Source: a virus
Taxonomy: Duplodnaviria > Heunggongvirae > Uroviricota > Caudoviricetes
Length of the DNA stretch: 64,000 nt
Virus record (IMG/VR): IMGVR_UViG_3300033146_005641
Coordinates: 119,352-183,351 of that record
Reading direction: 5' to 3' (one strand)
Shown here: one piece after another, positions 1-64,000 of the stretch
Layout: every line of letters begins with the position of its first letter
How positions within the stretch are numbered: position 1 is the first letter of the stretch
Position numbers and translations under genes: made by a program
Notes under the pieces: model-generated
The model's database searches: none
The model's input: only the letters and a program-made list of their open reading frames with translations
Told to the model about the DNA's origin: nothing

Positions 1-1905
1 TTCGCCTGCTTTTGGACCGTTTGTTGGAGTTCCTATCATTCCGTATCTACCACCAACTGTTTGTGAATCAGTGTTTCCGTCGGTTATTATAGTTCCTTCA
101 ATTTTAGCAGTATTAGAATCTGTATTAGCATCTACCTCATTAATTGCTGAAACTAAATCGCTCTGAGAAGTAGTAGTTAGGTTTCCTAGTACTCCTATAC
201 TAGAAGTATTAGTAGAAATGCTAGAATTAATATTTGAATTGTTTATCCAATTAATTCCATCATACACTAGAACATCAAGATTAGTAGGAGATGAAATTGA
301 AGTATCTGTTAATCCCGATAAAGTAGATGAAGATACGCTTGTATTAAGTTCATCTATAGCACCCTGAACATCCGTAGAAGCTAATCCTGAAGTACCATTA
401 TCATAAGGAAGATTAGATGCCGTATCGATTTCATAAGACTGAGTAACGTATCCGTCGTTATGATCTATTACAGTAAATTTAACTACTAGCTTATCTCCAT
501 CATTCGTAGTATCAGGTACAGCATCTAAAGTATTTAGATTATCTATTAAAATATAAGTACTTTTATTGATTCCCCAAAAATAAGGATCTGAAGATAATTC
601 AAACGAATTTCCTGATATAGGATCTGTCGTAGAACCACCATCATTTAATAAATTTAATTCATTTCTTTGTAAATATGAATACTCTACCCGAGTACCAGCA
701 CCATTAACTTTTAAATATTTATTTGTATCGTTAACAGAATCGAAAGCTAAAACATCTGTTAGATCTCCGATACCCATACTAACACTTGTAGATCCGATAG
801 TTTTCCATGCCCATGTTCTAGTTACTGGATCAACAACAGTTAAAACTTTATCCGTGGCAGCAGCAGTAGGTAGAAGTGGTTCTTTAGTACTTATAGCACT
901 AGTATTAGCGCTTAACTGATTTCTTTCATCCTGTGTAAACCATAATCTATCTACACCCCCCTGTTCATCAATATCTGCGACAGTTAAAACAACATTTCCG
1001 GAGTAAGTATTAACTGTTTTAACAAGATTAGAATAGCTTTCTAAATAGCCTAAAGTTATAACGTCGTATGAATTTTGAATATTACCAACAACATTCAATT
1101 TAGGAAGTGTCAAAACACCGGTATTTGAATTTAATTCTAATACATTGCTTCTATTAGTATCTGAAGTTCCATCGCCAATCATGAAAGACATATTAGATTT
1201 AGGATCGTTAAATTTACCTATAGCAATATTTCCATCTACGTTATTAGTTTTAAGGTTATATCCTATAGCATAACTATTATTTAATAAAATAGAGTTATCG
1301 GTACCTATAGCAACCGCATTATTATAAGGTATATTATTACTCGAACCAATAGCTGAAGACCCGTCACCTGCAATATAGTTATTAGAGCCTAGTGAAAATG
1401 AGCCTATAGTACCTGTACTTCCTCCAATTTGAGAATTATTACCTATACTAAAAGAAAGATTTTTTAATACCTCAACGTTATTACCTATTGCAAAAGAACT
1501 ATTTCCAACTACATAAGCATCTCTACCTATAGCCACACTATCAGAACCCTTAGCGGTAGCATCAATACCTACCGTAAACGATCCTGTACCGTGTGCTCCT
1601 ATAGAAGCACTACCAGGATTAGAGCCTGAAGAATATGTTAAGTCTGTAGCATCGGTACCAAGTGGTAAAAAGTCTGCTAAGTCTGTAGAGTTTATATATC
1701 TATGACCCGAATGGATGCCTCCCGTAGGAGTAGGAGTTTCAAGACCCGTATTAATATTGTCGGCTCCTATCTCTATAATTGTACCTTCAGGTGTCTTGGT
1801 ATATAATTTACCGTCCTTGGTATTGACAGCTAGTTCTCTTTCTTCGATTTCGTTAATAGCAGGAGCTACTTTAGAAATATGAGAACCTTTTAATTGTATA
1901 GACAT
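1..1905 (-). CDS. tail fibre protein, partial (N-terminal ~630 codons in window; 3' end lies left of window)
   Basis: ATG at 1903-1905 on the minus strand, preceded by an AAAGGAAATAAAAT RBS-like run. The frame stays open to position 1, so it is absent from the ORF track. Translation is Gly/Ser/Asn-rich with xSxAxG-type fibre repeats (e.g. SIGAHGTGSFTVGIDATAKGSDSVAIGRD). Confidence 0.55.
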   Translation of the reverse strand, partial: MSIQLKGSHISKVAPAINEIEERELAVNTKDGKLYTKTPEGTIIEIGADNINTGLETPTPTGGIHSGHRYINSTDLADFLPLGTDATDLTYSSGSNPGSASIGAHGTGSFTVGIDATAKGSDSVAIGRDAYVVGNSSFAIGNNVEVLKNLSFSIGNNSQIGGSTGTIGSFSLGSNNYIAGDGSSAIGSSNNIPYNNAVAIGTDNSILLNNSYAIGYNLKTNNVDGNIAIGKFNDPKSNMSFMIGDGTSDTNRSNVLELNSNTGVLTLPKLNVVGNIQNSYDVITLGYLESYSNLVKTVNTYSGNVVLTVADIDEQGGVDRLWFTQDERNQLSANTSAISTKEPLLPTAAATDKVLTVVDPVTRTWAWKTIGSTSVSMGIGDLTDVLAFDSVNDTNKYLKVNGAGTRVEYSYLQRNELNLLNDGGSTTDPISGNSFELSSDPYFWGINKSTYILIDNLNTLDAVPDTTNDGDKLVVKFTVIDHNDGYVTQSYEIDTASNLPYDNGTSGLASTDVQGAIDELNTSVSSSTLSGLTDTSISSPTNLDVLVYDGINWINNSNINSSISTNTSSIGVLGNLTTTSQSDLVSAINEVDANTDSNTAKIEGTIITDGNTDSQTVGGRYGMIGTPTNGPKAGE

Positions 1906-1928
1906 ATTTTATTTCCTTTAAAATTTTA

Positions 1929-4283
1929 TTAAACAGTTATAGTAACTAAAGAACTACCAGAAATAGTAGAACCATTATATCTAGTAACAGAACTTGTAAT
2001 AACAGCATTACCTACACTAACAGAATTTACTAAACCTGATGTACTAACGGTAGCTACGTTAGTATTATTAGAACTCCATTCAGACGTATTAGTAATTGTG
2101 GTAGGAGAACCGTTCCAATTGTTATGAGTATACGTAGCTTCAGAAGCTAATTGGTATATATTATTAATTCCTGTAATAGTAAATTCTGAAGGTATAACAC
2201 TAATAGTTTCTATTACTGGCGTATTATCTATGCTAATATTAATACTTGCTTCTACCGTATTAGTTCCATCACTAAGAGTAGCTCTAACAGGTATATCGGT
2301 ATAAGAGCCACCTGTAGAAGGCTGAGTAACACATCTTATCAATCCGCCATTTAAACCATCAGAAACGGTATAAGCGTTTTCATCAGACGAAATCCAATCC
2401 ACCTCATCGGTTACATTAACTGTAGTTTCTGAAGCTGTTCCCTCTGTATCAATTACGGAATAAGTAGCATAACATTCTAATTGTCTAACCGCATTTTCTA
2501 ATTTATTATCTATAACACCACCTACAGTATCAATTATATTAATTCTTAATAGCGTAGCACCTGTACCGAAATAATATCCAAAATCAACTTTTAATTCGTT
2601 AGCCTCTACCCATCGTCTATTACCGTCGGCAGAACTAATTAACATCATTCCATCAACCGAAGGTAATCCTAGATTGTCTTCTTTAGTAATTACTTTTTGA
2701 TCTAATACTACACCCTGATATGCACTTAATGTGTTATCTCTTTTATACTCCTCCTCTTCGGGATTAGTAGGTGCTGTTAAATTATCTATAACATCTTTTA
2801 CTATATCGTCCGTAAGAGCATTATCTACCCATACTCTAGTTCCATCTTTTAAAGAACCTAAAACCATATTATTTTTAGAGGGAGCACCTAGATTATTTTC
2901 TTTTCCTGGAATAGTTCCATCGGGCGAACCATTTACATCCATCTCTAAAGATGATAATGATTGTAAGATAGAAGAATCTTGCTCTAAAAGATAGGTAACA
3001 TTAGCTAGGTTATTTTGAGTTAAAACAAAATTCTGTTGAATTCTATCATTTTGTTCAGTTTGTTCAGTTTGTAATAATTCAATATCTTGTTTATTGTTGA
3101 TAATATCTGTAATATTTCTATCTATTATTGTTCTATTAGTACTAATATCGTTTCTAATATCTAAATCTTCAGCGTCTAGTCTAATTATTTGACTTTCTAA
3201 ATTAGAAATATTTGTTTCATTAGTAGAAACTCTAGGCTCTAAAGAAGCCACATTAGTTTCTAGGGAAGCTGTTCTACTATCTAGGCTAGAAATATCTGAA
3301 GTATTAGTAGAAATTAAATTAGTATTATTAAATATATTAGTAGAGTTATTATTAACTTGAGTTTGAATATTTGTAATGTTTGAGTTTAGATTAGTAATAC
3401 CATCGGTATTTGATGTTATTCTGGAATCTAAAGAATCATAATTGCCTTCAACTACTGTTACTCTACTTTGAAGCGTGATAGAATTTACATCACCTATTTG
3501 AGTTTGAATATTAGAGATATCGTTCTCATTAGCTGTAATTCTAGAATCAAGATTAGATATATCAGAATCTAAAGAAATATCTTTATTTTGTAGGGAGAGT
3601 ATATCGTTTTCTGAATTTGTAGTTCTTTGTGTAATACCTACTAAATCTGAAGATAAATTGGAAATGCTTGTAGTATTTGAACTAATAGATGTTTCTAATT
3701 GAGTATCTTTATTTTTAAGATTTGGAATTTCATTATTAACTAATTCATCAATAGAAATTTGTACTCCTGTAATATCTGAAGTATTATTAGATGTTAATCC
3801 CTCATTAGTTGTTACTCTTTGAGTTAAATCTAATAAATCGGTATTTAATAAATTAATAGATGAATTATTAGTAGATATTCTTTCATTTAAAATTCTTCCT
3901 TGATTAGCAGAAAGTGCCAAAGAAGTACTAACAGAATCTAATTTATCATAAACATAAACCTGTTCTATATCTGGTAAATCTATCCAAACTTTATTTCCAT
4001 TTTCACCTGTAGCTAATACTTGGTGATATGAACCAACTCCGAGACTATTCTCTTTAGTATCTAAAATAGTTCTTAGCGAAGATATTTCTTCATCTAAAAC
4101 TCTACCTTGATTAGCTGAAAGAGGTACTTCTCTATCTGTAGATACCAGGTTGTCTTGTATATCTGTTTTATCTATTTTTTCGTCAAAAACAGAATTTACA
4201 AAAATTCTTAAATCTGCAGCAGTAATTTCATTATTTACGTTATCTGGAAATAAGCTTAATATGTATTCTTTTGAATTAGCCAT
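1929..4283 (-). CDS. tail fibre protein: long Ser/Thr/Asn-rich repetitive shaft with C-terminal Ig-like domains
   Basis: 784-aa ORF with low-complexity repeats (SxLDSRITxNENDISNIQTQI-like) and a C-terminal beta-rich module resembling bacterial Ig-like (Big_2-type) domains. Lies in an operon with other fibre genes. Confidence 0.55.
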   Translation of the reverse strand: MANSKEYILSLFPDNVNNEITAADLRIFVNSVFDEKIDKTDIQDNLVSTDREVPLSANQGRVLDEEISSLRTILDTKENSLGVGSYHQVLATGENGNKVWIDLPDIEQVYVYDKLDSVSTSLALSANQGRILNERISTNNSSINLLNTDLLDLTQRVTTNEGLTSNNTSDITGVQISIDELVNNEIPNLKNKDTQLETSISSNTTSISNLSSDLVGITQRTTNSENDILSLQNKDISLDSDISNLDSRITANENDISNIQTQIGDVNSITLQSRVTVVEGNYDSLDSRITSNTDGITNLNSNITNIQTQVNNNSTNIFNNTNLISTNTSDISSLDSRTASLETNVASLEPRVSTNETNISNLESQIIRLDAEDLDIRNDISTNRTIIDRNITDIINNKQDIELLQTEQTEQNDRIQQNFVLTQNNLANVTYLLEQDSSILQSLSSLEMDVNGSPDGTIPGKENNLGAPSKNNMVLGSLKDGTRVWVDNALTDDIVKDVIDNLTAPTNPEEEEYKRDNTLSAYQGVVLDQKVITKEDNLGLPSVDGMMLISSADGNRRWVEANELKVDFGYYFGTGATLLRINIIDTVGGVIDNKLENAVRQLECYATYSVIDTEGTASETTVNVTDEVDWISSDENAYTVSDGLNGGLIRCVTQPSTGGSYTDIPVRATLSDGTNTVEASINISIDNTPVIETISVIPSEFTITGINNIYQLASEATYTHNNWNGSPTTITNTSEWSSNNTNVATVSTSGLVNSVSVGNAVITSSVTRYNGSTISGSSLVTITV

Positions 4284-4370
4284 AAACTTCCTTATAAATG
4301 TTCTTTAATTATTTATAAGGAAGCATAAATTATATCTCGTCATTTTTACAACGAATTACAAACTCTACTT

Positions 4371-5534
4371 TTATATTTGAATCCAGAAACAATCAGAATT
4401 TGATGAAGGTGTTTCAGAATTTGAAACACAAATATTTACACTACCACTATCTATAGCATAACATATAGTTTTAAAATAACCTAAAGAAGCAGCAGGTAGA
4501 GTTGAAAGAACTGTTATATTAGATTGAGTACTTAAATACTCTCTAGTAACTAAACATCTACCGTCTGTTATTTGATTAGTATGTAGAGAGGGAGCATGAA
4601 TTCGTCCATCACTATAAATTTCAAGAGCATTAGAACGTGTAGAATCACTACCATTTCCTACTTCGAATAGAGTATCTGATTTATTCTCATTATATTTACC
4701 TATAGCCGTCTGACTATCATATCCTGCTACCGTATGCTTTCCTCCAGCATGAGAGCAATTATGTGAAGCTACCGTATAATATCCTTCAGCATGAGAAAAG
4801 TATCCAGAAGCAGTAACATTATATCCCTCGGCGTGAGAACTAAGTCCAGAAGCAACAGTACGAAACCCCTCGACATGAGAATATAATCCAGAAGCAGTAG
4901 CTTCATGTCCTTCAGCGTGAGAATGCTCACCTGTAGCAGTAGTTTCACGTCCTTCGGCGTGAGAATCATGTCCGGAAGCAACAGCGCGATACCCTTCCGC
5001 ATGAGAATAGTATCCAGAAGCAGTAGTGTAATATCCTTCGGCGTGAGAATCATGTCCAGAAGCGTGAGTTTCACGCCCTTCCGCATGAGAACGATATCCA
5101 GAAGCAGTAACATTATATCCTTCGGCGTGAGAATATCTGCCTGTAGCACTACCTCCAAAACTTAAATTAACGGCACCTTCACCCAGAACATCTGAACTAC
5201 GATCCTTTATTCTATATCCGTCTCCATCTTTAACAAAATTTAAATCTTGCCAATTAACATCTCTATCTATATCTGAGAGCTTCGTTAGTACTTGTCCGGT
5301 ATCTCCACCAATCGGTACTCCATCAGTCGGTGCTCCGCTTCCTATATCTTCTACAGAAACCCATTTTAAATTTCCTGAAGCGTCTAAGAATCCGAATTCT
5401 TTAGTATCTGTAGCAAAAACAATCTCGCCATATATAACAGGTCCTGACCAGTCTCCTCCAGAACCTGTTGAAGGCTGTCCTGCGATTAATGCTGATTTAA
5501 TATCTCTTCTCTGTATTAAGCCTGTAGTCGCCAT
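4371..5534 (-). CDS. tail fibre or receptor-binding protein with ~14-aa SHAEG/ASG repeats (YadA-head-like)
   Basis: Tandem protein repeats SHAEGYNVTASGYR / SHAEGRETHASGHD and similar run through the middle of the protein. The spurious overlapping ORFs 4769..5158 and 4905..5165 arise from the same DNA periodicity. Confidence 0.55.
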   Translation of the reverse strand: MATTGLIQRRDIKSALIAGQPSTGSGGDWSGPVIYGEIVFATDTKEFGFLDASGNLKWVSVEDIGSGAPTDGVPIGGDTGQVLTKLSDIDRDVNWQDLNFVKDGDGYRIKDRSSDVLGEGAVNLSFGGSATGRYSHAEGYNVTASGYRSHAEGRETHASGHDSHAEGYYTTASGYYSHAEGYRAVASGHDSHAEGRETTATGEHSHAEGHEATASGLYSHVEGFRTVASGLSSHAEGYNVTASGYFSHAEGYYTVASHNCSHAGGKHTVAGYDSQTAIGKYNENKSDTLFEVGNGSDSTRSNALEIYSDGRIHAPSLHTNQITDGRCLVTREYLSTQSNITVLSTLPAASLGYFKTICYAIDSGSVNICVSNSETPSSNSDCFWIQI

Positions 5535-5535
5535 C

Positions 5536-6321
5536 TTATTCCTTTATAATTTGTATATTAGATTTACTCTCGTAAATTTTTATAGATTCGTTTTCAATCT
5601 TTCCATCAGAAACATCCCAGTTATACTCTGTAGCTAATTTAGATTCTTTTCTATTGTTTTTATCTATTAAATAATAAAACATTTTTACTACCTCTATAGG
5701 TGCTATTAAACTTATAGGTAGATATAAATTACCTCTCAGCGTTAAATCGAAAGAAATATTGATAATGTTTATATCCTCTTCTTCAAACTCTTCTAAAATT
5801 TCAAAGGCCGGGTCTGAAATTAATAGTTGAGTTTTTGTTGTTTCTTCAAACAGAGGAGATTCTTTCACCTCTATAGGTAAAGAAGGTCTAAAATTAGGTA
5901 AAATTTGTTCTACTATTTGAAATGCTTCGTTCATACCTCTGGATTGAATTAAAAGTTTAAATTGAAAGTCATAAGGAACACTATTTAAAGAATATCTTAA
6001 CGTGTCTTTTCCATCAATATTTACCTTGAAAGATAATTTATGATATTTATTTACGGTTCTATCTGCTGCCTTATTCATTCCCTCAAAACTTAATATCATT
6101 CTTGGCACTACATTCCAGTTAGAAAAATCTTTATCGCCTATATCCTCTAGGGCTATACTTTTTTCGTAATTACCAAATTGAATAGGTATTATTTCTTCGC
6201 CCAGGTCTCCATTATCTTTTTTTACATAGCTTTTGATTTTACCAAAAGCATTTAATACCGATAAGGTATAGGTTCTAGAACTATTAAAAAATAGAGTTCC
6301 TTCGACTTCCTCGTATTTCAT
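5536..6321 (-). CDS. hypothetical protein (virion or baseplate-associated by position only)
   Basis: 261-aa ORF in the same minus-strand operon as the fibre genes. No motif recognised. Confidence 0.3.
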   Translation of the reverse strand: MKYEEVEGTLFFNSSRTYTLSVLNAFGKIKSYVKKDNGDLGEEIIPIQFGNYEKSIALEDIGDKDFSNWNVVPRMILSFEGMNKAADRTVNKYHKLSFKVNIDGKDTLRYSLNSVPYDFQFKLLIQSRGMNEAFQIVEQILPNFRPSLPIEVKESPLFEETTKTQLLISDPAFEILEEFEEEDINIINISFDLTLRGNLYLPISLIAPIEVVKMFYYLIDKNNRKESKLATEYNWDVSDGKIENESIKIYESKSNIQIIKE

Positions 6322-6324
6322 TTA

Positions 6325-6657
6325 TTATGCTCCAAAGATATTAGCGAATGGTGAGAATTCTTTAGACTCTTGTAGTTTTTTCTTTCTTAGGAGTTGACAT
6401 TTTCCACATTCGCAATCTTCTTTTCCTGTGCAATCGGCAAAGAGGTTGGTCTGTGTAGTAGCTATATCACCTACTACTGTAGCTTCTAGTTCTAGCTCTA
6501 GTCTCTCCAATTCCGATTCTAGTTTTAAAATTTTCTTCTCGAGAACTTTATAATCGCCTGCAGTGAGTTCGGATTCGTCTAGAGATTCTTTTAAAATTTT
6601 TAATTCTAGTTCAATCTCAGATTTATTTTTTTTATTTTTAAATGAAGAAAATCCCAT
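6325..6657 (-). CDS. small coiled-coil protein with C-terminal Cys cluster
   Basis: ELELKILKESLDESEL... heptad-like charged repeats followed by CTGKEDCECGKC. Confidence 0.35.
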   Translation of the reverse strand: MGFSSFKNKKNKSEIELELKILKESLDESELTAGDYKVLEKKILKLESELERLELELEATVVGDIATTQTNLFADCTGKEDCECGKCQLLRKKKLQESKEFSPFANIFGA

Positions 6658-6687
6658 AGAATTCCTTTTTTATTTTATTTATATTAT

Positions 6688-6715
6688 TTTAAGACTTTTA
6701 TACTATAATTAAATT
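6688..6715 (+). promoter_or_regulatory. promoter-like element TTTTAAGACTTTTATACTATAAT, same family as the junction-cassette promoters
   Basis: Near-identical to the TTTTAAGTCTTATTATACTATAAT core found upstream of the LRR-repeat genes. Sits in a divergent intergenic region. Confidence 0.4.
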
Positions 6716-7039
6716 ATGAAAAAAGAATATTCTCAATGGGGATTAAATTTTATATTAGGTTTAAATCCTGCAAAATATAATTATGTAACTAATATAGGTG
6801 ATTTGGTAGATTTTAAAGGTGATAGTTCTAAGATGTATTTCGGAGTTATGGCTCAAGATATCGAAGACTATATAGAAAAACAAGGACATAATTCAAGAAA
6901 TTATAATATTCTTAACTATTCAGAAGATTATATGAGTGTTAACTACTATGAACTAATAGGTCCTATGATTAAATCTATTCAAGAACTAGAAGAAAAAGTT
7001 ACAAAGCTAGAACAAAAACTAAAGGATAAAGATGAATAA
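6716..7039 (+). CDS. hypothetical protein
   Basis: 107-aa ORF. ATG preceded by an A/T-rich leader. Confidence 0.4.
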   Translation: MKKEYSQWGLNFILGLNPAKYNYVTNIGDLVDFKGDSSKMYFGVMAQDIEDYIEKQGHNSRNYNILNYSEDYMSVNYYELIGPMIKSIQELEEKVTKLEQKLKDKDE

Positions 7040-7601
7040 ATATTATGAAGTTTCAAGATATGAGGATACGATAACTATCCTAAAACCAATAACTCCAAAA
7101 GAGGCAGAAGAACTAAACACTGTTAACGTATTAAAAATAGACGATGAGAAACTTAATAAATTTATTAATCTAAATGTTGACGAAAAAACAATAACTATTA
7201 ATAAAAACGGCGAAGTAGAATTAGGCGAAAACACCTACTATGGTATATCTCTTAGAGATGAAAATAAAGTAAAAATAGCTAAAAGGGCTAGACAAAAGCT
7301 AGATGGTATCGTTCACACTTCCGACCTAGTGTATTATATAGAATTTATTGAAACTAATAACATTCTAAATTCTAGAGGTTTTTTTATCACCGAGGATAAT
7401 AAAGAAGAGAAATATTTAGAAATTTTAGAGGCAGGTGATGAAGATCTTATAAACACCTTAGAAAGATTTTTAAATTCGCGAGATAAACTAGGAAAGGTTA
7501 AATCTGCTAAAACAGAATTTGATAATATTATTGAAAGTTTAAAATACGCTGATGAAAATAACAAGGAAGAATTAGAACAAATTGAAAGAAAAATCACGTA
7601 A
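7032..7601 (+). CDS. hypothetical protein
   Basis: 189-aa ORF. Overlaps the upstream stop (ATGA-type coupling). Confidence 0.4.
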   Translation: MNKYYEVSRYEDTITILKPITPKEAEELNTVNVLKIDDEKLNKFINLNVDEKTITINKNGEVELGENTYYGISLRDENKVKIAKRARQKLDGIVHTSDLVYYIEFIETNNILNSRGFFITEDNKEEKYLEILEAGDEDLINTLERFLNSRDKLGKVKSAKTEFDNIIESLKYADENNKEELEQIERKIT

Positions 7602-8385
7602 TATATCAATCTACTATTATTTTATAAGAGATAAGAGAGTAAATGGTACTCTCTTTTATTGTTTTGAATATTTTGAATTTTTAAATAGATTTAATAATGC
7701 TTATTTCTATATTTATGATATTAGTGAGAAGGATTTAGAGTTTGTAAAAAACATCTTTAGAAAAAGATATAATTTTAAAGATGAAATATTAGAAAAGATT
7801 ATTCCTATTAATTCTTTGATAGGGGTTTATAATTCTCAATCACAAAAAAACCTTATATTAGATACTCGTACTTTTAATAAACTTTTTCCTCTAATTAAGG
7901 AGGATATATATGTTTTTATGAGTGGCGGAAATAATCATTACGACGAAAAGAAAATCCTTAATATGCCTAAATCAAAAATTAAAAACATATATTATTATGG
8001 AAGTTACGAATATCAGAATTATGAAATTTTTGAATATTTAAAGTTTAACTTTGAGATTTTTAAGAAATTTAAGAACCCTAAAAACGGAAAAATTTTTACT
8101 AGCTCCAGACTAATGAAAGAAAAGAAAGATGCTAAAGATCCTAATAAATTCTTTAATATTTTTGAGGAATATGAAAAATTTAAATATATTCATAATCTAA
8201 GAGATGTTAACAATAGATTTATACCGGAGTGTTTTTTTTATGAAAGAGAATTAGAGTTCGTAAATGAAATAAAAGAAATAGACTCGGCGGTTTTAAGATA
8301 TGAAGATTGTTTGAACAGAAATTTAGAAAAATATAAATTGACTAAAGATGATAAAATAATTCAAGGCATTCTAAATGATAATTAA
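7582..8385 (+). CDS. hypothetical protein, paralog of 8375..9193
   Basis: Shares the N-terminal pattern NGTLFYCFEYFEFLN with HGVSGHLFECIEYYYILKN of the next ORF. Confidence 0.4.
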   Translation: MKEKSRNISIYYYFIRDKRVNGTLFYCFEYFEFLNRFNNAYFYIYDISEKDLEFVKNIFRKRYNFKDEILEKIIPINSLIGVYNSQSQKNLILDTRTFNKLFPLIKEDIYVFMSGGNNHYDEKKILNMPKSKIKNIYYYGSYEYQNYEIFEYLKFNFEIFKKFKNPKNGKIFTSSRLMKEKKDAKDPNKFFNIFEEYEKFKYIHNLRDVNNRFIPECFFYERELEFVNEIKEIDSAVLRYEDCLNRNLEKYKLTKDDKIIQGILNDN

Positions 8386-9193
8386 TGATGATAGTGATAT
8401 TCTCTTAACGTTTTCTTGGGGTAATTTTACACACGGAGTTTCAGGACATCTTTTCGAATGTATAGAATATTATTATATTTTAAAAAATCAATTCAATGTA
8501 AAAATTCTTATTCCCGAGAATATTAAAAACTATAAAGAGACTATAGAATCTAAATATAATTTTGAAAAAGACGAAATAAGAGATATTTTAGAAAATACTA
8601 TTTTTTCAGTAAAACCGGCTTTAGTTAAAACTAATAATATATTTTTTGTGGATGGTTCCTGGAAAAATATTAAGAGATCTAATATATTATATAAGAAAAT
8701 CTTATGTTTCGCTTGTGGAGACCTTAGTATTTTAGAACAGGATGAATCTACGGTTCTATTAGATTATAGAGTATATGACAAAGTTCCTTCTAAATCTTTT
8801 AACTACAAGAAAAAACTATTATTAAAAAAATTAAAGAAACCTGTTAAATCTGAAAATAAAGTATTAATTTATGCTACCGAAAATTGTAGAGATACTGACT
8901 ATGATACAGAAAATTCCTTAAAAGTAAAAAAAGAAGACCTGCCTATTTTAAATATTTTTGAAAAATTTAATAAGTATGTTTATACTCCTGTATCCAGAAA
9001 ATTTGATTGTTCGCCTAGATTCCTAGTTGAGTGTAGATATTTTAATAAAGAAATAGAATTTTATAATATAGATTATTGGAAAGAAGATAGAGGGCTATAT
9101 TATAGATGGAGAGATATAGAAGAAGATTTTGAGTCTCTGATTTTAGAGGAGAATGATGAGATTATAGATATTTTAAAATCTATAATCCAATAA
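8375..9193 (+). CDS. hypothetical protein, paralog of 7582..8385
   Basis: See the previous feature. Tandem paralog pair with overlapping stop and start. Confidence 0.4.
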   Translation: MIINDDSDILLTFSWGNFTHGVSGHLFECIEYYYILKNQFNVKILIPENIKNYKETIESKYNFEKDEIRDILENTIFSVKPALVKTNNIFFVDGSWKNIKRSNILYKKILCFACGDLSILEQDESTVLLDYRVYDKVPSKSFNYKKKLLLKKLKKPVKSENKVLIYATENCRDTDYDTENSLKVKKEDLPILNIFEKFNKYVYTPVSRKFDCSPRFLVECRYFNKEIEFYNIDYWKEDRGLYYRWRDIEEDFESLILEENDEIIDILKSIIQ

Positions 9194-10061
9194 TTCTCTC
9201 AATTTCATTCCTAAATCTTTCAGAAGATACTTTTTTCTGAGCATCTTCAAAATTTCTTCTAACTTCTTTTAAGGATCTTTTATCAGGAGTAAATTTCGTT
9301 TTACTGATAAATCTATAAAACCTAATAACTCTAAGATAGTCTTCCTGAATTCTATCTTCTGGATTACCAATAAATTTAAGAACTTTATTTTCGATATCAA
9401 AAATGCCCTCTAAATTAGGATCTATGACTTCTTTACTTAATAAATTATAATAGATAGCATTAATAGTAAAATCTCTTCTTTTAGCATCATCAAAAATAGT
9501 TCCAATTTCTACCGATTCGGGTCTTCTACCGTCTTTATAGGTGCCGTCTTTTCTAAAATTTGCAATCTCATAATCCATACCATTTTTAGAGACGATAACT
9601 ACTAAAAACTGTTTCCCTACTTCTTTAACCTGAAAGTCATGTTCTTTAAAAATATTTTTAATCCTATCATAATTTATATCTGTCACGAAATCAAAATCTT
9701 TTGGTTTCTTTTTTAGTATAATATCTCTAACAGATCCTCCGACCATAGAACTATTTTTAGAGAAAGATGATAGAATACTCATAACCTCTAAAGTAGTTTT
9801 ATCGAGCGTATAATTTTTAATTCTTCTAGAAAATTCTTTTTTAAGGTATTGAAATTTAACTCCAAGTCTTGAAAATCTTGGTTCTTTATTTTCTTCTATT
9901 AAAAGAAAATCTCTTATTAAATCATACTCCTCTGAAGGTTCCTCATCTAATGCGTATCTAGCTCTTAATGCTTTTTGATAACAATCGATAGGTAAAAAAT
10001 TTAATTTATTATGTTTATTATATAAAATATTATTAATTTCTTTTTTAATTCTTTCTTTCAT
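9180..10061 (-). CDS. tRNA nucleotidyltransferase (CCA-adding) / poly(A) polymerase family protein
   Basis: Head-domain motifs GGSVRDIILKKKPKDFDFVTD (GGxVRD...DxD) and RRDFTINAIYYN (RRDFTINA) are diagnostic of the class II CCA/PcnB nucleotidyltransferase family. Confidence 0.75.
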   Translation of the reverse strand: MKERIKKEINNILYNKHNKLNFLPIDCYQKALRARYALDEEPSEEYDLIRDFLLIEENKEPRFSRLGVKFQYLKKEFSRRIKNYTLDKTTLEVMSILSSFSKNSSMVGGSVRDIILKKKPKDFDFVTDINYDRIKNIFKEHDFQVKEVGKQFLVVIVSKNGMDYEIANFRKDGTYKDGRRPESVEIGTIFDDAKRRDFTINAIYYNLLSKEVIDPNLEGIFDIENKVLKFIGNPEDRIQEDYLRVIRFYRFISKTKFTPDKRSLKEVRRNFEDAQKKVSSERFRNEIERIIGL

Positions 10062-10120
10062 TTGCTCTCCTTTATATAATATATTATATAATAATAGTCC
10101 TTAATAACATATTAATCATA

Positions 10121-10175
10121 CTTTAAGTCTCTTTATTCTATAATATGTTTTATATAAAGAGAGAAGGATAGAAAG
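10121..10175 (+). promoter_or_regulatory. junction-cassette promoter copy (no upstream FI-tail ORF)
   Basis: CTTTAAGTCTCTTTATTCTATAATATGTTTTATATAAAGAGAGAAGGATAGAAAGATG. Contains TATAAT, then TATATAAAG (T4 late-promoter-like), then the AAGGA RBS. Confidence 0.5.
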
Positions 10176-10802
10176 ATGAGGTTTAGAGACACTAAATATG
10201 GTGATTTAACAGGACAAACCTATGAAGGTAATATTAGTGTAGAGGATTTAAGTCTAACTTCTCTAGAAGGCGCTCCAGAGGTAGTTAATGGTAATTTTGA
10301 TTGTTATAATAATCAATTAACTTCTCTAAAAGGAGCTCCAGAGGTAGTTAGAGGAAATTTTAATTGTTCTAACAACAATTTAGCCTCTCTAGAGAGAGCT
10401 CCTAAGGTAGTCGATGGTAATTTTTATTGCTCTTACAACAATTTAACCTCTCTAGAGGGGGCTCCGGAGATAATTAATGGTAATTTTTATTGTCATTTTA
10501 ATAATCTAACCTCTCTAGAGGGTTCTCCTAAGGCAGTTAATGGTATTTTTTATTGTTATAATAATAAACTTACTTCTCTAGAAGGAGCTCCAGAGGCAGT
10601 TAGAGGAGATTTTAGTTGCTCAGATAACAATTTAACTTCTCTAGAAGGAGCTCCTAAGGTAGTCGATGGTAATTTTTATTGCTTTAATAATCGACTAGTT
10701 TCTCTAGAAGGTCTACCATACTCTAAAAATGTTAGTTCAGATTTTAGTAAATTAGAAGTTGATGAGTATATGAAGGATGTATTTCCTTATCATTTTATCT
10801 GA
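10176..10802 (+). CDS. LTSLEGAP 21-aa repeat protein (leucine-rich-type repeats), paralog family member
   Basis: N-terminus MRFRDTKYGDLTGQTYEG, then tandem 21-aa units NxLTSLEGAPxxVxGxFxCxx, then C-terminal ...DVFPYHFI. Confidence 0.7.
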   Translation: MRFRDTKYGDLTGQTYEGNISVEDLSLTSLEGAPEVVNGNFDCYNNQLTSLKGAPEVVRGNFNCSNNNLASLERAPKVVDGNFYCSYNNLTSLEGAPEIINGNFYCHFNNLTSLEGSPKAVNGIFYCYNNKLTSLEGAPEAVRGDFSCSDNNLTSLEGAPKVVDGNFYCFNNRLVSLEGLPYSKNVSSDFSKLEVDEYMKDVFPYHFI

Positions 10803-10854
10803 TTTTAAGTCTTATTACACTATAATATATTATATAAAGAGAGAAGGATAGAAA
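10785..10854 (+). promoter_or_regulatory. junction cassette (encodes ...PYHFI stop, promoter, RBS, ATG)
   Basis: CCTTATCATTTTATCTGATTTTAAGTCTTATTACACTATAATATATTATATAAAGAGAGAAGGATAGAAAATG. Confidence 0.55.
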
Positions 10855-11862
10855 ATGAATTTAGAAAAAATTAGAGAAATTGAAAAACAATATAATATTA
10901 AGATTATCTATATTACAGTGAGCGGTTCTAAATTATATGGTACAGATAATGAAAACTCAGATACCGATTATAAAGGAATTTTTATTCCTTCTGTAGAAGA
11001 CGTTTTACTAAAAAGAGATAAATCCTCTATAGATCTTAGCACAAATAAAACAAACATTAAAAATTCTAAAGAGGATGTAGATATTACTTTACATAGTATT
11101 CATAGTTATTTTAATCAGCTATCTAAATTCGAAACAGGTGCTGCAGATGTTCTTTTTAGTATGTTTAGAAAAGACACTATCATTTACGAAACACCCGAAT
11201 CTAAAACTATTAAAGATAATTATAAATTATTTTTAAATAAAAATATGAAATCTTTTATCGGATATGCTTTAGGTCAAACTAAAAAATTCGGAATTAAGGG
11301 AGCTAGATATAATGAATTAGATAATTTTGTTAAATGGCTAAATTCAGTTGACAAAGATAAATCTATTAAATTAGAAAATTTATTTGATGATATTAAAAAT
11401 TATATTAAAGAAAACAACACAAAATATATCAAATTTGTTAAAACACAAGGATCTAACAATGAAATTTGGGATTATATTTCTATTCTTGGTAAATTATTTC
11501 ACGGTAGTGTGACTCTAGAATATTTTATAACAAGAATTAATCAACTATATAATCAGTTTGGTAATAGAACAAAAACTATTGCTAGTACAGATTCTAAAAC
11601 GGACTTTAAAGCATTATCTCACGCATATCGCGTAGCTTATGAGGTCGAAGAACTTTTAGAAACTAGTTTTATTAGATTTCCTTTAAATAGTAAAAAATTT
11701 ATTAAATCTATTAAAGAAGGTAAACAAAGTTATGAGGGTGTTGTAGAAATAGTTCAACAAATTTTAGAACGTGTAGACCTTTTATTATTAGAATCTAAGC
11801 TGCCCGAAGAAGCGAATAGAAAAGAAATTGATAAAATCTTACTAAATTACTATAAATACTAA
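10855..11862 (+). CDS. Pol-beta-type nucleotidyltransferase-fold protein, unknown substrate
   Basis: hG[GS]x9-13DhD signature: ITVSGSKLYGTDNENSDTDYKGIF. The C-terminal two thirds are predicted helical. Confidence 0.5.
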   Translation: MNLEKIREIEKQYNIKIIYITVSGSKLYGTDNENSDTDYKGIFIPSVEDVLLKRDKSSIDLSTNKTNIKNSKEDVDITLHSIHSYFNQLSKFETGAADVLFSMFRKDTIIYETPESKTIKDNYKLFLNKNMKSFIGYALGQTKKFGIKGARYNELDNFVKWLNSVDKDKSIKLENLFDDIKNYIKENNTKYIKFVKTQGSNNEIWDYISILGKLFHGSVTLEYFITRINQLYNQFGNRTKTIASTDSKTDFKALSHAYRVAYEVEELLETSFIRFPLNSKKFIKSIKEGKQSYEGVVEIVQQILERVDLLLLESKLPEEANRKEIDKILLNYYKY

Positions 11863-11873
11863 AATGGAGAACC

Positions 11874-12875
11874 ATGAACTACAATAAGTTTTCAAAACCT
11901 AACCTAATACTAGATATACAATACAATTTAAGAGCTAAGCTCGATACAGGATTGAGATGTAATTATAATTGTTTCTTTTGTTATTATAAAAATAATCTTA
12001 GAGATCCTGAACTTTCTTTAGAAGAAATTAAAAAAAGAGCACAAATCTTAAAAGAATCAGGAATGAAGGAGGTAGACCTCTCAGGAGGAGAATCTACTAT
12101 TCATTCGAAATGGTTCGAAATTTTAGAATATTGTAATGAGAATTTTGAGAAAGTGTCTTGTCTAAGCAATGGTTCAAAACTAAAATCAAAAGATTTTGCT
12201 AAAAAATCCTTAGAAAAAGGATTAAAAGAGGTATTATTTTCTTTACACGGCTATGATGAAAAATCTCACGATGAGATAGTCGGTCATAAAGGTGCTTTTA
12301 AAAACATCATAAACGCTATCAGAATATGTCAAGAGATTGGTATTGATGTTAGGATTAATTGTACAGTAACCTCTAAAAATATGAAAAATTTAGAAACGTA
12401 TTCTAATCTAATAAAAGATTTAAACCCTTCTCAATTAAACTATCTACCCCTTAATTACTGGGATGATGCTAAAGACTCTAAACCTGAAAAATATGGAGAA
12501 TTATCAACATATATTAAACAATCTATAGATATTTTAGAAAACTCAAATATAGAAATTAATGTAAGATATATTCCTTATTGTTTTATGGAGAGATATGAAA
12601 AATATGTTTGCGATACGTATCAACATATTTTCGATTTAAAAGATTGGAATATTTTAGTCTATGATTTAAAAGAACCTAAAAATTTCACCCTAGAAGAAGC
12701 TTTTAATGAAGCTTTTAATAAAAGAAATTATACTTATTATAAACCAAAAAAATGTTTCGAATGTAAGTTTTTTAAAATTTGTGATGGAGTAGAAAATAAT
12801 ATTAAAGATACTCAGGATGTTTATCCTATAAGAGGAAAGAAAATCGAGAATGTAGTGGAATTTAGAGTTAATTAG
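11874..12875 (+). CDS. radical SAM enzyme, viperin-like
   Basis: CNYNCFFCYY (CxxxCxxC) and LSLEEIKKRAQILKESGMKEVDLSGGEST. Compare viperin CNYKCGFCFH and [29 protein letters not shown] as recalled from memory. Downstream LSNGSKL, SLHGYDEKSHDEI and NCTVTSKN also echo viperin segments. Confidence 0.65.
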   Translation: MNYNKFSKPNLILDIQYNLRAKLDTGLRCNYNCFFCYYKNNLRDPELSLEEIKKRAQILKESGMKEVDLSGGESTIHSKWFEILEYCNENFEKVSCLSNGSKLKSKDFAKKSLEKGLKEVLFSLHGYDEKSHDEIVGHKGAFKNIINAIRICQEIGIDVRINCTVTSKNMKNLETYSNLIKDLNPSQLNYLPLNYWDDAKDSKPEKYGELSTYIKQSIDILENSNIEINVRYIPYCFMERYEKYVCDTYQHIFDLKDWNILVYDLKEPKNFTLEEAFNEAFNKRNYTYYKPKKCFECKFFKICDGVENNIKDTQDVYPIRGKKIENVVEFRVN

Positions 12876-12921
12876 TTTTTAAGCTATATTATTATATAAT
12901 ATAATAACTGAAAGGAAGAAC

Positions 12922-13113
12922 ATGATAATTTATTTTATTGGTATGAGTATTTTATTAATTTTGGGATTAGCAAGTTTAGTAATTTCTAAAGACGATGAAT
13001 GTAATATATGCGTTTTACCTTGCGTTATAAGCGCATTAGTTTTTAGTCTTACTTCTTGGGTAGGTATTATTTTAATACTTTTAAGGAATATTAGGAGAAT
13101 TTGGTTTGAATAA
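12922..13113 (+). CDS. small hydrophobic protein
   Basis: 63 aa, two predicted transmembrane-like segments. Confidence 0.3.
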   Translation: MIIYFIGMSILLILGLASLVISKDDECNICVLPCVISALVFSLTSWVGIILILLRNIRRIWFE

Positions 13114-13288
13114 TAAAATATTTACAAATATTAAGAATAATATTATTTTAAAGTATGAGGTGATGCTTTGGTGGTTTCATAAGCCTGATGAATATTGGTT
13201 AGAAGTAGTAAAATTTTTAATATTTTTACTAGCTATTACTTTATTATTTTCATCATCTTATTACATTACACATAATATTTTATTTTAA
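13106..13288 (+). CDS. small hydrophobic protein
   Basis: 60 aa, hydrophobic core LEVVKFLIFLLAITLLF. Confidence 0.3.
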   Translation: MNNKIFTNIKNNIILKYEVMLWWFHKPDEYWLEVVKFLIFLLAITLLFSSSYYITHNILF

Positions 13289-13298
13289 AGGAAGAAAA

Positions 13299-13451
13299 AT
13301 GAGTTTTGACGATATTGCAAAACGGCTAGGTATGAGAAAATCAGAAGCTGTTAAAATTTACGAGAGAGCTATGAGGAAACTAAAAATGCCTTCAAAAGAT
13401 AATCAAAAATTCTGGGAATATGTACATATAAATGAACATAGGGATAATTAG
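13299..13451 (+). CDS. 50-aa stand-alone sigma-70 region 4.2-like HTH protein
   Basis: Below the ORF-track size cutoff. AAAGGAAGAAAAATG RBS. MSFDDIAKRLGMRKSEAVKIYERAMRKLKMPSKD aligns residue-by-residue with E. coli sigma-70 [33 protein letters not shown] (recalled). Confidence 0.5.
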   Translation: MSFDDIAKRLGMRKSEAVKIYERAMRKLKMPSKDNQKFWEYVHINEHRDN

Positions 13452-13572
13452 TGGATGAAGATTTATTCGAATTAATGGACAGGCAAATTAGAAAACAAGG
13501 TCTGGATGACATATACGAAAATATCATGAATGAAATAAAGAGATTATGGGTGTCTTTTAATAGTTATTTTTT

Positions 13573-13851
13573 ATGAAAGATTTAAAAATATATATTAAAC
13601 AAGATGGAATGTATAATACCCTAGAAATAGTATTATCTAATATTCCCGTAGAAGATGTTAAAGACTGGTATAGTTTCGGTAGTCATAAAGAGTTTTCAAA
13701 TCTTATGGAAGCCCTATTATATATTAATAGTGTCTTTTTATCTGACACAGATTCTGCAGACTGTGTTAGAATTATAGATAGAAAAATTTCCGACGAGATT
13801 ACAATAACTAAAAAACAAATAAGAGAAATGTATCCTCAACATTTTATATAA
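13573..13851 (+). CDS. hypothetical protein ending ...YPQHFI
   Basis: 92-aa ORF with a C-terminal tail of the PQYFI family. Confidence 0.45.
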   Translation: MKDLKIYIKQDGMYNTLEIVLSNIPVEDVKDWYSFGSHKEFSNLMEALLYINSVFLSDTDSADCVRIIDRKISDEITITKKQIREMYPQHFI

Positions 13852-13860
13852 AGGTAAATA

Positions 13861-15354
13861 TTGGATAAAATAACAGCTATTAGAGAGTTAGAAAATCATA
13901 TAGAAATCCTTACAAACAAGAGCGAAGATATTAAGAATCTGGACAGACTATTATCCGCACTTAGACCTGGACACGAGTATGAACCTAGATTTCAATCAGG
14001 AGCATCTGACGGTAGAACCAGATTCTATCAAACTCAAAAAATGGAAAGAGGTGTTCTTTTTATAATACCCAGAGGGTTTAAAAAGAGATTATTAGATAAT
14101 ATTTCTTTTGATTCATCATCTCTTCTACCTCCTGATAAAATTTCAGAAGAGGATAAAGAGATATTAAAGTCTATAATAAACACCTTACCCTTTAAGCCTA
14201 GAAAATATCAATTAAAATCTGTGATTCAGTTTATAGAAAATCATAATTATTTAGCTAGTATGTGTACAGGTTCTGGTAAATCTCTAGTAGCATATCTAAC
14301 TATGAGATTTTTTTACGAAAGAGGTATGAAAGGTATTCTTTTAGTTCCAACTATTTCTCTTACTATGCAAATGTATGGAGATTTTAAGGATTATAATGCT
14401 CCTGAATCTTTTTTAGAGAATATAAAACTAGTCGGCGGTGAGAATAATGATAAAGAACTAAATAAACCTCTTATTATAGGAACGTATCAAAGTCTCGTTA
14501 AAGTTAGGGAAAATATGAAAAGCTATAATTTCATTTTAACAGATGAAGTACATTTAGCTTCTGCCGAAAGTATGCAACTAATCCTAGAACAACCTTTTAA
14601 AGTTAAACTAGGGATGACAGGTAGCGTTCCTATTGTTACTGTAGATAGAATGGCGATTGAACAGATATTCGGCGAACCGGATTTTATAGTAACCGCTAGA
14701 GAATTGATGGATCTAGGATTATTAACGGATAGTACTATAACACCTGTGTTCTTAAATTATGAAAGAAGACAGGATGGTCTTCGAGCAGGATTAAAATATC
14801 AGGATGAGGTAAAATTTATCAAGCAATCGGAATCACGAATGAGGTTTATTAAAACTTTTTTAGATAAGTTACCCGGTCTTACTGTTTGTTTATATGCTCA
14901 CAATGAACACGGTGAAAACACATTTAGATCTCTTACCGGAATAGATATAAAACCTAATGATATCGAAACAATGAAAAAATATAATGTTTTCTTAATCAAC
15001 GGAAAAACTAAAGGTAGGATTAGAGAAGAGATACGATTATACACTGAAAACATAGAAAAAGGTGTTATAATAGCTAACTATAAAGTATTTAGTACAGGAA
15101 TAAATCTTCCTAACTTAACAAATATCATATTATTAAGTAGTACTAAAAGCTATGTTACTATTCTACAAAGCTTAGGTAGAGTTTTTAGAAAAAAACAAGG
15201 TAAAATTAAAGCTAGAATTTTTGATGTTGTGGATAATTTTCCATATGCGAAAGAATCCTATTCTATGAAGCATTTCTGGGAGAGATTATCAGCCTATAAT
15301 CAAGAGAATCACACTATTATTGAAAAAGAGATAGATATGAGGAGATATAAGTGA
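13861..15354 (+). CDS. SF2 DNA helicase (UvsW-like), apparent TTG start
   Basis: Motif I CTGSGKS, Ia LLVPT, II TDEVH, III MTGS, VI QSLGRVFRKKQGK. AAAGG RBS sits 6 nt before TTG. Confidence 0.65.
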   Translation: MDKITAIRELENHIEILTNKSEDIKNLDRLLSALRPGHEYEPRFQSGASDGRTRFYQTQKMERGVLFIIPRGFKKRLLDNISFDSSSLLPPDKISEEDKEILKSIINTLPFKPRKYQLKSVIQFIENHNYLASMCTGSGKSLVAYLTMRFFYERGMKGILLVPTISLTMQMYGDFKDYNAPESFLENIKLVGGENNDKELNKPLIIGTYQSLVKVRENMKSYNFILTDEVHLASAESMQLILEQPFKVKLGMTGSVPIVTVDRMAIEQIFGEPDFIVTARELMDLGLLTDSTITPVFLNYERRQDGLRAGLKYQDEVKFIKQSESRMRFIKTFLDKLPGLTVCLYAHNEHGENTFRSLTGIDIKPNDIETMKKYNVFLINGKTKGRIREEIRLYTENIEKGVIIANYKVFSTGINLPNLTNIILLSSTKSYVTILQSLGRVFRKKQGKIKARIFDVVDNFPYAKESYSMKHFWERLSAYNQENHTIIEKEIDMRRYK

Positions 15355-15474
15355 AAAGTATAATTAAAAGGGTGCGGAGCTTGAAAATGATTTTCTAATA
15401 TGTACTAAAATTATTAAATAAAGAAAAAATTAAGAATAATTACATATAATAATATTACTTACGAGGAGAATAAA

Positions 15475-16164
15475 TTGTTAAATAAAGAAACTTTACAAAT
15501 TTTACAGAGTATAACAGGAATTACTAATTCAGCTATTATTACGTATCCTATTACTACTATTCAAAATTATAATAAAAATGTAATAGGTATTATCGATTTT
15601 AGCGTAAATGAAGATGGTGGTTGGGAAGAATTTGGAATTTTTGATCTTTCTAATTTTTTAAATGCTTTAACTGTATTAAATGATCCTAAGATTATTTTAG
15701 AAAATAGTACTATAATTGCTAAAGATGAAGACAGTGAAATTCAGTTTGTAACCAGCTATCCAGATGCTTTACAGGATTTTACTACTAGTCCGAACAAAGT
15801 AGAAACTACTCTAGCCGTTGATTCTGTTGTCGAGGTAGATGTTTCCGTAGATACCATTAATAGAATTAGAAAAGGTGCCAACGTCTTTAAAACTCTTAAA
15901 GATTTATTTTTAGTAAAAGAGGGTTCAGAGTTTTATATTAGAACAGGAAATAAAAACAAATTTAATTCTAAAGAAAATTCATATTCTATTAAGTTGGAGC
16001 CCGAGTTGATTAAGGGTGATGATTTTGAGATTGCTATTCCTATTGACAATTTCTTAACTCTTCCTCAAATTGATTTTAAATTAATGATAAAAGAGAAAAA
16101 CGGACAATATAGAGTTACTCTGACTAATAAAATATTTAAGTTTGTTTTAAGTACGGTTATATAA
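15475..16164 (+). CDS. 45: DNA polymerase sliding clamp (T4 gp45 homolog), apparent TTG start
   Basis: MLNKETLQILQSITGITNSAI... and IFDLSNFLNALTVLNDPKII match T4 gp45 MKLSKDTTALLKNFATINSGI... and IYDLNGFLGILSLVNDDAEI. Length is ~229 aa versus 228 aa. GAGGAG RBS lies upstream. Confidence 0.8.
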   Translation: MLNKETLQILQSITGITNSAIITYPITTIQNYNKNVIGIIDFSVNEDGGWEEFGIFDLSNFLNALTVLNDPKIILENSTIIAKDEDSEIQFVTSYPDALQDFTTSPNKVETTLAVDSVVEVDVSVDTINRIRKGANVFKTLKDLFLVKEGSEFYIRTGNKNKFNSKENSYSIKLEPELIKGDDFEIAIPIDNFLTLPQIDFKLMIKEKNGQYRVTLTNKIFKFVLSTVI

Positions 16165-16217
16165 AATATAACTGGCATTAGTGATTATCTCTATGTAAGG
16201 CCAATAAAAAACGAGTC

Positions 16218-16266
16218 AAAGCTAGTTAGCTTTTAAAGAACCGGTAGGTTAGAGGAAGTCTCCTCA
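16218..16266 (+). promoter_or_regulatory. two hairpins in the gp32 5' leader (possible terminator and translational operator)
   Basis: AAAGCTAGTTAGCTTT (16218-16233) then TTTT, and GAGGAAGTCTCCTC (16253-16266), ~25 nt upstream of the gp32 RBS. Confidence 0.35.
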
Positions 16267-16289
16267 CAAGTAAAATTAAAGGAACTTAA

Positions 16290-17213
16290 ATGGATTTTTC
16301 ATGGGAATCAATGCAAGCAAAACTAAAACCAGTATTCGAAGAGAAATCGGGTTTTAAAAAGAAAGAGGTAGATACGCGTTTCTGGACACTATCTAAAGAC
16401 GAGAATGGTAATGGAGCAGCTATAATTAGATTTTTACCTGATCCTAACGAAGAACTATTTGTAGAAATGTCGCGAATTAATGCTCAAAGAAAACAAAAAG
16501 GTTTTTTCGTAAGTGAGTGGTCTCCTATTACTATCGGTTTACCCGATCCGTTTAATGAAAGGTTTTTAGAATTATGGCAGAAGGGTGAAAAGGAAAAAGC
16601 TAAGCTTTTAGGAAGATCTGATCGATATATTACTAACATTAAGATTATTAAAGATCCAGCTAATCCTGAAAATGAAGGTAAAATCTTTTTATTCGATATG
16701 TCTAAGACTATGTTAAATATGTTAAAAGAGGTAATGGTTGAAACAGATCAGATGAGGGCTCTAGGAGAAAAACCTATTCCTGTATTTAATCCTTTTGAAG
16801 GACATAACTTCTTAATTAAGTCTAAAATAGGCGAAAATAAAATCATTACATATTCTAACTCTAAATTTGCAGACTCTCCTTCAGCAATTTATGATTCTGT
16901 AGAGGCGGCAGAGAAAGATATTATAGAAAATGCACATAAACTCTCAGAGTTTAGAGATCCTTCATTCTTTTTATCATATGACGAACTTAAAGATCTTTTA
17001 GATAGATTTCTAAAAGAGGGTAAATATGCATCAGATGATAATAATCAACCTAAAAAATCAGATGAAAAAACATCAGAAAATATTGAATCTACAACAGGCC
17101 TATCTCTTAAAGAAAACAATTCGGATACAGAGGTATCTAAAGATGATGAACCTAAGCAAGAATCAAAATCCGAAGACGCAGATCTCGACGATCTCTTAGC
17201 AGATTTAGGATAA
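16290..17213 (+). CDS. 32: ssDNA-binding protein (T4 gp32 homolog), Cys-free
   Basis: NGNGAAIIRFLP versus T4 AGNGQAVIRFLP; DPANPENEGKIFLF versus DPENPENEGKVFKY; acidic C-terminus DADLDDLLADLG versus DDDLASLLNSL. No cysteine anywhere, so the Zn subdomain ligands are absent. Confidence 0.85.
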   Translation: MDFSWESMQAKLKPVFEEKSGFKKKEVDTRFWTLSKDENGNGAAIIRFLPDPNEELFVEMSRINAQRKQKGFFVSEWSPITIGLPDPFNERFLELWQKGEKEKAKLLGRSDRYITNIKIIKDPANPENEGKIFLFDMSKTMLNMLKEVMVETDQMRALGEKPIPVFNPFEGHNFLIKSKIGENKIITYSNSKFADSPSAIYDSVEAAEKDIIENAHKLSEFRDPSFFLSYDELKDLLDRFLKEGKYASDDNNQPKKSDEKTSENIESTTGLSLKENNSDTEVSKDDEPKQESKSEDADLDDLLADLG

Positions 17214-17219
17214 TTTTAA

Positions 17220-17240
17220 GTCGGAGAATATTTCTCCGAC
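17220..17240 (+). terminator. perfect 9-bp stem hairpin after gp32 (GTCGGAGAA TAT TTCTCCGAC)
   Basis: Inverted repeat seen directly. No strong T-run follows, so it could be an RNA-stability or processing element rather than an intrinsic terminator. Confidence 0.4.
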
Positions 17241-17258
17241 TAACGATAAAAGAGAAAT

Positions 17259-18287
17259 ATGAAAAAAACAAGTTTAATAGTTGATGCTAGTCCTGTTTTT
17301 TATCGTTTCGCTTACTCTAGCGTCTCCTACGCAAAAAACAAACTAAAACTCAAACCTAGTGAGGATGGTATATATCCTTTCAATGAATATAAAGATATTT
17401 TTATATATTCGGTAATCAATACTATTTCTACTATGAAACAAAAATTCTTTGCTGATGAAATAGTGTTAGCCATAGATACTAAACCCTATTGGAGAACCGA
17501 TTTATGGAAGGGATATAAACACGGTAGAAAGTCTAATGATAGGTCCGGAATAGACTGGAGTGCTTTAGGCGACACTATCCGAGAGATTTTAGATATATTA
17601 GACGAAAGCTCTAATATAAGAGTTATACGAATTCCTGGTATTGAGGGTGATGACATTCTATTTGTTTTGAGTGAGGAATTAAGTAAAAGAGGAAACGATG
17701 TAATAGTAAAATCTATAGATCACGATATTTATTATTGTCTAGCCTATGAAAATGTAAAATACTGGCAAGTTAAACATAGTGTAAAAGATAAAAAATGTGG
17801 ATTCGTTCAATTTAATGAATCCGAACTAACTAAAATGAAGTTCGAACATGTCTTCTTCGGAGACCCTGGAGATAGTATTTTTCCTGTAACAGCATTTACT
17901 CAATTTTCTAAAAAGTTTAGAGAAATATATCCTGAAATGACTGAGCTAAAAGTATGGCCTAAAAGATTTGAAATAGATCAAGCATTTATCCAAAAATATG
18001 GAGAATCAGCATATAAACATCCTAGATTTGGTGCTAAATCCTATTATAAAAAAAGAGATAAGGAAGGATTTACTGATGAAGATTTTCTAAATAGAAATCC
18101 TATTCATAAATTAAATTTAGAACTAAATAAAAAAATATCTCTTCCTGAATATATTCCTAATAAAATAAAAAAAGAAATTATATCTGAATATGATAAAGAA
18201 CATCCTGAAAAAGATGCAAAAAGACTAAATGAATATTTCCTTCAAAATAATCTATTTAATCTGATAGGTAAGATACCTCAACTTTAA
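17259..18287 (+). CDS. rnh: RNase H / 5'-3' flap exonuclease (T4 rnh homolog)
   Basis: IVLAIDTKPYWRTDLWKGYKHGRK versus T4 IVLCIDNAKSGYWRRDFAYYYKKNR; IEGDDILFVL versus YEADDHIAVL; FFGDPGDSIFPV versus ILKGDKKDNVASV. Confidence 0.8.
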   Translation: MKKTSLIVDASPVFYRFAYSSVSYAKNKLKLKPSEDGIYPFNEYKDIFIYSVINTISTMKQKFFADEIVLAIDTKPYWRTDLWKGYKHGRKSNDRSGIDWSALGDTIREILDILDESSNIRVIRIPGIEGDDILFVLSEELSKRGNDVIVKSIDHDIYYCLAYENVKYWQVKHSVKDKKCGFVQFNESELTKMKFEHVFFGDPGDSIFPVTAFTQFSKKFREIYPEMTELKVWPKRFEIDQAFIQKYGESAYKHPRFGAKSYYKKRDKEGFTDEDFLNRNPIHKLNLELNKKISLPEYIPNKIKKEIISEYDKEHPEKDAKRLNEYFLQNNLFNLIGKIPQL

Positions 18288-18305
18288 TAGCTTTTTAAGT
18301 TGAGG
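18276..18305 (+). terminator. hairpin CCTCAACTT..(12 nt)..AAGTTGAGG overlapping rnh stop
   Basis: 9-bp inverted repeat followed by TATAATATAATATAATATATAAAATATG (promoter-like) before the next gene. Confidence 0.4.
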
Positions 18306-18345
18306 TATAATATAATATAATATATAAAATATGATAAGGAATGTC

Positions 18346-18612
18346 ATGAAATATATTGTCGAATGCGGAAAAGAGGATGATGAGTTTGTTACAGTTATTC
18401 CAGATTTAAATTATACTTCTACATATGGTAAGGATGAAAAAGAATCACTAGAAAATATTAAAGAAGCAGCTCTTTTATATCTAGAAGGCTTAGAAGAACT
18501 ACCCTCTACAGAATTTATTTCAAATAAAAAAGAAGAAAATATAAGGGTTATTGAGATAATAAAGGATAACGATGAATTTAAGATTACAAAAATTTCTAAA
18601 CTTTCTAATTGA
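18346..18612 (+). CDS. HicB-like (UPF0150 family) protein, orphan
   Basis: MKYIVECGKEDDEFVTVIPDLNYTSTYGKDEKESLENIKEAALLYLEG fits the HicB N-terminal pattern MKY..ie.e..g.y.a.vPdL.gc.t.G.T.eEAl.n.keAl.l.le. Start moved to 18346 (AAGGAA RBS); the ORF track gives 18331. No HicA-like ORF is adjacent. Confidence 0.5.
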   Translation: MKYIVECGKEDDEFVTVIPDLNYTSTYGKDEKESLENIKEAALLYLEGLEELPSTEFISNKKEENIRVIEIIKDNDEFKITKISKLSN

Positions 18613-18715
18613 ATTATTTAATAGGAAGGATAAAATAGAAAAAACAGAAGATGAGCACGAAAATATGTTTAATAATGAAGTTATAGTATCTGATAGAAAA
18701 TTGTAGGAGAAAAAA

Positions 18716-18895
18716 ATGAAGTATATTTACAGATGTAATAATAGTAAATGTGAAGATTTTGAAAAAGAGATTGAAATTAATAAACCTATAGCAGATTTTT
18801 CTAGAGAAGAGTTTTGTGAAAAGTGTAAAGAAGAGATGTCTAGAGTCTTTAAACCTTTCGGATTAAAAACAGCCGGTGACAGATATAAGATCTAA
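18716..18895 (+). CDS. 59-aa zinc-ribbon protein (FmdB-like CxxC...CxxC)
   Basis: MKYIYRCNNSKCEDFEKEIEI...EEFCEKCKEEMSRVF. AGGAG RBS. Below the ORF-track cutoff. Confidence 0.4.
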   Translation: MKYIYRCNNSKCEDFEKEIEINKPIADFSREEFCEKCKEEMSRVFKPFGLKTAGDRYKI

Positions 18896-18960
18896 GATCT
18901 CAACATTAAAAGAGAGTTTATTTATTATATAATATAAATCTTACTACAAAAAGAGGTTAA

Positions 18961-20778
18961 ATGAAACAGGAAATTAAACAATTATCACAAATAGAACACG
19001 TACTTCACAGACCGTCGATGTATGTAGGCAGTATCGTTAAAGAGAAAAAAGAAGAATTTATATTAAATGATAATAAATTTGAATTAGGCGAAAGAGAGTA
19101 TGTTCCTGCTCTTATAAAAATCTTTAATGAAATTATAGATAATTCTATAGATGAATACGTGAGAACAAGCGGCGAATATTCCGATAAAATTTCTATTAAA
19201 ATGACAGATAAGACTTTCGAGTGTTCAGATAATGGTAGGGGTATTCCTAACACTAAGATGAAGACTCTTCAAGGTAAAGAAAAATATCAGGCTGAAGTAG
19301 CATTTACTGAAATGTTATCAGGAGCAAATTATGATAATGATGATGAGGCTACGATTGGTACTAACGGATTAGGTTCAAAGGCTGCTAGTATTTTTAGTAA
19401 AAAATCGGTTATTAAAAATGATGACGGGAATGAACATATTGTTATTACCACTAAAAATAATCTTAGTGATGTAGGTGTATCTGAAAGAGAGACTATAAGA
19501 AGTGGCGTTGATACAAAAATCTGGCCTGATTTAGAATATTTTGGATTAGATGAAATTGACGATATTCATCAACAAGTTATCAAAGAACGTCTATATCATT
19601 TAAGTATATCATATCCTAATATTTCCTTTAAATTTAATGGTATATCTATCAAGTTGAACGATAAAAAATACTTTGAAATGTTTAATGCTGTTGAATTTAT
19701 TAAAGTAAGTGATAATGTTTCTATAGCTGTTTCACATTCGCCTTCAGATCAATTTGAACACTTTTCATTAGTAAATGGGCTGGTTACTAAATCGGGAGGA
19801 ACTCATATTAATGTTATTTCAAGAGAAATCGTTAATCCTATCAGAGAGAAACTCGTTAAAAAATTTAAAACTATTAAGCCAGGAGATATTAAGCAGAAAT
19901 TAAGACTTATCGTTATTTTTAAAGAATTTAAAAATGCTAGATATACATCCCAAACTAAAGAAGAAATCACAAATTCTGAATCTGAAATTAAAAAATACTT
20001 GGGAGAATATTCTAAAGAACTAGATAAATTCGTTAAGAAAATTTTAAGAAATGATGATATCATGCTTCCGATAACAGAATTATTTCTTTTAAAAGAAGAG
20101 GCTAAAAGAAACGCAGAACTTAAAAAACTTTCTAAAAGTAAAAAGAAAATTAAATCAGAAAAATATTATCCGGCGACAGCTAAAAGAAAATACTTAATGA
20201 TTGTAGAAGGTGAATCAGCTTTTGGCGGATTAAGTCCTGTTCTTGGTAGAGCAGAGATAGGATATTTTTGTCTTAAGGGTAAACCGTTAAATGCTTATAG
20301 CGCCTCCCAAACTAAATTTACTCAGAATAAAGAATTATCAGATTTATATCAAATTATAGTAAATGAGGGATATGAGAAAATTATTATGGGTACAGATCAG
20401 GATCTTGACGGTTTTCATATTCGAGCTTTGCTTTTAGGATTTATTGAAAGATATTTACCCGAATATAAAGGAAGAGTTGGGGTTATTAATACGCCTGTTA
20501 AGGCTGCTATTAAAAATGATAAGATGGTAAGATGGGTTTATGGATTACAAGATGACTTAAATCTTAGAAGTGGCGAGACTCTAAAATATTTTAAAGGCCT
20601 TGGTACTCATACTAAAAAGACCCTTGGAGTAGTAGTAGAAAAAGACGGTTTAGAAAAAATGATAGATATTTTTGAATGGGATGATTTAGAAATGCTTGAT
20701 AATTGGCTAAATGATAAAAAAGCAGATATTAGAAAAGACTATATTATGAATAATGAGTTTAGTATTGCGAAACTTTAA
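18961..20778 (+). CDS. 39: DNA topoisomerase II large subunit (T4 gp39 homolog; GyrB-like ATPase plus Toprim)
   Basis: MKQEIKQLSQIEHVLHRPSMYVGS versus T4 MIKNEIKILSDIEHIKKRSGMYIGS; DNSIDE, GLGSKA and Toprim EGESAFGG motifs. Confidence 0.9.
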   Translation: MKQEIKQLSQIEHVLHRPSMYVGSIVKEKKEEFILNDNKFELGEREYVPALIKIFNEIIDNSIDEYVRTSGEYSDKISIKMTDKTFECSDNGRGIPNTKMKTLQGKEKYQAEVAFTEMLSGANYDNDDEATIGTNGLGSKAASIFSKKSVIKNDDGNEHIVITTKNNLSDVGVSERETIRSGVDTKIWPDLEYFGLDEIDDIHQQVIKERLYHLSISYPNISFKFNGISIKLNDKKYFEMFNAVEFIKVSDNVSIAVSHSPSDQFEHFSLVNGLVTKSGGTHINVISREIVNPIREKLVKKFKTIKPGDIKQKLRLIVIFKEFKNARYTSQTKEEITNSESEIKKYLGEYSKELDKFVKKILRNDDIMLPITELFLLKEEAKRNAELKKLSKSKKKIKSEKYYPATAKRKYLMIVEGESAFGGLSPVLGRAEIGYFCLKGKPLNAYSASQTKFTQNKELSDLYQIIVNEGYEKIIMGTDQDLDGFHIRALLLGFIERYLPEYKGRVGVINTPVKAAIKNDKMVRWVYGLQDDLNLRSGETLKYFKGLGTHTKKTLGVVVEKDGLEKMIDIFEWDDLEMLDNWLNDKKADIRKDYIMNNEFSIAKL

Positions 20779-20783
20779 TCAAT

Positions 20784-20829
20784 CTTTAAGTCTCTTTATT
20801 ATATAATATAGAATATAAAGGAGAGAAAG
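20784..20829 (+). promoter_or_regulatory. junction-type promoter variant upstream of 20830
   Basis: TCTTTAAGTCTCTTTATTATATAATATAGAATATAAAGGAGAGAAAGATG. Confidence 0.45.
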
Positions 20830-21045
20830 ATGTTTAAAGATAAATCAATAAAAGATCAATTTATAGAGGAAGTATATTATACATTAAATGGAGATTATGG
20901 ATATTCTCTTAAAAATGAAGAACTTCCAAAAGAATATATAAAAGTTATAGAATCTTGGATTAAAAGAGCTGAAAAATATAATCACATAGAGAACGATGAA
21001 GTAGAAGATGCTTGTGATGCTATTGTAAAATTCGATAAAAAATAG
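20830..21045 (+). CDS. hypothetical protein
   Basis: 71-aa ORF downstream of a junction-type promoter. Confidence 0.4.
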   Translation: MFKDKSIKDQFIEEVYYTLNGDYGYSLKNEELPKEYIKVIESWIKRAEKYNHIENDEVEDACDAIVKFDKK

Positions 21046-21054
21046 GAGAGAAAA

Positions 21055-21495
21055 ATGGATGATAATATTGTAGACGTTTATTTAGAAAACTACCCATATA
21101 TTAATACATGGAAGGAATTTGATAAATTCATTGAAGTAGAATTTAAGGATCGCTACGAAGATTTAAAAAATATTGATAAATTTAGATTAATTCTGAATAC
21201 CTGTGATGGTCGAACATACCTTTTAAGAGAAGAATCTCAGGAAGAGGCCTTAAAAATTTGGAATGAGTTATATTCTGATGAATCGCAATGCGAGAGAATT
21301 TATCATCCTACGTACTCGAAGGCTATGATTCATATATCTGTTCTAGAATCGATTATCAATAATATTAAAAAAGATATCAAATACTATAAATTAGATGATA
21401 GATTTAAAAAAGATTTAGAAGAATCTAGCATAGAATCTATTAATTATCTTAGTGAAATGATTAAAGAGATTCAAAAAACTTATAAGATGGACTAA
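21055..21495 (+). CDS. hypothetical protein
   Basis: 146-aa ORF. AGGAGAGAAAAATG RBS. Confidence 0.45.
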   Translation: MDDNIVDVYLENYPYINTWKEFDKFIEVEFKDRYEDLKNIDKFRLILNTCDGRTYLLREESQEEALKIWNELYSDESQCERIYHPTYSKAMIHISVLESIINNIKKDIKYYKLDDRFKKDLEESSIESINYLSEMIKEIQKTYKMD

Positions 21496-21596
21496 AATAG
21501 GCTCTATAGATTATGGACTATATAAACGAAAAATAATAATATATTATCAAATATTAGTGACGACACTATTTGGCTAGAAATAAAATAGGAGAAATA

Positions 21597-22934
21597 ATGA
21601 AAATATCAAAATTTTTAAGTGAAGACTTGGCAGACTATGCGAGCTATTCTACATTAAGAATGATTGCTAGTTGTATAGATGGTCAAAAGAATTCGGGTCG
21701 TAAAGTTTTATTTACAATTTTTGATAAAAATATTAAAAAAGATAAAGAATCTAGAGTATCTCAATTAGCAGCAAAAGTATCTGAGCATGCGGAATATCTT
21801 CACGGTGAAGTTTCATTACAGGGTGTCATCTCGAATATGGCTGCGGACTATACAGGATCTAATAATGTAAATCTTTTAGAGCCTAAAGGTAACTTCGGAA
21901 CCAGATTCACACCAGAACCTTCGGCACCTAGGTATATTTACACCTTTGGTAATGAGTCTGCTTGGAATTTTTTTAATCAAGATGATAATGCTATTCTCCT
22001 CCATCAAAACTTTGAAGGTCATAATATTGAGCCTAGATTTTATCTACCTATTCTTCCTATTTTAGTTGTTAATGGTGCTGAAGGTATGGCTACAGGATTC
22101 GCTCAAAAAATATTACCAAGAGATCCTAAGAAGGTTAGAAAATATATCGAAGATTCTTTAAAAGGTACCCTAAGAGCTAATAAACATAACTCTCTTCATC
22201 CTCACTATGAAGGATTTAAAGGTACTATTATAGAAGGTGAAAGTTCTAATCAATTTGAAATTTGTGGTGTGATAGAACGTCTAACAAAAACAAAAATCAA
22301 AATTACTGAGATACCTATCGGATATTCTTTAAAGGGATATATTAAATATCTCGATAAATTGGAGGACGAAGGATTTATTCAAGATTATCAAGACCTTTCA
22401 GAAGATGATAATTTTGAATTTATACTAACCTTCAAAAAAGACATTTTAGAGAAATATGATGATGATAAACTTTTAGATAAACTTAAATTAATTAAGAGAA
22501 TCTCAGAAAATTACACTGCTATCGATGAGGAAAATAAAGTAAGGACTTTTAGTGGAGTCAAGGAAATTATAGATTATTATATAGATATTAAAAAAGAGTA
22601 TTTAGGATTAAGAAAAAGTCACCTAATTAGAAAGTTATCTAGGGATATTAGAGTATTAGTGTCTAAATATCTTTTTATTAAAGCTGTCGTTGAAGATGAA
22701 CTAAAAATTAATAAAAGAAAGAAAAAAGATATCGAAAAAGATTTAGAGCGTTTTGATAAAATAGTCAAAGTTGAAGATAAATATGACTATCTTTTAAATA
22801 TGAATATTATGTCACTTACTGAAGAAAGAATGCAAAAACTTTTAAACGATATTAAAGAGATGAAAAAAGAATTAGATAGGATTAAAGAAATTTCAATAGA
22901 AAATATGTGGCTAGAAGATCTAAAGGGTATTTAG
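21597..22934 (+). CDS. 52: DNA topoisomerase II medium subunit (T4 gp52 homolog; GyrA-like)
   Basis: NVNLLEPKGNFGTRFTPEPSAPRYIYTF versus T4 NFPLLDGQGNFGSRTVQKAAASRYIFAR; PRFYLPILPILVVNGAEGMATGFAQKILP versus PAFYLPIIPTVLLNGVSGIATGYATYILP. Start set to the ATG at 21597 (AGGAG RBS) rather than the TTG at 21570 in the ORF track. Confidence 0.85.
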   Translation: MKISKFLSEDLADYASYSTLRMIASCIDGQKNSGRKVLFTIFDKNIKKDKESRVSQLAAKVSEHAEYLHGEVSLQGVISNMAADYTGSNNVNLLEPKGNFGTRFTPEPSAPRYIYTFGNESAWNFFNQDDNAILLHQNFEGHNIEPRFYLPILPILVVNGAEGMATGFAQKILPRDPKKVRKYIEDSLKGTLRANKHNSLHPHYEGFKGTIIEGESSNQFEICGVIERLTKTKIKITEIPIGYSLKGYIKYLDKLEDEGFIQDYQDLSEDDNFEFILTFKKDILEKYDDDKLLDKLKLIKRISENYTAIDEENKVRTFSGVKEIIDYYIDIKKEYLGLRKSHLIRKLSRDIRVLVSKYLFIKAVVEDELKINKRKKKDIEKDLERFDKIVKVEDKYDYLLNMNIMSLTEERMQKLLNDIKEMKKELDRIKEISIENMWLEDLKGI

Positions 22935-23168
22935 ATGTCTTCTTACGCTTTTAGATTAAAATCACTAGACTGGTTTTTAAAAAATGCTTTAAAAAAAGAT
23001 GATTCTTTCTATCCGATGCATGAAAAAGGATTTTCTATACGCATTCAAGCGGTATTGTTAGGTAGACTATTATATATTAATAATTTAAATAAAAAGAAAT
23101 TAAAAGAGTATTCTTGGGGTATCGAGGAGATTTATTATCCTGATACCCATCCTCAATATTTTATATAG
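22935..23168 (+). CDS. hypothetical protein ending ...HPQYFI
   Basis: 77-aa ORF with a PQYFI-family tail. ATG overlaps the gp52 stop. Confidence 0.4.
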   Translation: MSSYAFRLKSLDWFLKNALKKDDSFYPMHEKGFSIRIQAVLLGRLLYINNLNKKKLKEYSWGIEEIYYPDTHPQYFI

Positions 23169-23208
23169 CTTTAAGTCTTATTATACTATAATATATTATA
23201 TGAAAAAG
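23151..23208 (+). promoter_or_regulatory. junction cassette
   Basis: CCTCAATATTTTATATAGCTTTAAGTCTTATTATACTATAATATATTATATGAAAAAGATG. Confidence 0.5.
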
Positions 23209-23467
23209 ATGAGTAAAGTTATGAATAAACAAGAAGCATTGAAATTTTTTGAAGGTATTAGTTTAAATTTTAACTCTTATTATAAGTATGAATTTAATTA
23301 TTCAGGTGAAAAAGACGGTAAGAAGGTTTCGGTTTATTTCGGTGGTACTGAAGATATATAGAGAGGAATATACATCCGTAGAGATTTTTAGAGACATATG
23401 TTTTGAGCATTTTAGTGTTATGGAAAATAAAAACAATGATATAGTTTATATTTTCTCTGAGAACTAA
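23209..23467 (+). pseudogene. small ORF apparently split by a frameshift (51 codons to TAG at 23359, continuing in +1 frame to 23467)
   Basis: MSKVMNKQ...GGTEDI stop, then ..EEYTSVEIFRDICFEHFSVMENKNNDIVYIFSEN in the next frame. Could equally be two tiny ORFs or a sequencing error. Confidence 0.2.
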
Positions 23468-23516
23468 TAAAGATAATTTTAAGATTATTAATATATAATT
23501 TAACAAAGGGGTAACT

Positions 23517-23921
23517 ATGAGTATATTAGAAATCATAACACTAGGATATGCTGTAAATGTAGTAGCAATAATTATGGTCTTTTTATTAATCATCATACAG
23601 TCTTTTACTAAAATGAGTTTTTTAAATCATGTAGATAAGATGAAAGTTATTACGTATCAGCAATCTATTTGGAATAAATATTTATCAGCTAAAGAAAGAA
23701 TGAAAACCTTTAAGTTAAATTTTTTAGAGTCTAGAGATTTTAGTTTCTTATTTCCTTTTGCTTATATTTTAGAATTTTTAGTAGTCTTTTGGCACTTTTT
23801 AAAATTTGATTTAGATGTTTTTATTTTTGAAAGAATTAAAAGTAAGACACAAAGAATGGAAGATAAAATAACAAAATATAGTGATAATGAAGAAAAAAAT
23901 GATATTAATAACAGGCTCTAA
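23517..23921 (+). CDS. predicted membrane protein
   Basis: N-terminal hydrophobic segment ILEIITLGYAVNVVAIIMVFLLIIIQSF and a second one around FLFPFAYILEFLVVFW. Confidence 0.4.
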   Translation: MSILEIITLGYAVNVVAIIMVFLLIIIQSFTKMSFLNHVDKMKVITYQQSIWNKYLSAKERMKTFKLNFLESRDFSFLFPFAYILEFLVVFWHFLKFDLDVFIFERIKSKTQRMEDKITKYSDNEEKNDINNRL

Positions 23922-24516
23922 AGGCTTTATAGGAGGAAGATTAATTAAACTTCCTAATTTTATTTCTTATGAAAAATATATCGATAATCCTTCTAATTAT
24001 AAATTGTCTAAAATAGTTCATTTAGCTAGTGTTAGTGAAAGTAGGGAATTCTTAAATTTAAATAAAACCTCCACCGTTATGATAGATTTTACTATAGATA
24101 TAATAAACCTATCTAAGAATCTTGATATAGAGTTAATTTTTTCTTCTTCTATGGCTGTAGAATATTTAGGTGGAGAAAAAGATATTTATGGAGTATATAA
24201 AAAATTTGCCGAATATTACATTAAAAGTAATTTACCTAAATGGAAGATTTTAAGAATTCCTAGAATTTATGGTAAAGACAGAAAGAAAGGATTAATGAGA
24301 ACTTTAAGAGAGGGTACTTTTAAAGGAAATTTATCAGATGAGGTCGAATATGTGGACATAGATGTTTTTATTAATTTCTTTACCGATTATATTAATAACG
24401 GAAGATTAAACGTTATAGAATACGTTCCCGAAAGACTAAAAGAAAAAGATACTGTTTTAAATATTGGAAAAAAATATGAATGTTTACATATTGACTATAA
24501 TAATACTAACTCATAA
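23881..24516 (+). CDS. NAD-dependent epimerase/dehydratase-like protein, short
   Basis: N-terminal Rossmann signature ILITGSKGFIGGRLI (GxxGxxG). Only 211 aa. Confidence 0.5.
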   Translation: MIMKKKMILITGSKGFIGGRLIKLPNFISYEKYIDNPSNYKLSKIVHLASVSESREFLNLNKTSTVMIDFTIDIINLSKNLDIELIFSSSMAVEYLGGEKDIYGVYKKFAEYYIKSNLPKWKILRIPRIYGKDRKKGLMRTLREGTFKGNLSDEVEYVDIDVFINFFTDYINNGRLNVIEYVPERLKEKDTVLNIGKKYECLHIDYNNTNS

Positions 24517-25081
24517 TAGACCGAAAGGTTTTGAAAGACTAATGAACAGTATAAAATCATTCAATCTTTCTAATATTAAAATAATTATTAATTGTGATAA
24601 TGAATTTACATATCTATACGCTAAAAAAATTGTTAAAACATTAAATATAAAATCTACAATTTTTAATCACACAGAAGAAGTAAATGAATTATACAGGATT
24701 ATGTATGAAAAAACTAATACGAAATATGTATGGTTTTTGGAAGATGATGATGAGATTTTATATATTCCTGATATAGAGAAAATGGAAGAAGATCTGATAA
24801 TAGGTTTATATAAACCTATTAGGTTTGACAGATCTCATAAAATAATTAAAGATAACATAAAAATAGATGAAGATAATATTCCCGAATTTTTTCAATTATC
24901 TCAAATAATATTTAAAAGAAATAAACTAGGTTTAGAGGATTTCCCTAAAGAATACAATAATGAAAATGATGAAGTTATTTTAAAATCTATTTTAAAAAAT
25001 TCAAAAAATATTAAAAAAATCTCAAAATCTTTTTTTAAACAAGGAAGCTACGGAGATAATTTATCTCTAGAATATCTTTAA
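24464..25081 (+). CDS. family-2-type glycosyltransferase (GT-A fold)
   Basis: YILTIIILTHNRPKGFERLMNSIKSF resembles the GT2 N-terminus. DxD-type acidic motif FLEDDDEI. Confidence 0.6.
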   Translation: MEKNMNVYILTIIILTHNRPKGFERLMNSIKSFNLSNIKIIINCDNEFTYLYAKKIVKTLNIKSTIFNHTEEVNELYRIMYEKTNTKYVWFLEDDDEILYIPDIEKMEEDLIIGLYKPIRFDRSHKIIKDNIKIDEDNIPEFFQLSQIIFKRNKLGLEDFPKEYNNENDEVILKSILKNSKNIKKISKSFFKQGSYGDNLSLEYL

Positions 25082-25089
25082 GGAAGTCA

Positions 25090-25938
25090 ATGAAAATATC
25101 TCATGTAAACACAATTAAAAATTCTATAAATCTATTTGTAGATATTAATACTATTTGTAATTTAAATTGTCCTTATTGTTTTGCTAGAAAAGAAAAGGAG
25201 TGGAATAAAGAAATAGAAATCGGGAAAGTAAAATTTATTTCTCAATCTTTAAAGTTTAGTAAATATTCTTTCAATATAATTTTATTTGGAGGAGAACCTC
25301 TTCTCCATCCAAAAATTAAAAATATAGTAAATATATTTAATAATAATCCTAAAGTTAATAAAACTATAATATTAACTAATGGCACTTTAAAAGGCGTACC
25401 ATATGATTTAGATTCAGAATATGTATTTACTCTTCATGAATTATCTGAAAAAGAATTCAATAATTTTATGAAGAATATAGCTAAACCTGAGAAGAGTATA
25501 GTTAATTTTGTAATTAAACAAGACAAAACTTCTATTGAGCGATATAGGAAAATATTAAAAATGAAAGATGTTCTCTTAGATATAGAACACTCTCAAATAT
25601 ATGATGATAATATATACATTATAGAAGACTTAAGTCATTTAAATTTCCTAGAACTTCGCAAAGAATTTGTAATTGATAATAAAACCTTTAATTATAGAGA
25701 TTTTTTAAAATTTCATAAGACTTTAAATCCTAAAGAATTTATTTGTGAGATACAAGAGTTAAATATAGATTTAGAAGGAAACATATCTAACGATTGTTCA
25801 GGAATAAGGGATAATATTTACGATAATCCTCTTTTTTTTAAAAAATATGTTAAAGAATATGAATGTTTAAGAAATAGATGTTTAGAATGTACAGGAACTA
25901 TTAGAACTACTAAAATATCAAAGGAACTTAATGAATGA
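25090..25938 (+). CDS. radical SAM enzyme with C-terminal SPASM/twitch-like Cys cluster
   Basis: CNLNCPYCFA (CxxxCxxC), GGEPLL, C-terminal CLRNRCLECTG. Confidence 0.75.
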   Translation: MKISHVNTIKNSINLFVDINTICNLNCPYCFARKEKEWNKEIEIGKVKFISQSLKFSKYSFNIILFGGEPLLHPKIKNIVNIFNNNPKVNKTIILTNGTLKGVPYDLDSEYVFTLHELSEKEFNNFMKNIAKPEKSIVNFVIKQDKTSIERYRKILKMKDVLLDIEHSQIYDDNIYIIEDLSHLNFLELRKEFVIDNKTFNYRDFLKFHKTLNPKEFICEIQELNIDLEGNISNDCSGIRDNIYDNPLFFKKYVKEYECLRNRCLECTGTIRTTKISKELNE

Positions 25939-26962
25939 ATTCAATAAATTAAAAAAGGTTATTATAGGTTCAGAGCTACAAACCTCACTAAACATGTTGG
26001 AAAATAATATATTAAATGAATTAAAATCTTTTAATTATTTTTTTAAATCAGATTTTGATAAAAACGATATTAGAGAACTAATCAATAATATGAATATTAA
26101 GATTAAAGATAGACAAAATTCTATTTCTAACTTCATTAAAACTATAAAAAAAGAAAAAATAGATGTATATAATATAGAAGATTCTGATCTCTACGTTAGT
26201 TCTAATCCTAGAGATATTTTTTCTATTTTAGATGATGTAGTTTTAGTTACTAATTCATTATTAAAATATAGACGAAGAGAATTTGATGTATATATTAAAA
26301 ATTTTCCTGAATTATTCAGGGATAAAAAAATTCTGGATTTAAGAGAAATTTTTAAGAAATATGAAATTTTAGAATACGATTATACTCACTATAATCTTTT
26401 AAGTTTAAATAAATTATCTAAAAACTATGAGAAATATAGACCAAATTTTGAAGCTGCAAATATTTTAAAATGTGGAGATAAAATAATAATGAACGTGAGT
26501 AATAAGAGCGAATATCATGCCTATATTTTGTTAGAAAAATTATTAGGAGTAGAAATAACTCCAATTTTTATAGACTATCATCATATAGACGGAGCTCTTA
26601 ATATTATTAATAATGAAATATGTTTATTATGTTTTGACTCTAATATAGTTTCTAAAAACTCTATTTTAAATCATCTTCCTGAGTTTATAAAAAATATGGA
26701 TATTATTTTTGTAGATAAAAATCCTAAATCTCATGAAAAAATTAAATATAAGGTGTTGGCTAGTATTGGCGGAATGTTTATTAATTCTCTTAGTATTGAT
26801 GAGAATACGGTCATAGTAAATAAAGAGGCATTGTATGTTATAGATGAGTTAGAGAGAAGAGGCATTAAAGTTTTAAAATTAAATTCTAAAAATTCTGAAC
26901 TTTTTGGTGGAGGATTTCATTGTATGAGTGTAGATGTAGAAAGATATAAAGATGGAAAATAG
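25931..26962 (+). CDS. amidinotransferase-fold enzyme (guanidino-group-modifying enzyme superfamily)
   Basis: The C-terminal SELFGGGFHCMSVDVER matches the catalytic-Cys signature GGGFHCxT of L-arginine:glycine and inosamine-phosphate amidinotransferases (recalled: GGGFHCWTCDVRR). HH and acidic motifs upstream (DYHHIDGALN). Confidence 0.65.
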   Translation: MNEFNKLKKVIIGSELQTSLNMLENNILNELKSFNYFFKSDFDKNDIRELINNMNIKIKDRQNSISNFIKTIKKEKIDVYNIEDSDLYVSSNPRDIFSILDDVVLVTNSLLKYRRREFDVYIKNFPELFRDKKILDLREIFKKYEILEYDYTHYNLLSLNKLSKNYEKYRPNFEAANILKCGDKIIMNVSNKSEYHAYILLEKLLGVEITPIFIDYHHIDGALNIINNEICLLCFDSNIVSKNSILNHLPEFIKNMDIIFVDKNPKSHEKIKYKVLASIGGMFINSLSIDENTVIVNKEALYVIDELERRGIKVLKLNSKNSELFGGGFHCMSVDVERYKDGK

Positions 26963-27752
26963 ATTTCAGTTTAATTTTTATATTAATACTATGTGTAATC
27001 AGAAATGTTCCTATTGTTATGCTAGAGCAGGCATGAAATGGAATACTATTTCTCCGTATGAAGAAATAATAAAAAACATCAATCTATTAATAAATAGACC
27101 TAAATGTATAATAAGTTTGATAGGTGGAGAGCCTACGCTTCATCCTAAATTTGAAAATATTTTAAGAAGCATAAAGGATCTTAATCATAACCTTCATATA
27201 TATACTAACGGAACCTCGTCTTTTTTTAATAATTTAAATTATGATTTATATAGAAAGTTCTTATGGACGTTTAGCTATCACGGAAAGTTTACGAATAACG
27301 AGGAGTTTAAGAGAAATATTTTAAAATTTATAAACAATAATATTAATATAGAATTGACGGTTCCAGCACAAAACTTTAATAAGGATATTTTAAGATTTAT
27401 TCAATATAATAAAATAAAGACAGTTATAACTTTTATACACGATAATTCTAAAACTCAATCTAAAGAAAATATAAAAAAATGGGTTTTAGAATTAGAAGAT
27501 GATAATATAAAAAATATGTCTAAATATTTTTATGAAGATGCCTACTATAAAGGATATACTTGTTATTACAATGAGATAGATGTTATAAATTCGAAAATGA
27601 GGACTAATGATTGTAATCATAATTTGAATCTTTTTATAGATGATAAAAATTTAGATTATATATTTTCTCTACCCTTAACGGTATGTAAAAGAGAGAAATG
27701 TAAAAGAGATTGTGCTTTTTTACTACCTAGGAAGCAAAATGATATTTTCTAA
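26952..27752 (+). CDS. radical SAM enzyme with SPASM-like C-terminus
   Basis: CNQKCSYCYA, GGEPTL, C-terminal CKREKCKRDCAF. Confidence 0.75.
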   Translation: MENRFQFNFYINTMCNQKCSYCYARAGMKWNTISPYEEIIKNINLLINRPKCIISLIGGEPTLHPKFENILRSIKDLNHNLHIYTNGTSSFFNNLNYDLYRKFLWTFSYHGKFTNNEEFKRNILKFINNNINIELTVPAQNFNKDILRFIQYNKIKTVITFIHDNSKTQSKENIKKWVLELEDDNIKNMSKYFYEDAYYKGYTCYYNEIDVINSKMRTNDCNHNLNLFIDDKNLDYIFSLPLTVCKREKCKRDCAFLLPRKQNDIF

Positions 27753-28626
27753 TAAAAACTCTATTAAAAATCACGATTTTTTTATTTTTGAATTGTTGAT
27801 CATAGAATTATGTAATTTTAAATGCAGTTATTGTTATATGAGAAATGAATCTCCTACATGGGGTAGCTTTAGTACGAAGAAAGAAATATTTAAAGTGATT
27901 AAAAAGCTAGAAGAATTAAATAATAAAGTCTCAATATGTTTGAGTGGAGGTGAAGCTAGTCTTCATCCTAATTTTTTAGAGTTTGTAGACTATATTACAA
28001 ATAGTGAGAAGATACATAGTCTTCATATTAATACTAATCTACAATTATCTGAAGAAAAAATAGAAAAGATACTAAAAATAGATTCAGACGTAAAATTTCA
28101 TATATCTTTTCATGCAGGACAATCCGATAAAGATTTTAAAATAAAATTAAAGAAAATTCCAAAAAAGAATCAGGAATTAAATATCATGATACACCCAGCA
28201 AAAAAATATAAAAAAGATATAGATGATATTGTGAAATTTTGTGATACTAATAATATATTATATAATATAAAGCCTATATTTATCAATAGTAAATTTAAAC
28301 CATCACAATACGTTATTGAGTCTATGAATTATAAAAACTCTAATAAAGAATATACTGATGGTAATAGAGATTATAATGATTATGATTTGTATAAAGAGGG
28401 TTTATTACCTATGAATACTCTCGGATGGGAGTGTTATTATATATTTTATACTATAGATTGCAAACAGGGAAATATTAAACAGATGTGTAGACTATATGAT
28501 GATTTAAATATTTTTAAAAATTTTGATTTTTTTAATAATTATGATTTATCTAAACCTATAATATGTTCTTTTAAGAATTCTTGTTTATGGGCTAGTTCGT
28601 TAGATCACTATAAGGTAAAAAAATGA
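27739..28626 (+). CDS. radical SAM enzyme
   Basis: CNFKCSYCYM, SGGEASL, C-terminal CSFKNSCLWAS. Start moved to the ATG at 27739 (AGGAAGCAAAATG) from the GTG at 27712 in the ORF track. Confidence 0.7.
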   Translation: MIFSNKNSIKNHDFFIFELLIIELCNFKCSYCYMRNESPTWGSFSTKKEIFKVIKKLEELNNKVSICLSGGEASLHPNFLEFVDYITNSEKIHSLHINTNLQLSEEKIEKILKIDSDVKFHISFHAGQSDKDFKIKLKKIPKKNQELNIMIHPAKKYKKDIDDIVKFCDTNNILYNIKPIFINSKFKPSQYVIESMNYKNSNKEYTDGNRDYNDYDLYKEGLLPMNTLGWECYYIFYTIDCKQGNIKQMCRLYDDLNIFKNFDFFNNYDLSKPIICSFKNSCLWASSLDHYKVKK

Positions 28627-29615
28627 GTCTAAGTGTTGAAAATATATCTCCGTACAGAGAGTATAAACTAATAGATCCTATAAAATCTATGGTTGGGATA
28701 ATGTTACATCCTGTATGTAATATGAAATGTTCTTACTGTTATCAGAAAGATATAATGAGCGTGTCTCAAAAGCAAAAAGATATATATTTAAGCTTTGTAG
28801 AAAAAGCATCAGAGTTTATAAATTTTCTATCTATTAATGGAGAAGACGGAATAGTTGTTTCTATAGAAGGAGGTGAGCCCTTTGTTATGATTGAAGTTTT
28901 AGAAAAGTTTTTAGAAAAATTATCTAATAATAATAAAGATCAAAACACATACCATAAAGAAATAATTATAGTTACTAATATGACTCAATTAGATAGTATG
29001 ATTTATATTTTAGATAAATTTAAAAATTTAAATATAACTCTCAACCCTAGTATTCACTATCATGAAATAGATAAAAAACAATTATATGATACTATTTCTA
29101 ATATATTAAAATTAAAAAAATATATTAAATATGTTAGGGCTATTTTAAAATTAGGCACCGATAGTGTACCTAAAACTCTCAGACCCCTATTAAGAATTCT
29201 AGAAGATAATAATATAGAAGTAGATATAGCCTCTATAATGTTTACTGGTCAAAAAAACGAACTGAATAAGCTATTTAAACTTCCCTCTTTAGAAAAAATG
29301 TCTATAAAAAATCAATTTAAAAATGGTATCTATAATAGTAACGAATTTTTTAATCCTTTAAACACGACTTTAGGTATAAAATGTACATCCTATTGCTGGT
29401 TTATATATTCTAATGGAGATGTAATAATGCACGAATGTAAAAACAGAGGAAAACCGAAAAATATATATACAGACCCTTTCGAAAATATACAAAACATGCC
29501 TAATACAGTAATATGCGGTAGTATGAATTGTGATCAATGTGATTTTTATGATAAATGGGATTCTTGGGAGCAGTGGGGTTGTGAATGGAATCCTAATGAG
29601 GACTATAATAAATGA
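28623..29615 (+). CDS. radical SAM enzyme with SPASM-like C-terminus
   Basis: CNMKCSYCYQ, EGGEPFV, C-terminal CGSMNCDQCDFYD. Confidence 0.75.
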   Translation: MSLSVENISPYREYKLIDPIKSMVGIMLHPVCNMKCSYCYQKDIMSVSQKQKDIYLSFVEKASEFINFLSINGEDGIVVSIEGGEPFVMIEVLEKFLEKLSNNNKDQNTYHKEIIIVTNMTQLDSMIYILDKFKNLNITLNPSIHYHEIDKKQLYDTISNILKLKKYIKYVRAILKLGTDSVPKTLRPLLRILEDNNIEVDIASIMFTGQKNELNKLFKLPSLEKMSIKNQFKNGIYNSNEFFNPLNTTLGIKCTSYCWFIYSNGDVIMHECKNRGKPKNIYTDPFENIQNMPNTVICGSMNCDQCDFYDKWDSWEQWGCEWNPNEDYNK

Positions 29616-30547
29616 TTATAATTTTTCCAATAGAGAACATGCCTAATATAACTTCTCAGTTAGTTGTAGCTATCGAATCTATAATAGACAACTTTAAAAA
29701 TACTAAATACGAGATCATAGTAGTAAATCATAACCACTCTAAACTACCTAAAACTATTTTAAAATATATAGAGTCTAAGAAAGAGGTTAGAATAATACAT
29801 AAAAAATTAACGAATAATAAGTTTTATTATAAGACCGAGAGTCATTTTATGGTAATGCCTGAGGTATTTAATTATGTAGTCGATCATTTTAGAGATGAGA
29901 GTTATTTGTTTTTAGATCCTGATGTGTATGTTAATAAAGACCTACCTCCTATAAATGAAAATGAAACATATGTTTTCAAACAACCTTTAAATTTTGGAGG
30001 CGAGGCTCTAAATTATTGGAATTGTAAAATATTAAATGAAATATATCCTCATCACTATGATACCTTCTTTATATATACTTCTGATAAAGACTTCGCCAAA
30101 AAATGGTTAGGAGAAAGCACTAGAATAGCTAAGATGGGTATTAATCATAAAGATAGAGTAGTAGGAAACAGACTTCAGCATTTTTGCGAAGAGTGTTCTA
30201 TACAAACTCTAATTAATAAAGGATATTCAATAAAAGATGCTAAAGAATTCTTCTTAGCTAATGCATATCTTAACAAAGAAATACAATGGAAAGGGTATAG
30301 TGTTTATCATTATGATTATTCTAAAATCCTAAATATGATGGATATAAATCCTAAATATAAAACTCTATATAGAGTTGTTGGAGGAAGATTAGACGAGGAA
30401 TCTGAAAAGAATTTGACTTTTGATGATAAACTATTAGAATTAGTAAAAAGAGAAATAGATAATTATTTAGAGAAAAATATTAAGCCGTCATTAAAAGAAA
30501 CTCTTTTTATAATGAGATTTGGAAAAGATTATGACTTCTCTGACTAA
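29612..30547 (+). CDS. hypothetical protein, possibly GT-A-like transferase
   Basis: 311 aa. FLDPDVYV acidic motif. No firm family recognised. Confidence 0.35.
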   Translation: MIIIFPIENMPNITSQLVVAIESIIDNFKNTKYEIIVVNHNHSKLPKTILKYIESKKEVRIIHKKLTNNKFYYKTESHFMVMPEVFNYVVDHFRDESYLFLDPDVYVNKDLPPINENETYVFKQPLNFGGEALNYWNCKILNEIYPHHYDTFFIYTSDKDFAKKWLGESTRIAKMGINHKDRVVGNRLQHFCEECSIQTLINKGYSIKDAKEFFLANAYLNKEIQWKGYSVYHYDYSKILNMMDINPKYKTLYRVVGGRLDEESEKNLTFDDKLLELVKREIDNYLEKNIKPSLKETLFIMRFGKDYDFSD

Positions 30548-31244
30548 AAAATCAAAACTAAGAAAAAAAATTATAGAATATAGTATAGAAAATAACCTAG
30601 GACATATTCCTAGTGCATTAAGTATGTTTAATTACTTGTTTTATTTAATCGGAGAGATAGATTTAAGGAAAGCTAATGTAATTATAGGAAAACCTTTCGG
30701 TTCTCAATCTTACTATTTGTTATGGAACTATTTTTATAGTCTAGATATAGATAATTTAAGCTACGGTGTAAAACATGATGAGATATCTTTTATAGATTAT
30801 TCAGAAGAAACTCTAGGAAATGCTTTAGGAGTTGCTGCAGGATATGCTATATCGTCAAATAGAATGACATGGTGTAATATTTCTGATGGAGCTCTTCAAA
30901 TGGGGTCCACCCTAGAAGCTATTCAATTTATAGGAAACAGAAAGTTAAATATTCTACTAACTATAGATTATAATGAAACTCAACTAACAGGAAGGATTGA
31001 AGAAATAATAGGTATGAACGTGAATAATATTTCAGAGTATTTTAAAAGTTTTGGGTGGGATTCTCAAATTATAGATTCTAAAAATATAAGAGAGGGTTTT
31101 TTTAAAAGAATTGCGGAAAACGAAGGTCCTAAAGTAGTTTTTATAAGAACTACGAAGGGTGATGGTATAGAAGAAATGGAGAAGAATCCTAGAGAATGGC
31201 ACTATAAAAAATTAAAGGATATCAATGAGGTTACATTTAAGTAA
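30519..31244 (+). CDS. transketolase N-terminal (TPP-binding) subunit, compact
   Basis: GHIPSALSMFNYLFY (GHxxSxLS) and DGALQMGSTLEAIQFIGNRKLNILLTIDYNETQLTG (GDG...N TPP-binding region). Confidence 0.65.
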   Translation: MEKIMTSLTKKSKLRKKIIEYSIENNLGHIPSALSMFNYLFYLIGEIDLRKANVIIGKPFGSQSYYLLWNYFYSLDIDNLSYGVKHDEISFIDYSEETLGNALGVAAGYAISSNRMTWCNISDGALQMGSTLEAIQFIGNRKLNILLTIDYNETQLTGRIEEIIGMNVNNISEYFKSFGWDSQIIDSKNIREGFFKRIAENEGPKVVFIRTTKGDGIEEMEKNPREWHYKKLKDINEVTFK

Positions 31245-31689
31245 AACTATAGAAAATTGTTATTTTATACACTCTGATATGTGGAACGTAAAAAATTTTC
31301 CTTTTAAAGGTTCTGTAAAGGTTATAAATTGTGGATTAGGAGAAAGTAACTCTCTAAATGTCGCAGGAGGAATAGCTAGAAACAGTAATGATGTTTTTGT
31401 TTATGGTGTAGCAGGGTTTATAATACATAGACTAGAGCAACTAAAATTTAGCTGCAAACATTTTGGAGCTGAAAGAGGAAAAATAATATTAGTAAATGCT
31501 GGGAAAGTAGGATACGAATCTTTCGGTATAGGTCATAGACTAGATGATGATGAAGAAATATGTAATATATTAGGAATAAAATTCTTTGATCCTGAAGATA
31601 TAGATGATTTTGATAATATACTAAAATTTATTAAAAAAGAAAAAAGAGGTATATATTATATAAGATTAGGAAAAGATTATGAAAAATAA
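31225..31689 (+). CDS. transketolase C-terminal (pyrimidine-binding) section, compact
   Basis: Overlaps the N-terminal subunit by 20 nt. GESNSLNVAGGIARNSNDVFVYGVAGFI resembles the transketolase Pyr domain. Only 154 aa. Confidence 0.5.
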   Translation: MRLHLSKTIENCYFIHSDMWNVKNFPFKGSVKVINCGLGESNSLNVAGGIARNSNDVFVYGVAGFIIHRLEQLKFSCKHFGAERGKIILVNAGKVGYESFGIGHRLDDDEEICNILGIKFFDPEDIDDFDNILKFIKKEKRGIYYIRLGKDYEK

Positions 31690-32293
31690 TGATGAATTTT
31701 TAGAAATTTTTGAAAAGAGACTTTCAGAATTTACTGGAGCCCCTTATGTGGTGCTTACTGATAGGTGTACTAATGCTATATTGTTATCTTTAATAGCTAC
31801 AGATGTTAAAGAAGTAAGAATTCCTAATAATACATATTTAAGCGTACCTATGACTTTAATAAACTATGGAATAGATGTTTTTTTTGAAAATTATTATTGG
31901 GAAGAAGAATATTTATTATCGGGTAGTAGAGTGTTTGATTCCGCAGTAGGATTTAAAGAAAATATGTATAATCATCATCAGGACTCCATTCAATGTGTTA
32001 GTTTTCAACAGAAAAAAAGATTAAATATTGGAAGAGGAGGTGCTATATTATTAGATGATTATGAATTGTACTTAAAGCTCCAGAGAATGGTTCACGACGG
32101 AAGAAGAAGAGGAATATCTTCTAAACTTGAAGTAGAGAATTTTCCTGATGATATTATGTTAGGCTATCATATGAATATGATTCCTGATGAGGCTGCTAGA
32201 GGCATATTAATATTAAATCAATTAACAGAATATAAAAAACAATCATATAAAAATTATCCAGATATAAGCAAATTAAAATGCTTTAAGAAATAA
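31679..32293 (+). CDS. DegT/DnrJ/EryC1-like PLP-dependent sugar aminotransferase or dehydratase, compact
   Basis: FEKRLSEFTGAPYVVLTDRCTNAILLSL (compare FEeeFAeylGvkhavavsSGTaALhLAL) and SFQQKKRLNIGRGGAIL (compare SFHatKnittGEGGai, the PLP-Lys region). Only 204 aa versus ~370 typical. Confidence 0.5.
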   Translation: MKNNDEFLEIFEKRLSEFTGAPYVVLTDRCTNAILLSLIATDVKEVRIPNNTYLSVPMTLINYGIDVFFENYYWEEEYLLSGSRVFDSAVGFKENMYNHHQDSIQCVSFQQKKRLNIGRGGAILLDDYELYLKLQRMVHDGRRRGISSKLEVENFPDDIMLGYHMNMIPDEAARGILILNQLTEYKKQSYKNYPDISKLKCFKK

Positions 32294-32334
32294 TTTATAA
32301 AATTATTATATAATAAGGTATAAAAAGGAAATAG

Positions 32335-32982
32335 ATGTCTAGAATAATGATAATTGTATCACATATTGATGACGAAATCTTTTCGATGGGTGGAACTATT
32401 CATAAACTTTCAAAAAACAATGAAATTGAAATTCTATTTGTTTGTGAGGGGTCTCCAAAACTTATGTCTATAAAAAATTTTATTAAAAGAAAAAAAGTCA
32501 CTAAAAAATATAAAAAACATAATATAGAATTTTTAAACCTGGAGTACGAAGATACTACTTTAGACATTTTTTCATTATCTGAAATTATAAAAAGAATTCA
32601 ATATGTATATGATGAATTTAGTCCTGACATAGTTTTTACCCACTCTGAAGATATACATCCTGATCATTGTATAGTTTCTAAAGTGGTGTCGATAATCACT
32701 CGTCCTAAAAATAACAGTATCAAGAAACTATATCATTTTTCTATTCCTGGTAATAATGAATGGAACGGATATAGTTTTAAACCTAATACTTATGTTGAGT
32801 TGGGAGAAGATGATATAAAATTCAAACATAAATTTATAAACTATTATAATAATATTTTAGGGTATAAAAATCCACACCCTCTAAGTTCAGAAAAGATAAA
32901 AGCTAAAGATGAATACACGGGAAGTATAATTAATACGGAATATGCAGAAGCGTTTGAATTAAAATTTGATAGGAGCTTATAA
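32335..32982 (+). CDS. LmbE/PIG-L family N-acetylglucosaminyl deacetylase
   Basis: MIIVSHIDDEIFSMGGTIHKL (the [AH]HPDDE zinc motif region) and HPDH later. Confidence 0.65.
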   Translation: MSRIMIIVSHIDDEIFSMGGTIHKLSKNNEIEILFVCEGSPKLMSIKNFIKRKKVTKKYKKHNIEFLNLEYEDTTLDIFSLSEIIKRIQYVYDEFSPDIVFTHSEDIHPDHCIVSKVVSIITRPKNNSIKKLYHFSIPGNNEWNGYSFKPNTYVELGEDDIKFKHKFINYYNNILGYKNPHPLSSEKIKAKDEYTGSIINTEYAEAFELKFDRSL

Positions 32983-33846
32983 TTGAATATATGTATTACT
33001 GGAGGAGAGGGTTTTATAGGTAAGGCTCTCAAAAAACAATTAGAAAAAAATCATAAAGTTTTTACGGTAGATATTAAAGGTGAGCCTAGTATTAGGTTTG
33101 ATTTATCTGAAGATAAAGAGAATTTTTCTACTCATCTTATACATTTATTAAAACACTGCGATGTATTATATCATTTCGCTTCGAGTATCGGCGTAGAATA
33201 TATAGAGAAGGATAAAGATTCCTTTAAAAATTCTATTAAGATAAATGAAAATATACTAGAATTTATTAATCCTGAAGCAAAAATTATCTTTGCTAGTACT
33301 TCAGAGGTTTATGGTTCTGCTTATCACGAGTTTGATGAGAGAGATGATTTAAAGATATTAAGTCCTACTAAAGGAATTAGAGGATCTTATGCAACGCAAA
33401 AAATTCTTGGTGAATTTATGTTTATGAATTCAGGAAATCCATATACTATTGTTAGGTTTTTTAACGTAATTGGAAAAGATCAAAATCCCGATATTGGAAT
33501 GGTATATCCTAGATTCTTAAAAGCTGCTAAGGAGAATAAACCTTTAGAAGTATTCGGAACAGGCAATGAGATGAGATCATATTGTAGTATTAAAGATGCT
33601 GTAAATGTTTTAGAACTTTTATTAAATGAGATGGATAATGAAATTTTAAATATAGGTGCGGAAAATGTCTATAGTACGGCTTCTTTAACTAGAACTATCA
33701 TAGATGTAACTAATAGTTCTTCCGTTATAGTTTATAAAGATTCTAGATGTCAAGAGATTAAATCCAGAAGACCTAAGCTAGATAAAATGTATTCTATATA
33801 TAGGCCTAAATATTCATTAACAGATATTATCAAGGAAGAACATTGA
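32983..33846 (+). CDS. NAD-dependent epimerase/dehydratase (extended SDR), apparent TTG start
   Basis: ICITGGEGFIGKAL Rossmann motif. Catalytic YxxxK as SYATQKILGE. ASTSEVYG resembles the conserved S-x-x-VYG. Confidence 0.7.
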   Translation: MNICITGGEGFIGKALKKQLEKNHKVFTVDIKGEPSIRFDLSEDKENFSTHLIHLLKHCDVLYHFASSIGVEYIEKDKDSFKNSIKINENILEFINPEAKIIFASTSEVYGSAYHEFDERDDLKILSPTKGIRGSYATQKILGEFMFMNSGNPYTIVRFFNVIGKDQNPDIGMVYPRFLKAAKENKPLEVFGTGNEMRSYCSIKDAVNVLELLLNEMDNEILNIGAENVYSTASLTRTIIDVTNSSSVIVYKDSRCQEIKSRRPKLDKMYSIYRPKYSLTDIIKEEH

Positions 33847-34400
33847 AAAAAGTTATAGAAATACATGAGGTGAATTTAGACATTATTAAAAAAATTATTA
33901 AATTAGATTTAAAAAATTGTGTGTTAACGTTTGATGATGGGTTAGCATCCCAATGGCATTTTATAAATGATTTAATAGCTTTAGATGTACCTAAAATATT
34001 TTTTATTAGTACAGATATTATATGTACCAGAATCGATAATCAATCTAAAGAATTTATAACGTGTTCAGAAGCACATAAAAAGGCCTTTAAGGGCAATAAA
34101 GAAAATTATATGACATGGGGTCAAATAAAAACAATATCTAAACTACCTAATTGCTATATTGGAGGACATTCTCATAAACATCAGGCGTACTCTGTAACGC
34201 CTCTAAAAGATTTATACATCAGTCTATCAGACGATTCTGAAAATATGTTAGAGGAGTTTAAAAATAAAAATATTAAAATAGATAAATTTTGTTTTCCCTA
34301 CAATGAAGACTATGACGGAATATATAGAATCCTTTTATCTAAATTAGGTATAGAGAAGTTTTACGGTAAAGGAAGAATTAGTATAGAAGATATAGAATGA
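33843..34400 (+). CDS. polysaccharide deacetylase (NodB-homology) domain protein, apparent TTG start
   Basis: CVLTFDDG motif 1, later GGHSHKH (His-rich metal motif). Confidence 0.55.
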   Translation: MKKVIEIHEVNLDIIKKIIKLDLKNCVLTFDDGLASQWHFINDLIALDVPKIFFISTDIICTRIDNQSKEFITCSEAHKKAFKGNKENYMTWGQIKTISKLPNCYIGGHSHKHQAYSVTPLKDLYISLSDDSENMLEEFKNKNIKIDKFCFPYNEDYDGIYRILLSKLGIEKFYGKGRISIEDIE

Positions 34401-34523
34401 AAAAAGAATTATTATATTTAATAATATTTACAAGGATTAGAACAATGTGCAGAAAACCTGATGATAAAATCACTAGAATTATATGAGTAAAATATATATA
34501 ACGACTATTAGAAGAGGAAGAAA

Positions 34524-35261
34524 ATGATAGGAATTGTAGGATTAGGATATGTAGGAAGTGCCGTTTATTCATCTATTAGAAGTAAAGATGATGTTTTAAT
34601 TTATGACGTAAAAGACGATATTAAAACTCACTCTTTAGTAGAACTAAAAAATAATTGTAAAGCAATTTTTGTATGTGTACCAACACCCTCTAAAGACTCA
34701 GGAGAGATTGAGGATAGTATAGTTTTAAATTTATTAGGAGAATTAAAAGATTATGCTAAGAATAATTTAGTTATTCTAAAGAGTACTATTCTATCGAATA
34801 GAATCCCTCGTATTAGAGGTCTTGTTTATAATCCTGAATTTCTTAACGAAAGAACACATATAGAAGATTTTAGGAATCAGGATTATATAGTTCTAGGAGG
34901 TAATATACAAGATACATCTAGAGCTCAAATGATATATGAGGATTATTTTGAATTAGACGATGTTAAATATGAACACTGTTCTATAGAAGAAGCTAGCTTT
35001 TTAAAATATTTTAATAATATATATGGTGCTTATAAAATATTATTCTGGGAGTTTGTACACGATATTACAAGAGATTCTAGAAAGATTAGTCAAATGATGA
35101 GAAATCTTCCAGAACCTAGAATGGATATTGTAGGTTTAGATGGACAGAGAGGATTCGGAGGAGCATGTTTTCCAAAAGATGTAAAAGCTTTTAATTATGA
35201 TTTTGAACATGTTCTAACTAAGTTTATGTTAGAGTACAACTCAAAAATCTCCTCTATTTAG
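34524..35261 (+). CDS. UDP-glucose/GDP-mannose dehydrogenase-family protein, compact
   Basis: IGIVGLGYVGSAV NAD-binding N-terminus, IFVCVPTPS (ICVPTP motif), and catalytic-Cys signature GGACFPKD (compare GGSCFPKD). 245 aa versus ~400 typical. Confidence 0.65.
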   Translation: MIGIVGLGYVGSAVYSSIRSKDDVLIYDVKDDIKTHSLVELKNNCKAIFVCVPTPSKDSGEIEDSIVLNLLGELKDYAKNNLVILKSTILSNRIPRIRGLVYNPEFLNERTHIEDFRNQDYIVLGGNIQDTSRAQMIYEDYFELDDVKYEHCSIEEASFLKYFNNIYGAYKILFWEFVHDITRDSRKISQMMRNLPEPRMDIVGLDGQRGFGGACFPKDVKAFNYDFEHVLTKFMLEYNSKISSI

Positions 35262-37148
35262 TCTATCTATATAGTTCATCTTATCATCCCAATCATTAGA
35301 ATTTCTTATAGCTTCTATGAGGGATGATTTATCATAATAACTATCTTCGCTACCATCATCAAATCCACCAGTACCCTCTAACATAGAATAAAAATCTTCT
35401 ACAGTTACGCCCTCTTCATCATCTTCTAAATCTAATCTCAAAGATCTTAAAAATAAACTTAAATCATCATAAGCTTTTAGATGTAAAAAAGGAGCAAAAG
35501 ATATAGCTAAAGCCATTACCATATCGTCATGATATCCCTCATCTGCTTCAAATTTTTTACCCGATTTATTAATAAAATTATAAAATTCTTTTATGGTATC
35601 TTCATCATTAATAATTAACTTATTTTCTTCTATGAATACTCTCATCATGTTTATAATTGAGGGACGAGATTTAGTAGTAGTTCTAAAGCCCGGATATTTC
35701 TTGTATTTTTTATCTTGAGGATCTCTGTCTCTATATAAATTTTCGTATTCATATTCTCCATACATCATATCGGCTATTGATTGACCCGCTCCTTCATTAT
35801 TTTCTATAATCATAAAAGCTTCATTATAATAATTACCTAATTCATTTAGACTTTCAGGCATCATTAAATAATCTACGTCTAACTTTGCTGACGCTGCTTG
35901 AACAAATGGAAATTTAGTAATATTAATAACTTGAATAGCAAAAGAATCTAATCCGTCTTTTGCAGGATCGACAGCAACTATATAGTGATTTTTTGGTTTT
36001 GGTTCTTCATAAATTTTAATACCGTTTAATACAGTATTTTCTTTAATAGGATTTTTAGCTTCTAATCTTTTTAACGTATCTGAACTTAATAGGGTATCAG
36101 CAGACCCTAAAAATTCATTTTCTTCAGTTTGAGCAAAGAATTTTTCTCCAAATCTTTTAATAGTAATTTCTTTATATTTATCCGGATCTAGAGGATTTCC
36201 TTTTTTATCATAGTGAGGAACCTCCTCCCAGTTATTAGATATTAGTCTATAACCATTATTACCATTTCTAGCACCATCTACAATTTGCTTCCAGTGATTC
36301 ATACCATTAGCAGTACTCGTTAATATAGTTTGTTTAAAGGCTAGTGAGTTCATGGTCGGAAAGATAGAATCTGTAAATTCTTCCCAGTCGTTAAGAGGAA
36401 TATAGGCTGCCTCATCCACATACACAACATTAACAGTAAATCCACGAAAAGCATCGCCCGAAGGTACATCTGTTAATACTCTATTCCTAGATTCAGATTC
36501 TATTTGAGTCTTATTCCATACTTCGATATTAGGCGTCATCCAAATTGGAAGCTCTAATAAAATCTTCTTAAGCTTACCTATAACTTCTTTTGATCCTGAT
36601 GCTTTATTAGCAACAATACCTATCGTAGTAGGGTTATCTCTAAAAGCAAATAACCATAAAAGGTATGTAGAAGTGGAAATGGTTTTTCCAGATTGACGCG
36701 AAAACAGAATAACTAGATCTTCACCATCTTTTAAAGCCTCTTCAAGATCTTTTTGATAGCTTCTTGATTCGGGTCTAGCTAGACCCTCCTTAGTCATAAT
36801 AAAACAGTAATTATATCTAAAATATAAGAAATCTTTCTCACATTTTTCATATTCTATTTTATGGAGAGGTGTCATCTTCATTTCGGTTTTAGGTTTCTTT
36901 AAGGACCTATTTCCATTATATGAAACTGCTCTTCCATATTTATCAACATAATAACCCACTTCGTTTTTAGGAGAGTCTAAAAGATTAAGAAGGCCATCGT
37001 GTTCTTCGTGAGTAAAGGTATAGGTAGATTTTAGAAATTTTTGAAATTTTTCATCTTCGGATAAAATTTCTTGAAGATCTAGGAGAGCCTCTTTATCTTC
37101 TATTTTAGAAAGTTTAGTTAATAATTTTTTATATTTTTTAACATTCAT
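35241..37148 (-). CDS. 17: terminase large subunit (T4 gp17 homolog)
   Basis: Walker A SRQSGKT (T4: SRQLGKT), Walker B YVDEAAYI, nuclease-domain acidic motifs VAVDPAKDGLD. Confidence 0.9.
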   Translation of the reverse strand: MNVKKYKKLLTKLSKIEDKEALLDLQEILSEDEKFQKFLKSTYTFTHEEHDGLLNLLDSPKNEVGYYVDKYGRAVSYNGNRSLKKPKTEMKMTPLHKIEYEKCEKDFLYFRYNYCFIMTKEGLARPESRSYQKDLEEALKDGEDLVILFSRQSGKTISTSTYLLWLFAFRDNPTTIGIVANKASGSKEVIGKLKKILLELPIWMTPNIEVWNKTQIESESRNRVLTDVPSGDAFRGFTVNVVYVDEAAYIPLNDWEEFTDSIFPTMNSLAFKQTILTSTANGMNHWKQIVDGARNGNNGYRLISNNWEEVPHYDKKGNPLDPDKYKEITIKRFGEKFFAQTEENEFLGSADTLLSSDTLKRLEAKNPIKENTVLNGIKIYEEPKPKNHYIVAVDPAKDGLDSFAIQVINITKFPFVQAASAKLDVDYLMMPESLNELGNYYNEAFMIIENNEGAGQSIADMMYGEYEYENLYRDRDPQDKKYKKYPGFRTTTKSRPSIINMMRVFIEENKLIINDEDTIKEFYNFINKSGKKFEADEGYHDDMVMALAISFAPFLHLKAYDDLSLFLRSLRLDLEDDEEGVTVEDFYSMLEGTGGFDDGSEDSYYDKSSLIEAIRNSNDWDDKMNYIDRLNRGDF

Positions 37149-37160
37149 ACAATATTTATA

Positions 37161-37949
37161 TTAATACTGATTTAGGCTAACTCTCGAAAATTCATCTTTT
37201 GATATATGTCCTAGATATTTGTATCCTGCTTTTTCAGTATAGTATCGAGCCATAGAATAGTCATATTGAAATTTATTAGCTTCTATTGAATAAACTCCTA
37301 AAATTTTAAATCTATTCATTACTATTTCATCATGTTTATAATCGGTTTTATTATTCTCTAAAAATTCCTTTATAATATCTATATAAATTTTATTTTGTAA
37401 AAGAGATTCTACGTGTTTTATATAAAAATCTTTAGCTTGTTTCTTTTCTTTAGGTTTTAGTTTTGACCAATAATCACAGATAAATTTCTCATCTATATCT
37501 TCTTGAGTCATCTCGAGATTAAAAGTATTGTTCATATAATTAGCTAGTTTTTTAGAAAAAGCATCCCAAATAAAATTATATTTTTTTCTATTGTTTTGTA
37601 TTGTTTCTAAATTAATCCATCTCATTCCAGATTTATCTAAATGAGTAAAAGCATCCTTTTCCGAATTTAAAACAACATTACCTTCTAATTTTACTAAAAC
37701 ATCCGGTTTTATATTTACATTTTGAATTACCGAACCCATTCCTTTAGAAAACGTACTGATAGATTTTAGACCTTTAATTTTTTTAAGACCTGGAAGATAT
37801 TCTAAAGAAGTAAGATGAAAAGATTCCTGATTTCTTCCTCCTCCAAGAAGCTTAGAAACTGTAGAGGTTAGAGGTAGGAAAGCGTATTCTAAAAGATTAC
37901 AATCTTCTTTATAATGACTTGCTCTCTCAGTAAACAATTCTCTAAACAT
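37161..37949 (-). CDS. hypothetical protein at the position where a terminase small subunit is expected; N-terminus MFRELFTE
   Basis: Immediately upstream of TerL in the same orientation. No TerS motif recognised. Shares the MxFKxLFxE N-terminal family motif. Confidence 0.3.
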   Translation of the reverse strand: MFRELFTERASHYKEDCNLLEYAFLPLTSTVSKLLGGGRNQESFHLTSLEYLPGLKKIKGLKSISTFSKGMGSVIQNVNIKPDVLVKLEGNVVLNSEKDAFTHLDKSGMRWINLETIQNNRKKYNFIWDAFSKKLANYMNNTFNLEMTQEDIDEKFICDYWSKLKPKEKKQAKDFYIKHVESLLQNKIYIDIIKEFLENNKTDYKHDEIVMNRFKILGVYSIEANKFQYDYSMARYYTEKAGYKYLGHISKDEFSRVSLNQY

Positions 37950-37970
37950 CTTTTTCCTTTTGTTTAATTA

Positions 37971-38201
37971 CTATATCCATTCGTAATTATATACAGGACG
38001 CGAATAAGATTTAGTATCTATGTATACTCTCATTTTACCTGCTTTACCTTTAGTCTCATAGGTAAACTCTGGTTCGAAGTCGTCGTCAATATGAATCGGT
38101 AATTTTTTAAGATTATATTTTTTTTTAATCTCTTTCATAAGTTTAATCTCATCAGTCATATCGTCAGATTCAGTAAACAATTTTTTAAAACTTAGCTGCA
38201 T
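37971..38201 (-). CDS. small protein with FKKLFTE N-terminal motif
   Basis: MQLSFKKLFTESDDMTDEIKL... Confidence 0.4.
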   Translation of the reverse strand: MQLSFKKLFTESDDMTDEIKLMKEIKKKYNLKKLPIHIDDDFEPEFTYETKGKAGKMRVYIDTKSYSRPVYNYEWI

Positions 38202-38265
38202 TTTAACCTCTTATATACTTTATTTTATTTATAAATATATTAAATAAATTTAAATAGGCGTAGAA

Positions 38266-38547
38266 ATGAAATTTAAAGAAATGTTTTTAGAAGCTTCTAG
38301 AAAAGGACAAAAATTCCATCCGGTTGATGTATTTCAAGAAAGATGGGTGGTTACAGATGGAGAGGTAATTTTAGGATCTAACGGTGAAATAAAAGACCTA
38401 GCTCAATATAAAAAAGACATGAAAAGTATTAAAAGACATGATCAATATGATGATATTTATTTTCCTACAGAAAAAATGGCTAAAAAATTCTTAAATACTC
38501 TTGCAGACCCTGATGAACTTCACGTAGAGAAATTAAGCTATTATTAG
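38266..38547 (+). CDS. small protein with MKFKEMFLE N-terminal motif
   Basis: 93 aa. Divergent promoter region upstream. Confidence 0.4.
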   Translation: MKFKEMFLEASRKGQKFHPVDVFQERWVVTDGEVILGSNGEIKDLAQYKKDMKSIKRHDQYDDIYFPTEKMAKKFLNTLADPDELHVEKLSYY

Positions 38548-38768
38548 AAATACTGATAGATTCTTTGGAATTAGCGGACAGTCACAAGCTATTGATCCTA
38601 CAGGTCTTCAAAAAGATGTTAGTATTAAAATGTCAGCATATGAGAAAATACTCAAAGAATGGAAGGTAAAAGAATATAAATATATAGATTTATATATTAA
38701 AAGAGTCTTCAAAAAATAATTTGTTTTTAATACGAGTTATTATATAAGAAATATATAAAAGGATAAAA

Positions 38769-39128
38769 ATGTTTAAAAAATTATTTACGGCAGAAAGACT
38801 AGAAAAGTGGATTAGTAGTAATATTAAAAAGTTTCTTATGAAAAATAGTAAAAGAATTGCTAAATTCTTTTTAGATTATGATAAAAAATACGGACAAAAA
38901 ATTCCGGTAGATGTAGAAACAGTGAAGGTATTTAATGGTACTTTAGTTAGTGGATACACTACAGCTATAGTGAAAATATCTAAAGAAAAGGACGAGATTG
39001 TAGGTATTTTCGAGGACGATGATGATATGGATGACGGATTTAGAGCATACTCTAAAATAGAAGAACTTTCAGGCAATATTCCAGTATATTATTTTACTCT
39101 TAGAAAAAGGATAAGAAATGAATTTTAA
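38769..39128 (+). CDS. small protein with MFKKLFTAE N-terminal motif
   Basis: 119 aa. TATATAAAAGGATAAAAATG leader. Confidence 0.4.
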   Translation: MFKKLFTAERLEKWISSNIKKFLMKNSKRIAKFFLDYDKKYGQKIPVDVETVKVFNGTLVSGYTTAIVKISKEKDEIVGIFEDDDDMDDGFRAYSKIEELSGNIPVYYFTLRKRIRNEF

Positions 39129-39342
39129 AGAGCTTTTTTATGAAAACACATCTAAATCTTCAGAATTTAAATTGATTTTAGATAGTGGTGATATTATTAC
39201 ATATTATGATAATGGTAAAGATTGGATGAGATCTTACGGAGACGAGAAACCTCTACAAGCTTTTGATTCTAAAATGTGGAATAAAGAAAAAATTATAAAA
39301 CGAGAATCGAAATATTATAAAATTAAAAAAATCGTAGATTAA
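39118..39342 (+). CDS. small protein with MNFKELFYE N-terminal motif
   Basis: 74 aa. Overlaps the upstream stop. Confidence 0.4.
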   Translation: MNFKELFYENTSKSSEFKLILDSGDIITYYDNGKDWMRSYGDEKPLQAFDSKMWNKEKIIKRESKYYKIKKIVD

Positions 39343-39356
39343 TTCTACGATTTTTA
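39331..39356 (+). terminator. intrinsic terminator: ATCGTAGA TTAAT TCTACGAT followed by TTTTT
   Basis: 8-bp perfect stem, 5-nt loop and T-run, overlapping the stop of 39118..39342. Sits between convergent genes. Confidence 0.6.
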
Positions 39357-39445
39357 ATGAACTTTTAAATATATGCTACTTTCTTTACTTTGCTTTTTTT
39401 TTGTGTAGTTCTAAAATATCAGGTTTAGATAATTTAGGATCCTGC

Positions 39446-39982
39446 TTAAATTTCTAAAAATAACGCTTCTTCAAAGAGAGAAGAATCTCTCCATTGTTCT
39501 AAAACTATACTAGTTCTACCATCTATGTACTCGAAACTTTTTATCAATCCGTCATTAATAGACTCTAGATCTTCTGAATTTTCTATAATTCGGTTATCGT
39601 ATTTTAATTTTATATATCCTGTATTTAAAGCCTTCTTAATAGCTTTTATGTTATATTTATTCATTTGAAAGTCTTCTACTACTCTAAAATTTAACTTTAA
39701 TAGAGTATAGATGATTTTGCCTAATAAATGTTTTTCATTAGACAGATTTTCTCTAGTCATCAATATGAAGAGTTTCTTTCTTTTATTAAACTGGACTAAT
39801 ATATAAAATAATAATTTATTGTTTCTATATAATAAGAGAAAATATTCATTATTTATTTTAGATAAATGGAGTTCTAATCCATTTTTCTTATATAATAACT
39901 TATCTTTTTTAAATGGTAAACCTCTTAAAGAATTTATTTCTTTATTATTAAAGACGACTTCGGTAAAAATATTTTTAAACAT
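39446..39982 (-). CDS. protein with MFKNIFTE N-terminal motif
   Basis: 178-aa ORF, minus strand, convergent with the 39118 gene. Confidence 0.4.
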   Translation of the reverse strand: MFKNIFTEVVFNNKEINSLRGLPFKKDKLLYKKNGLELHLSKINNEYFLLLYRNNKLLFYILVQFNKRKKLFILMTRENLSNEKHLLGKIIYTLLKLNFRVVEDFQMNKYNIKAIKKALNTGYIKLKYDNRIIENSEDLESINDGLIKSFEYIDGRTSIVLEQWRDSSLFEEALFLEI

Positions 39983-40054
39983 ATTATTTTATACTATTAT
40001 ATATTAAATCATCAAAATATTTTTTGATTTCTTTAAATATCTCCTTAAACGTTT

Positions 40055-41557
40055 CTATCTTTTATAAGCTTCTAGATAATCGTTATAAAACTTCCATACA
40101 CATTTCGGAGTGTTTTTTTTGAAATATTCATAATCTTCGAGATTCTCAATTATTTTAGTAGCTGAAATATCATCTGTTCTAGGAATTTCATATACATCCA
40201 TTCCATAATTTTTCTCAAGCATTTTCCTATAACCATCAACTCTATCAGAGCTCGTTATAATAGTAGTAATCTCATTTTTAGATTTTCTCATTATAGTAAA
40301 TATATTTCCTGTACTAGAATTGAGTATCTCAATCTCAGGAAAACAGCCTCCCATAATATTATTTCTAAGGACTTTTGTTCCTTTAGTTTCTTTAGAACTT
40401 ACTATATTAACGGTTACAGTATCGTATTTAGCAACTGCTTCTCTAATCATATCATAGTGAGCTTTTGTAAGTATTTTAAATTTTCCTAAAATTAGAGCAC
40501 CACTAGCAACATCTTTAGATAGTCTCATTCTAAATGCTAATGCTATATCGTCTTTTATTTGTTCTTTAGATTTTTTAATATGTTCAATATCTATTTTAGC
40601 TTTCTTAAGCTTTTTATTGAATTCTATAACAGCATCGGCAAAATTAGATTTATCTATTCCTTTTTGGAAAGTATCGATAAGCTTGTTGATTTTTTTATAA
40701 TACTCATCTTCATAAGCCTGATCTCCTCTAAACTGAGCTTTAATTTTATCGCGAGCTATTTGGTCGGTTTGATATGATTGTTGAAGCTTAATTAGTTTAT
40801 CATTAAACTTTATTACAACGCCTTCTTCTTTTCCTCCGTACTTTGACTCTACATCTAAAAACATCTGGGATATTTTTTCGATGATATCTTCTTTAGAATC
40901 CCAATTAATATCTACTCCGCGGTAAATTTTTTTAAGCTCGTCGTCTTGAATTCCGACATTAAAATCTTTTCTATTACCTAGAACACCCCTAAATAAAATT
41001 GCAGGAACATCTAATCTCATTTCATTAGCATATTCTTTTCTTTTTTCTGTGAAAAATCCTGAAGGTTTAGTAAATAATTTACCGTTTTTTTCGGTCCAAG
41101 TACTCTTAGAATATCCTATTAAAACCATTCCATGTTTTTTAGTATAATTAGAAGATAGAGTAGGTTTTCTCATAAGAAACTCAACAAATAATTCAGTACC
41201 TTTAGGAATAGAGTTCTTCCTTAGTTTTCTTAAATGATCCCAGACAAACGCAAATTGAGAATTTCCTATACTTTTAGATTTTATTTTAGCTTTAGAGAGA
41301 TAATCAAATTCGTTAGGATATATTATATCGCTTTTATAGGCGACAATATAGTCTTTTTCCGCCACTCCAGAATTATCCTTCTTAACGATAGTAACCTTTA
41401 CTCCATCAGTCTTATGTTCTACCGTTACTTGAGAAGTAAGAAATTCTTCTTTTTTAGTATCATTAGTAAGGAACTTTTTAGCATTTTGAATACTAATATC
41501 TAATTGGTTCTTTCCTTCTAAGAGATACTTCTTAAAACCCTTTGTCATACCTAACAT
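40055..41557 (-). CDS. two-domain protein: N-terminal ligase-like KxDG nucleotidyltransferase module plus C-terminal HxGH/ISST-type (NMNAT/cytidylyltransferase-like) module
   Basis: N-terminal VEHKTDGVKV (compare Rnl1 motif I KEDGSL). C-terminal GKFKILTKAHYDMI (variant of the GxFxxxHxGH motif) and DDISATKII (the ISSTxIR motif). Confidence 0.35.
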   Translation of the reverse strand: MLGMTKGFKKYLLEGKNQLDISIQNAKKFLTNDTKKEEFLTSQVTVEHKTDGVKVTIVKKDNSGVAEKDYIVAYKSDIIYPNEFDYLSKAKIKSKSIGNSQFAFVWDHLRKLRKNSIPKGTELFVEFLMRKPTLSSNYTKKHGMVLIGYSKSTWTEKNGKLFTKPSGFFTEKRKEYANEMRLDVPAILFRGVLGNRKDFNVGIQDDELKKIYRGVDINWDSKEDIIEKISQMFLDVESKYGGKEEGVVIKFNDKLIKLQQSYQTDQIARDKIKAQFRGDQAYEDEYYKKINKLIDTFQKGIDKSNFADAVIEFNKKLKKAKIDIEHIKKSKEQIKDDIALAFRMRLSKDVASGALILGKFKILTKAHYDMIREAVAKYDTVTVNIVSSKETKGTKVLRNNIMGGCFPEIEILNSSTGNIFTIMRKSKNEITTIITSSDRVDGYRKMLEKNYGMDVYEIPRTDDISATKIIENLEDYEYFKKNTPKCVWKFYNDYLEAYKR

Positions 41558-41880
41558 TAAATTTTGTCCTTCTCTTCTTCCGGTTTCTCTTCTGGTTCTG
41601 CACGAGCAGGTAATACGTCAAAACCTAGAGTATCTAGTTCATCGCCTCCTGAGCTATCAAACTTCTTCAAGTTGAGAGTATAGGCGTTATCTCCTACAGT
41701 AATATCGTACGTTTTTACTATATCTCCCTCCATATTCATGTTTTCTATATGTTTGAAGCTATATAAATCTTTTCCGTATTTATTTTCCATCCATTTTAGA
41801 GCATCTTTTACTGCTTTATCTAAATTGAATTCTTCTGTTATTTTTTTTCTAAAAGAGGAAAATTTTATCATCTTGTTCAC
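41557..41880 (-). CDS. hypothetical acidic protein
   Basis: 107 aa. C-terminus PARAEPEEKPEEEKDKI. Confidence 0.35.
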   Translation of the reverse strand: MNKMIKFSSFRKKITEEFNLDKAVKDALKWMENKYGKDLYSFKHIENMNMEGDIVKTYDITVGDNAYTLNLKKFDSSGGDELDTLGFDVLPARAEPEEKPEEEKDKI

Positions 41881-41938
41881 CCTATAAGGTTTATTTTGTT
41901 AAATTATTTATATAACTTCAAACTCCGAGGAGTTTGAA

Positions 41939-42277
41939 TTATGAGGTTCTAACGTCTTTTACACGAATTCCGTCGATTCTATCAGCAGTAGTCATCAAAT
42001 AATAGTCACCGTTTTCCTCTTTTTTAACCATTCCTAAATCAAAAGAGTTTTGAGGCGGAAAATAAACGATATTTCCAATTTCTACCCCCTCTGCTTCGGG
42101 ACCTCTAGAAACAACTTCTCCATAATATGGTCTATCTGCTACACCTCCTTGCTTTACAGCTAATACAATACCGGAATCAGACATTAATTTTGTTTCGTCT
42201 ACTGGCGAAACCCTTATTACGATAATATTAGATTGTGGTGCAAACTCCCACCAATTTATCCATCCATTATTTTCCAT
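41939..42277 (-). CDS. GroES-like co-chaperonin (T4 gp31 analog)
   Basis: IVIRVSPVDETKLMSDSGIVLAVKQ...GEVVSRGPEA...VEIGNIVYF...DYYLMTTADRIDGI parallels GroES [61 protein letters not shown]. Confidence 0.55.
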   Translation of the reverse strand: MENNGWINWWEFAPQSNIIVIRVSPVDETKLMSDSGIVLAVKQGGVADRPYYGEVVSRGPEAEGVEIGNIVYFPPQNSFDLGMVKKEENGDYYLMTTADRIDGIRVKDVRTS

Positions 42278-42362
42278 TAATTGCCTTTATTTTAATTTAA
42301 ACATATTATATTATAATTAACTTAAAACATTATAAATAACCTATAATAAAAAAAGGAAGAAA

Positions 42363-43013
42363 ATGGCAGTAAGATTTTCAATAAGAAACGGTCAAGCAAC
42401 ACCTTCAGTAAGCGACTTAGAGCTTTTAGAGCTAGGTGCTGATGTAACAGATGCTAATAACCCTAGAATATATACTAAGACCTCGTCAGGAATTCATCCT
42501 ATTGGTGTAGGAGACGCCCTATCTTTAGGAGAGGTGTTACCTGAAAATTATGCTAGAACAGACATTAATGAGACGTTTGAACAAAATGTAACAGTTAACG
42601 GAACTCTTGATGCTACAGCCGAAAGAGCAAAATATGCCGATATTGCCGAGTACTACGAATGTGATAAAGAATACGAAGCCGGCGATATTTTAATGGTTGG
42701 TGAAGAAACAGAGGCTATTTTAGCTGATGGTTCTAAGATGATTATGGGGGTATGTTCTACAGCTCCTGCATATTTAATGAATACTAAAATTCAAGAAGAT
42801 GAAGAAGTAGAACATTATGCGCCTCTAGCTCTTAAAGGAAGAATTCCGGTTAAAATTACAGGTTCTGCAAAAAGAGGTGATTATATTATCCTAGATGTTA
42901 AAAATCCAGGAAAAGGAAGAGCCGTCAAAACGTATCCTAAAACTGAGGCTGAAAAATTATTTATTGGTGTTTGTGTAACGCCTGGTAAAAAGACTTGTGA
43001 AGTGAGGGTTTAA
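42363..43013 (+). CDS. hypothetical protein
   Basis: 216 aa. Divergently transcribed from the GroES-like gene. Confidence 0.4.
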   Translation: MAVRFSIRNGQATPSVSDLELLELGADVTDANNPRIYTKTSSGIHPIGVGDALSLGEVLPENYARTDINETFEQNVTVNGTLDATAERAKYADIAEYYECDKEYEAGDILMVGEETEAILADGSKMIMGVCSTAPAYLMNTKIQEDEEVEHYAPLALKGRIPVKITGSAKRGDYIILDVKNPGKGRAVKTYPKTEAEKLFIGVCVTPGKKTCEVRV

Positions 43014-43016
43014 AAA

Positions 43017-43472
43017 ATGTTTAAAAAATTGTTTATAGAAGACACAAAAAAGAAAAAAATTAACAGCAAATCTCTTAGTACCATGATGAAAAAATATAAA
43101 TTCTCACATAAAACGGTTACTGTATGGAGAAGAACTAATTTTGGATATACTAATATAGCTATAGCTCTCAATAAAGATGTATGGTTATATTATAGAGGTT
43201 CTAAAAATTCTATATCTATCGAATATAATAGTGAAAAATATTTAGTAGATGAGTCTAAACCTGATTTCAAAATGGCTGAATATCCTCACAGCGTAGGTCA
43301 TACAGAAGGATGGAAAGGTTTTAAAGTATCGCCAAGATCTTCTTTTTGGAGCTCTTTAATGAATTTTATAAACGATATTTTAGAAAATAACATTTCAGGT
43401 CCGCATTATATAGACAATAAGTTACAAAACGGATACGAACAATCGTCTAAATATCCTGATATGAGTTTTTAA
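43017..43472 (+). CDS. protein with MFKKLFIE N-terminal motif
   Basis: 151 aa. Confidence 0.4.
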   Translation: MFKKLFIEDTKKKKINSKSLSTMMKKYKFSHKTVTVWRRTNFGYTNIAIALNKDVWLYYRGSKNSISIEYNSEKYLVDESKPDFKMAEYPHSVGHTEGWKGFKVSPRSSFWSSLMNFINDILENNISGPHYIDNKLQNGYEQSSKYPDMSF

Positions 43473-43518
43473 TATTATATTAATATAATTATTATATAAT
43501 AAAAACAAAAGGAGACAT

Positions 43519-44649
43519 ATGTCTCAATGTCAGAATACTCGTAATGACGACTCGATTCACGTAGACATTAATACTACATCGATATGTAATATAGCGTGTA
43601 CATATTGTTCAGAAGGTAATGAGTGCGGTCTAAGTTCTTTATATCTTAAAAATACTCAAATAAAAGTAGAAGATTTAATTAATAAACTTAATAAAGATCC
43701 TGCAAAAGGTAAAACTATTAATTTTTGGGGCGGAGAACCTTTCATCAATTTCGACTTTTGTAGGACTATTATAGAGGAATTTAAAAAAGACCCCTCATTT
43801 TCTTTTTTCTTCTATACTAACGGAATTTTAGTTCCACAATATATAAAAATCTTAAAACAATGGAATGAGGAATTCGGAAAAGAAAAGGGATATGACGGGC
43901 AGCCCAGACTAATCATTCAGATTTCTTATGATGGAAAATGGTTAACAGATAACATTAGAATTGATAAAACAGGTAAGGGTACGTCCGAAAGAGTAGAAAA
44001 GGCTTTTAAACTATTAAAAGAAAATAATATAGAAACATCTCTAAAATCTGTTATATCTTCTGACGGATTTTCACATCTTTTTGAAAGTTATAGAGATTGT
44101 ATGGAGCTACAAGAGTTTTATAATCCTACTCCCGATTTATGGTCAGATAGAACAGAAGAAGAATTTGCCGAAGATTTAAAAATACTTGAAAAAGAATTAG
44201 AAAGGATTGCTTCATATATTGTCGCTAATAATTTAAAACCTGACTCTTTTTCTTGGTTTGGAATGTCTCGAGCTATTTGTTCAGTGGGTTCTAATATGAT
44301 TTCTGTAGATTTAGACGGAAAACTATATCCTTGTCACGCAGGAATGTATGGAGAAAGGATTGAACATGTTATGGGTCATATAGATAATTTTACAGAAGTA
44401 AAAGAGAGAGCTATGGAGGCGTTTAGAAAAATTAATTCTCATTTACCTGAAGAATGTCAAAAATGTGATGTTAATTTTTGTATGAAGTGTCAAATGGCTA
44501 ATTTTTCAAAATCAGCAGAACTAGATTACGCTAAAAAATTTACGGACTATCAAGCTAATTGGCAGGTGTGTAGATTATTTAAAGTAAATGACAAGTATAA
44601 TAAAATTGTTCAATTTATGAGTCAGAATCCGGAAGAGTTAAATATATGA
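43519..44649 (+). CDS. radical SAM enzyme with SPASM domain
   Basis: CNIACTYCSE, GGEPFI, C-terminal multi-Cys CQKCDVNFCMKCQMANF plus upstream CSVGS...C...CHAG. Confidence 0.75.
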   Translation: MSQCQNTRNDDSIHVDINTTSICNIACTYCSEGNECGLSSLYLKNTQIKVEDLINKLNKDPAKGKTINFWGGEPFINFDFCRTIIEEFKKDPSFSFFFYTNGILVPQYIKILKQWNEEFGKEKGYDGQPRLIIQISYDGKWLTDNIRIDKTGKGTSERVEKAFKLLKENNIETSLKSVISSDGFSHLFESYRDCMELQEFYNPTPDLWSDRTEEEFAEDLKILEKELERIASYIVANNLKPDSFSWFGMSRAICSVGSNMISVDLDGKLYPCHAGMYGERIEHVMGHIDNFTEVKERAMEAFRKINSHLPEECQKCDVNFCMKCQMANFSKSAELDYAKKFTDYQANWQVCRLFKVNDKYNKIVQFMSQNPEELNI

Positions 44650-44684
44650 GATATCTTCCATAAAGAAGCAAAGGTGGAAATTTA

Positions 44685-45791
44685 ATGGCTGTTTTTGATA
44701 CGTTTACGTTAGAATTAAAAATTTCAGATCAATGTTCTATGAGATGTCCGTATTGTTATGAAACTTTTACAGATACATATATGACTAAAGAAACTTTTGA
44801 TAGGTCTCTAGTAAAAGTAATAGATATGATGGGGAGATCAGAAACTAAAAAACTTAATTTAAGTTTTTTTGGTGGAGAACCTATGATGAATTGGGAGCTA
44901 ATAGAACATGCTACAAAAGTTCTTAGAAAGCTACCCATAGAGGTTACTTTAGTAGTTATATCTAATATGACTCTTATAGATGAATATAAAGTTAAATGGT
45001 TAAAAGAGAATAATGTGGGGGTATCTTGGTCATTCGATGGAATATCTTCTAATGAAACCAGACCTCTAGCTACCCAATTTATAAATCCAAAAGCAGACGG
45101 AACATCTTATAAAAGTACCCTAGATTTATATAAAGATAAGATAGATCTAATATTGTCTCTTACGAATGGGTGTAAGGTTATGGTGTGGCCAGGTAATTCT
45201 AAACAAATGACAGAGAATTTAGAATTTTTTGTAGATAGTGGAATTATAGCACCCGATTTTTCTTTGATAAGAGATGATGTATGGTCTAAAGAAGATATTA
45301 TTAATTTTAGAGATGATATTAGAAGATTAGGTGATAGATATATTAAATATATAAAAGACGAGGTTTACGTAAATGTTGGTTTCTTTACACTTTGTATTCT
45401 TGATAATATATTTGGATTAACCTTTCAAAAAAGATCTTTCGGGTGTTTTGCAGGTACTACAGGTGCAGTAATGACGACAGATGGAAAATTTTATCCTTGT
45501 GCTAGATTTTCAGATAAAAAAGTTATGGAAATTACACCAGAATATTCTTTTACCTACTGGCAAGAAAAGTTTAAGCCTGAAAACTATGATAAGTGTCAGT
45601 CTTGTGATTTATATGATGTTTGTAATGCAGGGTGTTTATATTCTCAAATTAGAAATAATAATAAACCTTTAGATAGTATATGTGAGCTATATCATATTAT
45701 ACAAGAGGAAACGCAAAGAGTGGTTCACGAATTAAAAGACGAACCAACGTTTCATCAAGTAATAAATAACATTTTTAAAAATATAGGATAG
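44685..45791 (+). CDS. radical SAM enzyme with SPASM domain (anSME-like)
   Basis: CSMRCPYCYE, FGGEPMM, C-terminal CQSCDLYDVCNAGC. Overall layout like anaerobic sulfatase-maturating enzymes. Confidence 0.75.
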   Translation: MAVFDTFTLELKISDQCSMRCPYCYETFTDTYMTKETFDRSLVKVIDMMGRSETKKLNLSFFGGEPMMNWELIEHATKVLRKLPIEVTLVVISNMTLIDEYKVKWLKENNVGVSWSFDGISSNETRPLATQFINPKADGTSYKSTLDLYKDKIDLILSLTNGCKVMVWPGNSKQMTENLEFFVDSGIIAPDFSLIRDDVWSKEDIINFRDDIRRLGDRYIKYIKDEVYVNVGFFTLCILDNIFGLTFQKRSFGCFAGTTGAVMTTDGKFYPCARFSDKKVMEITPEYSFTYWQEKFKPENYDKCQSCDLYDVCNAGCLYSQIRNNNKPLDSICELYHIIQEETQRVVHELKDEPTFHQVINNIFKNIG

Positions 45792-45795
45792 AAAT

Positions 45796-46020
45796 ATGAG
45801 TTGTGAAATAGGATATGAAAATATAAGTATAGAAGAGTTAGAGAAACAATTAGACGATGCTAAGAAATCTTTAGTAGATAAAAAATATAAAAATTATGAT
45901 TCTCCAGAACATCTATTTAATTATAATATAAATTTCGATAGGTTTTTAGTAGATATGTCTTATATATTAGAGAAAGCTAAAAATGTGGAGAGCATTGATG
46001 ATAGATATAGAATGGCTTAA
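45796..46020 (+). CDS. small acidic protein
   Basis: 74 aa. Overlaps the next ORF. Confidence 0.3.
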   Translation: MSCEIGYENISIEELEKQLDDAKKSLVDKKYKNYDSPEHLFNYNINFDRFLVDMSYILEKAKNVESIDDRYRMA

Positions 46021-46768
46021 AAAATTATTTAGAAATATTTTACGGATTGAAGGTGATATATCTGGAGAGTGGATGTTTGTTATTTTTAATGATTTTTATA
46101 TGAGACATTTATGGTATAATAAATTCAAAAAAATAGATAGATGTTTTAGAAGATGGAAAAAAGTTTGTAAAGATCCTAAGCTAGAAACAGAATGGAATAA
46201 ACCCGAAATTAACGAAGCTTTAGAAGCGGTTCAAAAGTCTTATGATGAGGGTATAGGCTATTTGTATAAATTCGATGAGGAGGATTTAGCTGAATTTATC
46301 TATCCTAAAGCCAAGAGAGATCTTTTGGTAAATGCAAAACTGGTATATTTCTCAAAACAAGATTCTAGGGATATAGAATTCTTAAAAGAAAATATAATAG
46401 AGATTTATAACGAAAAAAATAAATATTTAAGTAGAATAACTTTATTGTATAACTATATAATTAGAATAAAAGATGAACTGTACGGAGACATATATAATGA
46501 GGTGATTAATTCTAATACTAGGTTTACCTTTCAATTAATATGGCTAACACAGAAAACTCTACATCCTCAAGACTATAAGAGAATATTAAAGAAGGTTTTT
46601 AAAAACACCTCTCAGTCCGAACAAAAATTAATAAAAATGTTTTTAGAGTCCAGAATAGGTAAATATAAAGATAATCCTAGATTTTTAAAGGCTAGAGATC
46701 TTGATTCAGAGAAAAGAGAAATAGCTAAAGAATTAATAGAAGAAATTTGGACTAAGCATGGAAGATAA
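45998..46768 (+). CDS. hypothetical protein
   Basis: Start placed at the ATG at 45998, 5 nt after GGAGAG. The ORF track starts at 45983. Confidence 0.4.
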   Translation: MIDIEWLKKLFRNILRIEGDISGEWMFVIFNDFYMRHLWYNKFKKIDRCFRRWKKVCKDPKLETEWNKPEINEALEAVQKSYDEGIGYLYKFDEEDLAEFIYPKAKRDLLVNAKLVYFSKQDSRDIEFLKENIIEIYNEKNKYLSRITLLYNYIIRIKDELYGDIYNEVINSNTRFTFQLIWLTQKTLHPQDYKRILKKVFKNTSQSEQKLIKMFLESRIGKYKDNPRFLKARDLDSEKREIAKELIEEIWTKHGR

Positions 46769-47606
46769 CCTTAGAACTAATGTAGTATTTTTTACTACTA
46801 CGTGTAATTTAGCCTGTACATATTGTTATCAACACGTAAAAGACTATCCTCATAAAGAAACTTCTAAAGAAGAACTTATAGAAATAGTAGACAGAACAGT
46901 AGAAAGAGAGGGGACTGATTCTCAAACTCTATTCATTCTGTTTGGAGGAGAGCCTACTACAAGATGGGAAAATGTAGAGTTTTTTATGGATTATGCATAT
47001 TTTATTAAGGAAAATGTACAGTTTAATATAGTTACTAATGGAATAAAGTTTAAAGATGACAGATTCTTGAAAAAATTTATATCTAATACTCACTATAAGG
47101 AGGGTAGACTTAAGCTAGAAATAAGTTTTGACGGTATCGAAGGAAATTCTGAAAGAATATATCCGAATGGTAAAGATTCTACAAAAGATGTAGTAGAAGT
47201 ATTATTTAAATTAAAAGAGACAAATACTAAATATAGAATAAGATATACAGTACATAAGAAAAATGTTAAAAACTTTGAAAACGATATTCTAAAGATAATG
47301 AAATACTTTAAACCTGAAAGATTAATTTTAAGCGAGTACGAAGATGATCTATCTTCAGATGAGTTAAAATATGTAGAGAATATTAAGAATATCTTAATCA
47401 AAAAATATTATAATAATGAAATAAACATACCAATATGTATGAAATATGATGAAATGTGTGCTGTGTGTGGTAAATGCGGAAATAAACATATTGAGGATTT
47501 TTCTGTAAATTTAGGAAGTAGTTTTTCAGTACAGAAAAAAATAACATTCGATACGTTCGACATGTTTAATAAATTAGCAAAAAATAAGGATAAAAATGAA
47601 AAATAA
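46758..47606 (+). CDS. radical SAM enzyme with C-terminal Cys cluster
   Basis: CNLACTYCYQ, FGGEPTT, C-terminal CMKYDEMCAVCGKCGN. Confidence 0.75.
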   Translation: MEDNLRTNVVFFTTTCNLACTYCYQHVKDYPHKETSKEELIEIVDRTVEREGTDSQTLFILFGGEPTTRWENVEFFMDYAYFIKENVQFNIVTNGIKFKDDRFLKKFISNTHYKEGRLKLEISFDGIEGNSERIYPNGKDSTKDVVEVLFKLKETNTKYRIRYTVHKKNVKNFENDILKIMKYFKPERLILSEYEDDLSSDELKYVENIKNILIKKYYNNEINIPICMKYDEMCAVCGKCGNKHIEDFSVNLGSSFSVQKKITFDTFDMFNKLAKNKDKNEK

Positions 47607-47982
47607 AATGTCAGAGGATAGAAAAAAATTAAGTTTAGAAGAAAGATCTAAAAAATTTTTAGACATTACTTTAAGAATAAATGAAATTAGTGAAGAATAT
47701 AATGAAATAGATCCCATAGTAGGATATAGATTTCAAGGAATGTTCAGAACTTTTATCTCTCTTATGAAAAGAGCAGAAGAAAAAGATATGACTAATTTAG
47801 AATCTCAAATTAAAGTATTTGAAGAAATGTTTGATTTTAGTTTTGAAGAAGAAGTTGAAAAAAGAGTTAAAGAGGTATTAGGTGACGAATATCACAGAAA
47901 TGTTCAAGAAGATATAAATAAAATAGATGATGAGGTTCTAGCTAATATTAAAAAGAACATTTCAGAATATTTAAAGGAATAG
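47596..47982 (+). CDS. hypothetical protein
   Basis: 128 aa, charged helical. Confidence 0.4.
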   Translation: MKNKMSEDRKKLSLEERSKKFLDITLRINEISEEYNEIDPIVGYRFQGMFRTFISLMKRAEEKDMTNLESQIKVFEEMFDFSFEEEVEKRVKEVLGDEYHRNVQEDINKIDDEVLANIKKNISEYLKE

Positions 47983-47984
47983 AA

Positions 47985-48551
47985 TTGGCTTACGAAACAG
48001 AAATAGATCCTTTCGGAAGTACGGCGTGGGATAATATAGTTTATGATATTAATGATACGCCCGTAGGAGAAATAATAGACGAAGGCGACTGGATAGAATT
48101 GCAAAATATATTTAATCAAGAAATCTCTAGAAGAAGAAACGAAAATCCTAATTTTGGTACGGCAGCATCAACAGGAACTATTATAGATGATGTTCATTAT
48201 AATGATTTCGCCGATGCCATGAATAGCCTTAATGCTTATTATACGGGATCTCCGGGGGGTGCTTGGGCGGGTATTTGTAGCTCTAATAATCCTGTTGGTG
48301 GAATATGGCACTGTAATAAAAAAGAAGGATACGTACCTGTTGTACCTCACGTGTCTCCTGGTCAACTAATCACAGCGACTCAAATTAACAAAATTAAAGA
48401 CGAGATAAAAAAAGCAGGTAACTCATGTTTCTGTAACTGTAACTACTGTGCGTGTAATTGTAACTTTTGTACTTGTAATTGTAATTTTTCTTGTCCTTGT
48501 AATTGTCACTATTCAGATGAAAGACTTAAAACTAATATCTTATATCTATAA
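47985..48551 (+). CDS. protein with extreme Cys-Asn repeat C-terminus (candidate radical SAM substrate or metal-binding tail)
   Basis: C-terminal NSCFCNCNYCACNCNFCTCNCNFSCPCNCHY, 11 Cys in 27 residues. Confidence 0.5.
   Translation: MAYETEIDPFGSTAWDNIVYDINDTPVGEIIDEGDWIELQNIFNQEISRRRNENPNFGTAASTGTIIDDVHYNDFADAMNSLNAYYTGSPGGAWAGICSSNNPVGGIWHCNKKEGYVPVVPHVSPGQLITATQINKIKDEIKKAGNSCFCNCNYCACNCNFCTCNCNFSCPCNCHYSDERLKTNILYL
48426..48509 (+). repeat. coding hexanucleotide microsatellite (TGTAAY/TGTRMY)n encoding the CN repeats
   Basis: TGTTTCTGTAACTGTAACTACTGTGCGTGTAATTGTAACTTTTGTACTTGTAATTGTAATTTTTCTTGTCCTTGTAATTGTCAC. Confidence 0.7.
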
Positions 48552-48597
48552 CACTCATAAATAATCTCACCTTAAGTTTCTTATACTATAATATGGT

Positions 48598-50028
48598 ATG
48601 AGAAACTATAAAAATTCAAACGACCTAATAACATATCTTTGTATAGACTACCTAGAATCTAAAGGCTATAAATTTTTAGAGAATAGAGGATATACTATTT
48701 CTGTGGAAAAAGATGCCGATAAAAATTTTTATTGGACATCTGATTCACCTTTTAAAATATTTCATCCTGTAGAACATAAGACTCACAACTATTTTAAAGA
48801 AATTTCTAAGTTGAGAGAATTTAAAAAATTATGGGGTGAGAAATGTGATGAAGACCTCAATGAAATATTTCAAGAAGAGGATATAAACTCCTATAAAATA
48901 AAAACTAATGTACAAGATCTGGATAATTTTAAAGATGATGTTAGTAATTTTTTAGAGAATTATAAATTTTTAAAGATTTCCTCGCCTATGGCTACTAGAA
49001 AAAGTATTATAATTGAGGAGACACTTAAGCAATCCTTAAGAAAGAGGTTAAGAGTTTTATTTATTACTCCTAGAGTTTCTTTATCCTATGATATCCATAA
49101 AAAATATTTTCCTCACTTATCTCACTATAAACATAGTAATTATACTCTAGGAGATAGTCTAGTAGTTCAATTTGATAGTTTACATAAGTTTGACATGGAT
49201 TATTTTGATATAGTAATATTAGATGAGGTTACCAGTTTAATGTTATATATGAGCGATACGTATGAGGGAAAGGCTGAAAGATATAGAAAAAATCTTCAGA
49301 AATTTTATTCTCTAAAAGATAAAAAATTCTTATTATTAGATGCTTTTCTTTTAAAGTTTCCGCTAGAATCTGAAGACGATAGATCTCTCGGTATATTAAA
49401 TAATTTTAGAGAAGATATAAAAATAACTGAATATGTTAATAAAAACAATTTTACAGGAAGAATAATTAGAGAAGCTAAAAAGAATCCTATATCGGTTTCA
49501 AGTAATGAAAAAAGATTTTTAGTAAAAATTAAAGAAAAACTAGAAAAAAGAGGATTAAGATGTTTGATGCTTAATTCCGAAACCGTAGATAAAGATAGTG
49601 TATATGAAGAGTTTGCAAAAAAAGAAACGGATTATGATGTTATATTATATTCACCTACGTTAACAGTCGGAGTAAGTATTTTTTCTAATATTAAAAATCA
49701 TTTTCATTACGATTTATCCGGAACTATTGACGTTATCAGTTCTATTCAGATGATAAGAAGAGTTAGAAACGCTAAACACATTCATTATTATATTCAGGGT
49801 AGAAGAAGTTTTCTTCCAACGGAGGAAAAAATTATTCAAAGACATTTAGAGGATAGTTTTAAAATTATTAACGAATTTGGAGAATCTTTCGGTATTAATA
49901 AAATAGGTGAAATGTTGAGTAAAATAAAAAGAATAAAAAACGTTTTATTAAATTCTCACAAATATGCTTTTAGAGATTTATTAAAAAGACAATTTAAAGA
50001 AGTAGAATTTAATAAATTGGAGATATGA
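48598..50028 (+). CDS. P-loop NTPase, helicase-like (divergent Walker A SPMATRKS, Walker B ILDEVTSL)
   Basis: 476 aa. The motifs are degenerate and the family is not recognised. Confidence 0.35.
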   Translation: MRNYKNSNDLITYLCIDYLESKGYKFLENRGYTISVEKDADKNFYWTSDSPFKIFHPVEHKTHNYFKEISKLREFKKLWGEKCDEDLNEIFQEEDINSYKIKTNVQDLDNFKDDVSNFLENYKFLKISSPMATRKSIIIEETLKQSLRKRLRVLFITPRVSLSYDIHKKYFPHLSHYKHSNYTLGDSLVVQFDSLHKFDMDYFDIVILDEVTSLMLYMSDTYEGKAERYRKNLQKFYSLKDKKFLLLDAFLLKFPLESEDDRSLGILNNFREDIKITEYVNKNNFTGRIIREAKKNPISVSSNEKRFLVKIKEKLEKRGLRCLMLNSETVDKDSVYEEFAKKETDYDVILYSPTLTVGVSIFSNIKNHFHYDLSGTIDVISSIQMIRRVRNAKHIHYYIQGRRSFLPTEEKIIQRHLEDSFKIINEFGESFGINKIGEMLSKIKRIKNVLLNSHKYAFRDLLKRQFKEVEFNKLEI

Positions 50029-50237
50029 TGGAATTTTATTTTAAAAAGACGCTGTTTGGAATGGTTTTAATGGTAAAAGATAGAAAACCAGGAAATTGGC
50101 CTGGAGAGTGGAAGTATTTTTGGAGAAGAGCATCTCAATTAGAAGCGTCTAATTTTACTACTGAAACAGGAATAGCTAAAAAAGAAGTGGAGAGTTATAG
50201 AGAATTTAAGGATAAGTTCCCTCAATATTTTATCTGA
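50025..50237 (+). CDS. small protein ending ...KFPQYFI
   Basis: 70 aa. Start ATGATGG overlaps the upstream stop. Confidence 0.4.
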   Translation: MMEFYFKKTLFGMVLMVKDRKPGNWPGEWKYFWRRASQLEASNFTTETGIAKKEVESYREFKDKFPQYFI

Positions 50238-50290
50238 TTTTAAGTTTTAATATGTTATAATATATTATACAAAGAGAGAAGGATAGAAAG
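50216..50290 (+). promoter_or_regulatory. junction cassette
   Basis: TTCCCTCAATATTTTATCTGATTTTAAGTTTTAATATGTTATAATATATTATACAAAGAGAGAAGGATAGAAAGATG. Confidence 0.55.
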
Positions 50291-50980
50291 ATGAGGTTTA
50301 GAGACACTAAATATGGCGATTTAACAGGACAAACCTATGAAGGAGATATTGATGTAAGTGGTTTAAACTTAACATCTCTAGAGGGTGCTCCAGAGGTAGT
50401 TAAAGAAGGATTTTACTGTAATGATAATCAATTAACTTCTCTAGAGGGTGCTCCTAAGGTAGTCGACGGTAGTTTTTATTGCTATGATAATCAATTAACC
50501 TCTCTAGAGGGTGCTCCTAAGGTAGTTAGAGGAGATTTTGATTGTTATAATAATAAACTAACTTCTCTAGAAGGGGCTCCTGAGGTAGTTAAAGAAGGAT
50601 TTTACTGTAATGAAAACAGTCTAACTTCTCTAGAGGGTGCTCCTGAGGTAATCGGTGGTAATTTTAATTGCACTTACAACAATTTAACTACTCTAGAAGG
50701 AGCTCCAGAGACAGTTGGTGGTAGTTTTAATTGCTCTAAAAATAATCTAACTTCTCTAGAAGGTGCTCCAGAGGTAGTTAATGGTAATTTTAATTGTTAT
50801 AATAATAAACTTACTTCTCTAGAAGGCGCTCCTGAGAGAGTTAGAAGAGATTTTGATTGTTCAGAAAACGATCTAACTTCTCTAGAGGGATTACCTTTTT
50901 CTAGAGAAATAAGGTCCGATTTTGATGAAAGAGAGATTAATGATTATATTAAAGATAGATTTCCCTATCGTTTTATATGA
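50291..50980 (+). CDS. LTSLEGAP 21-aa repeat protein (paralog)
   Basis: MRFRDTKYGDLTGQTYEGDIDVSGLNLTSLEGAPE..., C-terminal ...RFPYRFI. Confidence 0.7.
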   Translation: MRFRDTKYGDLTGQTYEGDIDVSGLNLTSLEGAPEVVKEGFYCNDNQLTSLEGAPKVVDGSFYCYDNQLTSLEGAPKVVRGDFDCYNNKLTSLEGAPEVVKEGFYCNENSLTSLEGAPEVIGGNFNCTYNNLTTLEGAPETVGGSFNCSKNNLTSLEGAPEVVNGNFNCYNNKLTSLEGAPERVRRDFDCSENDLTSLEGLPFSREIRSDFDEREINDYIKDRFPYRFI

Positions 50981-51033
50981 TTTTAAGTCTTATTATACTA
51001 TAATATCTTATATAAAGAGAAAAGGATAGAAAG
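50963..51033 (+). promoter_or_regulatory. junction cassette
   Basis: CCCTATCGTTTTATATGATTTTAAGTCTTATTATACTATAATATCTTATATAAAGAGAAAAGGATAGAAAGATG. Confidence 0.55.
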
Positions 51034-51912
51034 ATGAAGTTTAGAGATACTAAATATGGCGATTTAACAGGACAACCTTATGAAGGTGATGTTGATGTAA
51101 GTGGTTTAAACTTAACATCTCTAGAGGGTGCTCCTGAGGCGGTCGATGGAGATTTTAATTGTTCTAGTAACAATCTAACCTCTCTAGAGGGTACTCCTAA
51201 GGTAGTTGAAGGAGATTTTTACTGCTCTCACAACAATTTAACTTCTCTAGAAGGAGCTCCTGAGATAGTTAATGGTAATTTTAATTGCACTTACAACAAT
51301 TTAGCCTCTCTAGAAGGGGCTCCGGAGGTAATAGATGGTAGTTTTTACTGCTATGATAATCAATTAACTTCTCTAGAAGGGGCTCCTAAGGCAGTTAAAG
51401 GAGATTTTGATTGTTATAATAATAAACTTACTTCTCTAGAAGGTGCTCCAGAGGTAGTTAAAGAAGGATTTTACTGTAATGAAAACGGTCTAACCTCTTT
51501 AGAAGGAGCTCCAGAGATAGTTGATGGTAGTTTTTACTGCTATGATAATCGATTAACCTCTCTAGAAGGAGCTCCTGAGGTAGTCGGTGGTAATTTTAAT
51601 TGCTCTAAAAACAATCTAGCTTCTCTAGAAGGAGCTCCTAAGGTAGTTAATAATAATTTTGATTGCTCTAAAAATAATCTAGTCTCTCTAGAAGGATCTC
51701 CTGAGGTAGTCGGTGGTAGTTTTTACTGCTATGATAATCGATTATCTTCTCTAGAAGGTGCTCCTAAGATAGTTAAAGAAGGGTTTCACTGTAATAAAAA
51801 CAATCTAACTTCTCTAGAGGGAATACCCTATTCTAAAGGAATAATAGCTGATTTTAGTAAACTAGAAGTTAATGATTACCTAAAATCTAAATTTCCTTAT
51901 CATTTTATCTGA
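51034..51912 (+). CDS. LTSLEGAP 21-aa repeat protein (paralog)
   Basis: MKFRDTKYGDLTGQPYEGDVDVSGLNLTSLEGAPE..., C-terminal ...KFPYHFI. Confidence 0.7.
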   Translation: MKFRDTKYGDLTGQPYEGDVDVSGLNLTSLEGAPEAVDGDFNCSSNNLTSLEGTPKVVEGDFYCSHNNLTSLEGAPEIVNGNFNCTYNNLASLEGAPEVIDGSFYCYDNQLTSLEGAPKAVKGDFDCYNNKLTSLEGAPEVVKEGFYCNENGLTSLEGAPEIVDGSFYCYDNRLTSLEGAPEVVGGNFNCSKNNLASLEGAPKVVNNNFDCSKNNLVSLEGSPEVVGGSFYCYDNRLSSLEGAPKIVKEGFHCNKNNLTSLEGIPYSKGIIADFSKLEVNDYLKSKFPYHFI

Positions 51913-51961
51913 TTTTAGGTCTCTTTATTCTATAATATATTATATAAAGAAGGATAGAAAG
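51895..51961 (+). promoter_or_regulatory. junction cassette
   Basis: CCTTATCATTTTATCTGATTTTAGGTCTCTTTATTCTATAATATATTATATAAAGAAGGATAGAAAGATG. Confidence 0.55.
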
Positions 51962-53029
51962 ATGACGTTTAAAGATACTAAGTATGGTGATTTAACAGGA
52001 CAAACCTATAAAGGTGATATTAATGTATGTGGTTTAGATTTAACCTCTCTAGAAGGGGCTCCAGAGGTAGTTGATGGTAGTTTTTACTGCTATGATAATC
52101 AACTAACCTCTCTAGAAGGATCTCCTGAGGTAGTCGATGGTAATTTTTACTGTTATGATAATCAATTAACTTCTCTAGAAGGGGCTCCAGAGGTAGTTGA
52201 TGGTAATTTTTATTGTCATAATAATCAATTGACTTCTCTAGAAGGATCTCCGGAGGTAGTCAGCGGTATTTTTTATTGTTATAATAATAGACTTACTTCT
52301 CTAGAGGGGTCTCCTAAGATAGTTAAAGGAGATTTTTATTGCTCTTACAACAATTTAACTTCTCTAGAGGGGGTTCCGGAGGTAGTTGATGGTAGTTTTT
52401 ATTGCTATGATAATCGATTATCCTCTCTAGAAGGAGCTCCTAGGATAATCGATGGTAATTTTTATTGTTATAATAATCGACTAATTTCTCTAGAAGGTGC
52501 TCCAGAGGCAGTTGATGGTAATTTTTATTGTTATAATAATCGATTAACTTCTCTAGAAGGCTCTCCAGAGGTAGTCGACGATAATTTTGATTGTTCAGAA
52601 AATGATCTAGCTTCTCTAGAAGGGTCTCCTAGAGTAGTTAATAATAATTTTGATTGCTCTAAAAATAATCTAGTCTCTCTAGAAGGATCTCCTGAGGTAG
52701 TTAGAGGATATTTTGATTGTTCAAACAATCAACTAACTTCTCTAGAGGGAGCTCCAGAGATAGTTAAAGAAGGCTTTTACTGTAATAAAAACGATCTAGT
52801 TTCCCTAGAGGGGGCTCCTGAGGTAGTCGATGGTAATTTTAATTGTGCTAAAAATAATCTAACTACGCTAGAAGGGGCTCCTAAGGTAGTTGATGGTAAT
52901 TTTTACTGCTATGATAATCGATTAACTTCTCTAGAGGGATTACCTTTTTCTAGAGAAATAAGGTCTGATTTTAGTAAACTAGAAGTTAATGATTACTTAA
53001 AATCTAAATTCCCTTATCATTTTATCTGA
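51962..53029 (+). CDS. LTSLEGAP 21-aa repeat protein (paralog, longest)
   Basis: MTFKDTKYGDLTGQTYKGDINVCGLDLTSLEGAPE..., C-terminal ...KFPYHFI. Confidence 0.7.
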   Translation: MTFKDTKYGDLTGQTYKGDINVCGLDLTSLEGAPEVVDGSFYCYDNQLTSLEGSPEVVDGNFYCYDNQLTSLEGAPEVVDGNFYCHNNQLTSLEGSPEVVSGIFYCYNNRLTSLEGSPKIVKGDFYCSYNNLTSLEGVPEVVDGSFYCYDNRLSSLEGAPRIIDGNFYCYNNRLISLEGAPEAVDGNFYCYNNRLTSLEGSPEVVDDNFDCSENDLASLEGSPRVVNNNFDCSKNNLVSLEGSPEVVRGYFDCSNNQLTSLEGAPEIVKEGFYCNKNDLVSLEGAPEVVDGNFNCAKNNLTTLEGAPKVVDGNFYCYDNRLTSLEGLPFSREIRSDFSKLEVNDYLKSKFPYHFI

Positions 53030-53082
53030 TTTTAAGTCTTATTACACTATAATATATTATATAAAGAAAGAAGAATAGAAAG
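53012..53082 (+). promoter_or_regulatory. junction cassette
   Basis: CCTTATCATTTTATCTGATTTTAAGTCTTATTACACTATAATATATTATATAAAGAAAGAAGAATAGAAAGATG. Confidence 0.55.
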
Positions 53083-53415
53083 ATGAGAAAGCTTACAAAA
53101 TCAGAACTTAATTTATATAAGGATTATATTTCAGGATATGTATCATTATTATCACCTGAAGAAATGTCTGAAGAAATGGAAATCGAAATTGAAGATACCG
53201 AAACAGGAAAAATAATAACTTCAGGTACCTTTAATCCTTCTTATTTTGTAGAATCTGCTTCAGCAGTAAAAACAGAAGAAATAAATGAACTAAAAAATAT
53301 AATTGAAAGATATGAAAAATTTCTTAATAGAATGTCAATAAAAACAGAATATTATGATATAGATGATATGATAGATGGTCTAGAAGACTATGATGTAGTA
53401 ACTCAAAAAGGATAA
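53083..53415 (+). CDS. hypothetical acidic protein
   Basis: 110 aa. Follows a junction cassette. Confidence 0.4.
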   Translation: MRKLTKSELNLYKDYISGYVSLLSPEEMSEEMEIEIEDTETGKIITSGTFNPSYFVESASAVKTEEINELKNIIERYEKFLNRMSIKTEYYDIDDMIDGLEDYDVVTQKG

Positions 53416-53511
53416 TGATAATACAGAAACTTATAGGTACAATATTACTGATTATAGTGTGTATGAAAAATAACCTACTAGTAAATAATTTAATCTTATA
53501 AAGGAGGAGAA

Positions 53512-53823
53512 ATGGAAATAATGTTTTCGTGGTTTTGGATATTTAGCCTATTCAAATTAATCACAATAGTCGGGTTTACATATTTTATTGTAAAATATAC
53601 AGAATCTAAAAAACTAATATATGCTATTTTAGCTGGATTTTTGCTTATAGCGATAATGGTATTTAGTTCTATTAAAATCAATTCTACAGATTCGAAGAAT
53701 TTTAATAGTTTACAAAATAGTGCTATTGAATCTATTAAAACAACACCAGAAAAGATTAGAGATGATTCTTTTAAAATAGAATCTAATAAAGATATTAGAA
53801 TTAAAAAATCTGATTTAAAATAA
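53512..53823 (+). CDS. small membrane protein
   Basis: Two hydrophobic segments (FSWFWIFSLFKLITIVGFTYFIV; LIYAILAGFLLIAIMVF). AAAGGAGGAGAAATG RBS. Confidence 0.45.
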   Translation: MEIMFSWFWIFSLFKLITIVGFTYFIVKYTESKKLIYAILAGFLLIAIMVFSSIKINSTDSKNFNSLQNSAIESIKTTPEKIRDDSFKIESNKDIRIKKSDLK

Positions 53824-53832
53824 GGAGAAAAA

Positions 53833-54201
53833 ATGAAGAAAATCGGAATGTTATTGTTATTAGGAATTATTACTGTTGTAGTTGCTAAAGGTGTAGGTGC
53901 TAGAGGTGTAGATTATATGTGTAAGCCTGTTGCTTATAGAAATATAAACAAGCCAGACAAGACGATAATGTTTACAATGGATGAACAAAATAGAAGAGGT
54001 CTTTTAAAAATTAGAGTAGATGAGGGAAGAGATATTAGAGATGATGATGGCGTGGTTTTAAAACACACTAGTGGTAACGTTTATAAGGGCGAGGGTATGG
54101 TAAGCGAATTCGAGGATTTCGAAGATAAAAAAGTCTTTTCACTTACAGGCGTTTCGGCGTATCCGCGTATAAATATTTACATTTGTTATAAATCTAATTA
54201 G
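53833..54201 (+). CDS. secreted or membrane-anchored small protein with signal peptide
   Basis: MKKIGMLLLLGIITVVVAKG signal-like N-terminus. AAGGAGAAAAAATG RBS. Confidence 0.45.
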   Translation: MKKIGMLLLLGIITVVVAKGVGARGVDYMCKPVAYRNINKPDKTIMFTMDEQNRRGLLKIRVDEGRDIRDDDGVVLKHTSGNVYKGEGMVSEFEDFEDKKVFSLTGVSAYPRINIYICYKSN

Positions 54202-54256
54202 GAGGAAAAAATGAAGAAACTTGGAATGCTATTAGCTACTTTTAGTAGCGATTTTT

Positions 54257-55084
54257 ATGTTATCTGGATGTAATGAACAAGTGCCTGCAGGAACGGTTGG
54301 AAAGATTATGGGTAAGAATGGGTGGCAGCCAGAAATTTATCCACCATCTAGGGTTTGGATAAAAACCGCTTTTACGATGACACCCGAGAAACTATTTTTA
54401 GTACAAACTACTACTCAAAAATTTGTACAACCTATCAGGGTTCTTTTAAAAGATAAATTGACTTTAAATGCTGAGATTGTTTTTAGAGGAAGAGTTTCTA
54501 CTAATCCTAAAATTCTTAATTCATTATTTAATGATATGCCTATGAATGACAATATCATTACGGTTTCTGAAGTGTATAATACTTATGGAAAGATGATTGT
54601 TCTTAATACGGCGAGAGAGGTAATTTCAAAATATAATGTAGATGAGGTTAATAAAAATTATGCAAGAATTACTATAGAATTGTATAATGCTATTAAACCA
54701 AAACTTAAAAATCTACCTATTTCTATTAGCGATGTAACTATTGGAAATATTGAATATCCTAAAATTGTAACAGAGGCTATTGAAAAAGCTAAACAAAGAA
54801 GAATGGCTATTGAACAAGAACAGGCTCAAGTTCAGATTGAACTAACTAGAGCTAAAGGTAGAGAGGCGGTAGCAAAAGCAGAATATAGAATTAAAATGCT
54901 TGAAGCTAAAAGAATTAGAGATTATAATAGAATGATTGAACAAGGTGTTACTCCAAATCTTTTAAAACTTAGAAGATTAGAGGTGCAAGAGAAAATGATT
55001 GACGCTATTAAGAATAATAAAAATGTCATTTATATGCCTTTAGATATGATGAATAATAGCTCAAATATGAGAATTATTAAGTAG
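54257..55084 (+). CDS. SPFH/band-7 (HflK/C-prohibitin-like) domain protein, probable lipoprotein whose signal peptide lies in an upstream frame (54211..54256)
   Basis: C-terminal AIEKAKQRRMAIEQEQAQVQIELTRAKGREAVAKAEYRIKMLEAK is typical of SPFH coiled-coil regions. ATG at 54211 with an AGGAGGAAAAAATG RBS encodes MKKLGMLLATFSSDF. It is out of frame by one nt at a T5 run (54252-54256) with the MLSGC (lipobox LSGC) start of the long ORF. Confidence 0.55.
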   Translation: MLSGCNEQVPAGTVGKIMGKNGWQPEIYPPSRVWIKTAFTMTPEKLFLVQTTTQKFVQPIRVLLKDKLTLNAEIVFRGRVSTNPKILNSLFNDMPMNDNIITVSEVYNTYGKMIVLNTAREVISKYNVDEVNKNYARITIELYNAIKPKLKNLPISISDVTIGNIEYPKIVTEAIEKAKQRRMAIEQEQAQVQIELTRAKGREAVAKAEYRIKMLEAKRIRDYNRMIEQGVTPNLLKLRRLEVQEKMIDAIKNNKNVIYMPLDMMNNSSNMRIIK

Positions 55085-55137
55085 TTTTAATTCGGGTTCC
55101 TTCGGGAGCTCTTTTTAAAATTATAGAAGGAGAAAAA

Positions 55138-55548
55138 GTGGAAAAATCAGATAGAATTATAATTCATTCGAGTGATGTTATATACATTAGTAAAAATGTA
55201 GATATATTAAAAAGAGATGGTAGAGTTCTAAATACTCCCGAACACATATCATATTCTGCAGACTCTGTATCTTTAAAAGTATCTAATTTACAAAATATAA
55301 ATGAAATAATATTCGTTAAAGATTTTAAAGCTTTTAATAATGCAACTCTACAATATGATCAGAAAGCTGAATATCATATACCTGTATCGTTTTATGAAGA
55401 AGATGAATTATATGTTATGCGTTATGACGTTACGATTATGGTTAAAGAAAAAAAATTAGCTAGAAATATTTTCCATTTTTTTAATGAGTTAGTCTCTGAT
55501 AATATTAGCAATATTGATAATCTAATAACAGATAATTATAAAATTTAA
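55138..55548 (+). CDS. hypothetical protein
   Basis: 136 aa. GTG-adjacent ATG with GGAGAAAAAGTGG leader. Confidence 0.4.
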   Translation: MEKSDRIIIHSSDVIYISKNVDILKRDGRVLNTPEHISYSADSVSLKVSNLQNINEIIFVKDFKAFNNATLQYDQKAEYHIPVSFYEEDELYVMRYDVTIMVKEKKLARNIFHFFNELVSDNISNIDNLITDNYKI

Positions 55549-55559
55549 AAGGGTAAAAT

Positions 55560-56477
55560 ATGAATGATTATAAGCTAGAGGGTTTTCCTGATATTATAAG
55601 AGAATCTATAAAGGAAACACCGCCTATAAGATCTAGAAATGAAATTATAAAAATTTTAGAAAACATCATAGATTTAGAGGGTCTTCACTTTTATGTTTTT
55701 GGAGGATCTCAACATCTTTTAGATATTAGTAATGAATTTACGAATAATTCCGATATAGATTTTTTCTTTCCTACAGAAGAGGATTATAAAGAAATGTTAA
55801 AGAGGATGAGAAATAGCAAGAAATGCTATTTCTCCTCTTCTAAATTTTCAGACCATACATCTTTAAATGATTTTACACTTCAGCTAATAAATTATAAATT
55901 TGGCGACCATCACTATCATTTTGACGAGTTTGATCTTAATAAATCTAAAATCGGATTTGAATATATAGACGGAAAACTAATAGATAGAAGAGGAGATGAC
56001 TATGAAGATGATCTTTATATAATTTACGAGAAATTTAATGTTCAAACCGCAAATAGATATATAAAATATTTTTATAGATGCTATGATAAGAATCATCTTG
56101 AAGATTTATCTCATCCGGTCTCTTATAGCTTTTTAAAAGACATAGAACATATATCATCCTACCTAATATCTAATGAAAATATAAAATATGATTCATATAA
56201 TAATAATTTCAAAATAGGATATCAAATTCTTGAATCATTAGTAAGAATATTAGTGGATAATGGTGAAATATCCTCTAAATGCATAGATATCATCTTAGAG
56301 GAAATGAAAAAGAAATGGAACACTAGTAAAGTTATTAGTTTTTGGAAGATTTTTTACGAAGGTGTAATCAATAACTATAACTCTATGCATAGAGATGAAA
56401 TATATTCTGCTCACTCTTCTCTACATTCTAAAGTATCGGTCGAATTTAAAAATAAATTTCCTCAATATTTTATCTAG
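55560..56477 (+). CDS. Pol-beta-type nucleotidyltransferase-fold protein ending ...KFPQYFI
   Basis: FGGSQHLLDISNEFTNNSDIDFFF (GGS x12 DID signature). Confidence 0.45.
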   Translation: MNDYKLEGFPDIIRESIKETPPIRSRNEIIKILENIIDLEGLHFYVFGGSQHLLDISNEFTNNSDIDFFFPTEEDYKEMLKRMRNSKKCYFSSSKFSDHTSLNDFTLQLINYKFGDHHYHFDEFDLNKSKIGFEYIDGKLIDRRGDDYEDDLYIIYEKFNVQTANRYIKYFYRCYDKNHLEDLSHPVSYSFLKDIEHISSYLISNENIKYDSYNNNFKIGYQILESLVRILVDNGEISSKCIDIILEEMKKKWNTSKVISFWKIFYEGVINNYNSMHRDEIYSAHSSLHSKVSVEFKNKFPQYFI

Positions 56478-56529
56478 CTTTAAGTCTCTTTATTCTATAA
56501 TATGTTAATATAAAGAGAAAAGGAAAGAG
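56460..56529 (+). promoter_or_regulatory. junction cassette
   Basis: CCTCAATATTTTATCTAGCTTTAAGTCTCTTTATTCTATAATATGTTAATATAAAGAGAAAAGGAAAGAGATG. Confidence 0.55.
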
Positions 56530-56760
56530 ATGAAAGCTTACGAAAGCTCTATAACTAATAAATTATATAAAAATATAGAAGATCTTAAAAAAGATGAAAG
56601 AGATTTTATAAAATCATATTTATATAATAACCTAGAATGGATGGAATATAAAGGAGATCTTATAGAACTAGATTTACTCTTCGATGCTTTTGATAGATTT
56701 GGAAAAGATATAGCTTTAGATATTTTAGATAAATTAAGAACAGAGAACGGTAATGATTAG
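56530..56760 (+). CDS. hypothetical protein
   Basis: 76 aa. Confidence 0.4.
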   Translation: MKAYESSITNKLYKNIEDLKKDERDFIKSYLYNNLEWMEYKGDLIELDLLFDAFDRFGKDIALDILDKLRTENGND

Positions 56761-57862
56761 AACTACACCAGATAAATTATTTGAAAATCTAATGACTTTA
56801 ACAAATACTAACGAAGCCTTTTATTTTTCTGATCAAGACATAACTATTAATGAAAAAAAATATATTATAAGATCATTCTCCTATCGTCTTGCTTCATATA
56901 CAGACTTTACTGATAATGTACATTTGTCTGCAAGAGAGGCAAGAGGAACCGCATTTTATACTGAAAAAGGTAGAGAAGATTGGAAACTCTTTTGTCGTGC
57001 ATATCCTAAATTCTGGAATCTCGGTGAGGGTGTTGACCAAAACACTTTCATCAATGAACACAACCCCTATACATCTTTTGAAAAAATAGATGGTTCATTA
57101 ATGCTTTTTGGTAAAATCGGTGATAAAGTTACTGCTAAATCGAAAACATCTATAAATTCTGATCAAGCACAAATGGCTCAAAAAATTTATGATGATGATA
57201 AAACAATTCAAAAAACAGTTGAATATCTAATCGACCATAATTATACACCTGTATTTGAGTTGATAGGTCCTGATAATGTTGTTGTTCTTCGCTATCCTAA
57301 AAATGAACTAGTACTTCTTGGATACATTGAAAATGATACTGGTAGGGTGGTTCCGGCGGGTAGGTTTGAAAGAAATAAATTTGGTATTAAAACACCTAAA
57401 GTTTATAAACATGCTTGGAATGAACTCTTACATATTAAAGAAAGTTCAACTGATAATATTGAGGGTTTTGTTGTGATTACAGACAAAGATGAGTTTGTTA
57501 AGGTTAAAACTCAATTCTATGTAAATAAACATCATCTTAAAGACAACATCAATAACATTAAATCTTTAACAGAACTAATACTTGATGATAACGTTGATGA
57601 TATTATTTCAGAGTTTCAGGGTGATCAAGAAACAATCAATTATATTGTTGAAATGCAGTCAAAAATCGGTCATAAATTCAACCATTTAGTAGCAACAGTT
57701 GAATCATACGTAAACGAGAATAAAGACCTAGATAGAAAAGAGTTTGCTATCAAAACTAAAAAAGACTTTCAAGAACGTTTTGGATTAGCAATGAATATAT
57801 ATTTAGATAAATCACCAAACTATAAAGAATATTTTATGAAAAATAGGATGTATAATGAGTGA
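56753..57862 (+). CDS. rnlA: RNA ligase 1 (T4 RnlA / gp63 homolog)
   Basis: LFENLMTLTNTNEAFYFSDQDITINEKKYIIRSFSYRLASYTDF versus T4 [43 protein letters not shown]. Motif I FEKIDGSLM (T4 LTKEDGSLV). Confidence 0.85.
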   Translation: MIRTTPDKLFENLMTLTNTNEAFYFSDQDITINEKKYIIRSFSYRLASYTDFTDNVHLSAREARGTAFYTEKGREDWKLFCRAYPKFWNLGEGVDQNTFINEHNPYTSFEKIDGSLMLFGKIGDKVTAKSKTSINSDQAQMAQKIYDDDKTIQKTVEYLIDHNYTPVFELIGPDNVVVLRYPKNELVLLGYIENDTGRVVPAGRFERNKFGIKTPKVYKHAWNELLHIKESSTDNIEGFVVITDKDEFVKVKTQFYVNKHHLKDNINNIKSLTELILDDNVDDIISEFQGDQETINYIVEMQSKIGHKFNHLVATVESYVNENKDLDRKEFAIKTKKDFQERFGLAMNIYLDKSPNYKEYFMKNRMYNE

Positions 57863-58208
57863 AATACAAGAAATAAAAAAAGATATAAAGAGTTATGAAA
57901 TCTGTAAGAATTATAAAGACGGATTTTTATTATTAAAATCTGAAAATACTATGATGTCTGGTAACAAAATTACAATTCATAAACATACCTTTCATATTGT
58001 GAATGAAACGGAAGATTCTTATGAGGTAGTACAGGGTCCTATTATTAAAATACCTAAAAGCGATTTAATATTAGATGAGGTTGAGGCTACCTATAAAACT
58101 ATACTATATAGATTACAAGAAGGTTTAGGTATAAGTAGATCTCATCAAAATAAATATCCTGAACTGATAGAAAAGGTTAAAATAGAATATCCTCAATATT
58201 TTATCTGA
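57855..58208 (+). CDS. hypothetical protein ending ...EYPQYFI
   Basis: 117 aa. Confidence 0.4.
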   Translation: MSEIQEIKKDIKSYEICKNYKDGFLLLKSENTMMSGNKITIHKHTFHIVNETEDSYEVVQGPIIKIPKSDLILDEVEATYKTILYRLQEGLGISRSHQNKYPELIEKVKIEYPQYFI

Positions 58209-58261
58209 TTTTAAGTTAGCTTATATTATAATATACTACATAAAGAGAAAAGGATAGAAGG
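58191..58261 (+). promoter_or_regulatory. junction cassette
   Basis: CCTCAATATTTTATCTGATTTTAAGTTAGCTTATATTATAATATACTACATAAAGAGAAAAGGATAGAAGGATG. Confidence 0.5.
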
Positions 58262-58443
58262 ATGGATATTAGTGATTTTGTTTTTGAAGATAATGAGAGT
58301 TTTGTTTATGTTGCGAAACACCTTTAACTGAAGTTGAAGACGAGGATGAACTTTATTGTGATGAGTGTGAAGAGTCTATTCCTGATGATGAGGTAGATAC
58401 TATGCACATCTCTTATATTGCCGATGAGGATAAATGTCTGTAG
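58262..58443 (+). pseudogene. short acidic Cys-containing ORF interrupted by a frameshift (21 codons, then ~40 codons in +1 frame)
   Basis: MDISDFVFEDNESFVYVAKHL stop; the next frame reads TPLTEVEDEDELYCDECEESIPDDEVDTMHISYIADEDKCL. Confidence 0.2.
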
Positions 58444-58472
58444 AGGTATAAACAAATTCTAGGAAGTAAAAA

Positions 58473-58889
58473 ATGAAAAAACCAAAAAATTATTACGGAT
58501 TTGCTTTTGGTAATTGCAAAAAAGAATATAGTAAAAAATATCTTAAGTCAAAAGAAGGTAAAAAAGAACTTAAAAAATGTAAAAAGAGATTTAAAAAATA
58601 TCGTAAACATTATAAAAAACATGGATGGGATCCTACTGAAACTTGGAACCTAGATCAAACCCTTGCTAATTTTGTTTTCCCTAGATTAGTTTATTTTAGA
58701 AAAAATTTACACGGATATCCTGGAAATTTGACGAAAAAAGAGTGGAAAGAGATTTTAGATAAAATAATAAAATCTATGAAATCTGCTTCTAAAGGATATG
58801 AAGATGTAGATTATGACGAAAAAGAATGGAAAAGAATTCAAGAAGGTTTTAAATTATTTGGTAAATATTTTTCAAACTTGTGGGATTGA
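58473..58889 (+). CDS. small basic protein
   Basis: 138 aa. KKYRKHYKKHGW Lys-rich N-terminus. Confidence 0.4.
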   Translation: MKKPKNYYGFAFGNCKKEYSKKYLKSKEGKKELKKCKKRFKKYRKHYKKHGWDPTETWNLDQTLANFVFPRLVYFRKNLHGYPGNLTKKEWKEILDKIIKSMKSASKGYEDVDYDEKEWKRIQEGFKLFGKYFSNLWD

Positions 58890-58911
58890 TAATAAATTTA
58901 AGGAGAAAGAA

Positions 58912-59421
58912 GTGAAGAATTTAATAAGAGCTAAAAATAATTGGATACTAAAAATATTTATAGAACATCCTACATCTCTACTTGTTGGACTAATTTTAGT
59001 ATCTATGACTGTTTTTATACCTTTTGAAGTTGTAACGGTAATATTAGTATTATTATTCTATATTATATGGGGATCTGTATATGTTAGTCATTTTGATAAT
59101 GATAATCTAATAGAATTTGGATTTTTAACTTCTTTTATAATTATTTTAATTATTTTAGGATTTACTTGGAATTATTTTGATTATAAACCTGTTAATAGCG
59201 TTGTAGAAGAATATAAAAATCTAAAATACGTATGGGATGAAAATAAACACGGGATTTCGTATAAATTTTATAATCCCGAAACTAGAGAAATCATATTTGA
59301 TAAAAATATAAAAAATCCTAACTTTATAAAGAAAGAATCATACAACGTTAAAAAATTAAATTATAACTATCAATGGTTTCAAATTGCCAGGACTAAATAC
59401 GTAATTGAAGGATTAGAATAA
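58912..59421 (+). CDS. membrane protein, probable GTG start
   Basis: AAGGAGAAAGAA then GTG at 58912. Hydrophobic segments LLVGLILVSMTVFIPFEVVTVILVLLFYIIWG and FLTSFIIILIILGFTW. The ORF track's 58813 start overlaps the upstream gene. Confidence 0.4.
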   Translation: MKNLIRAKNNWILKIFIEHPTSLLVGLILVSMTVFIPFEVVTVILVLLFYIIWGSVYVSHFDNDNLIEFGFLTSFIIILIILGFTWNYFDYKPVNSVVEEYKNLKYVWDENKHGISYKFYNPETREIIFDKNIKNPNFIKKESYNVKKLNYNYQWFQIARTKYVIEGLE

Positions 59422-59669
59422 TGGAGAGATATGGTAGATATAATAAGTTAGGATTTTTTAAATTTGATTCTATACATCCTGAGGATTTACCAAAAGTAAT
59501 CAAAATAATAGAAACCGGAGATCTTACTCTTAAAAGCTATACAAAAGATTTCTTTAATTTTGCTCTTATACCGGCTTTTATTTTTTATCCTTTTTTTCTA
59601 GGATATTGGGGTATAGAAAGATTTAGATTTTATCTATTTCTTAAAAAACATCCTCAATATAGAATCTAA
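59421..59669 (+). CDS. small membrane protein ending ...HPQYRI (variant tail)
   Basis: 82 aa. FALIPAFIFYPFFLGYWGI hydrophobic segment. Confidence 0.4.
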   Translation: MERYGRYNKLGFFKFDSIHPEDLPKVIKIIETGDLTLKSYTKDFFNFALIPAFIFYPFFLGYWGIERFRFYLFLKKHPQYRI

Positions 59670-59724
59670 TCTGATTTTAAGTCTTATAATACAATATATT
59701 ATATAAAGAGAGAAGGATAGAAAG
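59652..59724 (+). promoter_or_regulatory. junction cassette (deletion variant in tail-coding part)
   Basis: CCTCAATATAGAATCTAATCTGATTTTAAGTCTTATAATACAATATATTATATAAAGAGAGAAGGATAGAAAGATG. Confidence 0.5.
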
Positions 59725-59970
59725 ATGATAGTTTTATATCAAAATAGAAACGAGAATGATGAATTATATTACGCTGAACTTTTGACAGATCCTCATCTTA
59801 TTGAGGAAGGTATATCATATATAAGTGTAGGTACTAATCATAGACTGAATTCACCTCATATATCTGATTGGAAAAAATTATATATAAACTCGGTAAATTT
59901 GAAAGATGTTGTGTGTCTTTATAGAGATATGGATTCATTAAAATGGCATCAAGCGGCTTATTTTATATGA
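59725..59970 (+). CDS. hypothetical protein ending ...AAYFI
   Basis: 81 aa. Confidence 0.4.
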   Translation: MIVLYQNRNENDELYYAELLTDPHLIEEGISYISVGTNHRLNSPHISDWKKLYINSVNLKDVVCLYRDMDSLKWHQAAYFI

Positions 59971-59979
59971 GGATTAGGA

Positions 59980-60234
59980 ATGTATAATAGAGATTTATAT
60001 TTTGATAAAGGAGAATATTTTTTATATTCTTTTAATGACGAACCAGATATAATAGAGATAGTATTAAAACTTTATTCTAAGAAAAGAAATTATACTAATG
60101 TATTAACATTAATAGGCTCGTATACCAACAAATATAATATTTACAGATTCACTCCAGATTTCATAGTTCGAGAATTAGGTCACTTTGAAAGTTTTGATGA
60201 GTTAAAAAGAGCATATCCACAATATTTTATATAA
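59980..60234 (+). CDS. hypothetical protein ending ...AYPQYFI
   Basis: 84 aa. Confidence 0.4.
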   Translation: MYNRDLYFDKGEYFLYSFNDEPDIIEIVLKLYSKKRNYTNVLTLIGSYTNKYNIYRFTPDFIVRELGHFESFDELKRAYPQYFI

Positions 60235-60244
60235 GGAGAGAAAA

Positions 60245-60454
60245 ATGAAAGCATTGATTATTTATCAGGGAGAGTTAAGAACAGGAACATATTATCCTCC
60301 TACGAGATGGAAAGATCTTAAAAAAGAATTAAAGAGAGGTAAATATATTTCTTTAGATAGGGGGTCAATAAAGTTAGTTAAAAATAAAGACATCATATGC
60401 TCGAGAGAGACTGAGGAAGATATTAAAAGAGATTTTCCACAATATTTTATTTAA
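60245..60454 (+). CDS. hypothetical protein ending ...DFPQYFI
   Basis: 69 aa. AAGGAGAGAAAAATG RBS. Confidence 0.4.
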   Translation: MKALIIYQGELRTGTYYPPTRWKDLKKELKRGKYISLDRGSIKLVKNKDIICSRETEEDIKRDFPQYFI

Positions 60455-60501
60455 TTTTAAGAATATTATAGTATAATTATAATACAAAAGAGGAGAGAGA
60501 A

Positions 60502-61116
60502 ATGAAAGAAAAACTTTTAGAAAAGACTGAGATGACCGTTTCAGAAGGATTAGCAAAGCTTAAGTTGCTTGATAAACGTATTCGTAAAGCTATGACTTCA
60601 AAATATGTTGGATATAAAATAGGTAGCAAAGTTCAAGAAAATTTTGAAAGTGAAAAGGCTAAATCAAACTATCAATCTTTAAATGATCTGATAAAATACC
60701 GTTCAAACCTTAAAATGGCTATTAATGAGTCAAACCTTAAAACTAAAGTTAAAGTTGCAGGTAAGAAAATGACAGCTCTTGAGGCTATCGAATATAAAAC
60801 TACTATCCAGTATAAAAAAGAATTCTTAGAAAGTATTAGAAAAAACTACATACGTGTTCAGCAAAGAATTGAGTATATAAATGAAGAAATTCAAGAACGT
60901 CTAGATTCTCAAGTAAAAAGTGCTTTTGAAAAAGCCAGTAAAAAAGAGATCGAAGATTTTACTCAAACTTTTCTAAAAAATAATGGTGTTTCGTTAGAAG
61001 ATCCTTTAAGGATTGAGAATCTTATCGAGTCTCTTGATAGAGAAATTGACGAATTCGAGAGTGAGGTAGACTTTGTTTTATCTACTTCTAATGCAACAAC
61101 AGTGATTAAGGTTTAA
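60502..61116 (+). CDS. hypothetical coiled-coil protein
   Basis: 204 aa. AGAGGAGAGAGAAATG RBS. Confidence 0.45.
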   Translation: MKEKLLEKTEMTVSEGLAKLKLLDKRIRKAMTSKYVGYKIGSKVQENFESEKAKSNYQSLNDLIKYRSNLKMAINESNLKTKVKVAGKKMTALEAIEYKTTIQYKKEFLESIRKNYIRVQQRIEYINEEIQERLDSQVKSAFEKASKKEIEDFTQTFLKNNGVSLEDPLRIENLIESLDREIDEFESEVDFVLSTSNATTVIKV

Positions 61117-61430
61117 TACCTTTTTCACCGTTGATCTTTTATAGAAATTCATCGAAAAGGTCAAAATCACTCTGCCTTCTAATTGCAGTGAAATTAGAGC
61201 TTTAATAATAAAAGAAGCTAATACGTATAATTTGGTTCGATTCCAAAGTAAAGCTAAAAGTAAAGCTCAAAGATTAGAGGTAAGAGTTCAAGGCTTAAAG
61301 TTTAAATTTTTATAAGTTTAACACTTAAAGAATAAAGGTTGATTAAACCCCGGAGTAACGGAGTAAGATAGTGATATCGGACCATCCGCCGGGCTGATGA
61401 GTTTCTATAAGAGATTTCGAAGGAGTAAAA
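61117..61430 (+). other. ORF-free, GC-richer intergenic segment with a tRNA T-arm-like element and several hairpins; possible structured RNA or tRNA remnant
   Basis: TTTGG TTCGATT CCAAA (61231-61247) is a canonical T-stem-loop, followed by GTAAAGC, which pairs with GCTTTAA at 61199-61205. No room for full D and anticodon arms. Downstream GC stem CCCGG..(35 nt)..CCGGG (61349-61393). Confidence 0.3.
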
Positions 61431-61850
61431 ATGAGATACGTATTTTCTTTACCTCAGGTTTCATCTAAACTAGTTAGAGTGTATGCTGCATCTATAGAAG
61501 TATTAACCTATGATGATGAGAGTAAACTAATTAAAGCGGAAAGGTGGGTAGACGGAGAATTAAAAGAGTTTAACCATAATAAGCGTAGATTTTACGTACA
61601 AAAAGCAGATGTTAAAAATATTATATCTCAATGTAAAGATAATAAAAATCCTCAAGTATTATTTAGAGGCGAAATTAAATCATATTATACTGACAATAAA
61701 CAGGAAGCCATACTAATACAACTGTATTATGCTAGCTATATTAAAGAATTGATGGAGAAAAAAAAGAATAGATTAGAGAAAATTATTGATACTCTTCCTA
61801 AGGAAGATGAGGATTTTATCAAGAATAATTTTCCACATTATTTTATTTAA
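61431..61850 (+). CDS. hypothetical protein ending ...NFPHYFI
   Basis: 139 aa. AAGGAGTAAAAATG RBS. Confidence 0.45.
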   Translation: MRYVFSLPQVSSKLVRVYAASIEVLTYDDESKLIKAERWVDGELKEFNHNKRRFYVQKADVKNIISQCKDNKNPQVLFRGEIKSYYTDNKQEAILIQLYYASYIKELMEKKKNRLEKIIDTLPKEDEDFIKNNFPHYFI

Positions 61851-61879
61851 TTTAAAATCATATGATATAAGAGGAAAAG

Positions 61880-62176
61880 ATGATAGAATGGAAAGATTTA
61901 GAGGTTGGGGATGTATTTATCTATAGGTTTGAAAAAGATTCTTATTTTTTAGCATATGTTTTACGGGCTAATAAAGATGTAAGTATCGAGATTCAAGATA
62001 TAAAGAATATTTCAAGAGGTGTGTCGAAAGGTATGTCCATAGAAGTAGATTCTTTTAATATATTTTTTAGTGATAAATATGATATGAGTACTTTTAAATT
62101 AGTAAAATATTTAGGTAATTTGAAAGGTGGAAGAGTAGAAGAGTTTAGTGTTAAGTTTCCTCAATATTTTATATAG
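61880..62176 (+). CDS. 98-aa protein, tandem paralog 1, ending ...VKFPQYFI
   Basis: MIEWKDLEVGDVFIYRFEKDSYFLAYVL... Confidence 0.5.
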   Translation: MIEWKDLEVGDVFIYRFEKDSYFLAYVLRANKDVSIEIQDIKNISRGVSKGMSIEVDSFNIFFSDKYDMSTFKLVKYLGNLKGGRVEEFSVKFPQYFI

Positions 62177-62229
62177 CTTTAAGATATATTACAATATAAT
62201 ATATTATATAAAGAGAAAAGGATAGAAAG
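62159..62229 (+). promoter_or_regulatory. junction cassette
   Basis: CCTCAATATTTTATATAGCTTTAAGATATATTACAATATAATATATTATATAAAGAGAAAAGGATAGAAAGATG. Confidence 0.5.
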
Positions 62230-62526
62230 ATGAGAGAATGGAAAGATTTAGAAGTTGGGGATGTATTTATCTATAGGCTTGAAAAAGATTATTATTTTTT
62301 AGCATATGTTTTACAAGCTAACGAAGATGTAAGTATCGAGATTCAAGATATAAAGAATATTTCAAGCGGTATATTAAAAGATGCGCCTATAGAAGTAGAT
62401 TATTTTAATATATTTTTTAATGGTAAATATGATATGAACACTTTTAAATTAGTAAAATATTTAGGTAATTTGAAAGGTGGAAGAGTAGAAGAGTTTAGTG
62501 TTAAGTTTCCTCAATATTTTATCTAA
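62230..62526 (+). CDS. 98-aa protein, tandem paralog 2, ending ...VKFPQYFI
   Basis: MREWKDLEVGDVFIYRLEKDYYFLAYVL... Near-identical to 61880..62176 except for a central patch. Confidence 0.5.
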   Translation: MREWKDLEVGDVFIYRLEKDYYFLAYVLQANEDVSIEIQDIKNISSGILKDAPIEVDYFNIFFNGKYDMNTFKLVKYLGNLKGGRVEEFSVKFPQYFI

Positions 62527-62575
62527 TTTTAGGTTATTTTATTCTATAATATATTATATAAAGAAGGATATAAAG
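62509..62575 (+). promoter_or_regulatory. junction cassette
   Basis: CCTCAATATTTTATCTAATTTTAGGTTATTTTATTCTATAATATATTATATAAAGAAGGATATAAAGATG. Confidence 0.5.
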
Positions 62576-63391
62576 ATGAAGTTTAGAGACACTAAATACG
62601 GTGATTTAACAGGACAAACCTATGAAGATAATATTGATGTATGTGGTTTAGATTTAACCTCTCTAGAGGGTGCTCCTGAGATAGTTAATGGTAGTTTTTA
62701 CTGCTATGATAATCAACTAACTTCTCTAGAGGGTGCTCCTAAGACAATCGATGGTAGTTTTAATTGCTCTAGCAACAATCTAACTTCTCTAGAAGGAGCT
62801 CCAGGGGCAGGTAAAGACGGGTTTTACTGTAATAACAACAATCTATCTTCTCTAGAGGGTTCTCCTAGGATGGTCGATGGTAATTTTAATTGCTCTTACA
62901 ACAATTTAACTTCTCTAGAAGGAGCTCCAGGAGTAGTTAATGGTAGTTTTTACTGTTATGATAATCAACTAACCTCTCTAGAAGGAGCTCCGGAGGTAGT
63001 TAATAATAATTTTAATTGTTCAGATAATCAACTAACTTCTCTAGAAGGAGCTCCAGGAGTAGTTAATGGTAATTTTAATTGCTTTAGCAATCAATTAACT
63101 TCCCTAGAGGGGGCTCCGAAGGTAGTTAGTGGTAGTTTTGAATGTTCTTACAATAATCTAACTTCTCTAGAAGGAGCTCCGGAGGTAGTTAATAATAATT
63201 TTAATTGCTCTAAAAATAATCTAACCTCTCTAGAAGGAGCCCCTAAGGTAGTTAGTGGTAATTTTTACTGTTATGATAATCGATTAGCTTCATTAGGATA
63301 TCTACCCTACTCTAAAAATGTTAGTTCAGATTTTAATAAAAATGAAGTTAATGATTACTTAAAATCTAAATTCCCTCAACATTTTATCTGA
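62576..63391 (+). CDS. LTSLEGAP 21-aa repeat protein (paralog)
   Basis: Start at the ATG at 62576 (MKFRDTKYGDLTGQTYEDNIDVCGLDLTSLEGAPE). The ORF track's 62498 GTG start runs through the junction cassette. C-terminal ...KFPQHFI. Confidence 0.7.
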   Translation: MKFRDTKYGDLTGQTYEDNIDVCGLDLTSLEGAPEIVNGSFYCYDNQLTSLEGAPKTIDGSFNCSSNNLTSLEGAPGAGKDGFYCNNNNLSSLEGSPRMVDGNFNCSYNNLTSLEGAPGVVNGSFYCYDNQLTSLEGAPEVVNNNFNCSDNQLTSLEGAPGVVNGNFNCFSNQLTSLEGAPKVVSGSFECSYNNLTSLEGAPEVVNNNFNCSKNNLTSLEGAPKVVSGNFYCYDNRLASLGYLPYSKNVSSDFNKNEVNDYLKSKFPQHFI

Positions 63392-63402
63392 TTTTAAGTC
63401 TA
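63374..63402 (+). promoter_or_regulatory. truncated junction cassette (tail-coding part plus TGATTTTAAGTCT only; promoter, RBS and ATG missing)
   Basis: CCTCAACATTTTATCTGATTTTAAGTCT is followed immediately by mid-repeat coding sequence. Confidence 0.5.
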
Positions 63403-63990
63403 GAGGTAGTTAAAGGAAGTTTTTACAGCTTTAATAATCAATTAACCTCTCTAGAGGGTGCTCCAGAGGTAGTTAGAGGAAATTTTAATTGTTCTAACAA
63501 CAATTTAACCTCTCTAGAGGGTGCTCCTAAGGTAGTTAGAGGAGATTTTGATTGTTATAATAATAAACTAACTTCTCTAGAGGGTGCTCCTAAGGTAGTT
63601 AGAGGAGATTTTGATTGTTATAATAATAAACTAACCTCTCTAGAAGGGGCTCCTAGGGCAGTTAATGGTAATTTTAATTGCTCTAGCAACAATTTAGCTT
63701 CTCTAGAAGGAGCTCCTAAGACAGTTAAAGGAGATTTTTATTGTTCTTACAACGATCTAACTTCTCTAGAGGGAGTTCCGGAGGTAGTCGATGGTAGCTT
63801 TTACTGTAATGAAAACAATCTAACTACTCTAGAAGGAGCTCCTAAGGCAGTTAAAGGAGATTTTTACTGCTATGATAATCGATTAACTTCATTAGGATAT
63901 CTACCCTACTCTAAAAATGTTAGTTCAGATTTTAATAAAAATGAAGTTAATGATTACTTAAAATCTAAATTCCCTCAACATTTTATCTGA
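63403..63990 (+). pseudogene. 5'-truncated, start-less LTSLEGAP repeat-gene fragment (mosaic of paralog sequences) ending ...KFPQHFI
   Basis: In-frame repeat units (EVVKGSFYSFNNQLTSLEGAPEVVRGNFNCSNNNLTSLEGAPKVVRGDFDCYNNKLTSLEG...) begin directly after TGATTTTAAGTCT. No ATG, GTG or TTG lies in frame between the upstream stop (63352-63354) and the TGA at 63988-63990. Segments are identical to parts of the 10176 and 50291 genes. Confidence 0.6.
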
Positions 63991-64000
63991 TTTTAAGTCT
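63972..64000 (+). promoter_or_regulatory. next junction cassette (cut by window end)
   Basis: CCCTCAACATTTTATCTGATTTTAAGTCT at the window edge. Confidence 0.45.

Follow-up and report, generated by a model that had tools for sequence, protein, structure and literature searches.

The window, a 64,000-nucleotide stretch of the 183-kb genome of an uncultured T4-like phage, carries between positions 23881 and 35261 an island of 15 tightly packed ORFs on the + strand (Table 1), flanked by topoisomerase II genes (18961-20778 and 21570-22934) on one side and by the convergent gene for the large terminase (35241-37148, - strand) on the other. Neighbouring island genes mostly overlap or abut, with intergenic gaps of 8, 41 and 123 nt. 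The ORF listing bears out the co-oriented run between topoisomerase II and terminase described in an initial annotation, and each of the motifs quoted there was found in the ORF translations. The number of genes given was 16, but there are 15 enzyme genes, and 16 is reached only by adding a 134-aa membrane ORF that lies directly upstream of the first island gene and overlaps its start. This ORF has no Pfam match, its orthologue was not found in the related loci, and its membership in the system is doubtful.

The proposal that the island encodes nucleotide-sugar and tailoring enzymes, lacks a T4 counterpart and is set in a T4-like replication region is supported. Nearly all family assignments held when matches at or above the Pfam gathering score were combined with profile and orthologue evidence. 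Such Pfam matches were obtained for GT2, Radical_SAM (all four radical SAM genes), ADI/pentein (C-terminal part only), Transketolase_N, DegT, PIG-L, Epimerase, Polysacc_deac_1 and the N-terminal and central domains of UDPG_MGDP_dh.

Table 1. Island genes and associated conserved core genes in the window
Feature	Length (aa)	Position	Strand	Basis
S74 intramolecular-chaperone domain, free-standing remainder	107	6716..7039	+	Pfam Peptidase_S74
Three conserved proteins	189; 267 and 272 (paralogues)	7032..9193	+	Found in ~20 loci
Conserved radical SAM protein, HxsC/MoaA-like, the system's most conserved	333	11874..12875	+	Cross-locus comparison
ORF with strongly hydrophobic N-terminal segment	134	23517..23921	+	Maximum KD19 2.83
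Short SDR	~205	23881..24516	+	TGSKGFIGG Rossmann motif, YxxxK
Soluble GT2 (GT-A) glycosyltransferase	205	24464..25081	+	Pfam PF00535
rSAM1, twitch-like	282	25090..25938	+	CX3CX2C at residues 23-30
Amidinotransferase, pentein fold, StrB1/AGAT/HsvA/SxtG family	343	25931..26962	+	Profile search
rSAM2	266	26952..27752	+	Pfam; five invariant C-terminal Cys (204, 221, 245, 250, 254)
rSAM3	304	27712..28626	+	Pfam; four conserved C-terminal Cys
rSAM4	330	28623..29615	+	Pfam; C-terminal Cys 254, 272, 298, 303, 306
Protein with invariant FLDPDVY (DxD-like) motif	311	29612..30547	+	ORF, orthologue comparison
Split transketolase-like enzyme, ThDP-binding (PP) subunit	241	30519..31244	+	Pfam Transketolase_N
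Split transketolase-like enzyme, pyrimidine-binding (Pyr) subunit	154	31225..31689	+	Orthologues
Compact DegT-like PLP enzyme	204 (family norm ~370)	31679..32293	+	Pfam PF01041
LmbE/PIG-L family de-N-acetylase	215	32335..32982	+	Pfam PF02585; HIDDE and HPDH zinc motifs
Extended SDR	287	32983..33846	+	Pfam Epimerase E 5e-31; GGEGFIG, STSEVYG, YATQK
NodB-family polysaccharide deacetylase	185	33843..34400	+	Pfam PF01522; TFDDG and HSHKH metal motifs
Compact NDP-sugar 6-dehydrogenase-like protein	245	34524..35261	+	Only Pfam PF03721 and PF00984
Tail-fibre-like protein	216	42363..43013	+	PHROG tail fibre match E 3e-10
Three radical SAM peptide-maturase-type genes and small ORFs		43519..47606	+	43519-44649, 44685-45791, 46758-47606
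Fibre-like protein ending CFCNCNYCACNCNFCTCNCNFSCPCNCH then YSDERLKTNILYL	188	47985..48551	+	Architecture shared by ~19 loci

Radical SAM enzymes and the amidinotransferase

The radical SAM genes had been described as four consecutive genes, mostly of the SPASM type. They are in fact arranged as one plus three, with the amidinotransferase gene between the first and the others, and none of the four products matches Pfam SPASM; each has four or five conserved C-terminal Cys residues, not seven. In rSAM1 five such residues are invariant (219, 236, 259, 264 and 267), and the protein has neither an N-terminal peptide-recognition domain nor any extension ahead of its CX3CX2C motif; by fold it groups with the twitch/SPASM enzymes, with BlsE as the top match and BtrN as the match of highest identity. 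Orthologues of rSAM2 in the related viral loci L003, L007, L009 and L012 are 47-54% identical to it, and those of rSAM3, whose true start is probably internal to the annotated ORF, show 64% (L007), 56% (L012) and 49% (L104) identity, while the single rSAM4 orthologue (L012, same position, 29% identical) shares its C-terminal Cys residues. All four are small, twitch-like enzymes without peptide-recognition domains.

The StrB-type amidinotransferase proposed initially was borne out. Its assignment is firm because a profile built from 13 relatives matches StrB1 (1bwd) along the full length (E 1.3e-71); it also matches HsvA, AGAT and SxtG. His218, Asp220, His330 and Cys331 are invariant, leaving the His-Asp...His-Cys catalytic set intact. 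Gp086 of Campylobacter phage CP220 is 26% identical, and no cellular relative was found above ~33% identity, or above 27% over the full length.

Sugar enzymes

The short SDR, likely starting at ATG 23899, has a reduced C-terminal substrate domain and only a weak RmlD_sub_bind match (E 0.008). Its orthologues in L009 and L011 (34-36% identity) and in L003 (25%) adjoin the transketolase subunits, and the L009 and L011 copies match Pfam Epimerase, which together with the motifs backs the weak epimerase call. The extended SDR, 34% identical to CP220 gp158, is predicted to be an NDP-sugar enzyme of the epimerase, dehydratase or decarboxylase type; its best PDB matches are 8vr2, UDP-glucuronate decarboxylases, a GlcA epimerase-like entry and the ArnA C-terminal domain. 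GT2, the one certain glycosyltransferase of the island, retains the invariant motifs TH(N/K)R, NxD and LEDDD (DxD) in alignment, its PDB profile matches include PglI, TarS/TarP and GalT1, and it lies directly upstream of the rSAM1 orthologue in the related loci where rSAM1 is clearly recognisable. The 311-aa protein, possibly a GT-A-type transferase, has no match in Pfam, NCBIfam, PHROG or PDB and only two homologues in a search of 5.8 billion proteins; tblastn places orthologues at the same position in L012 (48%) and L104 (34%), and CP220 gp088 shows weak local similarity around the DxD motif (E 5e-4). Its AF2 model, with a pLDDT of 47, is too low in confidence for use.

In the PP subunit the GHIPSALS and SDG...N Mg-ThDP motifs are invariant in alignment, and its profile matches the N-component of a split-chain transketolase, 6yak (E 6e-17). 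The Pyr subunit has no significant Pfam match of its own and is without the transketolase C-terminal domain; three of its four orthologues match Transket_pyr (best E 2.8e-5) and its GLGE glutamate is invariant, backing its original designation as a transketolase C-subunit. Wherever both subunits were found, they adjoin or stand one gene apart. The DegT assignment likewise stands, as the PLP lysine (SFQQKK) is kept, with the preceding Asp, in PDB alignment; orthologues of ~200 aa in L012, L098, L100 and L107 are 51-54% identical, and a compact DegT also occurs beside amidinotransferases in the unrelated contexts L036 and L066. The dehydrogenase-like protein, which aligns with GDP-mannose and UDP-glucose dehydrogenases in the PDB, has the catalytic Cys motif GGACFPKD and lacks the C-terminal nucleotide-sugar-binding domain; a homologue lies directly upstream of the SPASM maturases in eight related loci. 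This protein, DegT and the transketolase are truncated relative to their own families. Both deacetylases have intact metal-binding motifs: the LmbE protein shows a BshB2-like NCBIfam match below the cut-off and has orthologues in L011, L012 and CP220 (gp157), and the NodB enzyme, 42% identical to CP220 gp156, has no signal peptide and an N-terminus that is not hydrophobic.

The resemblance of this parts list to aminoglycoside and aminocyclitol pathways is real: the amidinotransferase, DegT, LmbE and twitch radical SAM enzymes overlap with streptomycin and butirosin logic, and UDP-GlcA supply, a BlsE-like radical SAM enzyme and DegT with that of blasticidin. The data give no support for an actual aminoglycoside pathway, since Pfam and NCBIfam scans of the island found no cyclitol-forming enzyme; nor did they find a sugar kinase, phosphatase or GT-B glycosyltransferase. 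A free guanidino-sugar, aminoglycoside-like or sugar-nucleoside metabolite, acting on the host, competing phages or neighbouring cells, would accord with the overlap, with the solubility predicted for every island enzyme, with an early or middle expression suggested by the missing late promoter, and with related phage cassettes, in which further enzymes of natural-product tailoring occur (carbamoyltransferase, FAD halogenase, AMP-ligase, B12-rSAM and 2OG oxygenase). Yet the same scans found no cyclitol synthase, nucleobase-releasing hydrolase, or NRPS or PKS scaffold enzyme, the island has no exporter or self-resistance gene, and such a product leaves the colinearity with structural fibre genes described below unexplained. 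We consider it rather unlikely.

Transmembrane segments and signal-like N-termini are absent from all 15 island proteins, which are predicted to be soluble, and Pfam found no flippase, polymerase or lipid-carrier genes in the island. These absences, which extend to a lipid-carrier transferase, weigh against alteration of host capsule, LOS or flagellar glycan precursors, for instance by de-N-acetylation or amidination, to shut out superinfecting phage or keep progeny from adsorbing to debris. LmbE, NodB, GT2 and the nucleotide-sugar enzymes are typical envelope-glycan families, a capsule-directed role was proposed for homologous deacetylases by the authors of IBB_35 (PMC3322345) and O-chain modification by phage glycosyltransferases by those of the pelagimyophages (PMC7029224), and early expression would suit superinfection exclusion. 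On the other hand, four to eight radical SAM enzymes and an amidinotransferase would be unexpected for simple receptor masking, and no close cellular homologues were found, with none in Campylobacterota capsule loci; this role is unlikely. The island has the same GC3 as the remainder of the genome and no close cellular homologue, which makes it an old, phage-resident system rather than a recent capture from a host.

Conserved gene order and the associated core

A synteny comparison with related phages, as the initial annotation had proposed, revealed island genes colinear with a conserved core in ~20 uncultured viral contigs (GC 22-41%, protein identity 25-60%), and this colinearity is a new result. 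The shared order runs from a fibre-like gene through two or three canonical SPASM maturases, a Cys-rich/S74 protein, three uncharacterized proteins, the conserved radical SAM enzyme, GT2, rSAM1, the amidinotransferase, rSAM2 and rSAM3 to transketolase, DegT, SDR, LmbE and PDA; in L104, 18 of these genes are contiguous. The island is not a chance assembly, because same-order orthologues recur in many independent contigs; it belongs to a more extensive, conserved system of phage genes. Gradual accumulation of auxiliary genes, each useful by itself, in a plastic part of the genome, with some truncated ones decaying and no single pathway, would fit the variable presence of the amidinotransferase, transketolase, DegT and deacetylases among relatives, the many enzymes far shorter than their families, and the absence of the module from Vibrio phage phiKT1024, the nearest cultured relative by terminase. 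It is nevertheless improbable, as gene order and orientation persist in contigs that are highly divergent, every family examined by orthologue alignment has invariant catalytic residues, compact forms keep their length between phages (DegT ~200 aa, dehydrogenase 245 aa), and most genes are joined by translationally coupled overlaps.

In the same window the core lies outside the island, at 6716-9193, 11874-12875 and 42363-48551. Its tail-fibre-like gene is the first of the super-cluster in relatives. Of the three maturase-type radical SAM proteins, the first two have the canonical 7-Cys SPASM motif (NCBIfam SPASM domain) and that at 43519-44649 also matches Pfam SPASM; all three show near full-length matches, below cut-offs, to PapB, and the group matches SCIFF, CXXX-repeat and anSME maturases in the same manner. 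In the 188-aa fibre-like protein, YSDERLKTNILYL is the first strand of the S74 chaperone, and the Cys/Asn-rich (CxCN-type) motif directly before this self-cleaving domain would become the mature C-terminal tip after cleavage. The 107-aa S74 remainder has orthologues directly 3' of the Cys-rich fibre gene in L007 and L104. The three proteins that follow it have no PDB or Pfam match; the 267/272-aa paralogues share an invariant D..R...E, and their family extends to CP220 (gp077). The conserved radical SAM enzyme is 40-59% identical in distantly related loci and 46% identical to CP220 gp163, and in most GT2-bearing related loci it lies directly upstream of GT2.

The T4 late-promoter motif, TATAAATA, stands 16-65 nt upstream of the conserved radical SAM gene (at 11851), the tail-fibre-like gene (42331) and the Cys-rich fibre-like gene (47913), which suggests that the core is late and structural. 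The island lacks the TATAAATA motif and continues in the same direction from the replication genes, which fits early or middle rather than late expression. Its place in the replication region, co-oriented with topoisomerase II and lacking a late promoter, would also suit hypermodification of phage DNA by a sugar or amino-sugar adduct that evades restriction, and known phage pathways of this kind use glycosyltransferases, PLP enzymes and radical SAM enzymes (PMC5889632, PMC8989533). However, the scanned ORFs of the window, which covers 64 kb of the genome, included no hydroxymethylase, DpdA/TGT base-exchange enzyme, kinase or nucleotide-binding partner, and in CP220, which has homologous modules, the DNA is reported to carry 7-amido-7-deazaguanine, a non-glycosylated modification from a separate pathway. 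This role is very unlikely.

Discussion

Of the three candidate roles initially listed, modification of virion proteins gains support from the synteny, whereas modification of DNA and remodelling of the host surface gain none. Our preferred, still tentative reading, to which we give somewhat less than an even chance, is that the island builds and tailors sugars in the cytoplasm for a system that matures virion fibres, and decorates a phage-made fibre protein. The dehydrogenase-like protein, two SDRs, DegT, the split ThDP transketolase, LmbE and NodB represent families engaged in nucleotide-sugar synthesis and editing. From these parts we infer that a UDP-hexose or UDP-HexNAc would be oxidised, that the ThDP enzyme might extend its chain and that the DegT-like enzyme would transaminate it, whereupon the amidinotransferase would turn the new amine into a guanidino group with arginine as the donor, similarly to StsC and StrB1 in streptomycin biosynthesis. 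The twitch radical SAM enzymes might then carry out redox, epimerisation or decarboxylation reactions on the sugar, like BtrN and BlsE, before its transfer by GT2 and perhaps also the 311-aa DxD protein, and the deacetylases could unmask amines on the attached sugar. As acceptor we envisage a virion protein, and the best candidate is the Cys-rich fibre, which the SPASM enzymes would cross-link.

Several observations count against fibre decoration. In the hypervariable regions of T4-like phages, metabolic cassettes are known to accumulate next to fibre genes (PMC7029224), so linkage alone does not establish function. In the present phage the island sits 7 kb and a strand switch away from the fibre/SPASM block, and its apparent early or middle expression is a poor fit. 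The activity of a dehydrogenase without its nucleotide-sugar domain and of a half-length DegT is uncertain, and CP220, despite its homologous modules, showed no Cys-rich/S74 protein in the two stretches inspected.

Homologous modules have been published for the Campylobacter phages CP220, CPt10 and IBB_35 (PMC2853527, PMC3322345), among them the variable module of CP220 and CPt10 described in 2010 as "5 radical SAM + amidinotransferase". The Campylobacter group II phages also carry an epimerase-LmbE-deacetylase triad homologous to island genes. The island is a distantly related, expanded version of these two published features and so has precedents.

Organisation and origin of the island

Between the topoisomerase II genes and the terminase gene lies a conserved, phage-resident island of soluble enzymes of the types that edit nucleotide sugars, transfer amidino and glycosyl groups and perform radical tailoring. 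It comprises 15 co-oriented ORFs, most of which overlap or abut, with intergenic gaps of 8, 41 and 123 nt, and none of the 15 proteins contains a transmembrane segment. Pfam matches at or above the gathering score were obtained among these ORFs for GT2, Radical_SAM (four times), the C-terminal part of a pentein, Transketolase_N, DegT, PIG-L, Epimerase, Polysacc_deac_1 and the N-terminal and central domains of UDP-glucose/GDP-mannose dehydrogenase. The initial annotation had described an aminoglycoside-like island with four consecutive radical SAM-SPASM enzymes in a T4-like replication region. Every sequence motif that it cited was found in the island translations; the observation is confirmed with the corrections given below, and the interpretation is supported in part.

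The window is AT-rich (GC about 0.25-0.33), and scans for sigma-70-like promoters and terminators were uninformative in such DNA (138 found against 132 expected). No short RiPP precursor peptide was found inside or just upstream of the island, and none of 50,697 phage records matched the island in a megablast search. Looking up window proteins by exact sequence gave no entry, although the proteins do occur in the protein collection, on a JGI contig of 183,351 bp. Recent capture from a host capsule locus was ruled out, because cellular matches of the amidinotransferase do not exceed 33% identity, or 27% when measured over the full length, and the GC3 of the island equals that of the rest of the genome. 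Campylobacterota are absent among these cellular matches, the top ones of which are probably mis-binned viral contigs.

Features of the window discussed in the text
Feature	Coordinates	Strand	Remark
Helicase, gp32-type SSB, exonuclease, two topoisomerase II subunits		+	T4-type replication genes
Remaining S74 domain	6716-7039		separate 107-aa ORF
267/272-aa family	7582-8385; 8375-9193		paralogues
CCA-adding or poly(A) polymerase-type nucleotidyltransferase	9180-10061	-	
21-residue-repeat proteins	10176-10802; 50291-50980; 51034-51912; 51962-53029; about 62573-63391		five paralogues
RlaP-family nucleotidyltransferase	10855-11862		
Conserved radical SAM gene	11874-12875		outside the island
Island	23881-35261	+	15 ORFs
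Compact DegT-like protein	31679-32293	+	in the island
SDR	32983-33846	+	in the island
Large terminase	35241-37148	-	convergent with the island
500-aa protein	40055-41557	-	
SPASM maturase genes	43519-44649; 44685-45791		canonical seven-Cys SPASM motif
Third maturase-like gene	46758-47606		
Cys-rich protein	47985-48551		188 aa
T4 Rnl1-type RNA ligase	56753-57862		
Late-promoter octamer TATAAATA	4310; 6676; 11851; 37153; 38226; 38230; 38675; 41905; 42331; 47913; 54168; 56617; 58955		13 sites

Amidinotransferase and sugar enzymes

A profile of the amidinotransferase built from 13 relatives matches StrB1 (1bwd) over its full length (E = 1.3e-71), followed by HsvA, AGAT and SxtG, with arginine deiminases and DDAH giving marginal matches only. 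His218, Asp220, His330 and Cys331 are invariant, and the Cys-His-Asp catalytic set is present, in line with the StrB-type amidinotransferase proposed in the initial annotation. A scan of IMG/VR with the single amidinotransferase sequence returned no relative. Two other family assignments made at that stage, an LmbE deacetylase of the BtrD type (PF02585, E = 5e-17) and a DegT aminotransferase (PF01041, E = 7e-16), hold at family level. The compact DegT-like protein is half the usual length and keeps the PLP lysine; it recurs adjoining amidinotransferases in other contexts, and the two probably form an amine-to-guanidine couple. Metal motifs are kept in both LmbE and NodB.

The 241-aa PP subunit matches the N-component of the split-chain transketolase 6yak (E = 6e-17) and has an invariant ThDP-Mg motif, D123...N152. 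We assign the 154-aa protein as its predicted Pyr-domain partner because GLGE is invariant and Transket_pyr is matched, if weakly, in three of four orthologues, the window copy itself reaching only E = 0.28. The transketolase C-terminal domain PF02780 is absent from this pair. Strict co-occurrence of amidinotransferase and transketolase, suggested by the first five loci, failed in the larger locus set.

The 287-aa SDR most resembles UDP-glucuronate decarboxylases, uronate epimerases and the C-terminal domain of ArnA. This SDR has 8vr2 as its best PDB match, and the DegT-like protein has 8vr3 and 8vr5; these are consecutive entries and may be enzymes of a single pathway that has been studied. 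A literature search for 8VR2 and 8VR3 found no corresponding paper. The dehydrogenase-like protein (245 aa) has the N-terminal and central domains with the catalytic Cys motif GGACFPKD, and lacks the C-terminal nucleotide-sugar-binding domain that would complete a UDP-glucose/GDP-mannose dehydrogenase. In eight related loci within L096-L105 (contigs with related genes; for example, L098:4713-5440), a homologue lies directly upstream of the SPASM maturases, apart from the sugar genes. It likewise has no nucleotide-sugar domain, and thus may not be an ordinary UDP-sugar dehydrogenase. The 311-aa protein has no family or PDB match, and its AF2 model was unusable (pLDDT 47). There is weak similarity to CP220 GT-A-like proteins in the DxD region, and a profile-profile comparison with the GT2 family was not significant (probability 2%).

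Radical SAM enzymes of the island

The SPASM label given to the four island radical SAM enzymes (rSAM1-4) in the initial annotation has to be withdrawn. None of them matches Pfam SPASM, and in place of the seven-Cys motif CX9-15GX4C...CX2CX5CX3C...C they carry four or five conserved C-terminal Cys residues in the pattern C-x16-C...C-x4-C-x2/3-C. Orthologue alignments show five of these to be invariant in rSAM1 and rSAM2; rSAM3 has four, and five are common to rSAM4 and its single orthologue. Matches to NCBIfam and PDB sequences cover the N-terminal core only and fall far below every curated cut-off. The CX3CX2C motif is located at residues 15-41 and begins at residues 15-34, so close to the N terminus that a peptide-recognition domain must be lacking. 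Fold comparison of rSAM1 gave the highest score for BlsE (15.6), then SkfB (14.3), MoaA (13.8), anSME (13.6), BtrN (13.2, at 20% identity), viperin (13.1) and QueE (9.9), and the fold matches of twitch-type island enzymes are BlsE, BtrN, MoaA and SpeY. With BlsE at the top of these scores and QueE low, the four enzymes are best placed as putative twitch-like members of the SPASM/twitch clade with a predicted auxiliary cluster; they have the features of the twitch type, namely, the CX3CX2C core, a short C-terminal domain with conserved Cys and no peptide-recognition domain. In size and architecture they are similar to sugar- or nucleoside-acting enzymes, with scores that are compatible with peptide substrates too. 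Identity with QueE, MoaA or viperin was also considered and rejected, the matches being core-only and far below the curated cut-offs and QueE scoring low by fold.

Conserved gene order in related contigs

Homologues of the amidinotransferase and of the 311-aa protein were found in metagenomic phage contigs that contain the same genes in the same order, and a further IMG/VR scan with the 267/272-aa family added 18 loci. Compared in + strand order, about 20 contigs (GC 22-41%) follow a common arrangement: a fibre-like gene, often a dehydrogenase-like gene, two SPASM maturases, the Cys-rich protein, the 189-aa protein, the 267-aa and 272-aa paralogues, the conserved radical SAM gene, GT2, rSAM1, sometimes the amidinotransferase, rSAM2 and rSAM3, the 311-aa protein, rSAM4, DegT, sometimes the transketolase PP and Pyr subunits and the short SDR, and finally SDR, LmbE, PDA and the dehydrogenase-like gene. 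The first half of this order forms an invariant core, and variation is found in the second; 18 of the genes stand in one run in L104, one of the related contigs. In the window phage and its close relatives L094 (94%) and L095 (74%), the system is broken into blocks. Comparison of all window ORFs identified 6716-9193, 11874-12875 and 42363-48551 as orthologues of genes that are contiguous with island genes elsewhere. The association of the module with a Cys-rich S74 fibre and SPASM maturases was not found in the literature searched.

A Cys-rich fibre-like protein beside SPASM maturases

The SPASM feature occurs outside the island, in the two maturase genes of the core. These two and the third maturase-like gene match PapB-type maturases over nearly the full length at sub-threshold scores; matches of the same kind connect the first two with SCIFF, CXXX-repeat and anSME maturases. 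The 64-kb window contains at least eight radical SAM genes: these three at 43519-47606, the conserved gene and the four of the island.

The 188-aa Cys-rich protein ends in CFCNCNYCACNCNFCTCNCNFSCPCNCH followed by YSDERLKTNILYL. About 19 related loci encode a 160-430-aa protein with a similar end motif, mostly DCxCNSDCxCNxxCxCxxxCGCNY, and either this motif is fused to a full S74 domain starting SD(E)RLKxNI or the protein stops there. Among the examples are L003:3100-3885, L007:2314-3304 and L104:7718-8550, in which the CxCN-type run lies exactly before the S74 start. Some phages have the S74 domain divided after its first strand (SDERLKTNILYL), with the rest encoded by a separate ORF. The remaining S74 domain of the window is such an ORF, 41 kb from the Cys-rich gene, and this relocation implies that the predicted chaperone would act in trans. 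S74 domains fold trimeric phage fibres and then self-cleave; therefore, by analogy, the Cys/Asn-rich stretch would be the mature C-terminal tip.

The core shares with RiPP SPASM systems (PapB, SCIFF, CXXX-repeat) canonical seven-Cys SPASM maturases encoded beside a Cys-rich, substrate-like sequence, cross-linking itself being predicted. It differs from them in that the putative substrate, instead of being a short leader-core peptide, is a fibre-like protein of 160-300 aa that has an S74 chaperone, and no RiPP recognition element is evident.

The paralogues of about 270 aa share invariant Asp, Arg and Glu residues (FDxxxRFxxEC). Their family is present in every related locus, as well as in CP220 (gp077) and at L001:989-1813 of another contig; it has no match in Pfam or NCBIfam, and none in the PDB even at E = 10. 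It is probably an undescribed enzyme family of the system.

The window contains 13 copies of the T4 late-promoter octamer TATAAATA where 31 are expected, a strong depletion (none of 100 shuffles had fewer than 13), and at least nine of the 13 copies are just upstream of gene starts. This placement suggests that the phage uses T4-type late transcription. The fibre-like gene, the Cys-rich gene and the conserved radical SAM gene are each preceded by a copy at a distance of 16-65 nt, and the + strand between 12 and 37 kb has none.

Relation to the modules of Campylobacter phages

When the concatenated island proteins were compared with phage records by tblastn, matches came mainly from Campylobacter group II phages, at about 27% identity for the amidinotransferase and adjacent radical SAM gene and about 37% for the epimerase-LmbE-deacetylase triad. 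In these phages, Timms et al. (2010) reported five radical SAM genes and a glycine amidinotransferase as an interchangeable module, probably non-essential and of unknown role (PMC2853527), and deacetylases and a UDP-glucose dehydrogenase were noted in IBB_35, with capsule degradation as the guess (PMC3322345). The gene order in CP220 is rSAM, rSAM, hypothetical, rSAM, rSAM, hypothetical, amidinotransferase, rSAM, two GT-A-like genes and a PAP2 phosphatase. Like the island, the CP220/CPt10 module (Firehammervirus) belongs to a T4-like phage and combines several co-oriented radical SAM genes, grouped about one pentein amidinotransferase, with GT-A-type genes. Identities between CP220 and window genes are 26% for the amidinotransferase (E = 2e-21), 46% for the conserved radical SAM protein, 26-31% for the 267/272-aa family, 34% for the SDR, 25% for LmbE and 42% for PDA; rSAM1-4 match the CP220 enzymes weakly and without one-to-one orthology. 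Whereas in CP220 the triad lies about 70 kb from the radical SAM-amidinotransferase locus, here the sugar genes, amidinotransferase and radical SAM genes form one contiguous 11.4-kb block, which additionally includes the split transketolase, the compact DegT, the short SDR and the 311-aa protein. Uncultured relatives show the linkage to a Cys-rich/S74 fibre protein, which was not seen in the CP220 stretches examined. The island represents a new and fuller version of a phage module that has been described but not explained.

The terminase is 41-43% identical to those of Campylobacter phages and Vibrio phage phiKT1024, and another protein is 44% identical; by these measures, the phage is only distantly related to both. 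The module is absent from phiKT1024. The 500-aa protein, common only to Campylobacter group II and a few Vibrio phages (44% identity), is a marker of the clade containing the window phage; its CP220 counterpart is annotated with a weak nucleotidylyltransferase signature.

Comparison with natural-product and glycan pathways

An aminoglycoside or aminocyclitol pathway in the strict sense, as first suggested for the island, is not supported because a cyclitol-forming enzyme is missing: none of the 15 proteins matches 2-deoxy-scyllo-inosose synthase or myo-inositol-1-phosphate synthase in Pfam or NCBIfam. The same amidinotransferase family serves in the streptomycin/butirosin pathways (StrB1, StsC/BtrR, BtrD, BtrN), whose amine-to-guanidine logic is plausible for the island. 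Unlike them, the island lacks a kinase, a phosphatase and a GT-B pseudo-oligosaccharide glycosyltransferase, has a ThDP enzyme, a NodB deacetylase and four radical SAM enzymes, and is set in a phage. The early steps of blasticidin S formation (UDP-glucuronate supply, the radical SAM decarboxylase BlsE and the aminotransferase BlsH) differ from the island: BlsE shares only 15% sequence identity, rSAM1-4 do not match its NCBIfam model, and cytosylglucuronate synthase, CMP hydrolase, aminomutase and ligase are missing. Similar amidinotransferase, radical SAM and DegT sets of a cyanomyovirus have been called 'antibiotic synthesis genes' (PMC12801897), and hypervariable regions of pelagimyophages contain radical SAM cassettes (PMC7029224).

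Distant amidinotransferase cassettes were also observed in large marine phage-like contigs (L004-L006 from Tara Oceans, L066 and L003:18508-19764). They include a B12-radical SAM enzyme, 2OG-Fe(II) oxygenases, a carbamoyltransferase, an FAD halogenase, an AMP-ligase, CDGSH proteins and NifU/IscA-type Fe-S assembly genes, and represent a broader class of natural-product-like phage cassettes.

Five families are shared with the Arn (L-Ara4N lipid A) pathway, that is, an NDP-sugar dehydrogenase, a UXS/ArnA-like SDR, DegT, GT2 and a NodB deacetylase, with Ugd, the ArnA decarboxylase domain, ArnB, ArnC and ArnD as counterparts. However, no formyltransferase, undecaprenyl-linked step or ArnT/ArnE/ArnF membrane protein is found among the 15 proteins, and the island radical SAM enzymes, amidinotransferase and transketolase have no Arn counterpart.

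Possible acceptor of the island product

Mycobacteriophages glycosylate their virions with phage-encoded glycosyltransferases; the likeness here lies in phage-encoded sugar enzymes with a protein as the likely acceptor. We favour the hypothesis that the acceptor is a virion protein, specifically the Cys-rich fibre, since colinearity with structural and SPASM genes is kept and no membrane or export function is encoded. Against it, the island lies apart from the core in the window phage and has no late promoter, and unrelated cassettes are known to accumulate in hypervariable regions. A small-molecule product and a role at the host surface are possible alternatives. Modification of DNA is possible as well and is the weakest of the alternatives, because the modification reported for CP220 is a non-glycosylated deazaguanine from another pathway and no base-activating enzyme was found in the 64-kb part of the genome covered.

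Building on the favoured virion-protein acceptor, we put forward a tentative and rather doubtful scheme in which this clade matures its receptor-binding fibre tip by natural-product chemistry. The SPASM enzymes would cross-link the Cys/Asn-rich C-terminal motif, to be exposed once S74 self-cleaves, and the island would make and attach an unusual amino- or guanidino-sugar tailored by the twitch radical SAM enzymes; swappable tailoring genes could then leave the adhesin open to chemical diversification. If true, this would provide a post-translational route to host-range variation and account for the radical SAM gene load of Campylobacter group II phages, which are biocontrol candidates and whose radical SAM, amidinotransferase and sugar genes have been unexplained since 2010. 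The window, from an uncultured and distantly related phage, shows a module of that kind at its most complete and in contiguous form, and the comparison with about 20 contigs, by linking it to a conserved fibre and SPASM-maturase core, makes the puzzle testable on culturable phages. Should the link hold, enzymatic post-translational tailoring of adhesins would join the known ways in which phages vary host recognition, and the module would offer very compact sugar and radical enzymes for study.

Other features of the window

The five 21-residue-repeat paralogues consist of 7-15 tandem LRR-like units (LTSLEGAPEVVdGnFyCynNq) with one Cys per unit, between conserved N-termini MRFRDTKYGDLTGQTYEG and conserved C-termini DFSKLEVNDYLKSKFPYHFI. 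They have relatives in Vibrio phages SRILMA/TDDLMA/phiKT1024 and in megaphages, and may be adhesins. Together, the two nucleotidyltransferases and the RNA ligase make up a tRNA/RNA repair set, even though no tRNA gene is present in the window.

What the first reader, a model, noticed from the sequence alone, without database searches (positions are those of the whole stretch)
25931..26962. Amidinotransferase-fold enzyme flanked on both sides by radical SAM genes
The C-terminal signature SELFGGGFHCMSVDVER carries the Cys-His catalytic motif of the guanidino-group-modifying superfamily, which includes arginine:glycine and inosamine-phosphate amidinotransferases and arginine deiminase. Such enzymes are very unusual in phage genomes. 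Within this island it suggests a guanidino or amidino-containing sugar or aminocyclitol, as in streptomycin-type chemistry. Its gene overlaps both the preceding and the following radical SAM gene, suggesting translational coupling and a shared pathway.
Basis: partly seen in the sequence, partly recalled or inferred. Interest (0 to 1): 0.6.

Follow-up and report, generated by a model that had tools for sequence, protein, structure and literature searches.

The report
Phage amidinotransferase in radical-SAM glycan island
A T4-like phage carries an apparently functional arginine-type amidinotransferase gene inside a large cluster of radical-SAM and sugar-modifying genes; this pairing was already noted in Campylobacter phages in 2010, and its product is still unknown.

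Summary
The ORF at 25931-26962 (+, 343 aa) is real. It overlaps radical SAM (rSAM) genes by 8 nt upstream and 11 nt downstream. It belongs to the amidinotransferase branch of the pentein superfamily: AGAT E=1e-9 over 262 residues, and Foldseek places AGAT, SxtG, StrB1 and HsvA (E 1e-15 to 1e-17) ahead of the hydrolases DDAH and ADI. The catalytic set is intact: Cys331, His218, Asp95, Asp220 and Glu174, which replaces the AGAT Asp254 (sister orthologues keep Asp).

The gene lies in a tightly packed 15-gene island (23881-35261) with 4 rSAM genes, glycosyltransferases, a split transketolase, a short DegT aminotransferase, deacetylases and SDR/UGDH-like enzymes.

The pairing is not new. CP220/CPt10 Campylobacter phages were reported in 2010 to carry "five rSAM plus a glycine amidinotransferase", and at least 517 IMG/VR stretches encode relatives.

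The amidinotransferase behaves as a swappable tailoring gene. It sits before or after rSAM2 in relatives, and one syntenic island replaces it with an unrelated ORF.

Most likely it transfers an amidino group from arginine to an amine on a phage-made sugar. The acceptor and the final target are unproven. A streptomycin-type aminocyclitol is not supported.

The parts
25931..26962 (+). Amidinotransferase-family gene (343 aa). Catalytic codons: Asp95 26213-26215, Glu174 26450-26452, His218 26582-26584, Asp220 26588-26590, Cys331 26921-26923. C-terminal motif at nt 26894-26944.
25090..25938 (+). rSAM1 (282 aa, phrog_13987). Its stop overlaps the amidinotransferase start by 8 nt.
26952..27752 (+). 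rSAM2 (266 aa), SPASM/twitch-like, with C-terminal Cys204/221/245/250/254. Its start overlaps the amidinotransferase stop by 11 nt.
27712..28626 (+). rSAM3 (304 aa, phrog_13987)
28623..29615 (+). rSAM4 (330 aa, phrog_1802)
23881..24516 (+). Short SDR-like protein (211 aa; weak RmlD/epimerase hits). Conserved at the end of related islands.
24464..25081 (+). Family-2 glycosyltransferase (205 aa). Conserved between rSAM0 and rSAM1 in relatives.
29612..30547 (+). GT-like protein (311 aa; only a weak GT2 hit). Conserved in L004 and L170.
30519..31689 (+). Split ThDP enzyme: transketolase-N-like (30519-31244) plus a small partner subunit (31225-31689, phrog_23258).
31679..32293 (+). Short DegT/StrS-family sugar aminotransferase (204 aa) with an SFQQKK PLP-lysine-like motif.
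32335..32982 (+). PIG-L/LmbE-family de-N-acetylase
32983..33846 (+). NAD-dependent epimerase/dehydratase (SDR)
33843..34400 (+). Polysaccharide deacetylase family protein
34524..35261 (+). Truncated UDP-glucose/GDP-mannose dehydrogenase-like protein. It has GxGxxG and the GGACFPKD Cys motif but no C-terminal domain.
11874..12875 (+). rSAM0, a displaced member of the module. Its orthologues (41-51% identity) sit directly upstream of GT2-rSAM1 in L003, L004, L009, L011, L023 and L170.
7582..9193 (+). Two paralogous unknown ORFs (7582-8385 and 8375-9193, phrog_24441). Their orthologues lie just upstream of rSAM0 in L003, L004, L023 and L170, and a match also lies near the CP220 cluster.
42363..48551 (+). 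Second piece of the module: a tail-fibre-like ORF with an intramolecular-chaperone-type C-terminus (42363-43013), rSAM/SPASM 43519-44649, rSAM 44685-45791, rSAM 46758-47606, and small unknown ORFs. Several of these have counterparts next to the amidinotransferase island in L003, L004 and L023 (L170: rSAM 43519 only).

Best explanation
The gene encodes an active enzyme of the amidinotransferase branch of the pentein (guanidino-group-modifying) superfamily.

By analogy with AGAT, StrB1, SxtG and HsvA, the inferred mechanism is ping-pong. Cys331 attacks the guanidino carbon of L-arginine, which is held by Asp95 and Asp220. His218, oriented by Glu174, protonates the leaving ornithine. The S-amidino enzyme then passes the amidino group to a primary amine, making a guanidine.

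The gene is one tailoring step of a phage-borne, co-transcribed glycan or sugar-modification module. That module is rich in SPASM/twitch-type radical SAM enzymes and also holds glycosyltransferases, a split ThDP enzyme, a short DegT aminotransferase, de-N-acetylases and SDR/UGDH-like oxidoreductases.

The most likely acceptor is an amino group on a (nucleotide-)sugar intermediate, either installed by the aminotransferase or exposed by a deacetylase. The product would be a guanidino sugar that the GT2 enzymes attach to a still unknown target: the host envelope, a virion fibre, or less likely DNA.

Shown here: family, fold, catalytic residues and conserved neighbourhood. Inferred: the arginine donor, the sugar acceptor and the target.
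For: Family and fold:
- phmmer against PDB hits only amidinotransferases below E=1e-3: AGAT 1.2e-9 over residues 77-338, HsvA and SxtG 1.4e-8, StrB1 2.9e-5.
- The AF2 model (pLDDT 85, pTM 0.85) matches AGAT, SxtG, StrB1 and HsvA at Foldseek E 5e-17 to 3e-15. DDAH and ADI match at 2e-11 or weaker.

Catalytic residues:
- AGAT D170, H303, D305 and C407 align with D95, H218, D220 and C331. These are invariant in 15 and 23 homologues.
- AGAT D254 aligns with E174. The closest orthologues P0002-5 also have Glu, while P0006, P0007 and all distant homologues have Asp.

Operon: 15 + strand ORFs with overlaps or gaps of 123 nt or less.

Conserved neighbourhood, in 31 dereplicated loci:
- rSAM genes lie within 8 kb in 24, short DegT in 17, UGDH-like in 15.
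- Densities fall with distance from the gene: rSAM 0.27 to 0.10 per kb, DegT 0.113 to 0.018, UGDH-like 0.161 to 0.018.
- L011 and L023 repeat rSAMs, AT, DegT, epimerase, PIG-L, deacetylase.
- CP220 has 4 rSAM, AT, rSAM, 2 GT.
- rSAM2 orthologues ride the same contigs as the amidinotransferase orthologues.
Against: - No biochemical data exist for any phage member. The papers found only annotate the gene.
- The amidinotransferase and DegT are separable: L009 has the amidinotransferase but no DegT in its 10 kb flank, and L170 has DegT but no amidinotransferase.
- No sugar nucleotidyltransferase, priming transferase, flippase or polymerase was found in the island.
- The rSAM fold neighbours include peptide maturases (SuiB, SkfB, anSME) as well as sugar or cyclitol enzymes (BlsE, SpeY), so a sugar substrate is not established.
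- Glu in the triad is what the hydrolases ADI and DDAH use (own knowledge).
Confidence: 0.55

Rival explanations
1. It amidinates a small non-sugar amine, such as glycine, lysine, ornithine or a polyamine (as AGAT, AmtA and HsvA do). Its product is used independently of the neighbouring sugar genes, for example amidinated polyamines or a guanidino metabolite that benefits infection.
For: The best sequence matches are AGAT and HsvA, a polyamine amidinotransferase. The gene is mobile within the island and is dispensable in L170. Seven of 31 clusters have no rSAM within 8 kb. The cyanophage S-SCSM2R has a second GATM-like protein elsewhere in its genome, and that protein was detected in virion preparations (PMC12801897).
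Against: The gene is translationally coupled to rSAM genes on both sides. DegT-like, UGDH-like and rSAM genes are enriched at close range across lineages. In its own clade the gene is always embedded in the same island.
Confidence: 0.15
2. It modifies a protein or peptide together with the SPASM-type rSAM enzymes. One example would be converting Lys or Orn side chains of a virion fibre-like protein to homoarginine or arginine, in a RiPP-like or protein-maturation module.
For: The rSAM2 model is closest to the peptide maturases SuiB, SkfB and anSME. A tail-fibre-like ORF with an intramolecular-chaperone domain is part of the contiguous module in L003, L004 and L170, and lies next to rSAMs in the window at 42363-47606.
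Against: No precursor-peptide-like small ORF was seen in the island. No characterised amidinotransferase acts on proteins (own knowledge). The island is dominated by sugar-type enzymes: GT2, DegT, PIG-L, SDR, UGDH-like.
Confidence: 0.1
3. It is a hydrolase (a deiminase or DDAH-like enzyme) rather than a transferase, removing or converting a guanidino or amidino group.
For: The triad acid is Glu174, as in ADI and DDAH (own knowledge). Pfam and NCBIfam name only ADI/arcA for the C-terminal 54 residues. One JGI homologue is auto-named DDAH.
Against: Full-length sequence and fold matches favour amidinotransferases by 5-6 orders of magnitude. Sister orthologues P0006 and P0007 and all distant relatives have Asp at this position.
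Confidence: 0.08
4. The island hypermodifies phage DNA, and the amidinotransferase guanidinylates an amine-bearing base or a DNA-linked sugar.
For: Related Campylobacter phages have heavily modified DNA. T4-like phages often glycosylate DNA (own knowledge). The island sits next to replication genes.
Against: CP220 DNA is reported as 100% dG replaced by dADG through 7-deazaguanine/DpdA3 genes, with no sugar or guanidino adduct reported (PMC10516641). No hydroxymethylase, DpdA or base-kinase gene was found among the window ORFs scanned.
Confidence: 0.07
5. It makes a streptomycin-type guanidino-aminocyclitol antibiotic, as the first reader and the S-SCSM2R paper suggest.
For: The DegT/StsC-type aminotransferase plus amidinotransferase logic mirrors streptidine synthesis. 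Twitch rSAM dehydrogenases (BtrN, SpeY) occur in aminocyclitol pathways (own knowledge).
Against: The island has no inositol-phosphate or 2-deoxy-scyllo-inosose synthase, kinase, phosphatase or exporter. StrB1 is the weakest solved amidinotransferase match. Actinomycete loci lack the rSAM and short-DegT context.
Confidence: 0.05

Closest known systems
L-arginine:glycine amidinotransferase (AGAT/GATM; PDB 1jdw) and bacterial relatives SxtG (6u1r), HsvA (5wpi), StrB1 (1bwd)
   Same: Same pentein fold (Foldseek E 5e-17 to 3e-15, TM 0.6-0.69). Same C-terminal GGxFHC nucleophile motif, His, and two guanidino-binding Asp residues. Similar length to StrB1.
   Different: Only 18-19% structure-based identity. 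The triad Asp254 is replaced by Glu174. There is no Arg at the AGAT R322 position, but HsvA and SxtG lack it too. The gene is phage-encoded and embedded among rSAM and sugar genes. The substrate is unknown.
CP220/CPt10 (Firehammervirus) 'five radical SAM + putative glycine amidinotransferase' interchangeable cluster (Timms et al. 2010, PMC2853527)
   Same: T4-like myovirus background (terminase 41% identical). Many rSAM genes. The amidinotransferase sits directly before an rSAM gene and near nucleotide-diphospho-sugar transferases. Same PHROG family. Function unknown in both.
   Different: Only 26% identity. CP220 has Asp in the triad. The window island additionally carries a split transketolase, DegT, PIG-L, deacetylase, epimerase and a UGDH-like gene. 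The module is split into several pieces in the window.
Cyanophage sugar islands with 'inosamine amidinotransferase' (e.g. S-SCSM2R ORF305-309; PMC12801897) and many IMG/VR marine contigs
   Same: Amidinotransferase homologue next to a short DegT/AHBA-synthase-like aminotransferase, an rSAM and glycosyltransferases.
   Different: About 24-26% identity. These islands have one or a few rSAMs rather than four or more, use 2OG-Fe(II) oxygenases, and keep the NPxR Arg equivalent to AGAT R322.
Arginine deiminase / DDAH hydrolases of the same superfamily
   Same: Same fold and a Cys-His-Glu type triad.
   Different: Much weaker sequence and fold similarity. No sequence-level hit beyond the last 54 residues.

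Membership tests
Amidinotransferase branch of the pentein / guanidino-group-modifying superfamily | Five-fold beta-beta-alpha-beta propeller (pentein) fold | tested here: met
   AF2 model with pLDDT 85 and pTM 0.85. Foldseek top 7 hits are all amidinotransferases, E 5e-17 to 3e-15.
Amidinotransferase branch of the pentein / guanidino-group-modifying superfamily | Nucleophilic Cys in the C-terminal GGxFHC motif (AGAT Cys407) | tested here: met
   Cys331 aligns with C407 and is invariant in 15 and 23 homologues.
Amidinotransferase branch of the pentein / guanidino-group-modifying superfamily | Catalytic His (AGAT His303) and its acidic partner (AGAT Asp254) | tested here: met
   His218 is invariant. 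The partner is Glu174 here and in P0002-5, and Asp in P0006, P0007, CP220 and the cyanophage clade. This is a conservative substitution.
Amidinotransferase branch of the pentein / guanidino-group-modifying superfamily | Two Asp residues that bind the guanidinium group (AGAT Asp170, Asp305) | tested here: met
   Asp95 (PRD) and Asp220 (HID) align and are invariant.
Amidinotransferase branch of the pentein / guanidino-group-modifying superfamily | Closer to transferases than to ADI/DDAH/agmatine deiminase hydrolases | tested here: met
   phmmer against PDB finds only amidinotransferases at E<1e-3. Foldseek gives transferases at 3e-15 or better and hydrolases at 2e-11 or weaker.
Amidinotransferase branch of the pentein / guanidino-group-modifying superfamily | Arginine-dependent transamidination through an S-amidino-Cys intermediate | not testable with these tools
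   Requires an enzyme assay.
Streptomycin-type inosamine-phosphate amidinotransferase pathway | Cyclitol-forming enzyme (inositol-1-phosphate or 2-deoxy-scyllo-inosose synthase) plus a cyclitol kinase or phosphatase in the cluster | tested here: not met
   Pfam scans of all 15 island ORFs show none.
Streptomycin-type inosamine-phosphate amidinotransferase pathway | StsC/DegT-family aminotransferase partner | tested here: met
   Short DegT at 31679-32293, Pfam E=6.8e-16. Weak PDB hits include 2-deoxy-scyllo-inosose aminotransferases, but sugar aminotransferases score better.
Streptomycin-type inosamine-phosphate amidinotransferase pathway | Closest relative is StrB1 | tested here: not met
   StrB1 E=2.9e-5 against AGAT 1.2e-9. 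The Foldseek scores are similar for all amidinotransferases.
Phage rSAM-amidinotransferase cassette (CP220/CPt10 type; phrog_25854 + phrog_13987) | Amidinotransferase homologue clustered with several rSAM genes and sugar transferases in a T4-like myovirus | tested here: met
   Window. CP220. PHROG E=2e-33. Terminase 41% identical to CP220. Literature.
ADI/DDAH hydrolases | Full-length profile match to ADI/DDAH families | tested here: not met
   Pfam ADI and NCBIfam arcA match only residues 285-338. The NCBIfam score is far below its cutoff (19.9 against 489 bits).

The most novel reading that the evidence does not exclude
The amidinotransferase is a swappable tailoring step of a phage super-module that spans about 20 kb or more and carries at least 8 radical SAM genes. 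In relatives this module is contiguous and includes a tail-fibre-like protein. Using oxygen-independent radical chemistry and a ThDP two-carbon transfer, the module builds a previously undescribed guanidino-bearing, branched or higher-carbon sugar. That sugar decorates the virion fibre or remodels the infected cell surface, which would be a new class of phage-made glycan.
Probability: 0.25. Interest if true: 0.75.

Novelty: new member of a known kind. Interest (0 to 1): 0.45.

Why it matters
Guanidino groups on sugars are rare outside aminoglycoside-type antibiotics. A phage pathway that installs one, alongside four to eight radical SAM enzymes, would point to unexplored glycan chemistry used in phage-host recognition, superinfection exclusion or virion shielding.

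The module is widespread: Campylobacter phages, marine cyanophage-like contigs and uncultured T4-like phages all carry it. It is hypervariable and has had no assigned function since 2010.

Natural variants with and without the amidinotransferase (window versus L170) offer a ready-made comparison. The expected mass difference is +42.022 Da.

Tried and rejected
- DNA-level identification failed. There was no megablast hit in INPHARED. The exact-protein contig look-up found nothing for the window protein or for the identical P0001.
- I considered reading donor specificity from the missing AGAT-R322 equivalent. I rejected this because HsvA and SxtG, which both use arginine, also lack it.
- The rSAM genes could not be assigned to a subfamily. 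NCBIfam gave only sub-threshold N-terminal core matches. phmmer against PDB was weak. The rSAM2 fold search placed it in the SPASM/twitch class but did not separate peptide from sugar substrates.
- The 199-aa ORF that replaces the amidinotransferase in L170, and several unknown ORFs in L009, L003 and CP220, gave no Pfam or PDB match.
- The two GT-like ORFs gave no informative PDB match.
- The promoter scan was uninformative in this AT-rich DNA: 100 sites found against 95.5 expected.
- The afdb50 fold library was unavailable.
- Literature searches found no functional study of phage amidinotransferases or of these rSAM clusters.
Full report
**Observation.** The quoted motif SELFGGGFHCMSVDVER is residues 322-338, nt 26894-26944. 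The flanking ORFs 25090..25938 and 26952..27752 are radical SAM (rSAM) proteins, with Pfam E=5.3e-10 and 1.3e-12. They overlap the gene by 8 nt (ATGAATGA) and 11 nt. An AAAGGA element lies 5 nt upstream of the start.

**Family and fold.** Pfam alone is marginal. ADI PF02274 matches only residues 285-338, at 23.0 bits against a cutoff of 22.8. Stronger evidence comes from three other searches.
- phmmer against all PDB sequences returns only amidinotransferases below E=1e-3: human AGAT at 1.2e-9 over residues 77-338, HsvA and SxtG at 1.4e-8, and StrB1 at 2.9e-5.
- An AlphaFold2 model built on 23 homologues is confident, with pLDDT 85 and pTM 0.85. Foldseek ranks AGAT, SxtG, StrB1 and HsvA first, at E 5e-17 to 3e-15 and TM 0.6-0.69. 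The hydrolases DDAH and ADI follow at 2e-11 or weaker.
- The protein matches PHROG phrog_25854 (function unknown) at 2e-33 over its full length.

**Catalytic residues.** In the AGAT alignment, AGAT Asp170, His303, Asp305 and Cys407 correspond to Asp95, His218, Asp220 and Cys331. All four are invariant in alignments of 15 and 23 homologues.
- The triad acid, AGAT Asp254, is Glu174 here and in the four closest orthologues. It is Asp in P0006, P0007, CP220 and the cyanophage clade. This is a conservative swap, and ADI and DDAH naturally use Glu at this position (own knowledge).
- The AGAT Arg322 equivalent is absent. It is also absent in HsvA and SxtG, which use arginine, so the absence says nothing about the donor.

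**Genome context.** The window comes from an uncultured T4-like myovirus.
- It encodes a T4-type terminase, a gp32-like SSB, a clamp, helicases, topoisomerase II and an RnlA-like ligase.
- The terminase is 41-43% identical to those of Vibrio phage phiKT1024 and the Campylobacter Eucampyvirinae.
- There is no nucleotide-level match in INPHARED. An identical protein sits on a 183 kb JGI contig.

**The island.** The gene lies in a run of 15 + strand ORFs from 23881 to 35261. Neighbouring ORFs overlap or are separated by at most 123 nt. In order they are:
- a short SDR;
- GT2;
- rSAM1;
- the amidinotransferase;
- rSAM2, rSAM3 and rSAM4;
- a GT-like ORF;
- a split transketolase-like ThDP enzyme;
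- a 204-aa DegT-family aminotransferase;
- a PIG-L de-N-acetylase;
- an SDR epimerase/dehydratase;
- a polysaccharide deacetylase;
- a truncated UGDH-like dehydrogenase that keeps the Rossmann motif and the catalytic Cys motif.

The island is more AT-rich (25.7% GC; the gene itself 22.6%) than the window as a whole (28.4%). No cyclitol synthase, kinase, sugar nucleotidyltransferase, priming transferase or flippase was detected.

**Is the association conserved?** Yes.
- Campylobacter phage CP220 has four rSAMs, a hypothetical gene, the amidinotransferase, another rSAM and two sugar transferases.
- Metagenomic relatives at 38-46% identity sit in the same rSAM-rich context.
- I clustered 89 fetched loci at 80% identity into 31 groups. 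Of these, 24 have rSAM genes within 8 kb, 17 have the short DegT, 15 the UGDH-like gene, and 6 a second amidinotransferase.
- Gene density falls with distance from the amidinotransferase. Between under 1 kb and 7.5-10 kb, rSAM drops from 0.27 to 0.10 per kb, DegT from 0.113 to 0.018, and UGDH-like from 0.161 to 0.018.
- L011 and L023 reproduce rSAMs, amidinotransferase, DegT, epimerase, PIG-L and deacetylase in that order.
- These 80 viral loci are the best of 517, so the sample is biased towards closer relatives.

**A larger, rearranged module.** tblastn synteny shows a conserved core order in relatives: rSAM0, GT2, rSAM1, then the amidinotransferase and rSAM2 in either order, rSAM3, and further on TK-N, TK-C and SDR.
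- The amidinotransferase precedes rSAM2 in the window and L004, and follows it in L003 and L009.
- In L170 the island is otherwise syntenic, but an unrelated, unannotatable 199-aa ORF occupies the slot. The gene therefore behaves as a mobile, optional tailoring step.
- The window's rSAM0 orthologue (11874-12875) lies apart from the main island. So do two paralogous unknown ORFs (7582-9193), and so does a block at 42363-48551 holding a tail-fibre-like ORF, three more rSAMs and small ORFs. In L003, L004, L023 and L170 their counterparts lie next to the amidinotransferase island.

**Radical SAM partners.** rSAM2 orthologues (up to 56% identity) travel on the same contigs as the amidinotransferase orthologues. 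The family has the CX3CX2C motif plus five conserved C-terminal cysteines. Its model (pLDDT 87) falls in the SPASM/twitch class. Its nearest structures are SuiB, SkfB, anSME, viperin, SpeY and BlsE. That set spans peptide maturases and sugar or cyclitol enzymes, so it does not fix the substrate.

**Distribution.**
- The family is rare in isolates: 15 of 50,697 INPHARED records, mostly Campylobacter phages, and 3 BFVD clusters.
- The window's own clade is tiny, with 6 representatives at E of 1e-30 or better among 1.84 billion.
- At least 517 IMG/VR stretches and 516 cellular stretches encode more distant relatives.
- No cellular genome has a close homologue. The best are 22-27% identical, in DPANN archaeal MAGs (which keep the amidinotransferase-DegT pairing), actinomycetes and cyanobacteria.

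**Literature.** Timms et al. 2010 already described the CP220/CPt10 cluster as an interchangeable module of unknown function, with [quoted passage not shown] (PMC2853527). A 2025 cyanophage paper labels the homologous genes "antibiotic synthesis genes" from annotation only (PMC12801897). CP220 DNA is fully substituted with dADG through 7-deazaguanine genes, with no sugar or guanidino adduct reported (PMC10516641). I found no functional study.

**Interpretation.** With high confidence, about 0.9, this is a catalytically competent amidinotransferase-family enzyme.
- The mechanism is inferred from AGAT. Cys331 takes the amidino group from arginine, and His218 with Glu174 acts as acid/base. Asp95 and Asp220 hold the guanidinium, and the amidino group then passes to an amine.
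- The acceptor I favour is an amino group on a sugar intermediate of the island, giving a guanidino sugar that the GT2 enzymes transfer to an unknown target. That reading has moderate confidence.
- Overall confidence in the statement is 0.55. The amidinotransferase and DegT are separable, and the target is unknown.

**Rivals.**
- a small-molecule amine acceptor (0.15);
- protein or fibre modification (0.10);
- hydrolase activity (0.08);
- DNA hypermodification (0.07);
- a streptomycin-type aminocyclitol (0.05).

**Verdict.** This is a divergent new member of an already noticed but uncharacterised phage gene kind. Interest is moderate at 0.45. It is not a surprise to phage genomicists, but it is a well-defined lead to possibly new glycan chemistry, and natural variants with and without the gene are available for comparison.

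Noticed in passing
window 11874-12875, 25090-29615, 43519-47606: At least eight radical SAM genes lie in 64 kb. One has a Pfam SPASM domain (43519-44649). This is the same unusual genotype reported for CP220-like Campylobacter phages.
   Followed up: partly
window 7582-9193, 10855-12875, 42363-48551 vs L003, L004, L023, L170: Genes scattered over four places in the window lie close together in related contigs. The amidinotransferase island is therefore part of a larger rSAM-rich module that has been split by rearrangement, or assembled from pieces in the relatives.
   Followed up: partly
L170:9397-9996 (NCBI JBINNZ010004795.1): In an otherwise syntenic island, an unrelated 199-aa ORF with no Pfam or PDB match occupies the amidinotransferase slot between rSAM1 and rSAM2. 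It may be an alternative tailoring enzyme.
   Followed up: partly
window 42363-43013; L003:3100-3885; L004:2984-3304; L170:995-1972: A tail-fibre-like protein with a Peptidase_S74/G2-type intramolecular chaperone domain recurs right next to rSAM genes in these modules. It could be a target or a partner of the pathway.
   Followed up: partly
window 10176-10802, 50291-50980, 51034-51912, 51962-53029, 62498-63391: Five paralogous ORFs belong to one unknown phage family (phrog_7816/phrog_21719). One of them gives weak, sub-threshold leucine-rich-repeat hits.
   Followed up: no
window 31679-32293 and 34524-35261: Miniaturised enzymes: a 204-aa DegT-family aminotransferase (normal length about 370 aa) and a 245-aa UGDH-like protein that lacks the C-terminal domain. 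Both are conserved next to amidinotransferase homologues in many viral contigs.
   Followed up: partly
window 9180-10061 (-) and 10855-11862 (+): A PolyA-polymerase/CCA-adding head-domain protein, and an RlaP-like (RNA-repair-type) nucleotidyltransferase directly upstream of rSAM0.
   Followed up: no
L090-L100 (Woesearchaeota/Nanoarchaeia/Pacearchaeota MAG contigs): The nearest cellular relatives sit in DPANN archaeal MAGs and keep the pairing of amidinotransferase with short DegT. These may be viral contigs binned into MAGs, or a real archaeal glycan pathway.
   Followed up: no
L003:18508-19764; L003:20860-20963; L009:13928-14260: A flavin-dependent Trp-halogenase-like gene is inserted between the two transketolase subunits in L003. 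Tad6 (L003) and Tad2-like (L009) anti-defence genes lie near the islands.
   Followed up: no
window 22900-35400 (e.g. 26546-26562, 27949-27967, 28414-28435): Seven terminator-like hairpins were found against 1.6 +/- 1.2 expected from shuffles. All lie inside ORFs, including a palindrome within the amidinotransferase gene. Their significance is unknown.
   Followed up: no

Follow-up and report, generated by a model that had tools for sequence, protein, structure and literature searches.

At least seven otherwise unrelated small proteins from a distant relative of T4 carry at their front an eight-residue tag, Met-Phe-Lys-x-Leu-Phe-x-Glu, and this shared N terminus is likely a T4-type capsid-targeting propeptide. 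Since the tag matches the T4 head-loading signal position by position, the proteins that bear it are, by analogy, probably injected proteins; the idea is a known one, met here in a new phage lineage. The window (the whole 64-kb stretch of DNA that was analyzed) comes from a member of the T4 superfamily. Its large terminase subunit, which served as the anchor for comparison with relatives, is 43% identical to that of Vibrio phage phiKT1024, 42% to that of Campylobacter phage CC_R7, 97% to that of the related phage L010, and 77% to that of L001. The features concerned are listed below, with a slash at the end of each leader.

35241..37148, minus strand: large terminase subunit
37161..37949, minus strand: leader ORF A, 262 aa, MFRELFTE/RAS
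37971..38201, minus strand: leader ORF B, 76 aa, MQLSFKKLFTE/SDD
38226..38237, both strands: two overlapping divergent putative late-promoter boxes, TATAAATA each, facing ORF B (then A) and ORF C
38266..38547, plus strand: leader ORF C, 93 aa, MKFKEMFLE/AS
38554..38731, plus strand: 3'-terminal remnant of a leader gene of 396 aa (PHROG 19290 family; blastn against L010)
38675..38682, plus strand: putative late-promoter box ahead of ORFs D and E
38769..39128, plus strand: leader ORF D, 119 aa, MFKKLFTAE/R, with one additional residue ahead of Glu
39118..39342, plus strand: leader ORF E, 74 aa, MNFKELFYE/N
39446..39982, minus strand: leader ORF F, 178 aa, MFKNIFTE/V
40055..41557, minus strand: eighth leader member, 500 aa, PHROG 27149, N terminus MLGMTKGFKKYLLE/GKNQLDISI
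41557..41880, minus strand: possible ninth member, 107 aa, acidic C terminus, partial motif SFRKKITEE
41905..41912, minus strand: putative late-promoter box ahead of the 107-aa ORF and, behind that ORF, the 500-aa leader gene
41939..42277, minus strand: GroES/gp31-like co-chaperonin, head-morphogenesis helper (PHROG matches)
42331..42338, plus strand: putative late-promoter box upstream of a fiber-like gene (42363-43013) and ORF G
43017..43472, plus strand: leader ORF G, 151 aa, MFKKLFIE/D

The seven lettered ORFs (74 to 262 aa) were checked directly and were found where the initial annotation had placed them, with the N termini that it had given; they share the start pattern M-x(0-4)-F-[KR]-x-[LIMV]-F-x(1-2)-E. 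When the regular expression ^M.{0,4}F[KR].[LIMV]F.{1,2}E was run on Met-started ORFs of >=40 aa in all six frames of the 64 kb, exactly these seven were matched and none besides. The core motif was found 7 times at an N terminus and 0 times inside a protein (20,136 residues, 90 genes of the window). Composition alone predicted a count of 0.013, giving a P value of ~1e-16 that is too optimistic because the expression was devised after the data had been seen. A control set of 1,376 genes, drawn from Campylobacter phage CJLB-13 and from 80 loci of related phages that carry gp21, contained no match (0/1,376, versus 7/87 genes in the window; Fisher P = 2e-9). After removal of the first 14 residues, the seven proteins showed no mutual BLASTP similarity at E<0.01, which upholds their description as otherwise unrelated; Pfam and PHROG searches of the seven returned no match, and the mature proteins are orphans. 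The original set of seven was incomplete, as the 500-aa ORF had been overlooked, and the leader ORFs do not lie around the terminase, as had been claimed, but all on one side of its gene.

In the T4 capsid-targeting sequence (CTS), MKTYQEFIAE, targeting depends on residues 4 and 7, and processing requires residues 8 and 10 (PMC9026906). Against this sequence, the first Phe of the tag stands at Tyr4, Leu at Phe7, the second Phe at Ile8, and Glu at Glu10; counted back from Glu at P1, the conserved leader positions are Phe/Leu/Ile at P3, Leu/Ile/Tyr at P4, and Phe at P7. The corresponding T4 starts, whose sequences were checked, are MKTYQEFIAE/A in IPII and IPIII, MKTFKEF in IPI, MLKEQLIAE in gp22, and MNEPQLLIE in gp21, and T4 gp23 is cut at SFLTE/A. 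Three details count against a T4-type leader: P3 is mostly Phe here versus Leu/Ile in the T4 consensus, ORF D has its additional residue before Glu, and a homologue of ORF A at 31% identity (MISFKDYVKD) lacks the Glu and ends in Asp. On contigs from the metagenome of L001, scaffold proteins encoded beside gp21 and the major capsid protein start with MKLEKLFE/S and MKIDKLFE/S, and the likely capsid-protein maturation site on these sister contigs is VLAE/G. Leader ORFs occur in head modules as well: in L021, ORFs starting MFKELFTE, MFKETFHE, and MLKFKKIYEE directly precede the genes for the scaffold and gp23, and in L019 an MKFKEYLNE ORF lies ~0.7 kb upstream of gp21, with one or two small ORFs between, and an MNFKDFINE ORF directly 3' of gp23. 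Searches of the 64-kb window for gp20, gp21, gp22, and gp23 homologues found none. The prohead protease gene, which the initial annotation expected elsewhere in the genome, was found (as gp21) only on related contigs, and the contigs with gp21, scaffold, and capsid genes are not provably from the same phage as the window. The strict leader was absent from 80 gp21 neighborhoods, so linkage between leader genes and the protease gene is not the general rule; this absence, like that of a protease from the window, counts against a T4-type leader. As for the locus lying beside head-morphogenesis genes, only the terminase and the GroES/gp31-like gene (PHROG 3188, co-chaperonin GroES, E 7e-5; PHROG 931, head morphogenesis, E 2.5e-4) bear this out.

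The leader genes follow boxes that resemble T4-type late promoters. The box TATAAATA is depleted genome-wide (13 observed in the window versus 31 +/- 5 expected), and 6 of the 13 fall within 37.1-42.4 kb, where five head leader-gene units. It lies 24 nt upstream of ORF B, 28 nt upstream of ORF C, and 86 nt upstream of ORF D, and at 42331 it heads the two-gene unit of the fiber-like gene and ORF G. In L019 this box also stands ahead of the scaffold and capsid genes, and in L021 ahead of the capsid gene. We consider it unlikely that the leader is a protein-level signal with a non-packaging purpose, for example a degron recognized by a host or phage protease, a peptide that docks onto a chaperone or onto the replication or transcription machinery, or an autoinhibitory propeptide removed elsewhere. 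Some leader carriers do resemble enzymes. The AF2 model of ORF A shows the leader as a free helix, predicted with low confidence, that lies outside the fold; this fits a capsid-targeting propeptide, but a short amphipathic helix at the N terminus, disordered with respect to the folded part, could also suit many docking roles. Such a signal would, however, leave unexplained the match at each position to the functionally mapped T4 CTS, the invariant terminal Glu that is the hallmark of gp21-family cleavage, the likeness to the scaffold N termini of the sister contigs, the late-promoter context in common with structural genes, and the leader ORFs within the head modules of L021 and L019.

The locus proved to be hypervariable, as had been proposed. 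Between the window and L010, whose DNA is ~91% identical, whole leader genes have been gained or lost, and remnants remain. ORF F is present only in the window, and L010 has 289-aa and 411-aa leader genes at that position; ORF G is a clean insertion of ~450 nt, 3' of the fiber-like late gene, that is missing from L010 and L001; and the 5' end of ORF B coincides with a rearrangement breakpoint in the comparison with L010. The 396-aa leader gene is intact in L010 and L001 and is represented in the window by its 3' remnant only, indicating a deletion in this genome. This turnover bears on the suggestion, which we regard as improbable, that the leader proteins are prohead core components like T4 gp67/gp68, degraded at maturation, rather than cargo. 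The leader ORFs of L021 and L019 occupy gp67/gp68-like positions near scaffold, gp21, and capsid genes, the 77-aa MLKFKKIYEE protein is highly acidic like gp67, the 107-aa ORF of the window has an acidic tail, and T4 core proteins too begin with [LI]-x-E peptides. A core would be expected to be conserved, whereas most window members are present in one and absent from the other of two 91% identical phages; moreover, the leader proteins are mutually unrelated, and carriers that have folded domains and measure 262, 396, 411, and 500 aa resemble cargo. A core function may apply to a minority of members, and its targeting and cleavage mechanism would be the same as for a capsid-targeting propeptide.

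By comparison of homologues, the leader behaves as a detachable module, since in two families (396 aa and 500 aa) the leaderless homologues begin precisely at the leader's end. In the 396-aa family, the leader is present in L010 (MKFKEYIQIVE/GGNTT), L001 (MEFREYLKVMRINE/GGNTT), and Campylobacter phage CP220 (MKLSELMFILE/GGNTTT), and the Vibrio phage phiKT1024 protein is without it and begins M/GGNVSV. In the 500-aa family, the leaders FKKYLLE (L010), KQFKRYILE (L001, behind a longer extension), and SFKQYISE (L024) abut the conserved xKGQLDISI; among the 150 best cluster representatives, ~30 begin straight at M-LDISI and ~25-30 have an extension, e.g., MNFKELLE, MKSFKTFITE, or MKLTFKEYLTE. The 500-aa protein has a weak C-terminal adenylyl/cytidylyl-transferase signature; a packaged enzyme-like protein of this size would be unusual, with T4 Alt (682 aa) as a precedent.

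The constraint on the leader is on amino acids and not on DNA. Synonymous codons differ among the leaders (TTG/TTA/CTT/CTA, ACT/ACA/ACG/ACC, GAA/GAG, AAA/AAG), and the 5' DNA of the leader genes is dissimilar save for a Shine-Dalgarno-like AGGA/AAAGG a few bases ahead of the ATG. ORF A, the most conserved member, is next to the gene for the large terminase subunit in the window and in both L010 and L001, and its orthologues keep the leader and Glu intact down to 58% identity. Orthologues of ORF B start with MFKELFTE (L010) and MFKKLFTE (L001); in L010, the orthologue of ORF C has the same leader, that of ORF D begins MFKELFTVE, and that of ORF E has an identical leader. Nine consecutive leader genes were found in L024, a relative with 41% GC. 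It is therefore very improbable that the peptide arises only secondarily from a conserved 5' nucleic-acid element, either a translational operator or enhancer (a RegA-type site or downstream box) or a cassette-swapping recombination linker like the promoter-stem-loop cassettes of T4-type phages: the motif does consist of the commonest codons (TTT, AAA, TTA/TTG, GAA) of a 28% GC genome, and recombination is frequent at the locus, a hot spot with one breakpoint at a leader gene's 5' end, but synonymous positions vary freely with the amino acids fixed, the spacing from ATG to Phe varies by 0-4 codons with the register to Glu maintained, the leader persists in the 41% GC relative with other codons and is recognizable at 31% identity, and the motif is never internal nor seen in the control genes, which are of similar composition. 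It is possible that short shared DNA aids illegitimate recombination as a side effect.

The closest known systems are T4 IPI, IPII, and IPIII with their CTS (Mullaney & Black 1996; reviewed in PMC9026906 and PMC3012670). There, too, a leader of ~8-10 residues at the extreme N terminus is common to otherwise unrelated small proteins, with an aromatic residue seven positions before the terminal Glu and hydrophobic P4 and P3; the loci of the T4-type genome are likewise polymorphic, and the leader resembles the scaffold N terminus of the same lineage. The window differs in that its mature parts have no sequence homology to any T4 IP, its consensus is F-K-x-L-F-T-E rather than Y-Q-E-F-I-A-E, its carriers per locus are more numerous (at least 8, and 9 consecutive in L024), and its phage has a TerL only ~43% identical to those of the nearest isolates. 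T4 Alt, a packaged ADP-ribosyltransferase, has the N-terminal propeptide MELITELFDE. In the giant phages phiKZ, 201phi2-1, and SPN3US (PMC5694885, PMC9026906), many head-internal proteins (ejection or inner-body proteins) are also cut after Glu by gp21-related proteases, and the propeptides are thought to direct proteins to the prohead; those propeptides, however, are mostly 80-130 residues with the motif S/A-x-E, whereas the leader here is 8-14 residues with a T4-like hydrophobic P3. The hyperplastic regions and promoter-stem-loop cassettes of T4-type phages (PMC2839356) similarly contain clusters of small orphans, in which insertion, deletion, and replacement set near-identical phages apart, but what is conserved there is promoter and stem-loop DNA, while the window shares a peptide at the coding start, at the amino acid level.

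The T4-type capsid-targeting reading of the initial annotation was supported in silico by superfamily membership, register, amino acid constraint, modularity, late boxes, and hypervariability; indeed, each computational test able to contradict a T4-type leader favored one. Under this reading, the leader genes would be transcribed late, together with structural genes, and the amphipathic leader (aromatic P7, hydrophobic P4/P3) would bind a gp22-type scaffolding core during prohead assembly, so that the attached protein would be enclosed in the prohead. A gp21-family prohead protease would then cut behind Glu (hydrophobic-x-Glu) and free the mature protein in the head, from which it would exit together with the DNA when the next cell is infected. 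As the leader alone would suffice for loading, any gene gaining it would become a packaged protein, and the cluster from the terminase to the 500-aa gene would for that reason turn over fast by deletion, insertion, and replacement. From the examples of T4 IPI and Alt, we would guess that the mature proteins likely belong to the anti-defense or host take-over class; the anti-defense role suggested earlier is unsupported, because no informative homologues of the mature parts were found.

In favor of packaging, a homologue of the 396-aa family, gene 1-56 of Campylobacter phage IBB_35, is among the proteins that mass spectrometry identified in purified virions (PMC3322345, Table S2). Its authors reported no obvious size shift (PMC3322345); a 10-residue loss would be invisible on a gel. 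The gene adjoins tail genes, and its product could be a tail component. Finally, the 107-aa ORF may be a ninth leader protein. Its motif is weaker, with Lys in place of the hydrophobic P4 residue; the ORF adjoins the GroES/gp31-like gene in a conserved neighborhood, and it has a TATAAATA box 24 nt upstream, as do its counterparts in L010, L001, L023, and L024.

Seven ORFs around the terminase gene had been reported in the initial annotation to begin with a shared MxFKxLFxE motif resembling the T4 capsid-targeting sequence (CTS), MKTYQEFIAE. All seven N-termini were confirmed at their coordinates. The set was real but incomplete, since the 500-aa ORF at 40055-41557 was an overlooked eighth member. 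The leader ORFs are as follows.

37161, minus strand, ORF A, MFRELFTE
37971, minus strand, ORF B, MQLSFKKLFTE
38266, plus strand, ORF C, MKFKEMFLE
38769, plus strand, ORF D, MFKKLFTAE
39118, plus strand, ORF E, MNFKELFYE
39446, minus strand, ORF F (178 aa), MFKNIFTE
43017, plus strand, ORF G (151 aa), MFKKLFIE
40055-41557, minus strand, 500-aa ORF, eighth member
41557-41880, minus strand, 107-aa ORF with a partial motif, possible ninth member

When all Met-initiated ORFs of 40 aa or more were scanned in the six frames, these seven and no others matched the expression ^M.{0,4}F[KR].[LIMV]F.{1,2}E. Across 90 non-overlapping genes of the window (20,136 residues), the core motif occurred seven times, always within the first six residues and not once in a protein interior, against an expectation from composition of 0.013 for the N-terminal positions. 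Because the expression was composed after the data had been seen, an outside control was added, consisting of 80 gp21-bearing loci of related phages together with Campylobacter phage CJLB-13. The leader expression matched 0 of 1,376 control genes and 7 of 87 genes in the window (Fisher P = 2e-9). A looser N-terminal expression was discarded as an uninformative detector, since it matched 23 of 254 CJLB-13 genes, obvious non-head genes among them. The proteins proved otherwise unrelated, as had been claimed: once 14 N-terminal residues were trimmed, no mutual BLASTP similarity was found among the seven, none of which had a Pfam or PHROG match. A clamp-binding or secretion-signal role was dropped because the motif is N-terminal and charged, has too little hydrophobicity and ends in Glu.

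The cluster adjoins a 635-aa ORF for a T4-type large terminase (TerL) with, as its best matches, 43% identity to that of Vibrio phage phiKT1024, 42% to that of Campylobacter phage CC_R7 and about 38-41% to those of other Firehammervirus phages. The window, with a GC content of ~28%, also encodes gp15, gp32, UvsW- and Dda-type helicase, RnlA and GroES/gp31-like homologues. Close relatives were found in contigs L010 (JGI Ga0256837_1000497; TerL 97%) and L001/L002 (IMG/VR 3300003873_000009; TerL 77%) and in a short fragment, L011. The proposal that this locus is hypervariable held up well: segments shared with L010 had 80-98% DNA identity, mostly ~90-93%, and nonetheless whole leader genes have been gained or lost between the two, with remnants left behind. 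L010 carries genes of 396 aa (MKFKEYIQIVE/GGNTT, the slash marking the proposed cleavage point), 411 aa (MSFYELFVE), 289 aa (MSFLKLFTE) and 116 aa (leaderless) that are missing from the window, ORFs F and G are missing from both L010 and L001, and L001 has extra members of 95 aa and 88 aa (both MFKKLFTE) and of 408 aa (MFYNLFVE). The window retains a non-coding 3' end of the 396-aa gene (38554-38731) and a non-coding piece of the 411-aa gene (39397-39444), the two genes themselves being intact in L010; these remnants document recent deletion or replacement. Among orthologues, the leader of ORF A reads MFRELFTE, MFKELFTE or MTFKQLFTE, with RAS next in each, and that of ORF B reads MQLSFKKLFTE, MFKELFTE or MFKKLFTE. 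Only ten homologues of ORF A were present among 5.8 billion proteins; the leader was intact down to 58% identity and read MISFKDYVKD at 31%. Exact DNA patterns for MFKKLFTE/MFKELFTE were found in five IMG/VR contigs in total, all low-GC phage. A further ORF at 45983-46768 (261 aa) was rejected as a leader member, since the window copy (MWRALMIDIEWLKKLFRNILRIE) has no start codon yielding a clean leader. Its L002 orthologue (9949-10701) starts MNFKNIFRIE, which is leader-like with longer spacing, and the window copy may be either a decayed member or one with a mis-set start.

The T4-type late-promoter box TATAAATA was strongly depleted in the whole window (13 observed versus 31 ± 5 expected from shuffles) and, as in T4, seems to be kept out of places other than those where it serves. 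Six of the 13 boxes fall within 37.1-42.4 kb (P about 1e-3), and five lie 24-86 nt upstream of units holding leader genes or the possible 107-aa member, namely, B then A; C; D then E; the 107-aa ORF then the 500-aa gene; and a fibre-like gene then G. Tail genes lie behind two other boxes in the window. On related contigs, the box stands ahead of the scaffold, capsid and tail-tube genes (L019), ahead of the capsid gene (L021) and ahead of leader ORFs (L010, L001, L024, L021 and L019). At the level of promoter consensus, this arrangement fits putative coexpression of the leader genes with prohead components. One box (37153-37160), conserved in three relatives (including L010 9989 and L024 17461), is separated by a mere 4 nt from the annotated terminase ATG downstream of it; either TerL in fact starts further into the gene, or its mRNA is almost leaderless.

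What is constrained in the leader was found to be the peptide rather than an underlying RNA or DNA element. In the 80 nt preceding the seven start codons, the sequences were dissimilar, except for a brief Shine-Dalgarno-like segment ahead of the ATG and, in some, the late-promoter boxes. Synonymous codons varied freely for Leu (TTG/TTA/CTT/CTA/CTC), Thr (ACT/ACA/ACG/ACC), Glu (GAA/GAG), Lys (AAA/AAG), Arg (AGA/AGG) and Phe (TTT/TTC) among 33 leader-like ORFs collected by regular expression from the window and its relatives, two of which look spurious. The gap from Met to Phe ranged from 0 to 4 residues while the Phe-to-Glu spacing stayed constant, and L024, a relative with 41% GC, has nine consecutive leader genes. 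The mobile cassettes of T4-type phages, by contrast, are flanked by a conserved noncoding promoter and stem-loop, an arrangement not seen in these upstream regions.

The proposed likeness to the T4 CTS was borne out at the sequence level, both in the hydrophobic-x-Glu end and in the targeting positions. Packaging of T4 IPIII needs its first ten residues only, of which residues 4 and 7 serve targeting and residues 8 and 10 are required for processing; Asp at position 10 blocks processing and leaves targeting unaffected (PMC9026906). Counted back from the terminal Glu (P1), the T4 CTS has Tyr at P7, Phe at P4 and Ile at P3. Across the seven window ORFs, P7 is always Phe and P1 always Glu, and the six with standard spacing have L/I/M at P4 and Phe at P3; in ORF D (TAE), where the register is displaced by one residue, P3 is Thr. 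The positions conserved here are thus those mapped by function in T4, and they stand in the same register. Pooling 31 leaders from the window and its relatives gave L16/Y6/I5/F2 at P4 and F21/L5/I4/Y1 at P3, counts that are descriptive only and not independent evidence, since the selecting expression fixes P7 and P1 and restricts P4 and P3. N-termini or cut sites were read from the T4 genome (NC_000866) for IPII and IPIII (MKTYQEFIAE/A), IPI (MKTFKEFTS...ITE/A), Alt (MELITELFDE) and the head proteins gp22 (MLKEQLIAE), gp21 (MNEPQLLIE), gp24 (MAKINELLRE) and gp23 (cut at SFLTE/AEIGG). Just as the T4 CTS (...EFIAE) resembles the gp22 N-terminus (...QLIAE), the leader here (...KLFTE) resembles the scaffold N-terminus (...KLFE) of related contigs. 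For the mature parts that were tested, Pfam, PHROG, NCBIfam and PDB sequence searches gave no match, and, on that comparison, the leader proteins share no homology with T4 IPI, IPII, IPIII or Alt. The internal proteins of T-even phages are themselves a diverse set with the CTS as their sole common feature (PMC3012670), and other proteins bearing CTS-like sequences exist in T-even relatives (PMC9026906). In sequence terms, the leader has the attributes of the CTS class, being a putative short shared N-terminal propeptide with a protease-type end and the targeting positions.

Two larger families indicated that the leader behaves as a module that can be detached. One of them, the 396-aa family (PHROG 19290; E 1e-76), is also represented in Campylobacter, Vibrio and Xanthomonas phages, and in all the homologues the mature part begins GGN(T/V). 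Ahead of GGN stand MKFKEYIQIVE in L010, MEFREYLKVMRINE in L001, MKLSELMFILE in phage CP220 and SFKDFKKKNMNE in L024; the phiKT1024 homologue starts M-GGNVSV, with insufficient space upstream for a leader. The 500-aa ORF belongs to PHROG 27149, has a weak C-terminal adenylyl/cytidylyl-transferase signature and starts MLGMTKGFKKYLLE/GKNQLDISI. Among the best 150 representatives of its family from a full HMMER scan, ~30 begin directly with M-LDISI, ~20 more have a few residues ahead, and roughly 25-30 carry N-terminal extensions. With no residue filter applied, these extensions were mostly of the form F-[KRS]-x-[FY]-[LIV], among them MNFKELLE, MNFRNYLTE, MKSFKTFITE, MKLTFKEYLTE, MEFKDFILFE and MKTFKQFFE, and one of them, MKSFKTFITE/A, is very close to the T4 MKTYQEFIAE/A. 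A GFKK[FY]L peptide was also seen to recur, in the leader of the window 500-aa protein (GFKKYLLE), at the C-terminus of an acidic 77-aa leader protein (L021 7475-7708; ...EEGFKKFLK) and, in a Vibrio phage protein of 61 aa, at the N-terminus (MSKRGFKKFLEEE; phiKT1024 locus L013 11928-12113).

We consider it probable, on this sequence evidence, that the window carries a T4-type capsid-targeting leader on fast-turnover, late-expressed accessory proteins of a little-sampled branch of the T4 superfamily, the reading of the initial annotation being the best explanation. Such a leader would call for a prohead protease and a scaffold core, and T4-related phages have a gp21-family protease and a gp22-type scaffold among their core genes (PMC9026906). 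The protease gene, which the initial annotation had proposed to look for elsewhere in the genome, was absent from the 64-kb window, as were gp20, gp22, gp23 and gp24 in tblastn searches with T4, Campylobacter and L019 head-protein queries. Exact searches for two window proteins, and for a 45-nt DNA stretch in IMG/VR, gave no match. A gp21 protease and a scaffold were both present on related contigs, two of them from the metagenome of L001. In L021 (IMG/VR 3300028534_000122), leader ORFs of 77 aa (MLKFKKIYEE, acidic), 89 aa (MFKELFTE; a homologue of the 95-aa L001 protein) and 125 aa (MFKETFHE) immediately precede a T4_CASP scaffold gene (E 1e-20) and gp23 (E 2e-83). In L019, a 121-aa ORF (MKFKEYLNE) lies ~0.7 kb upstream of gp21, with one or two small ORFs between, and MNFKDFINE comes right after gp23. 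A gp21 profile scan of IMG/VR returned five contigs from the two metagenomes that had yielded the lineage contigs. In L103 and L095 (GC 27-28%), the scaffold starts MKLEKLFE/S or MKIDKLFE/S, a likeness to the leader that, for L103, comes from a contig of the L001 metagenome whose origin in the same phage is not provable, and gp21 starts MKLIYE or MKLLYD. Judged by sequence, the maturation site of the L103 capsid protein is probably VLAE/GTVSSDVAQFSP. The idea that lineage gp21 itself bears the leader was rejected, as the 120 best gp21 homologues start ...KLLYEY... and are alike only at the last four to five positions (K-L-L-Y-E). A general linkage of leaders to gp21 was not found, with 0 strict and 2 loose matches in 80 gp21 loci.

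One leader-family member has been detected in virions. By tblastn, the homologue of the 396-aa family in Campylobacter phage IBB_35 is gene 1-56 (HM246720.1 39251-40417; 44.4 kDa), whose product is one of 38 proteins that ESI-MS/MS identified in purified virions; its coverage was 17% (PMC3322345, Tables S1 and S2). Since the genes of this family adjoin tail genes in Campylobacter phages, this detection indicates virion association and not head location or processing. A Campylobacter 223-aa protein (MMKFSDFLEE) is at most a candidate IBB_35 virion protein, because the table coordinates disagree with the GenBank record; its gene adjoins one matched by size to that of baseplate gp6, and it may be a tail part.

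Injected proteins act ahead of any phage gene expression; in T4, IPI is a restriction inhibitor and Alt modifies host RNA polymerase. Only by analogy is an anti-defense role suggested for the leader proteins, whose mature parts are, in sequence searches, orphans. For ORF A, an AF2 model built on an 11-sequence alignment (pLDDT 79.5; pTM 0.76) showed residues 1 to 12 as a free helix scoring <50. ORF A, the L010 289-aa protein and the L024 252-aa protein are distant paralogues, and comparison of ORF A with Alt and ModB gave an hhalign probability of <1%. The concept of a loading peptide is already established for T-even phages, and the gain here is one of breadth and of a search handle, not of principle. 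We hold only tentatively the broader reading that non-T-even T4-like phages have in this leader a general and portable loading code, one that can be read from sequence and by which whole enzymes would be packaged and injected before gene expression. If that were true, packaged proteins would extend beyond small inhibitors to enzymes such as the nucleotidyltransferase-like 500-aa protein and the possibly ADP-ribosyltransferase-like ORF A, and leader gain or loss on one enzyme would mark lineages needing a preloaded activity, e.g., for preempting host defenses. Large enzyme-like proteins with and without the leader offer a natural experiment of this kind. If the leader works as in T4, the pattern M-x0-4-F-[KR]-x-[LIYF]-[FLI]-x-E would flag candidate injected proteins of uncultured T4-like phages. 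These are the two extensions to the T-even concept, that is, leader-tagged enzymes with leaderless homologues and a pattern with which metagenomes can be searched. The ~15 or more unrelated leader-tagged families of the lineage and its relatives would form a candidate list for anti-defense or takeover factors, and the leader could serve as a second, divergent targeting peptide for engineered protein delivery in phage heads.

Other genes of these regions were also noted. On the relative L023 (Logan SRR24742790_6155), a 74-aa gene matching the Acb2/Tad1-hairpin Pfam family weakly (1753-1977) and a 241-aa Anti-Pycsar Apyc1 gene (11532-12257), both without a leader, sit in the plastic region shared with leader genes. 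The window also holds a separate family of paralogues that share a conserved N-terminus of their own, M[RKT]F[RK]DTKYGDLTGQTYEG.I.V (10176-10802, 50291-50980, 51034-51912, 51962-53029, 62498-63391 and ~63.4-64.0 kb, the last running off the right end), followed by tandem leucine-rich-repeat-like repeats of ~22 residues (NNLTSLEGAPxxVxGxFxC) and matching PHROGs 7816 and 21719, of unknown function. Several radical-SAM genes (listed at 11874-12875, 43519-44649, 44685-45791 and 46758-47606) occur in the window, together with a long gene block at 23.8-35.2 kb that has, by eye, a sugar- or nucleotide-sugar-related look, and these hint at DNA or surface-glycan modification chemistry beside the leader cluster.
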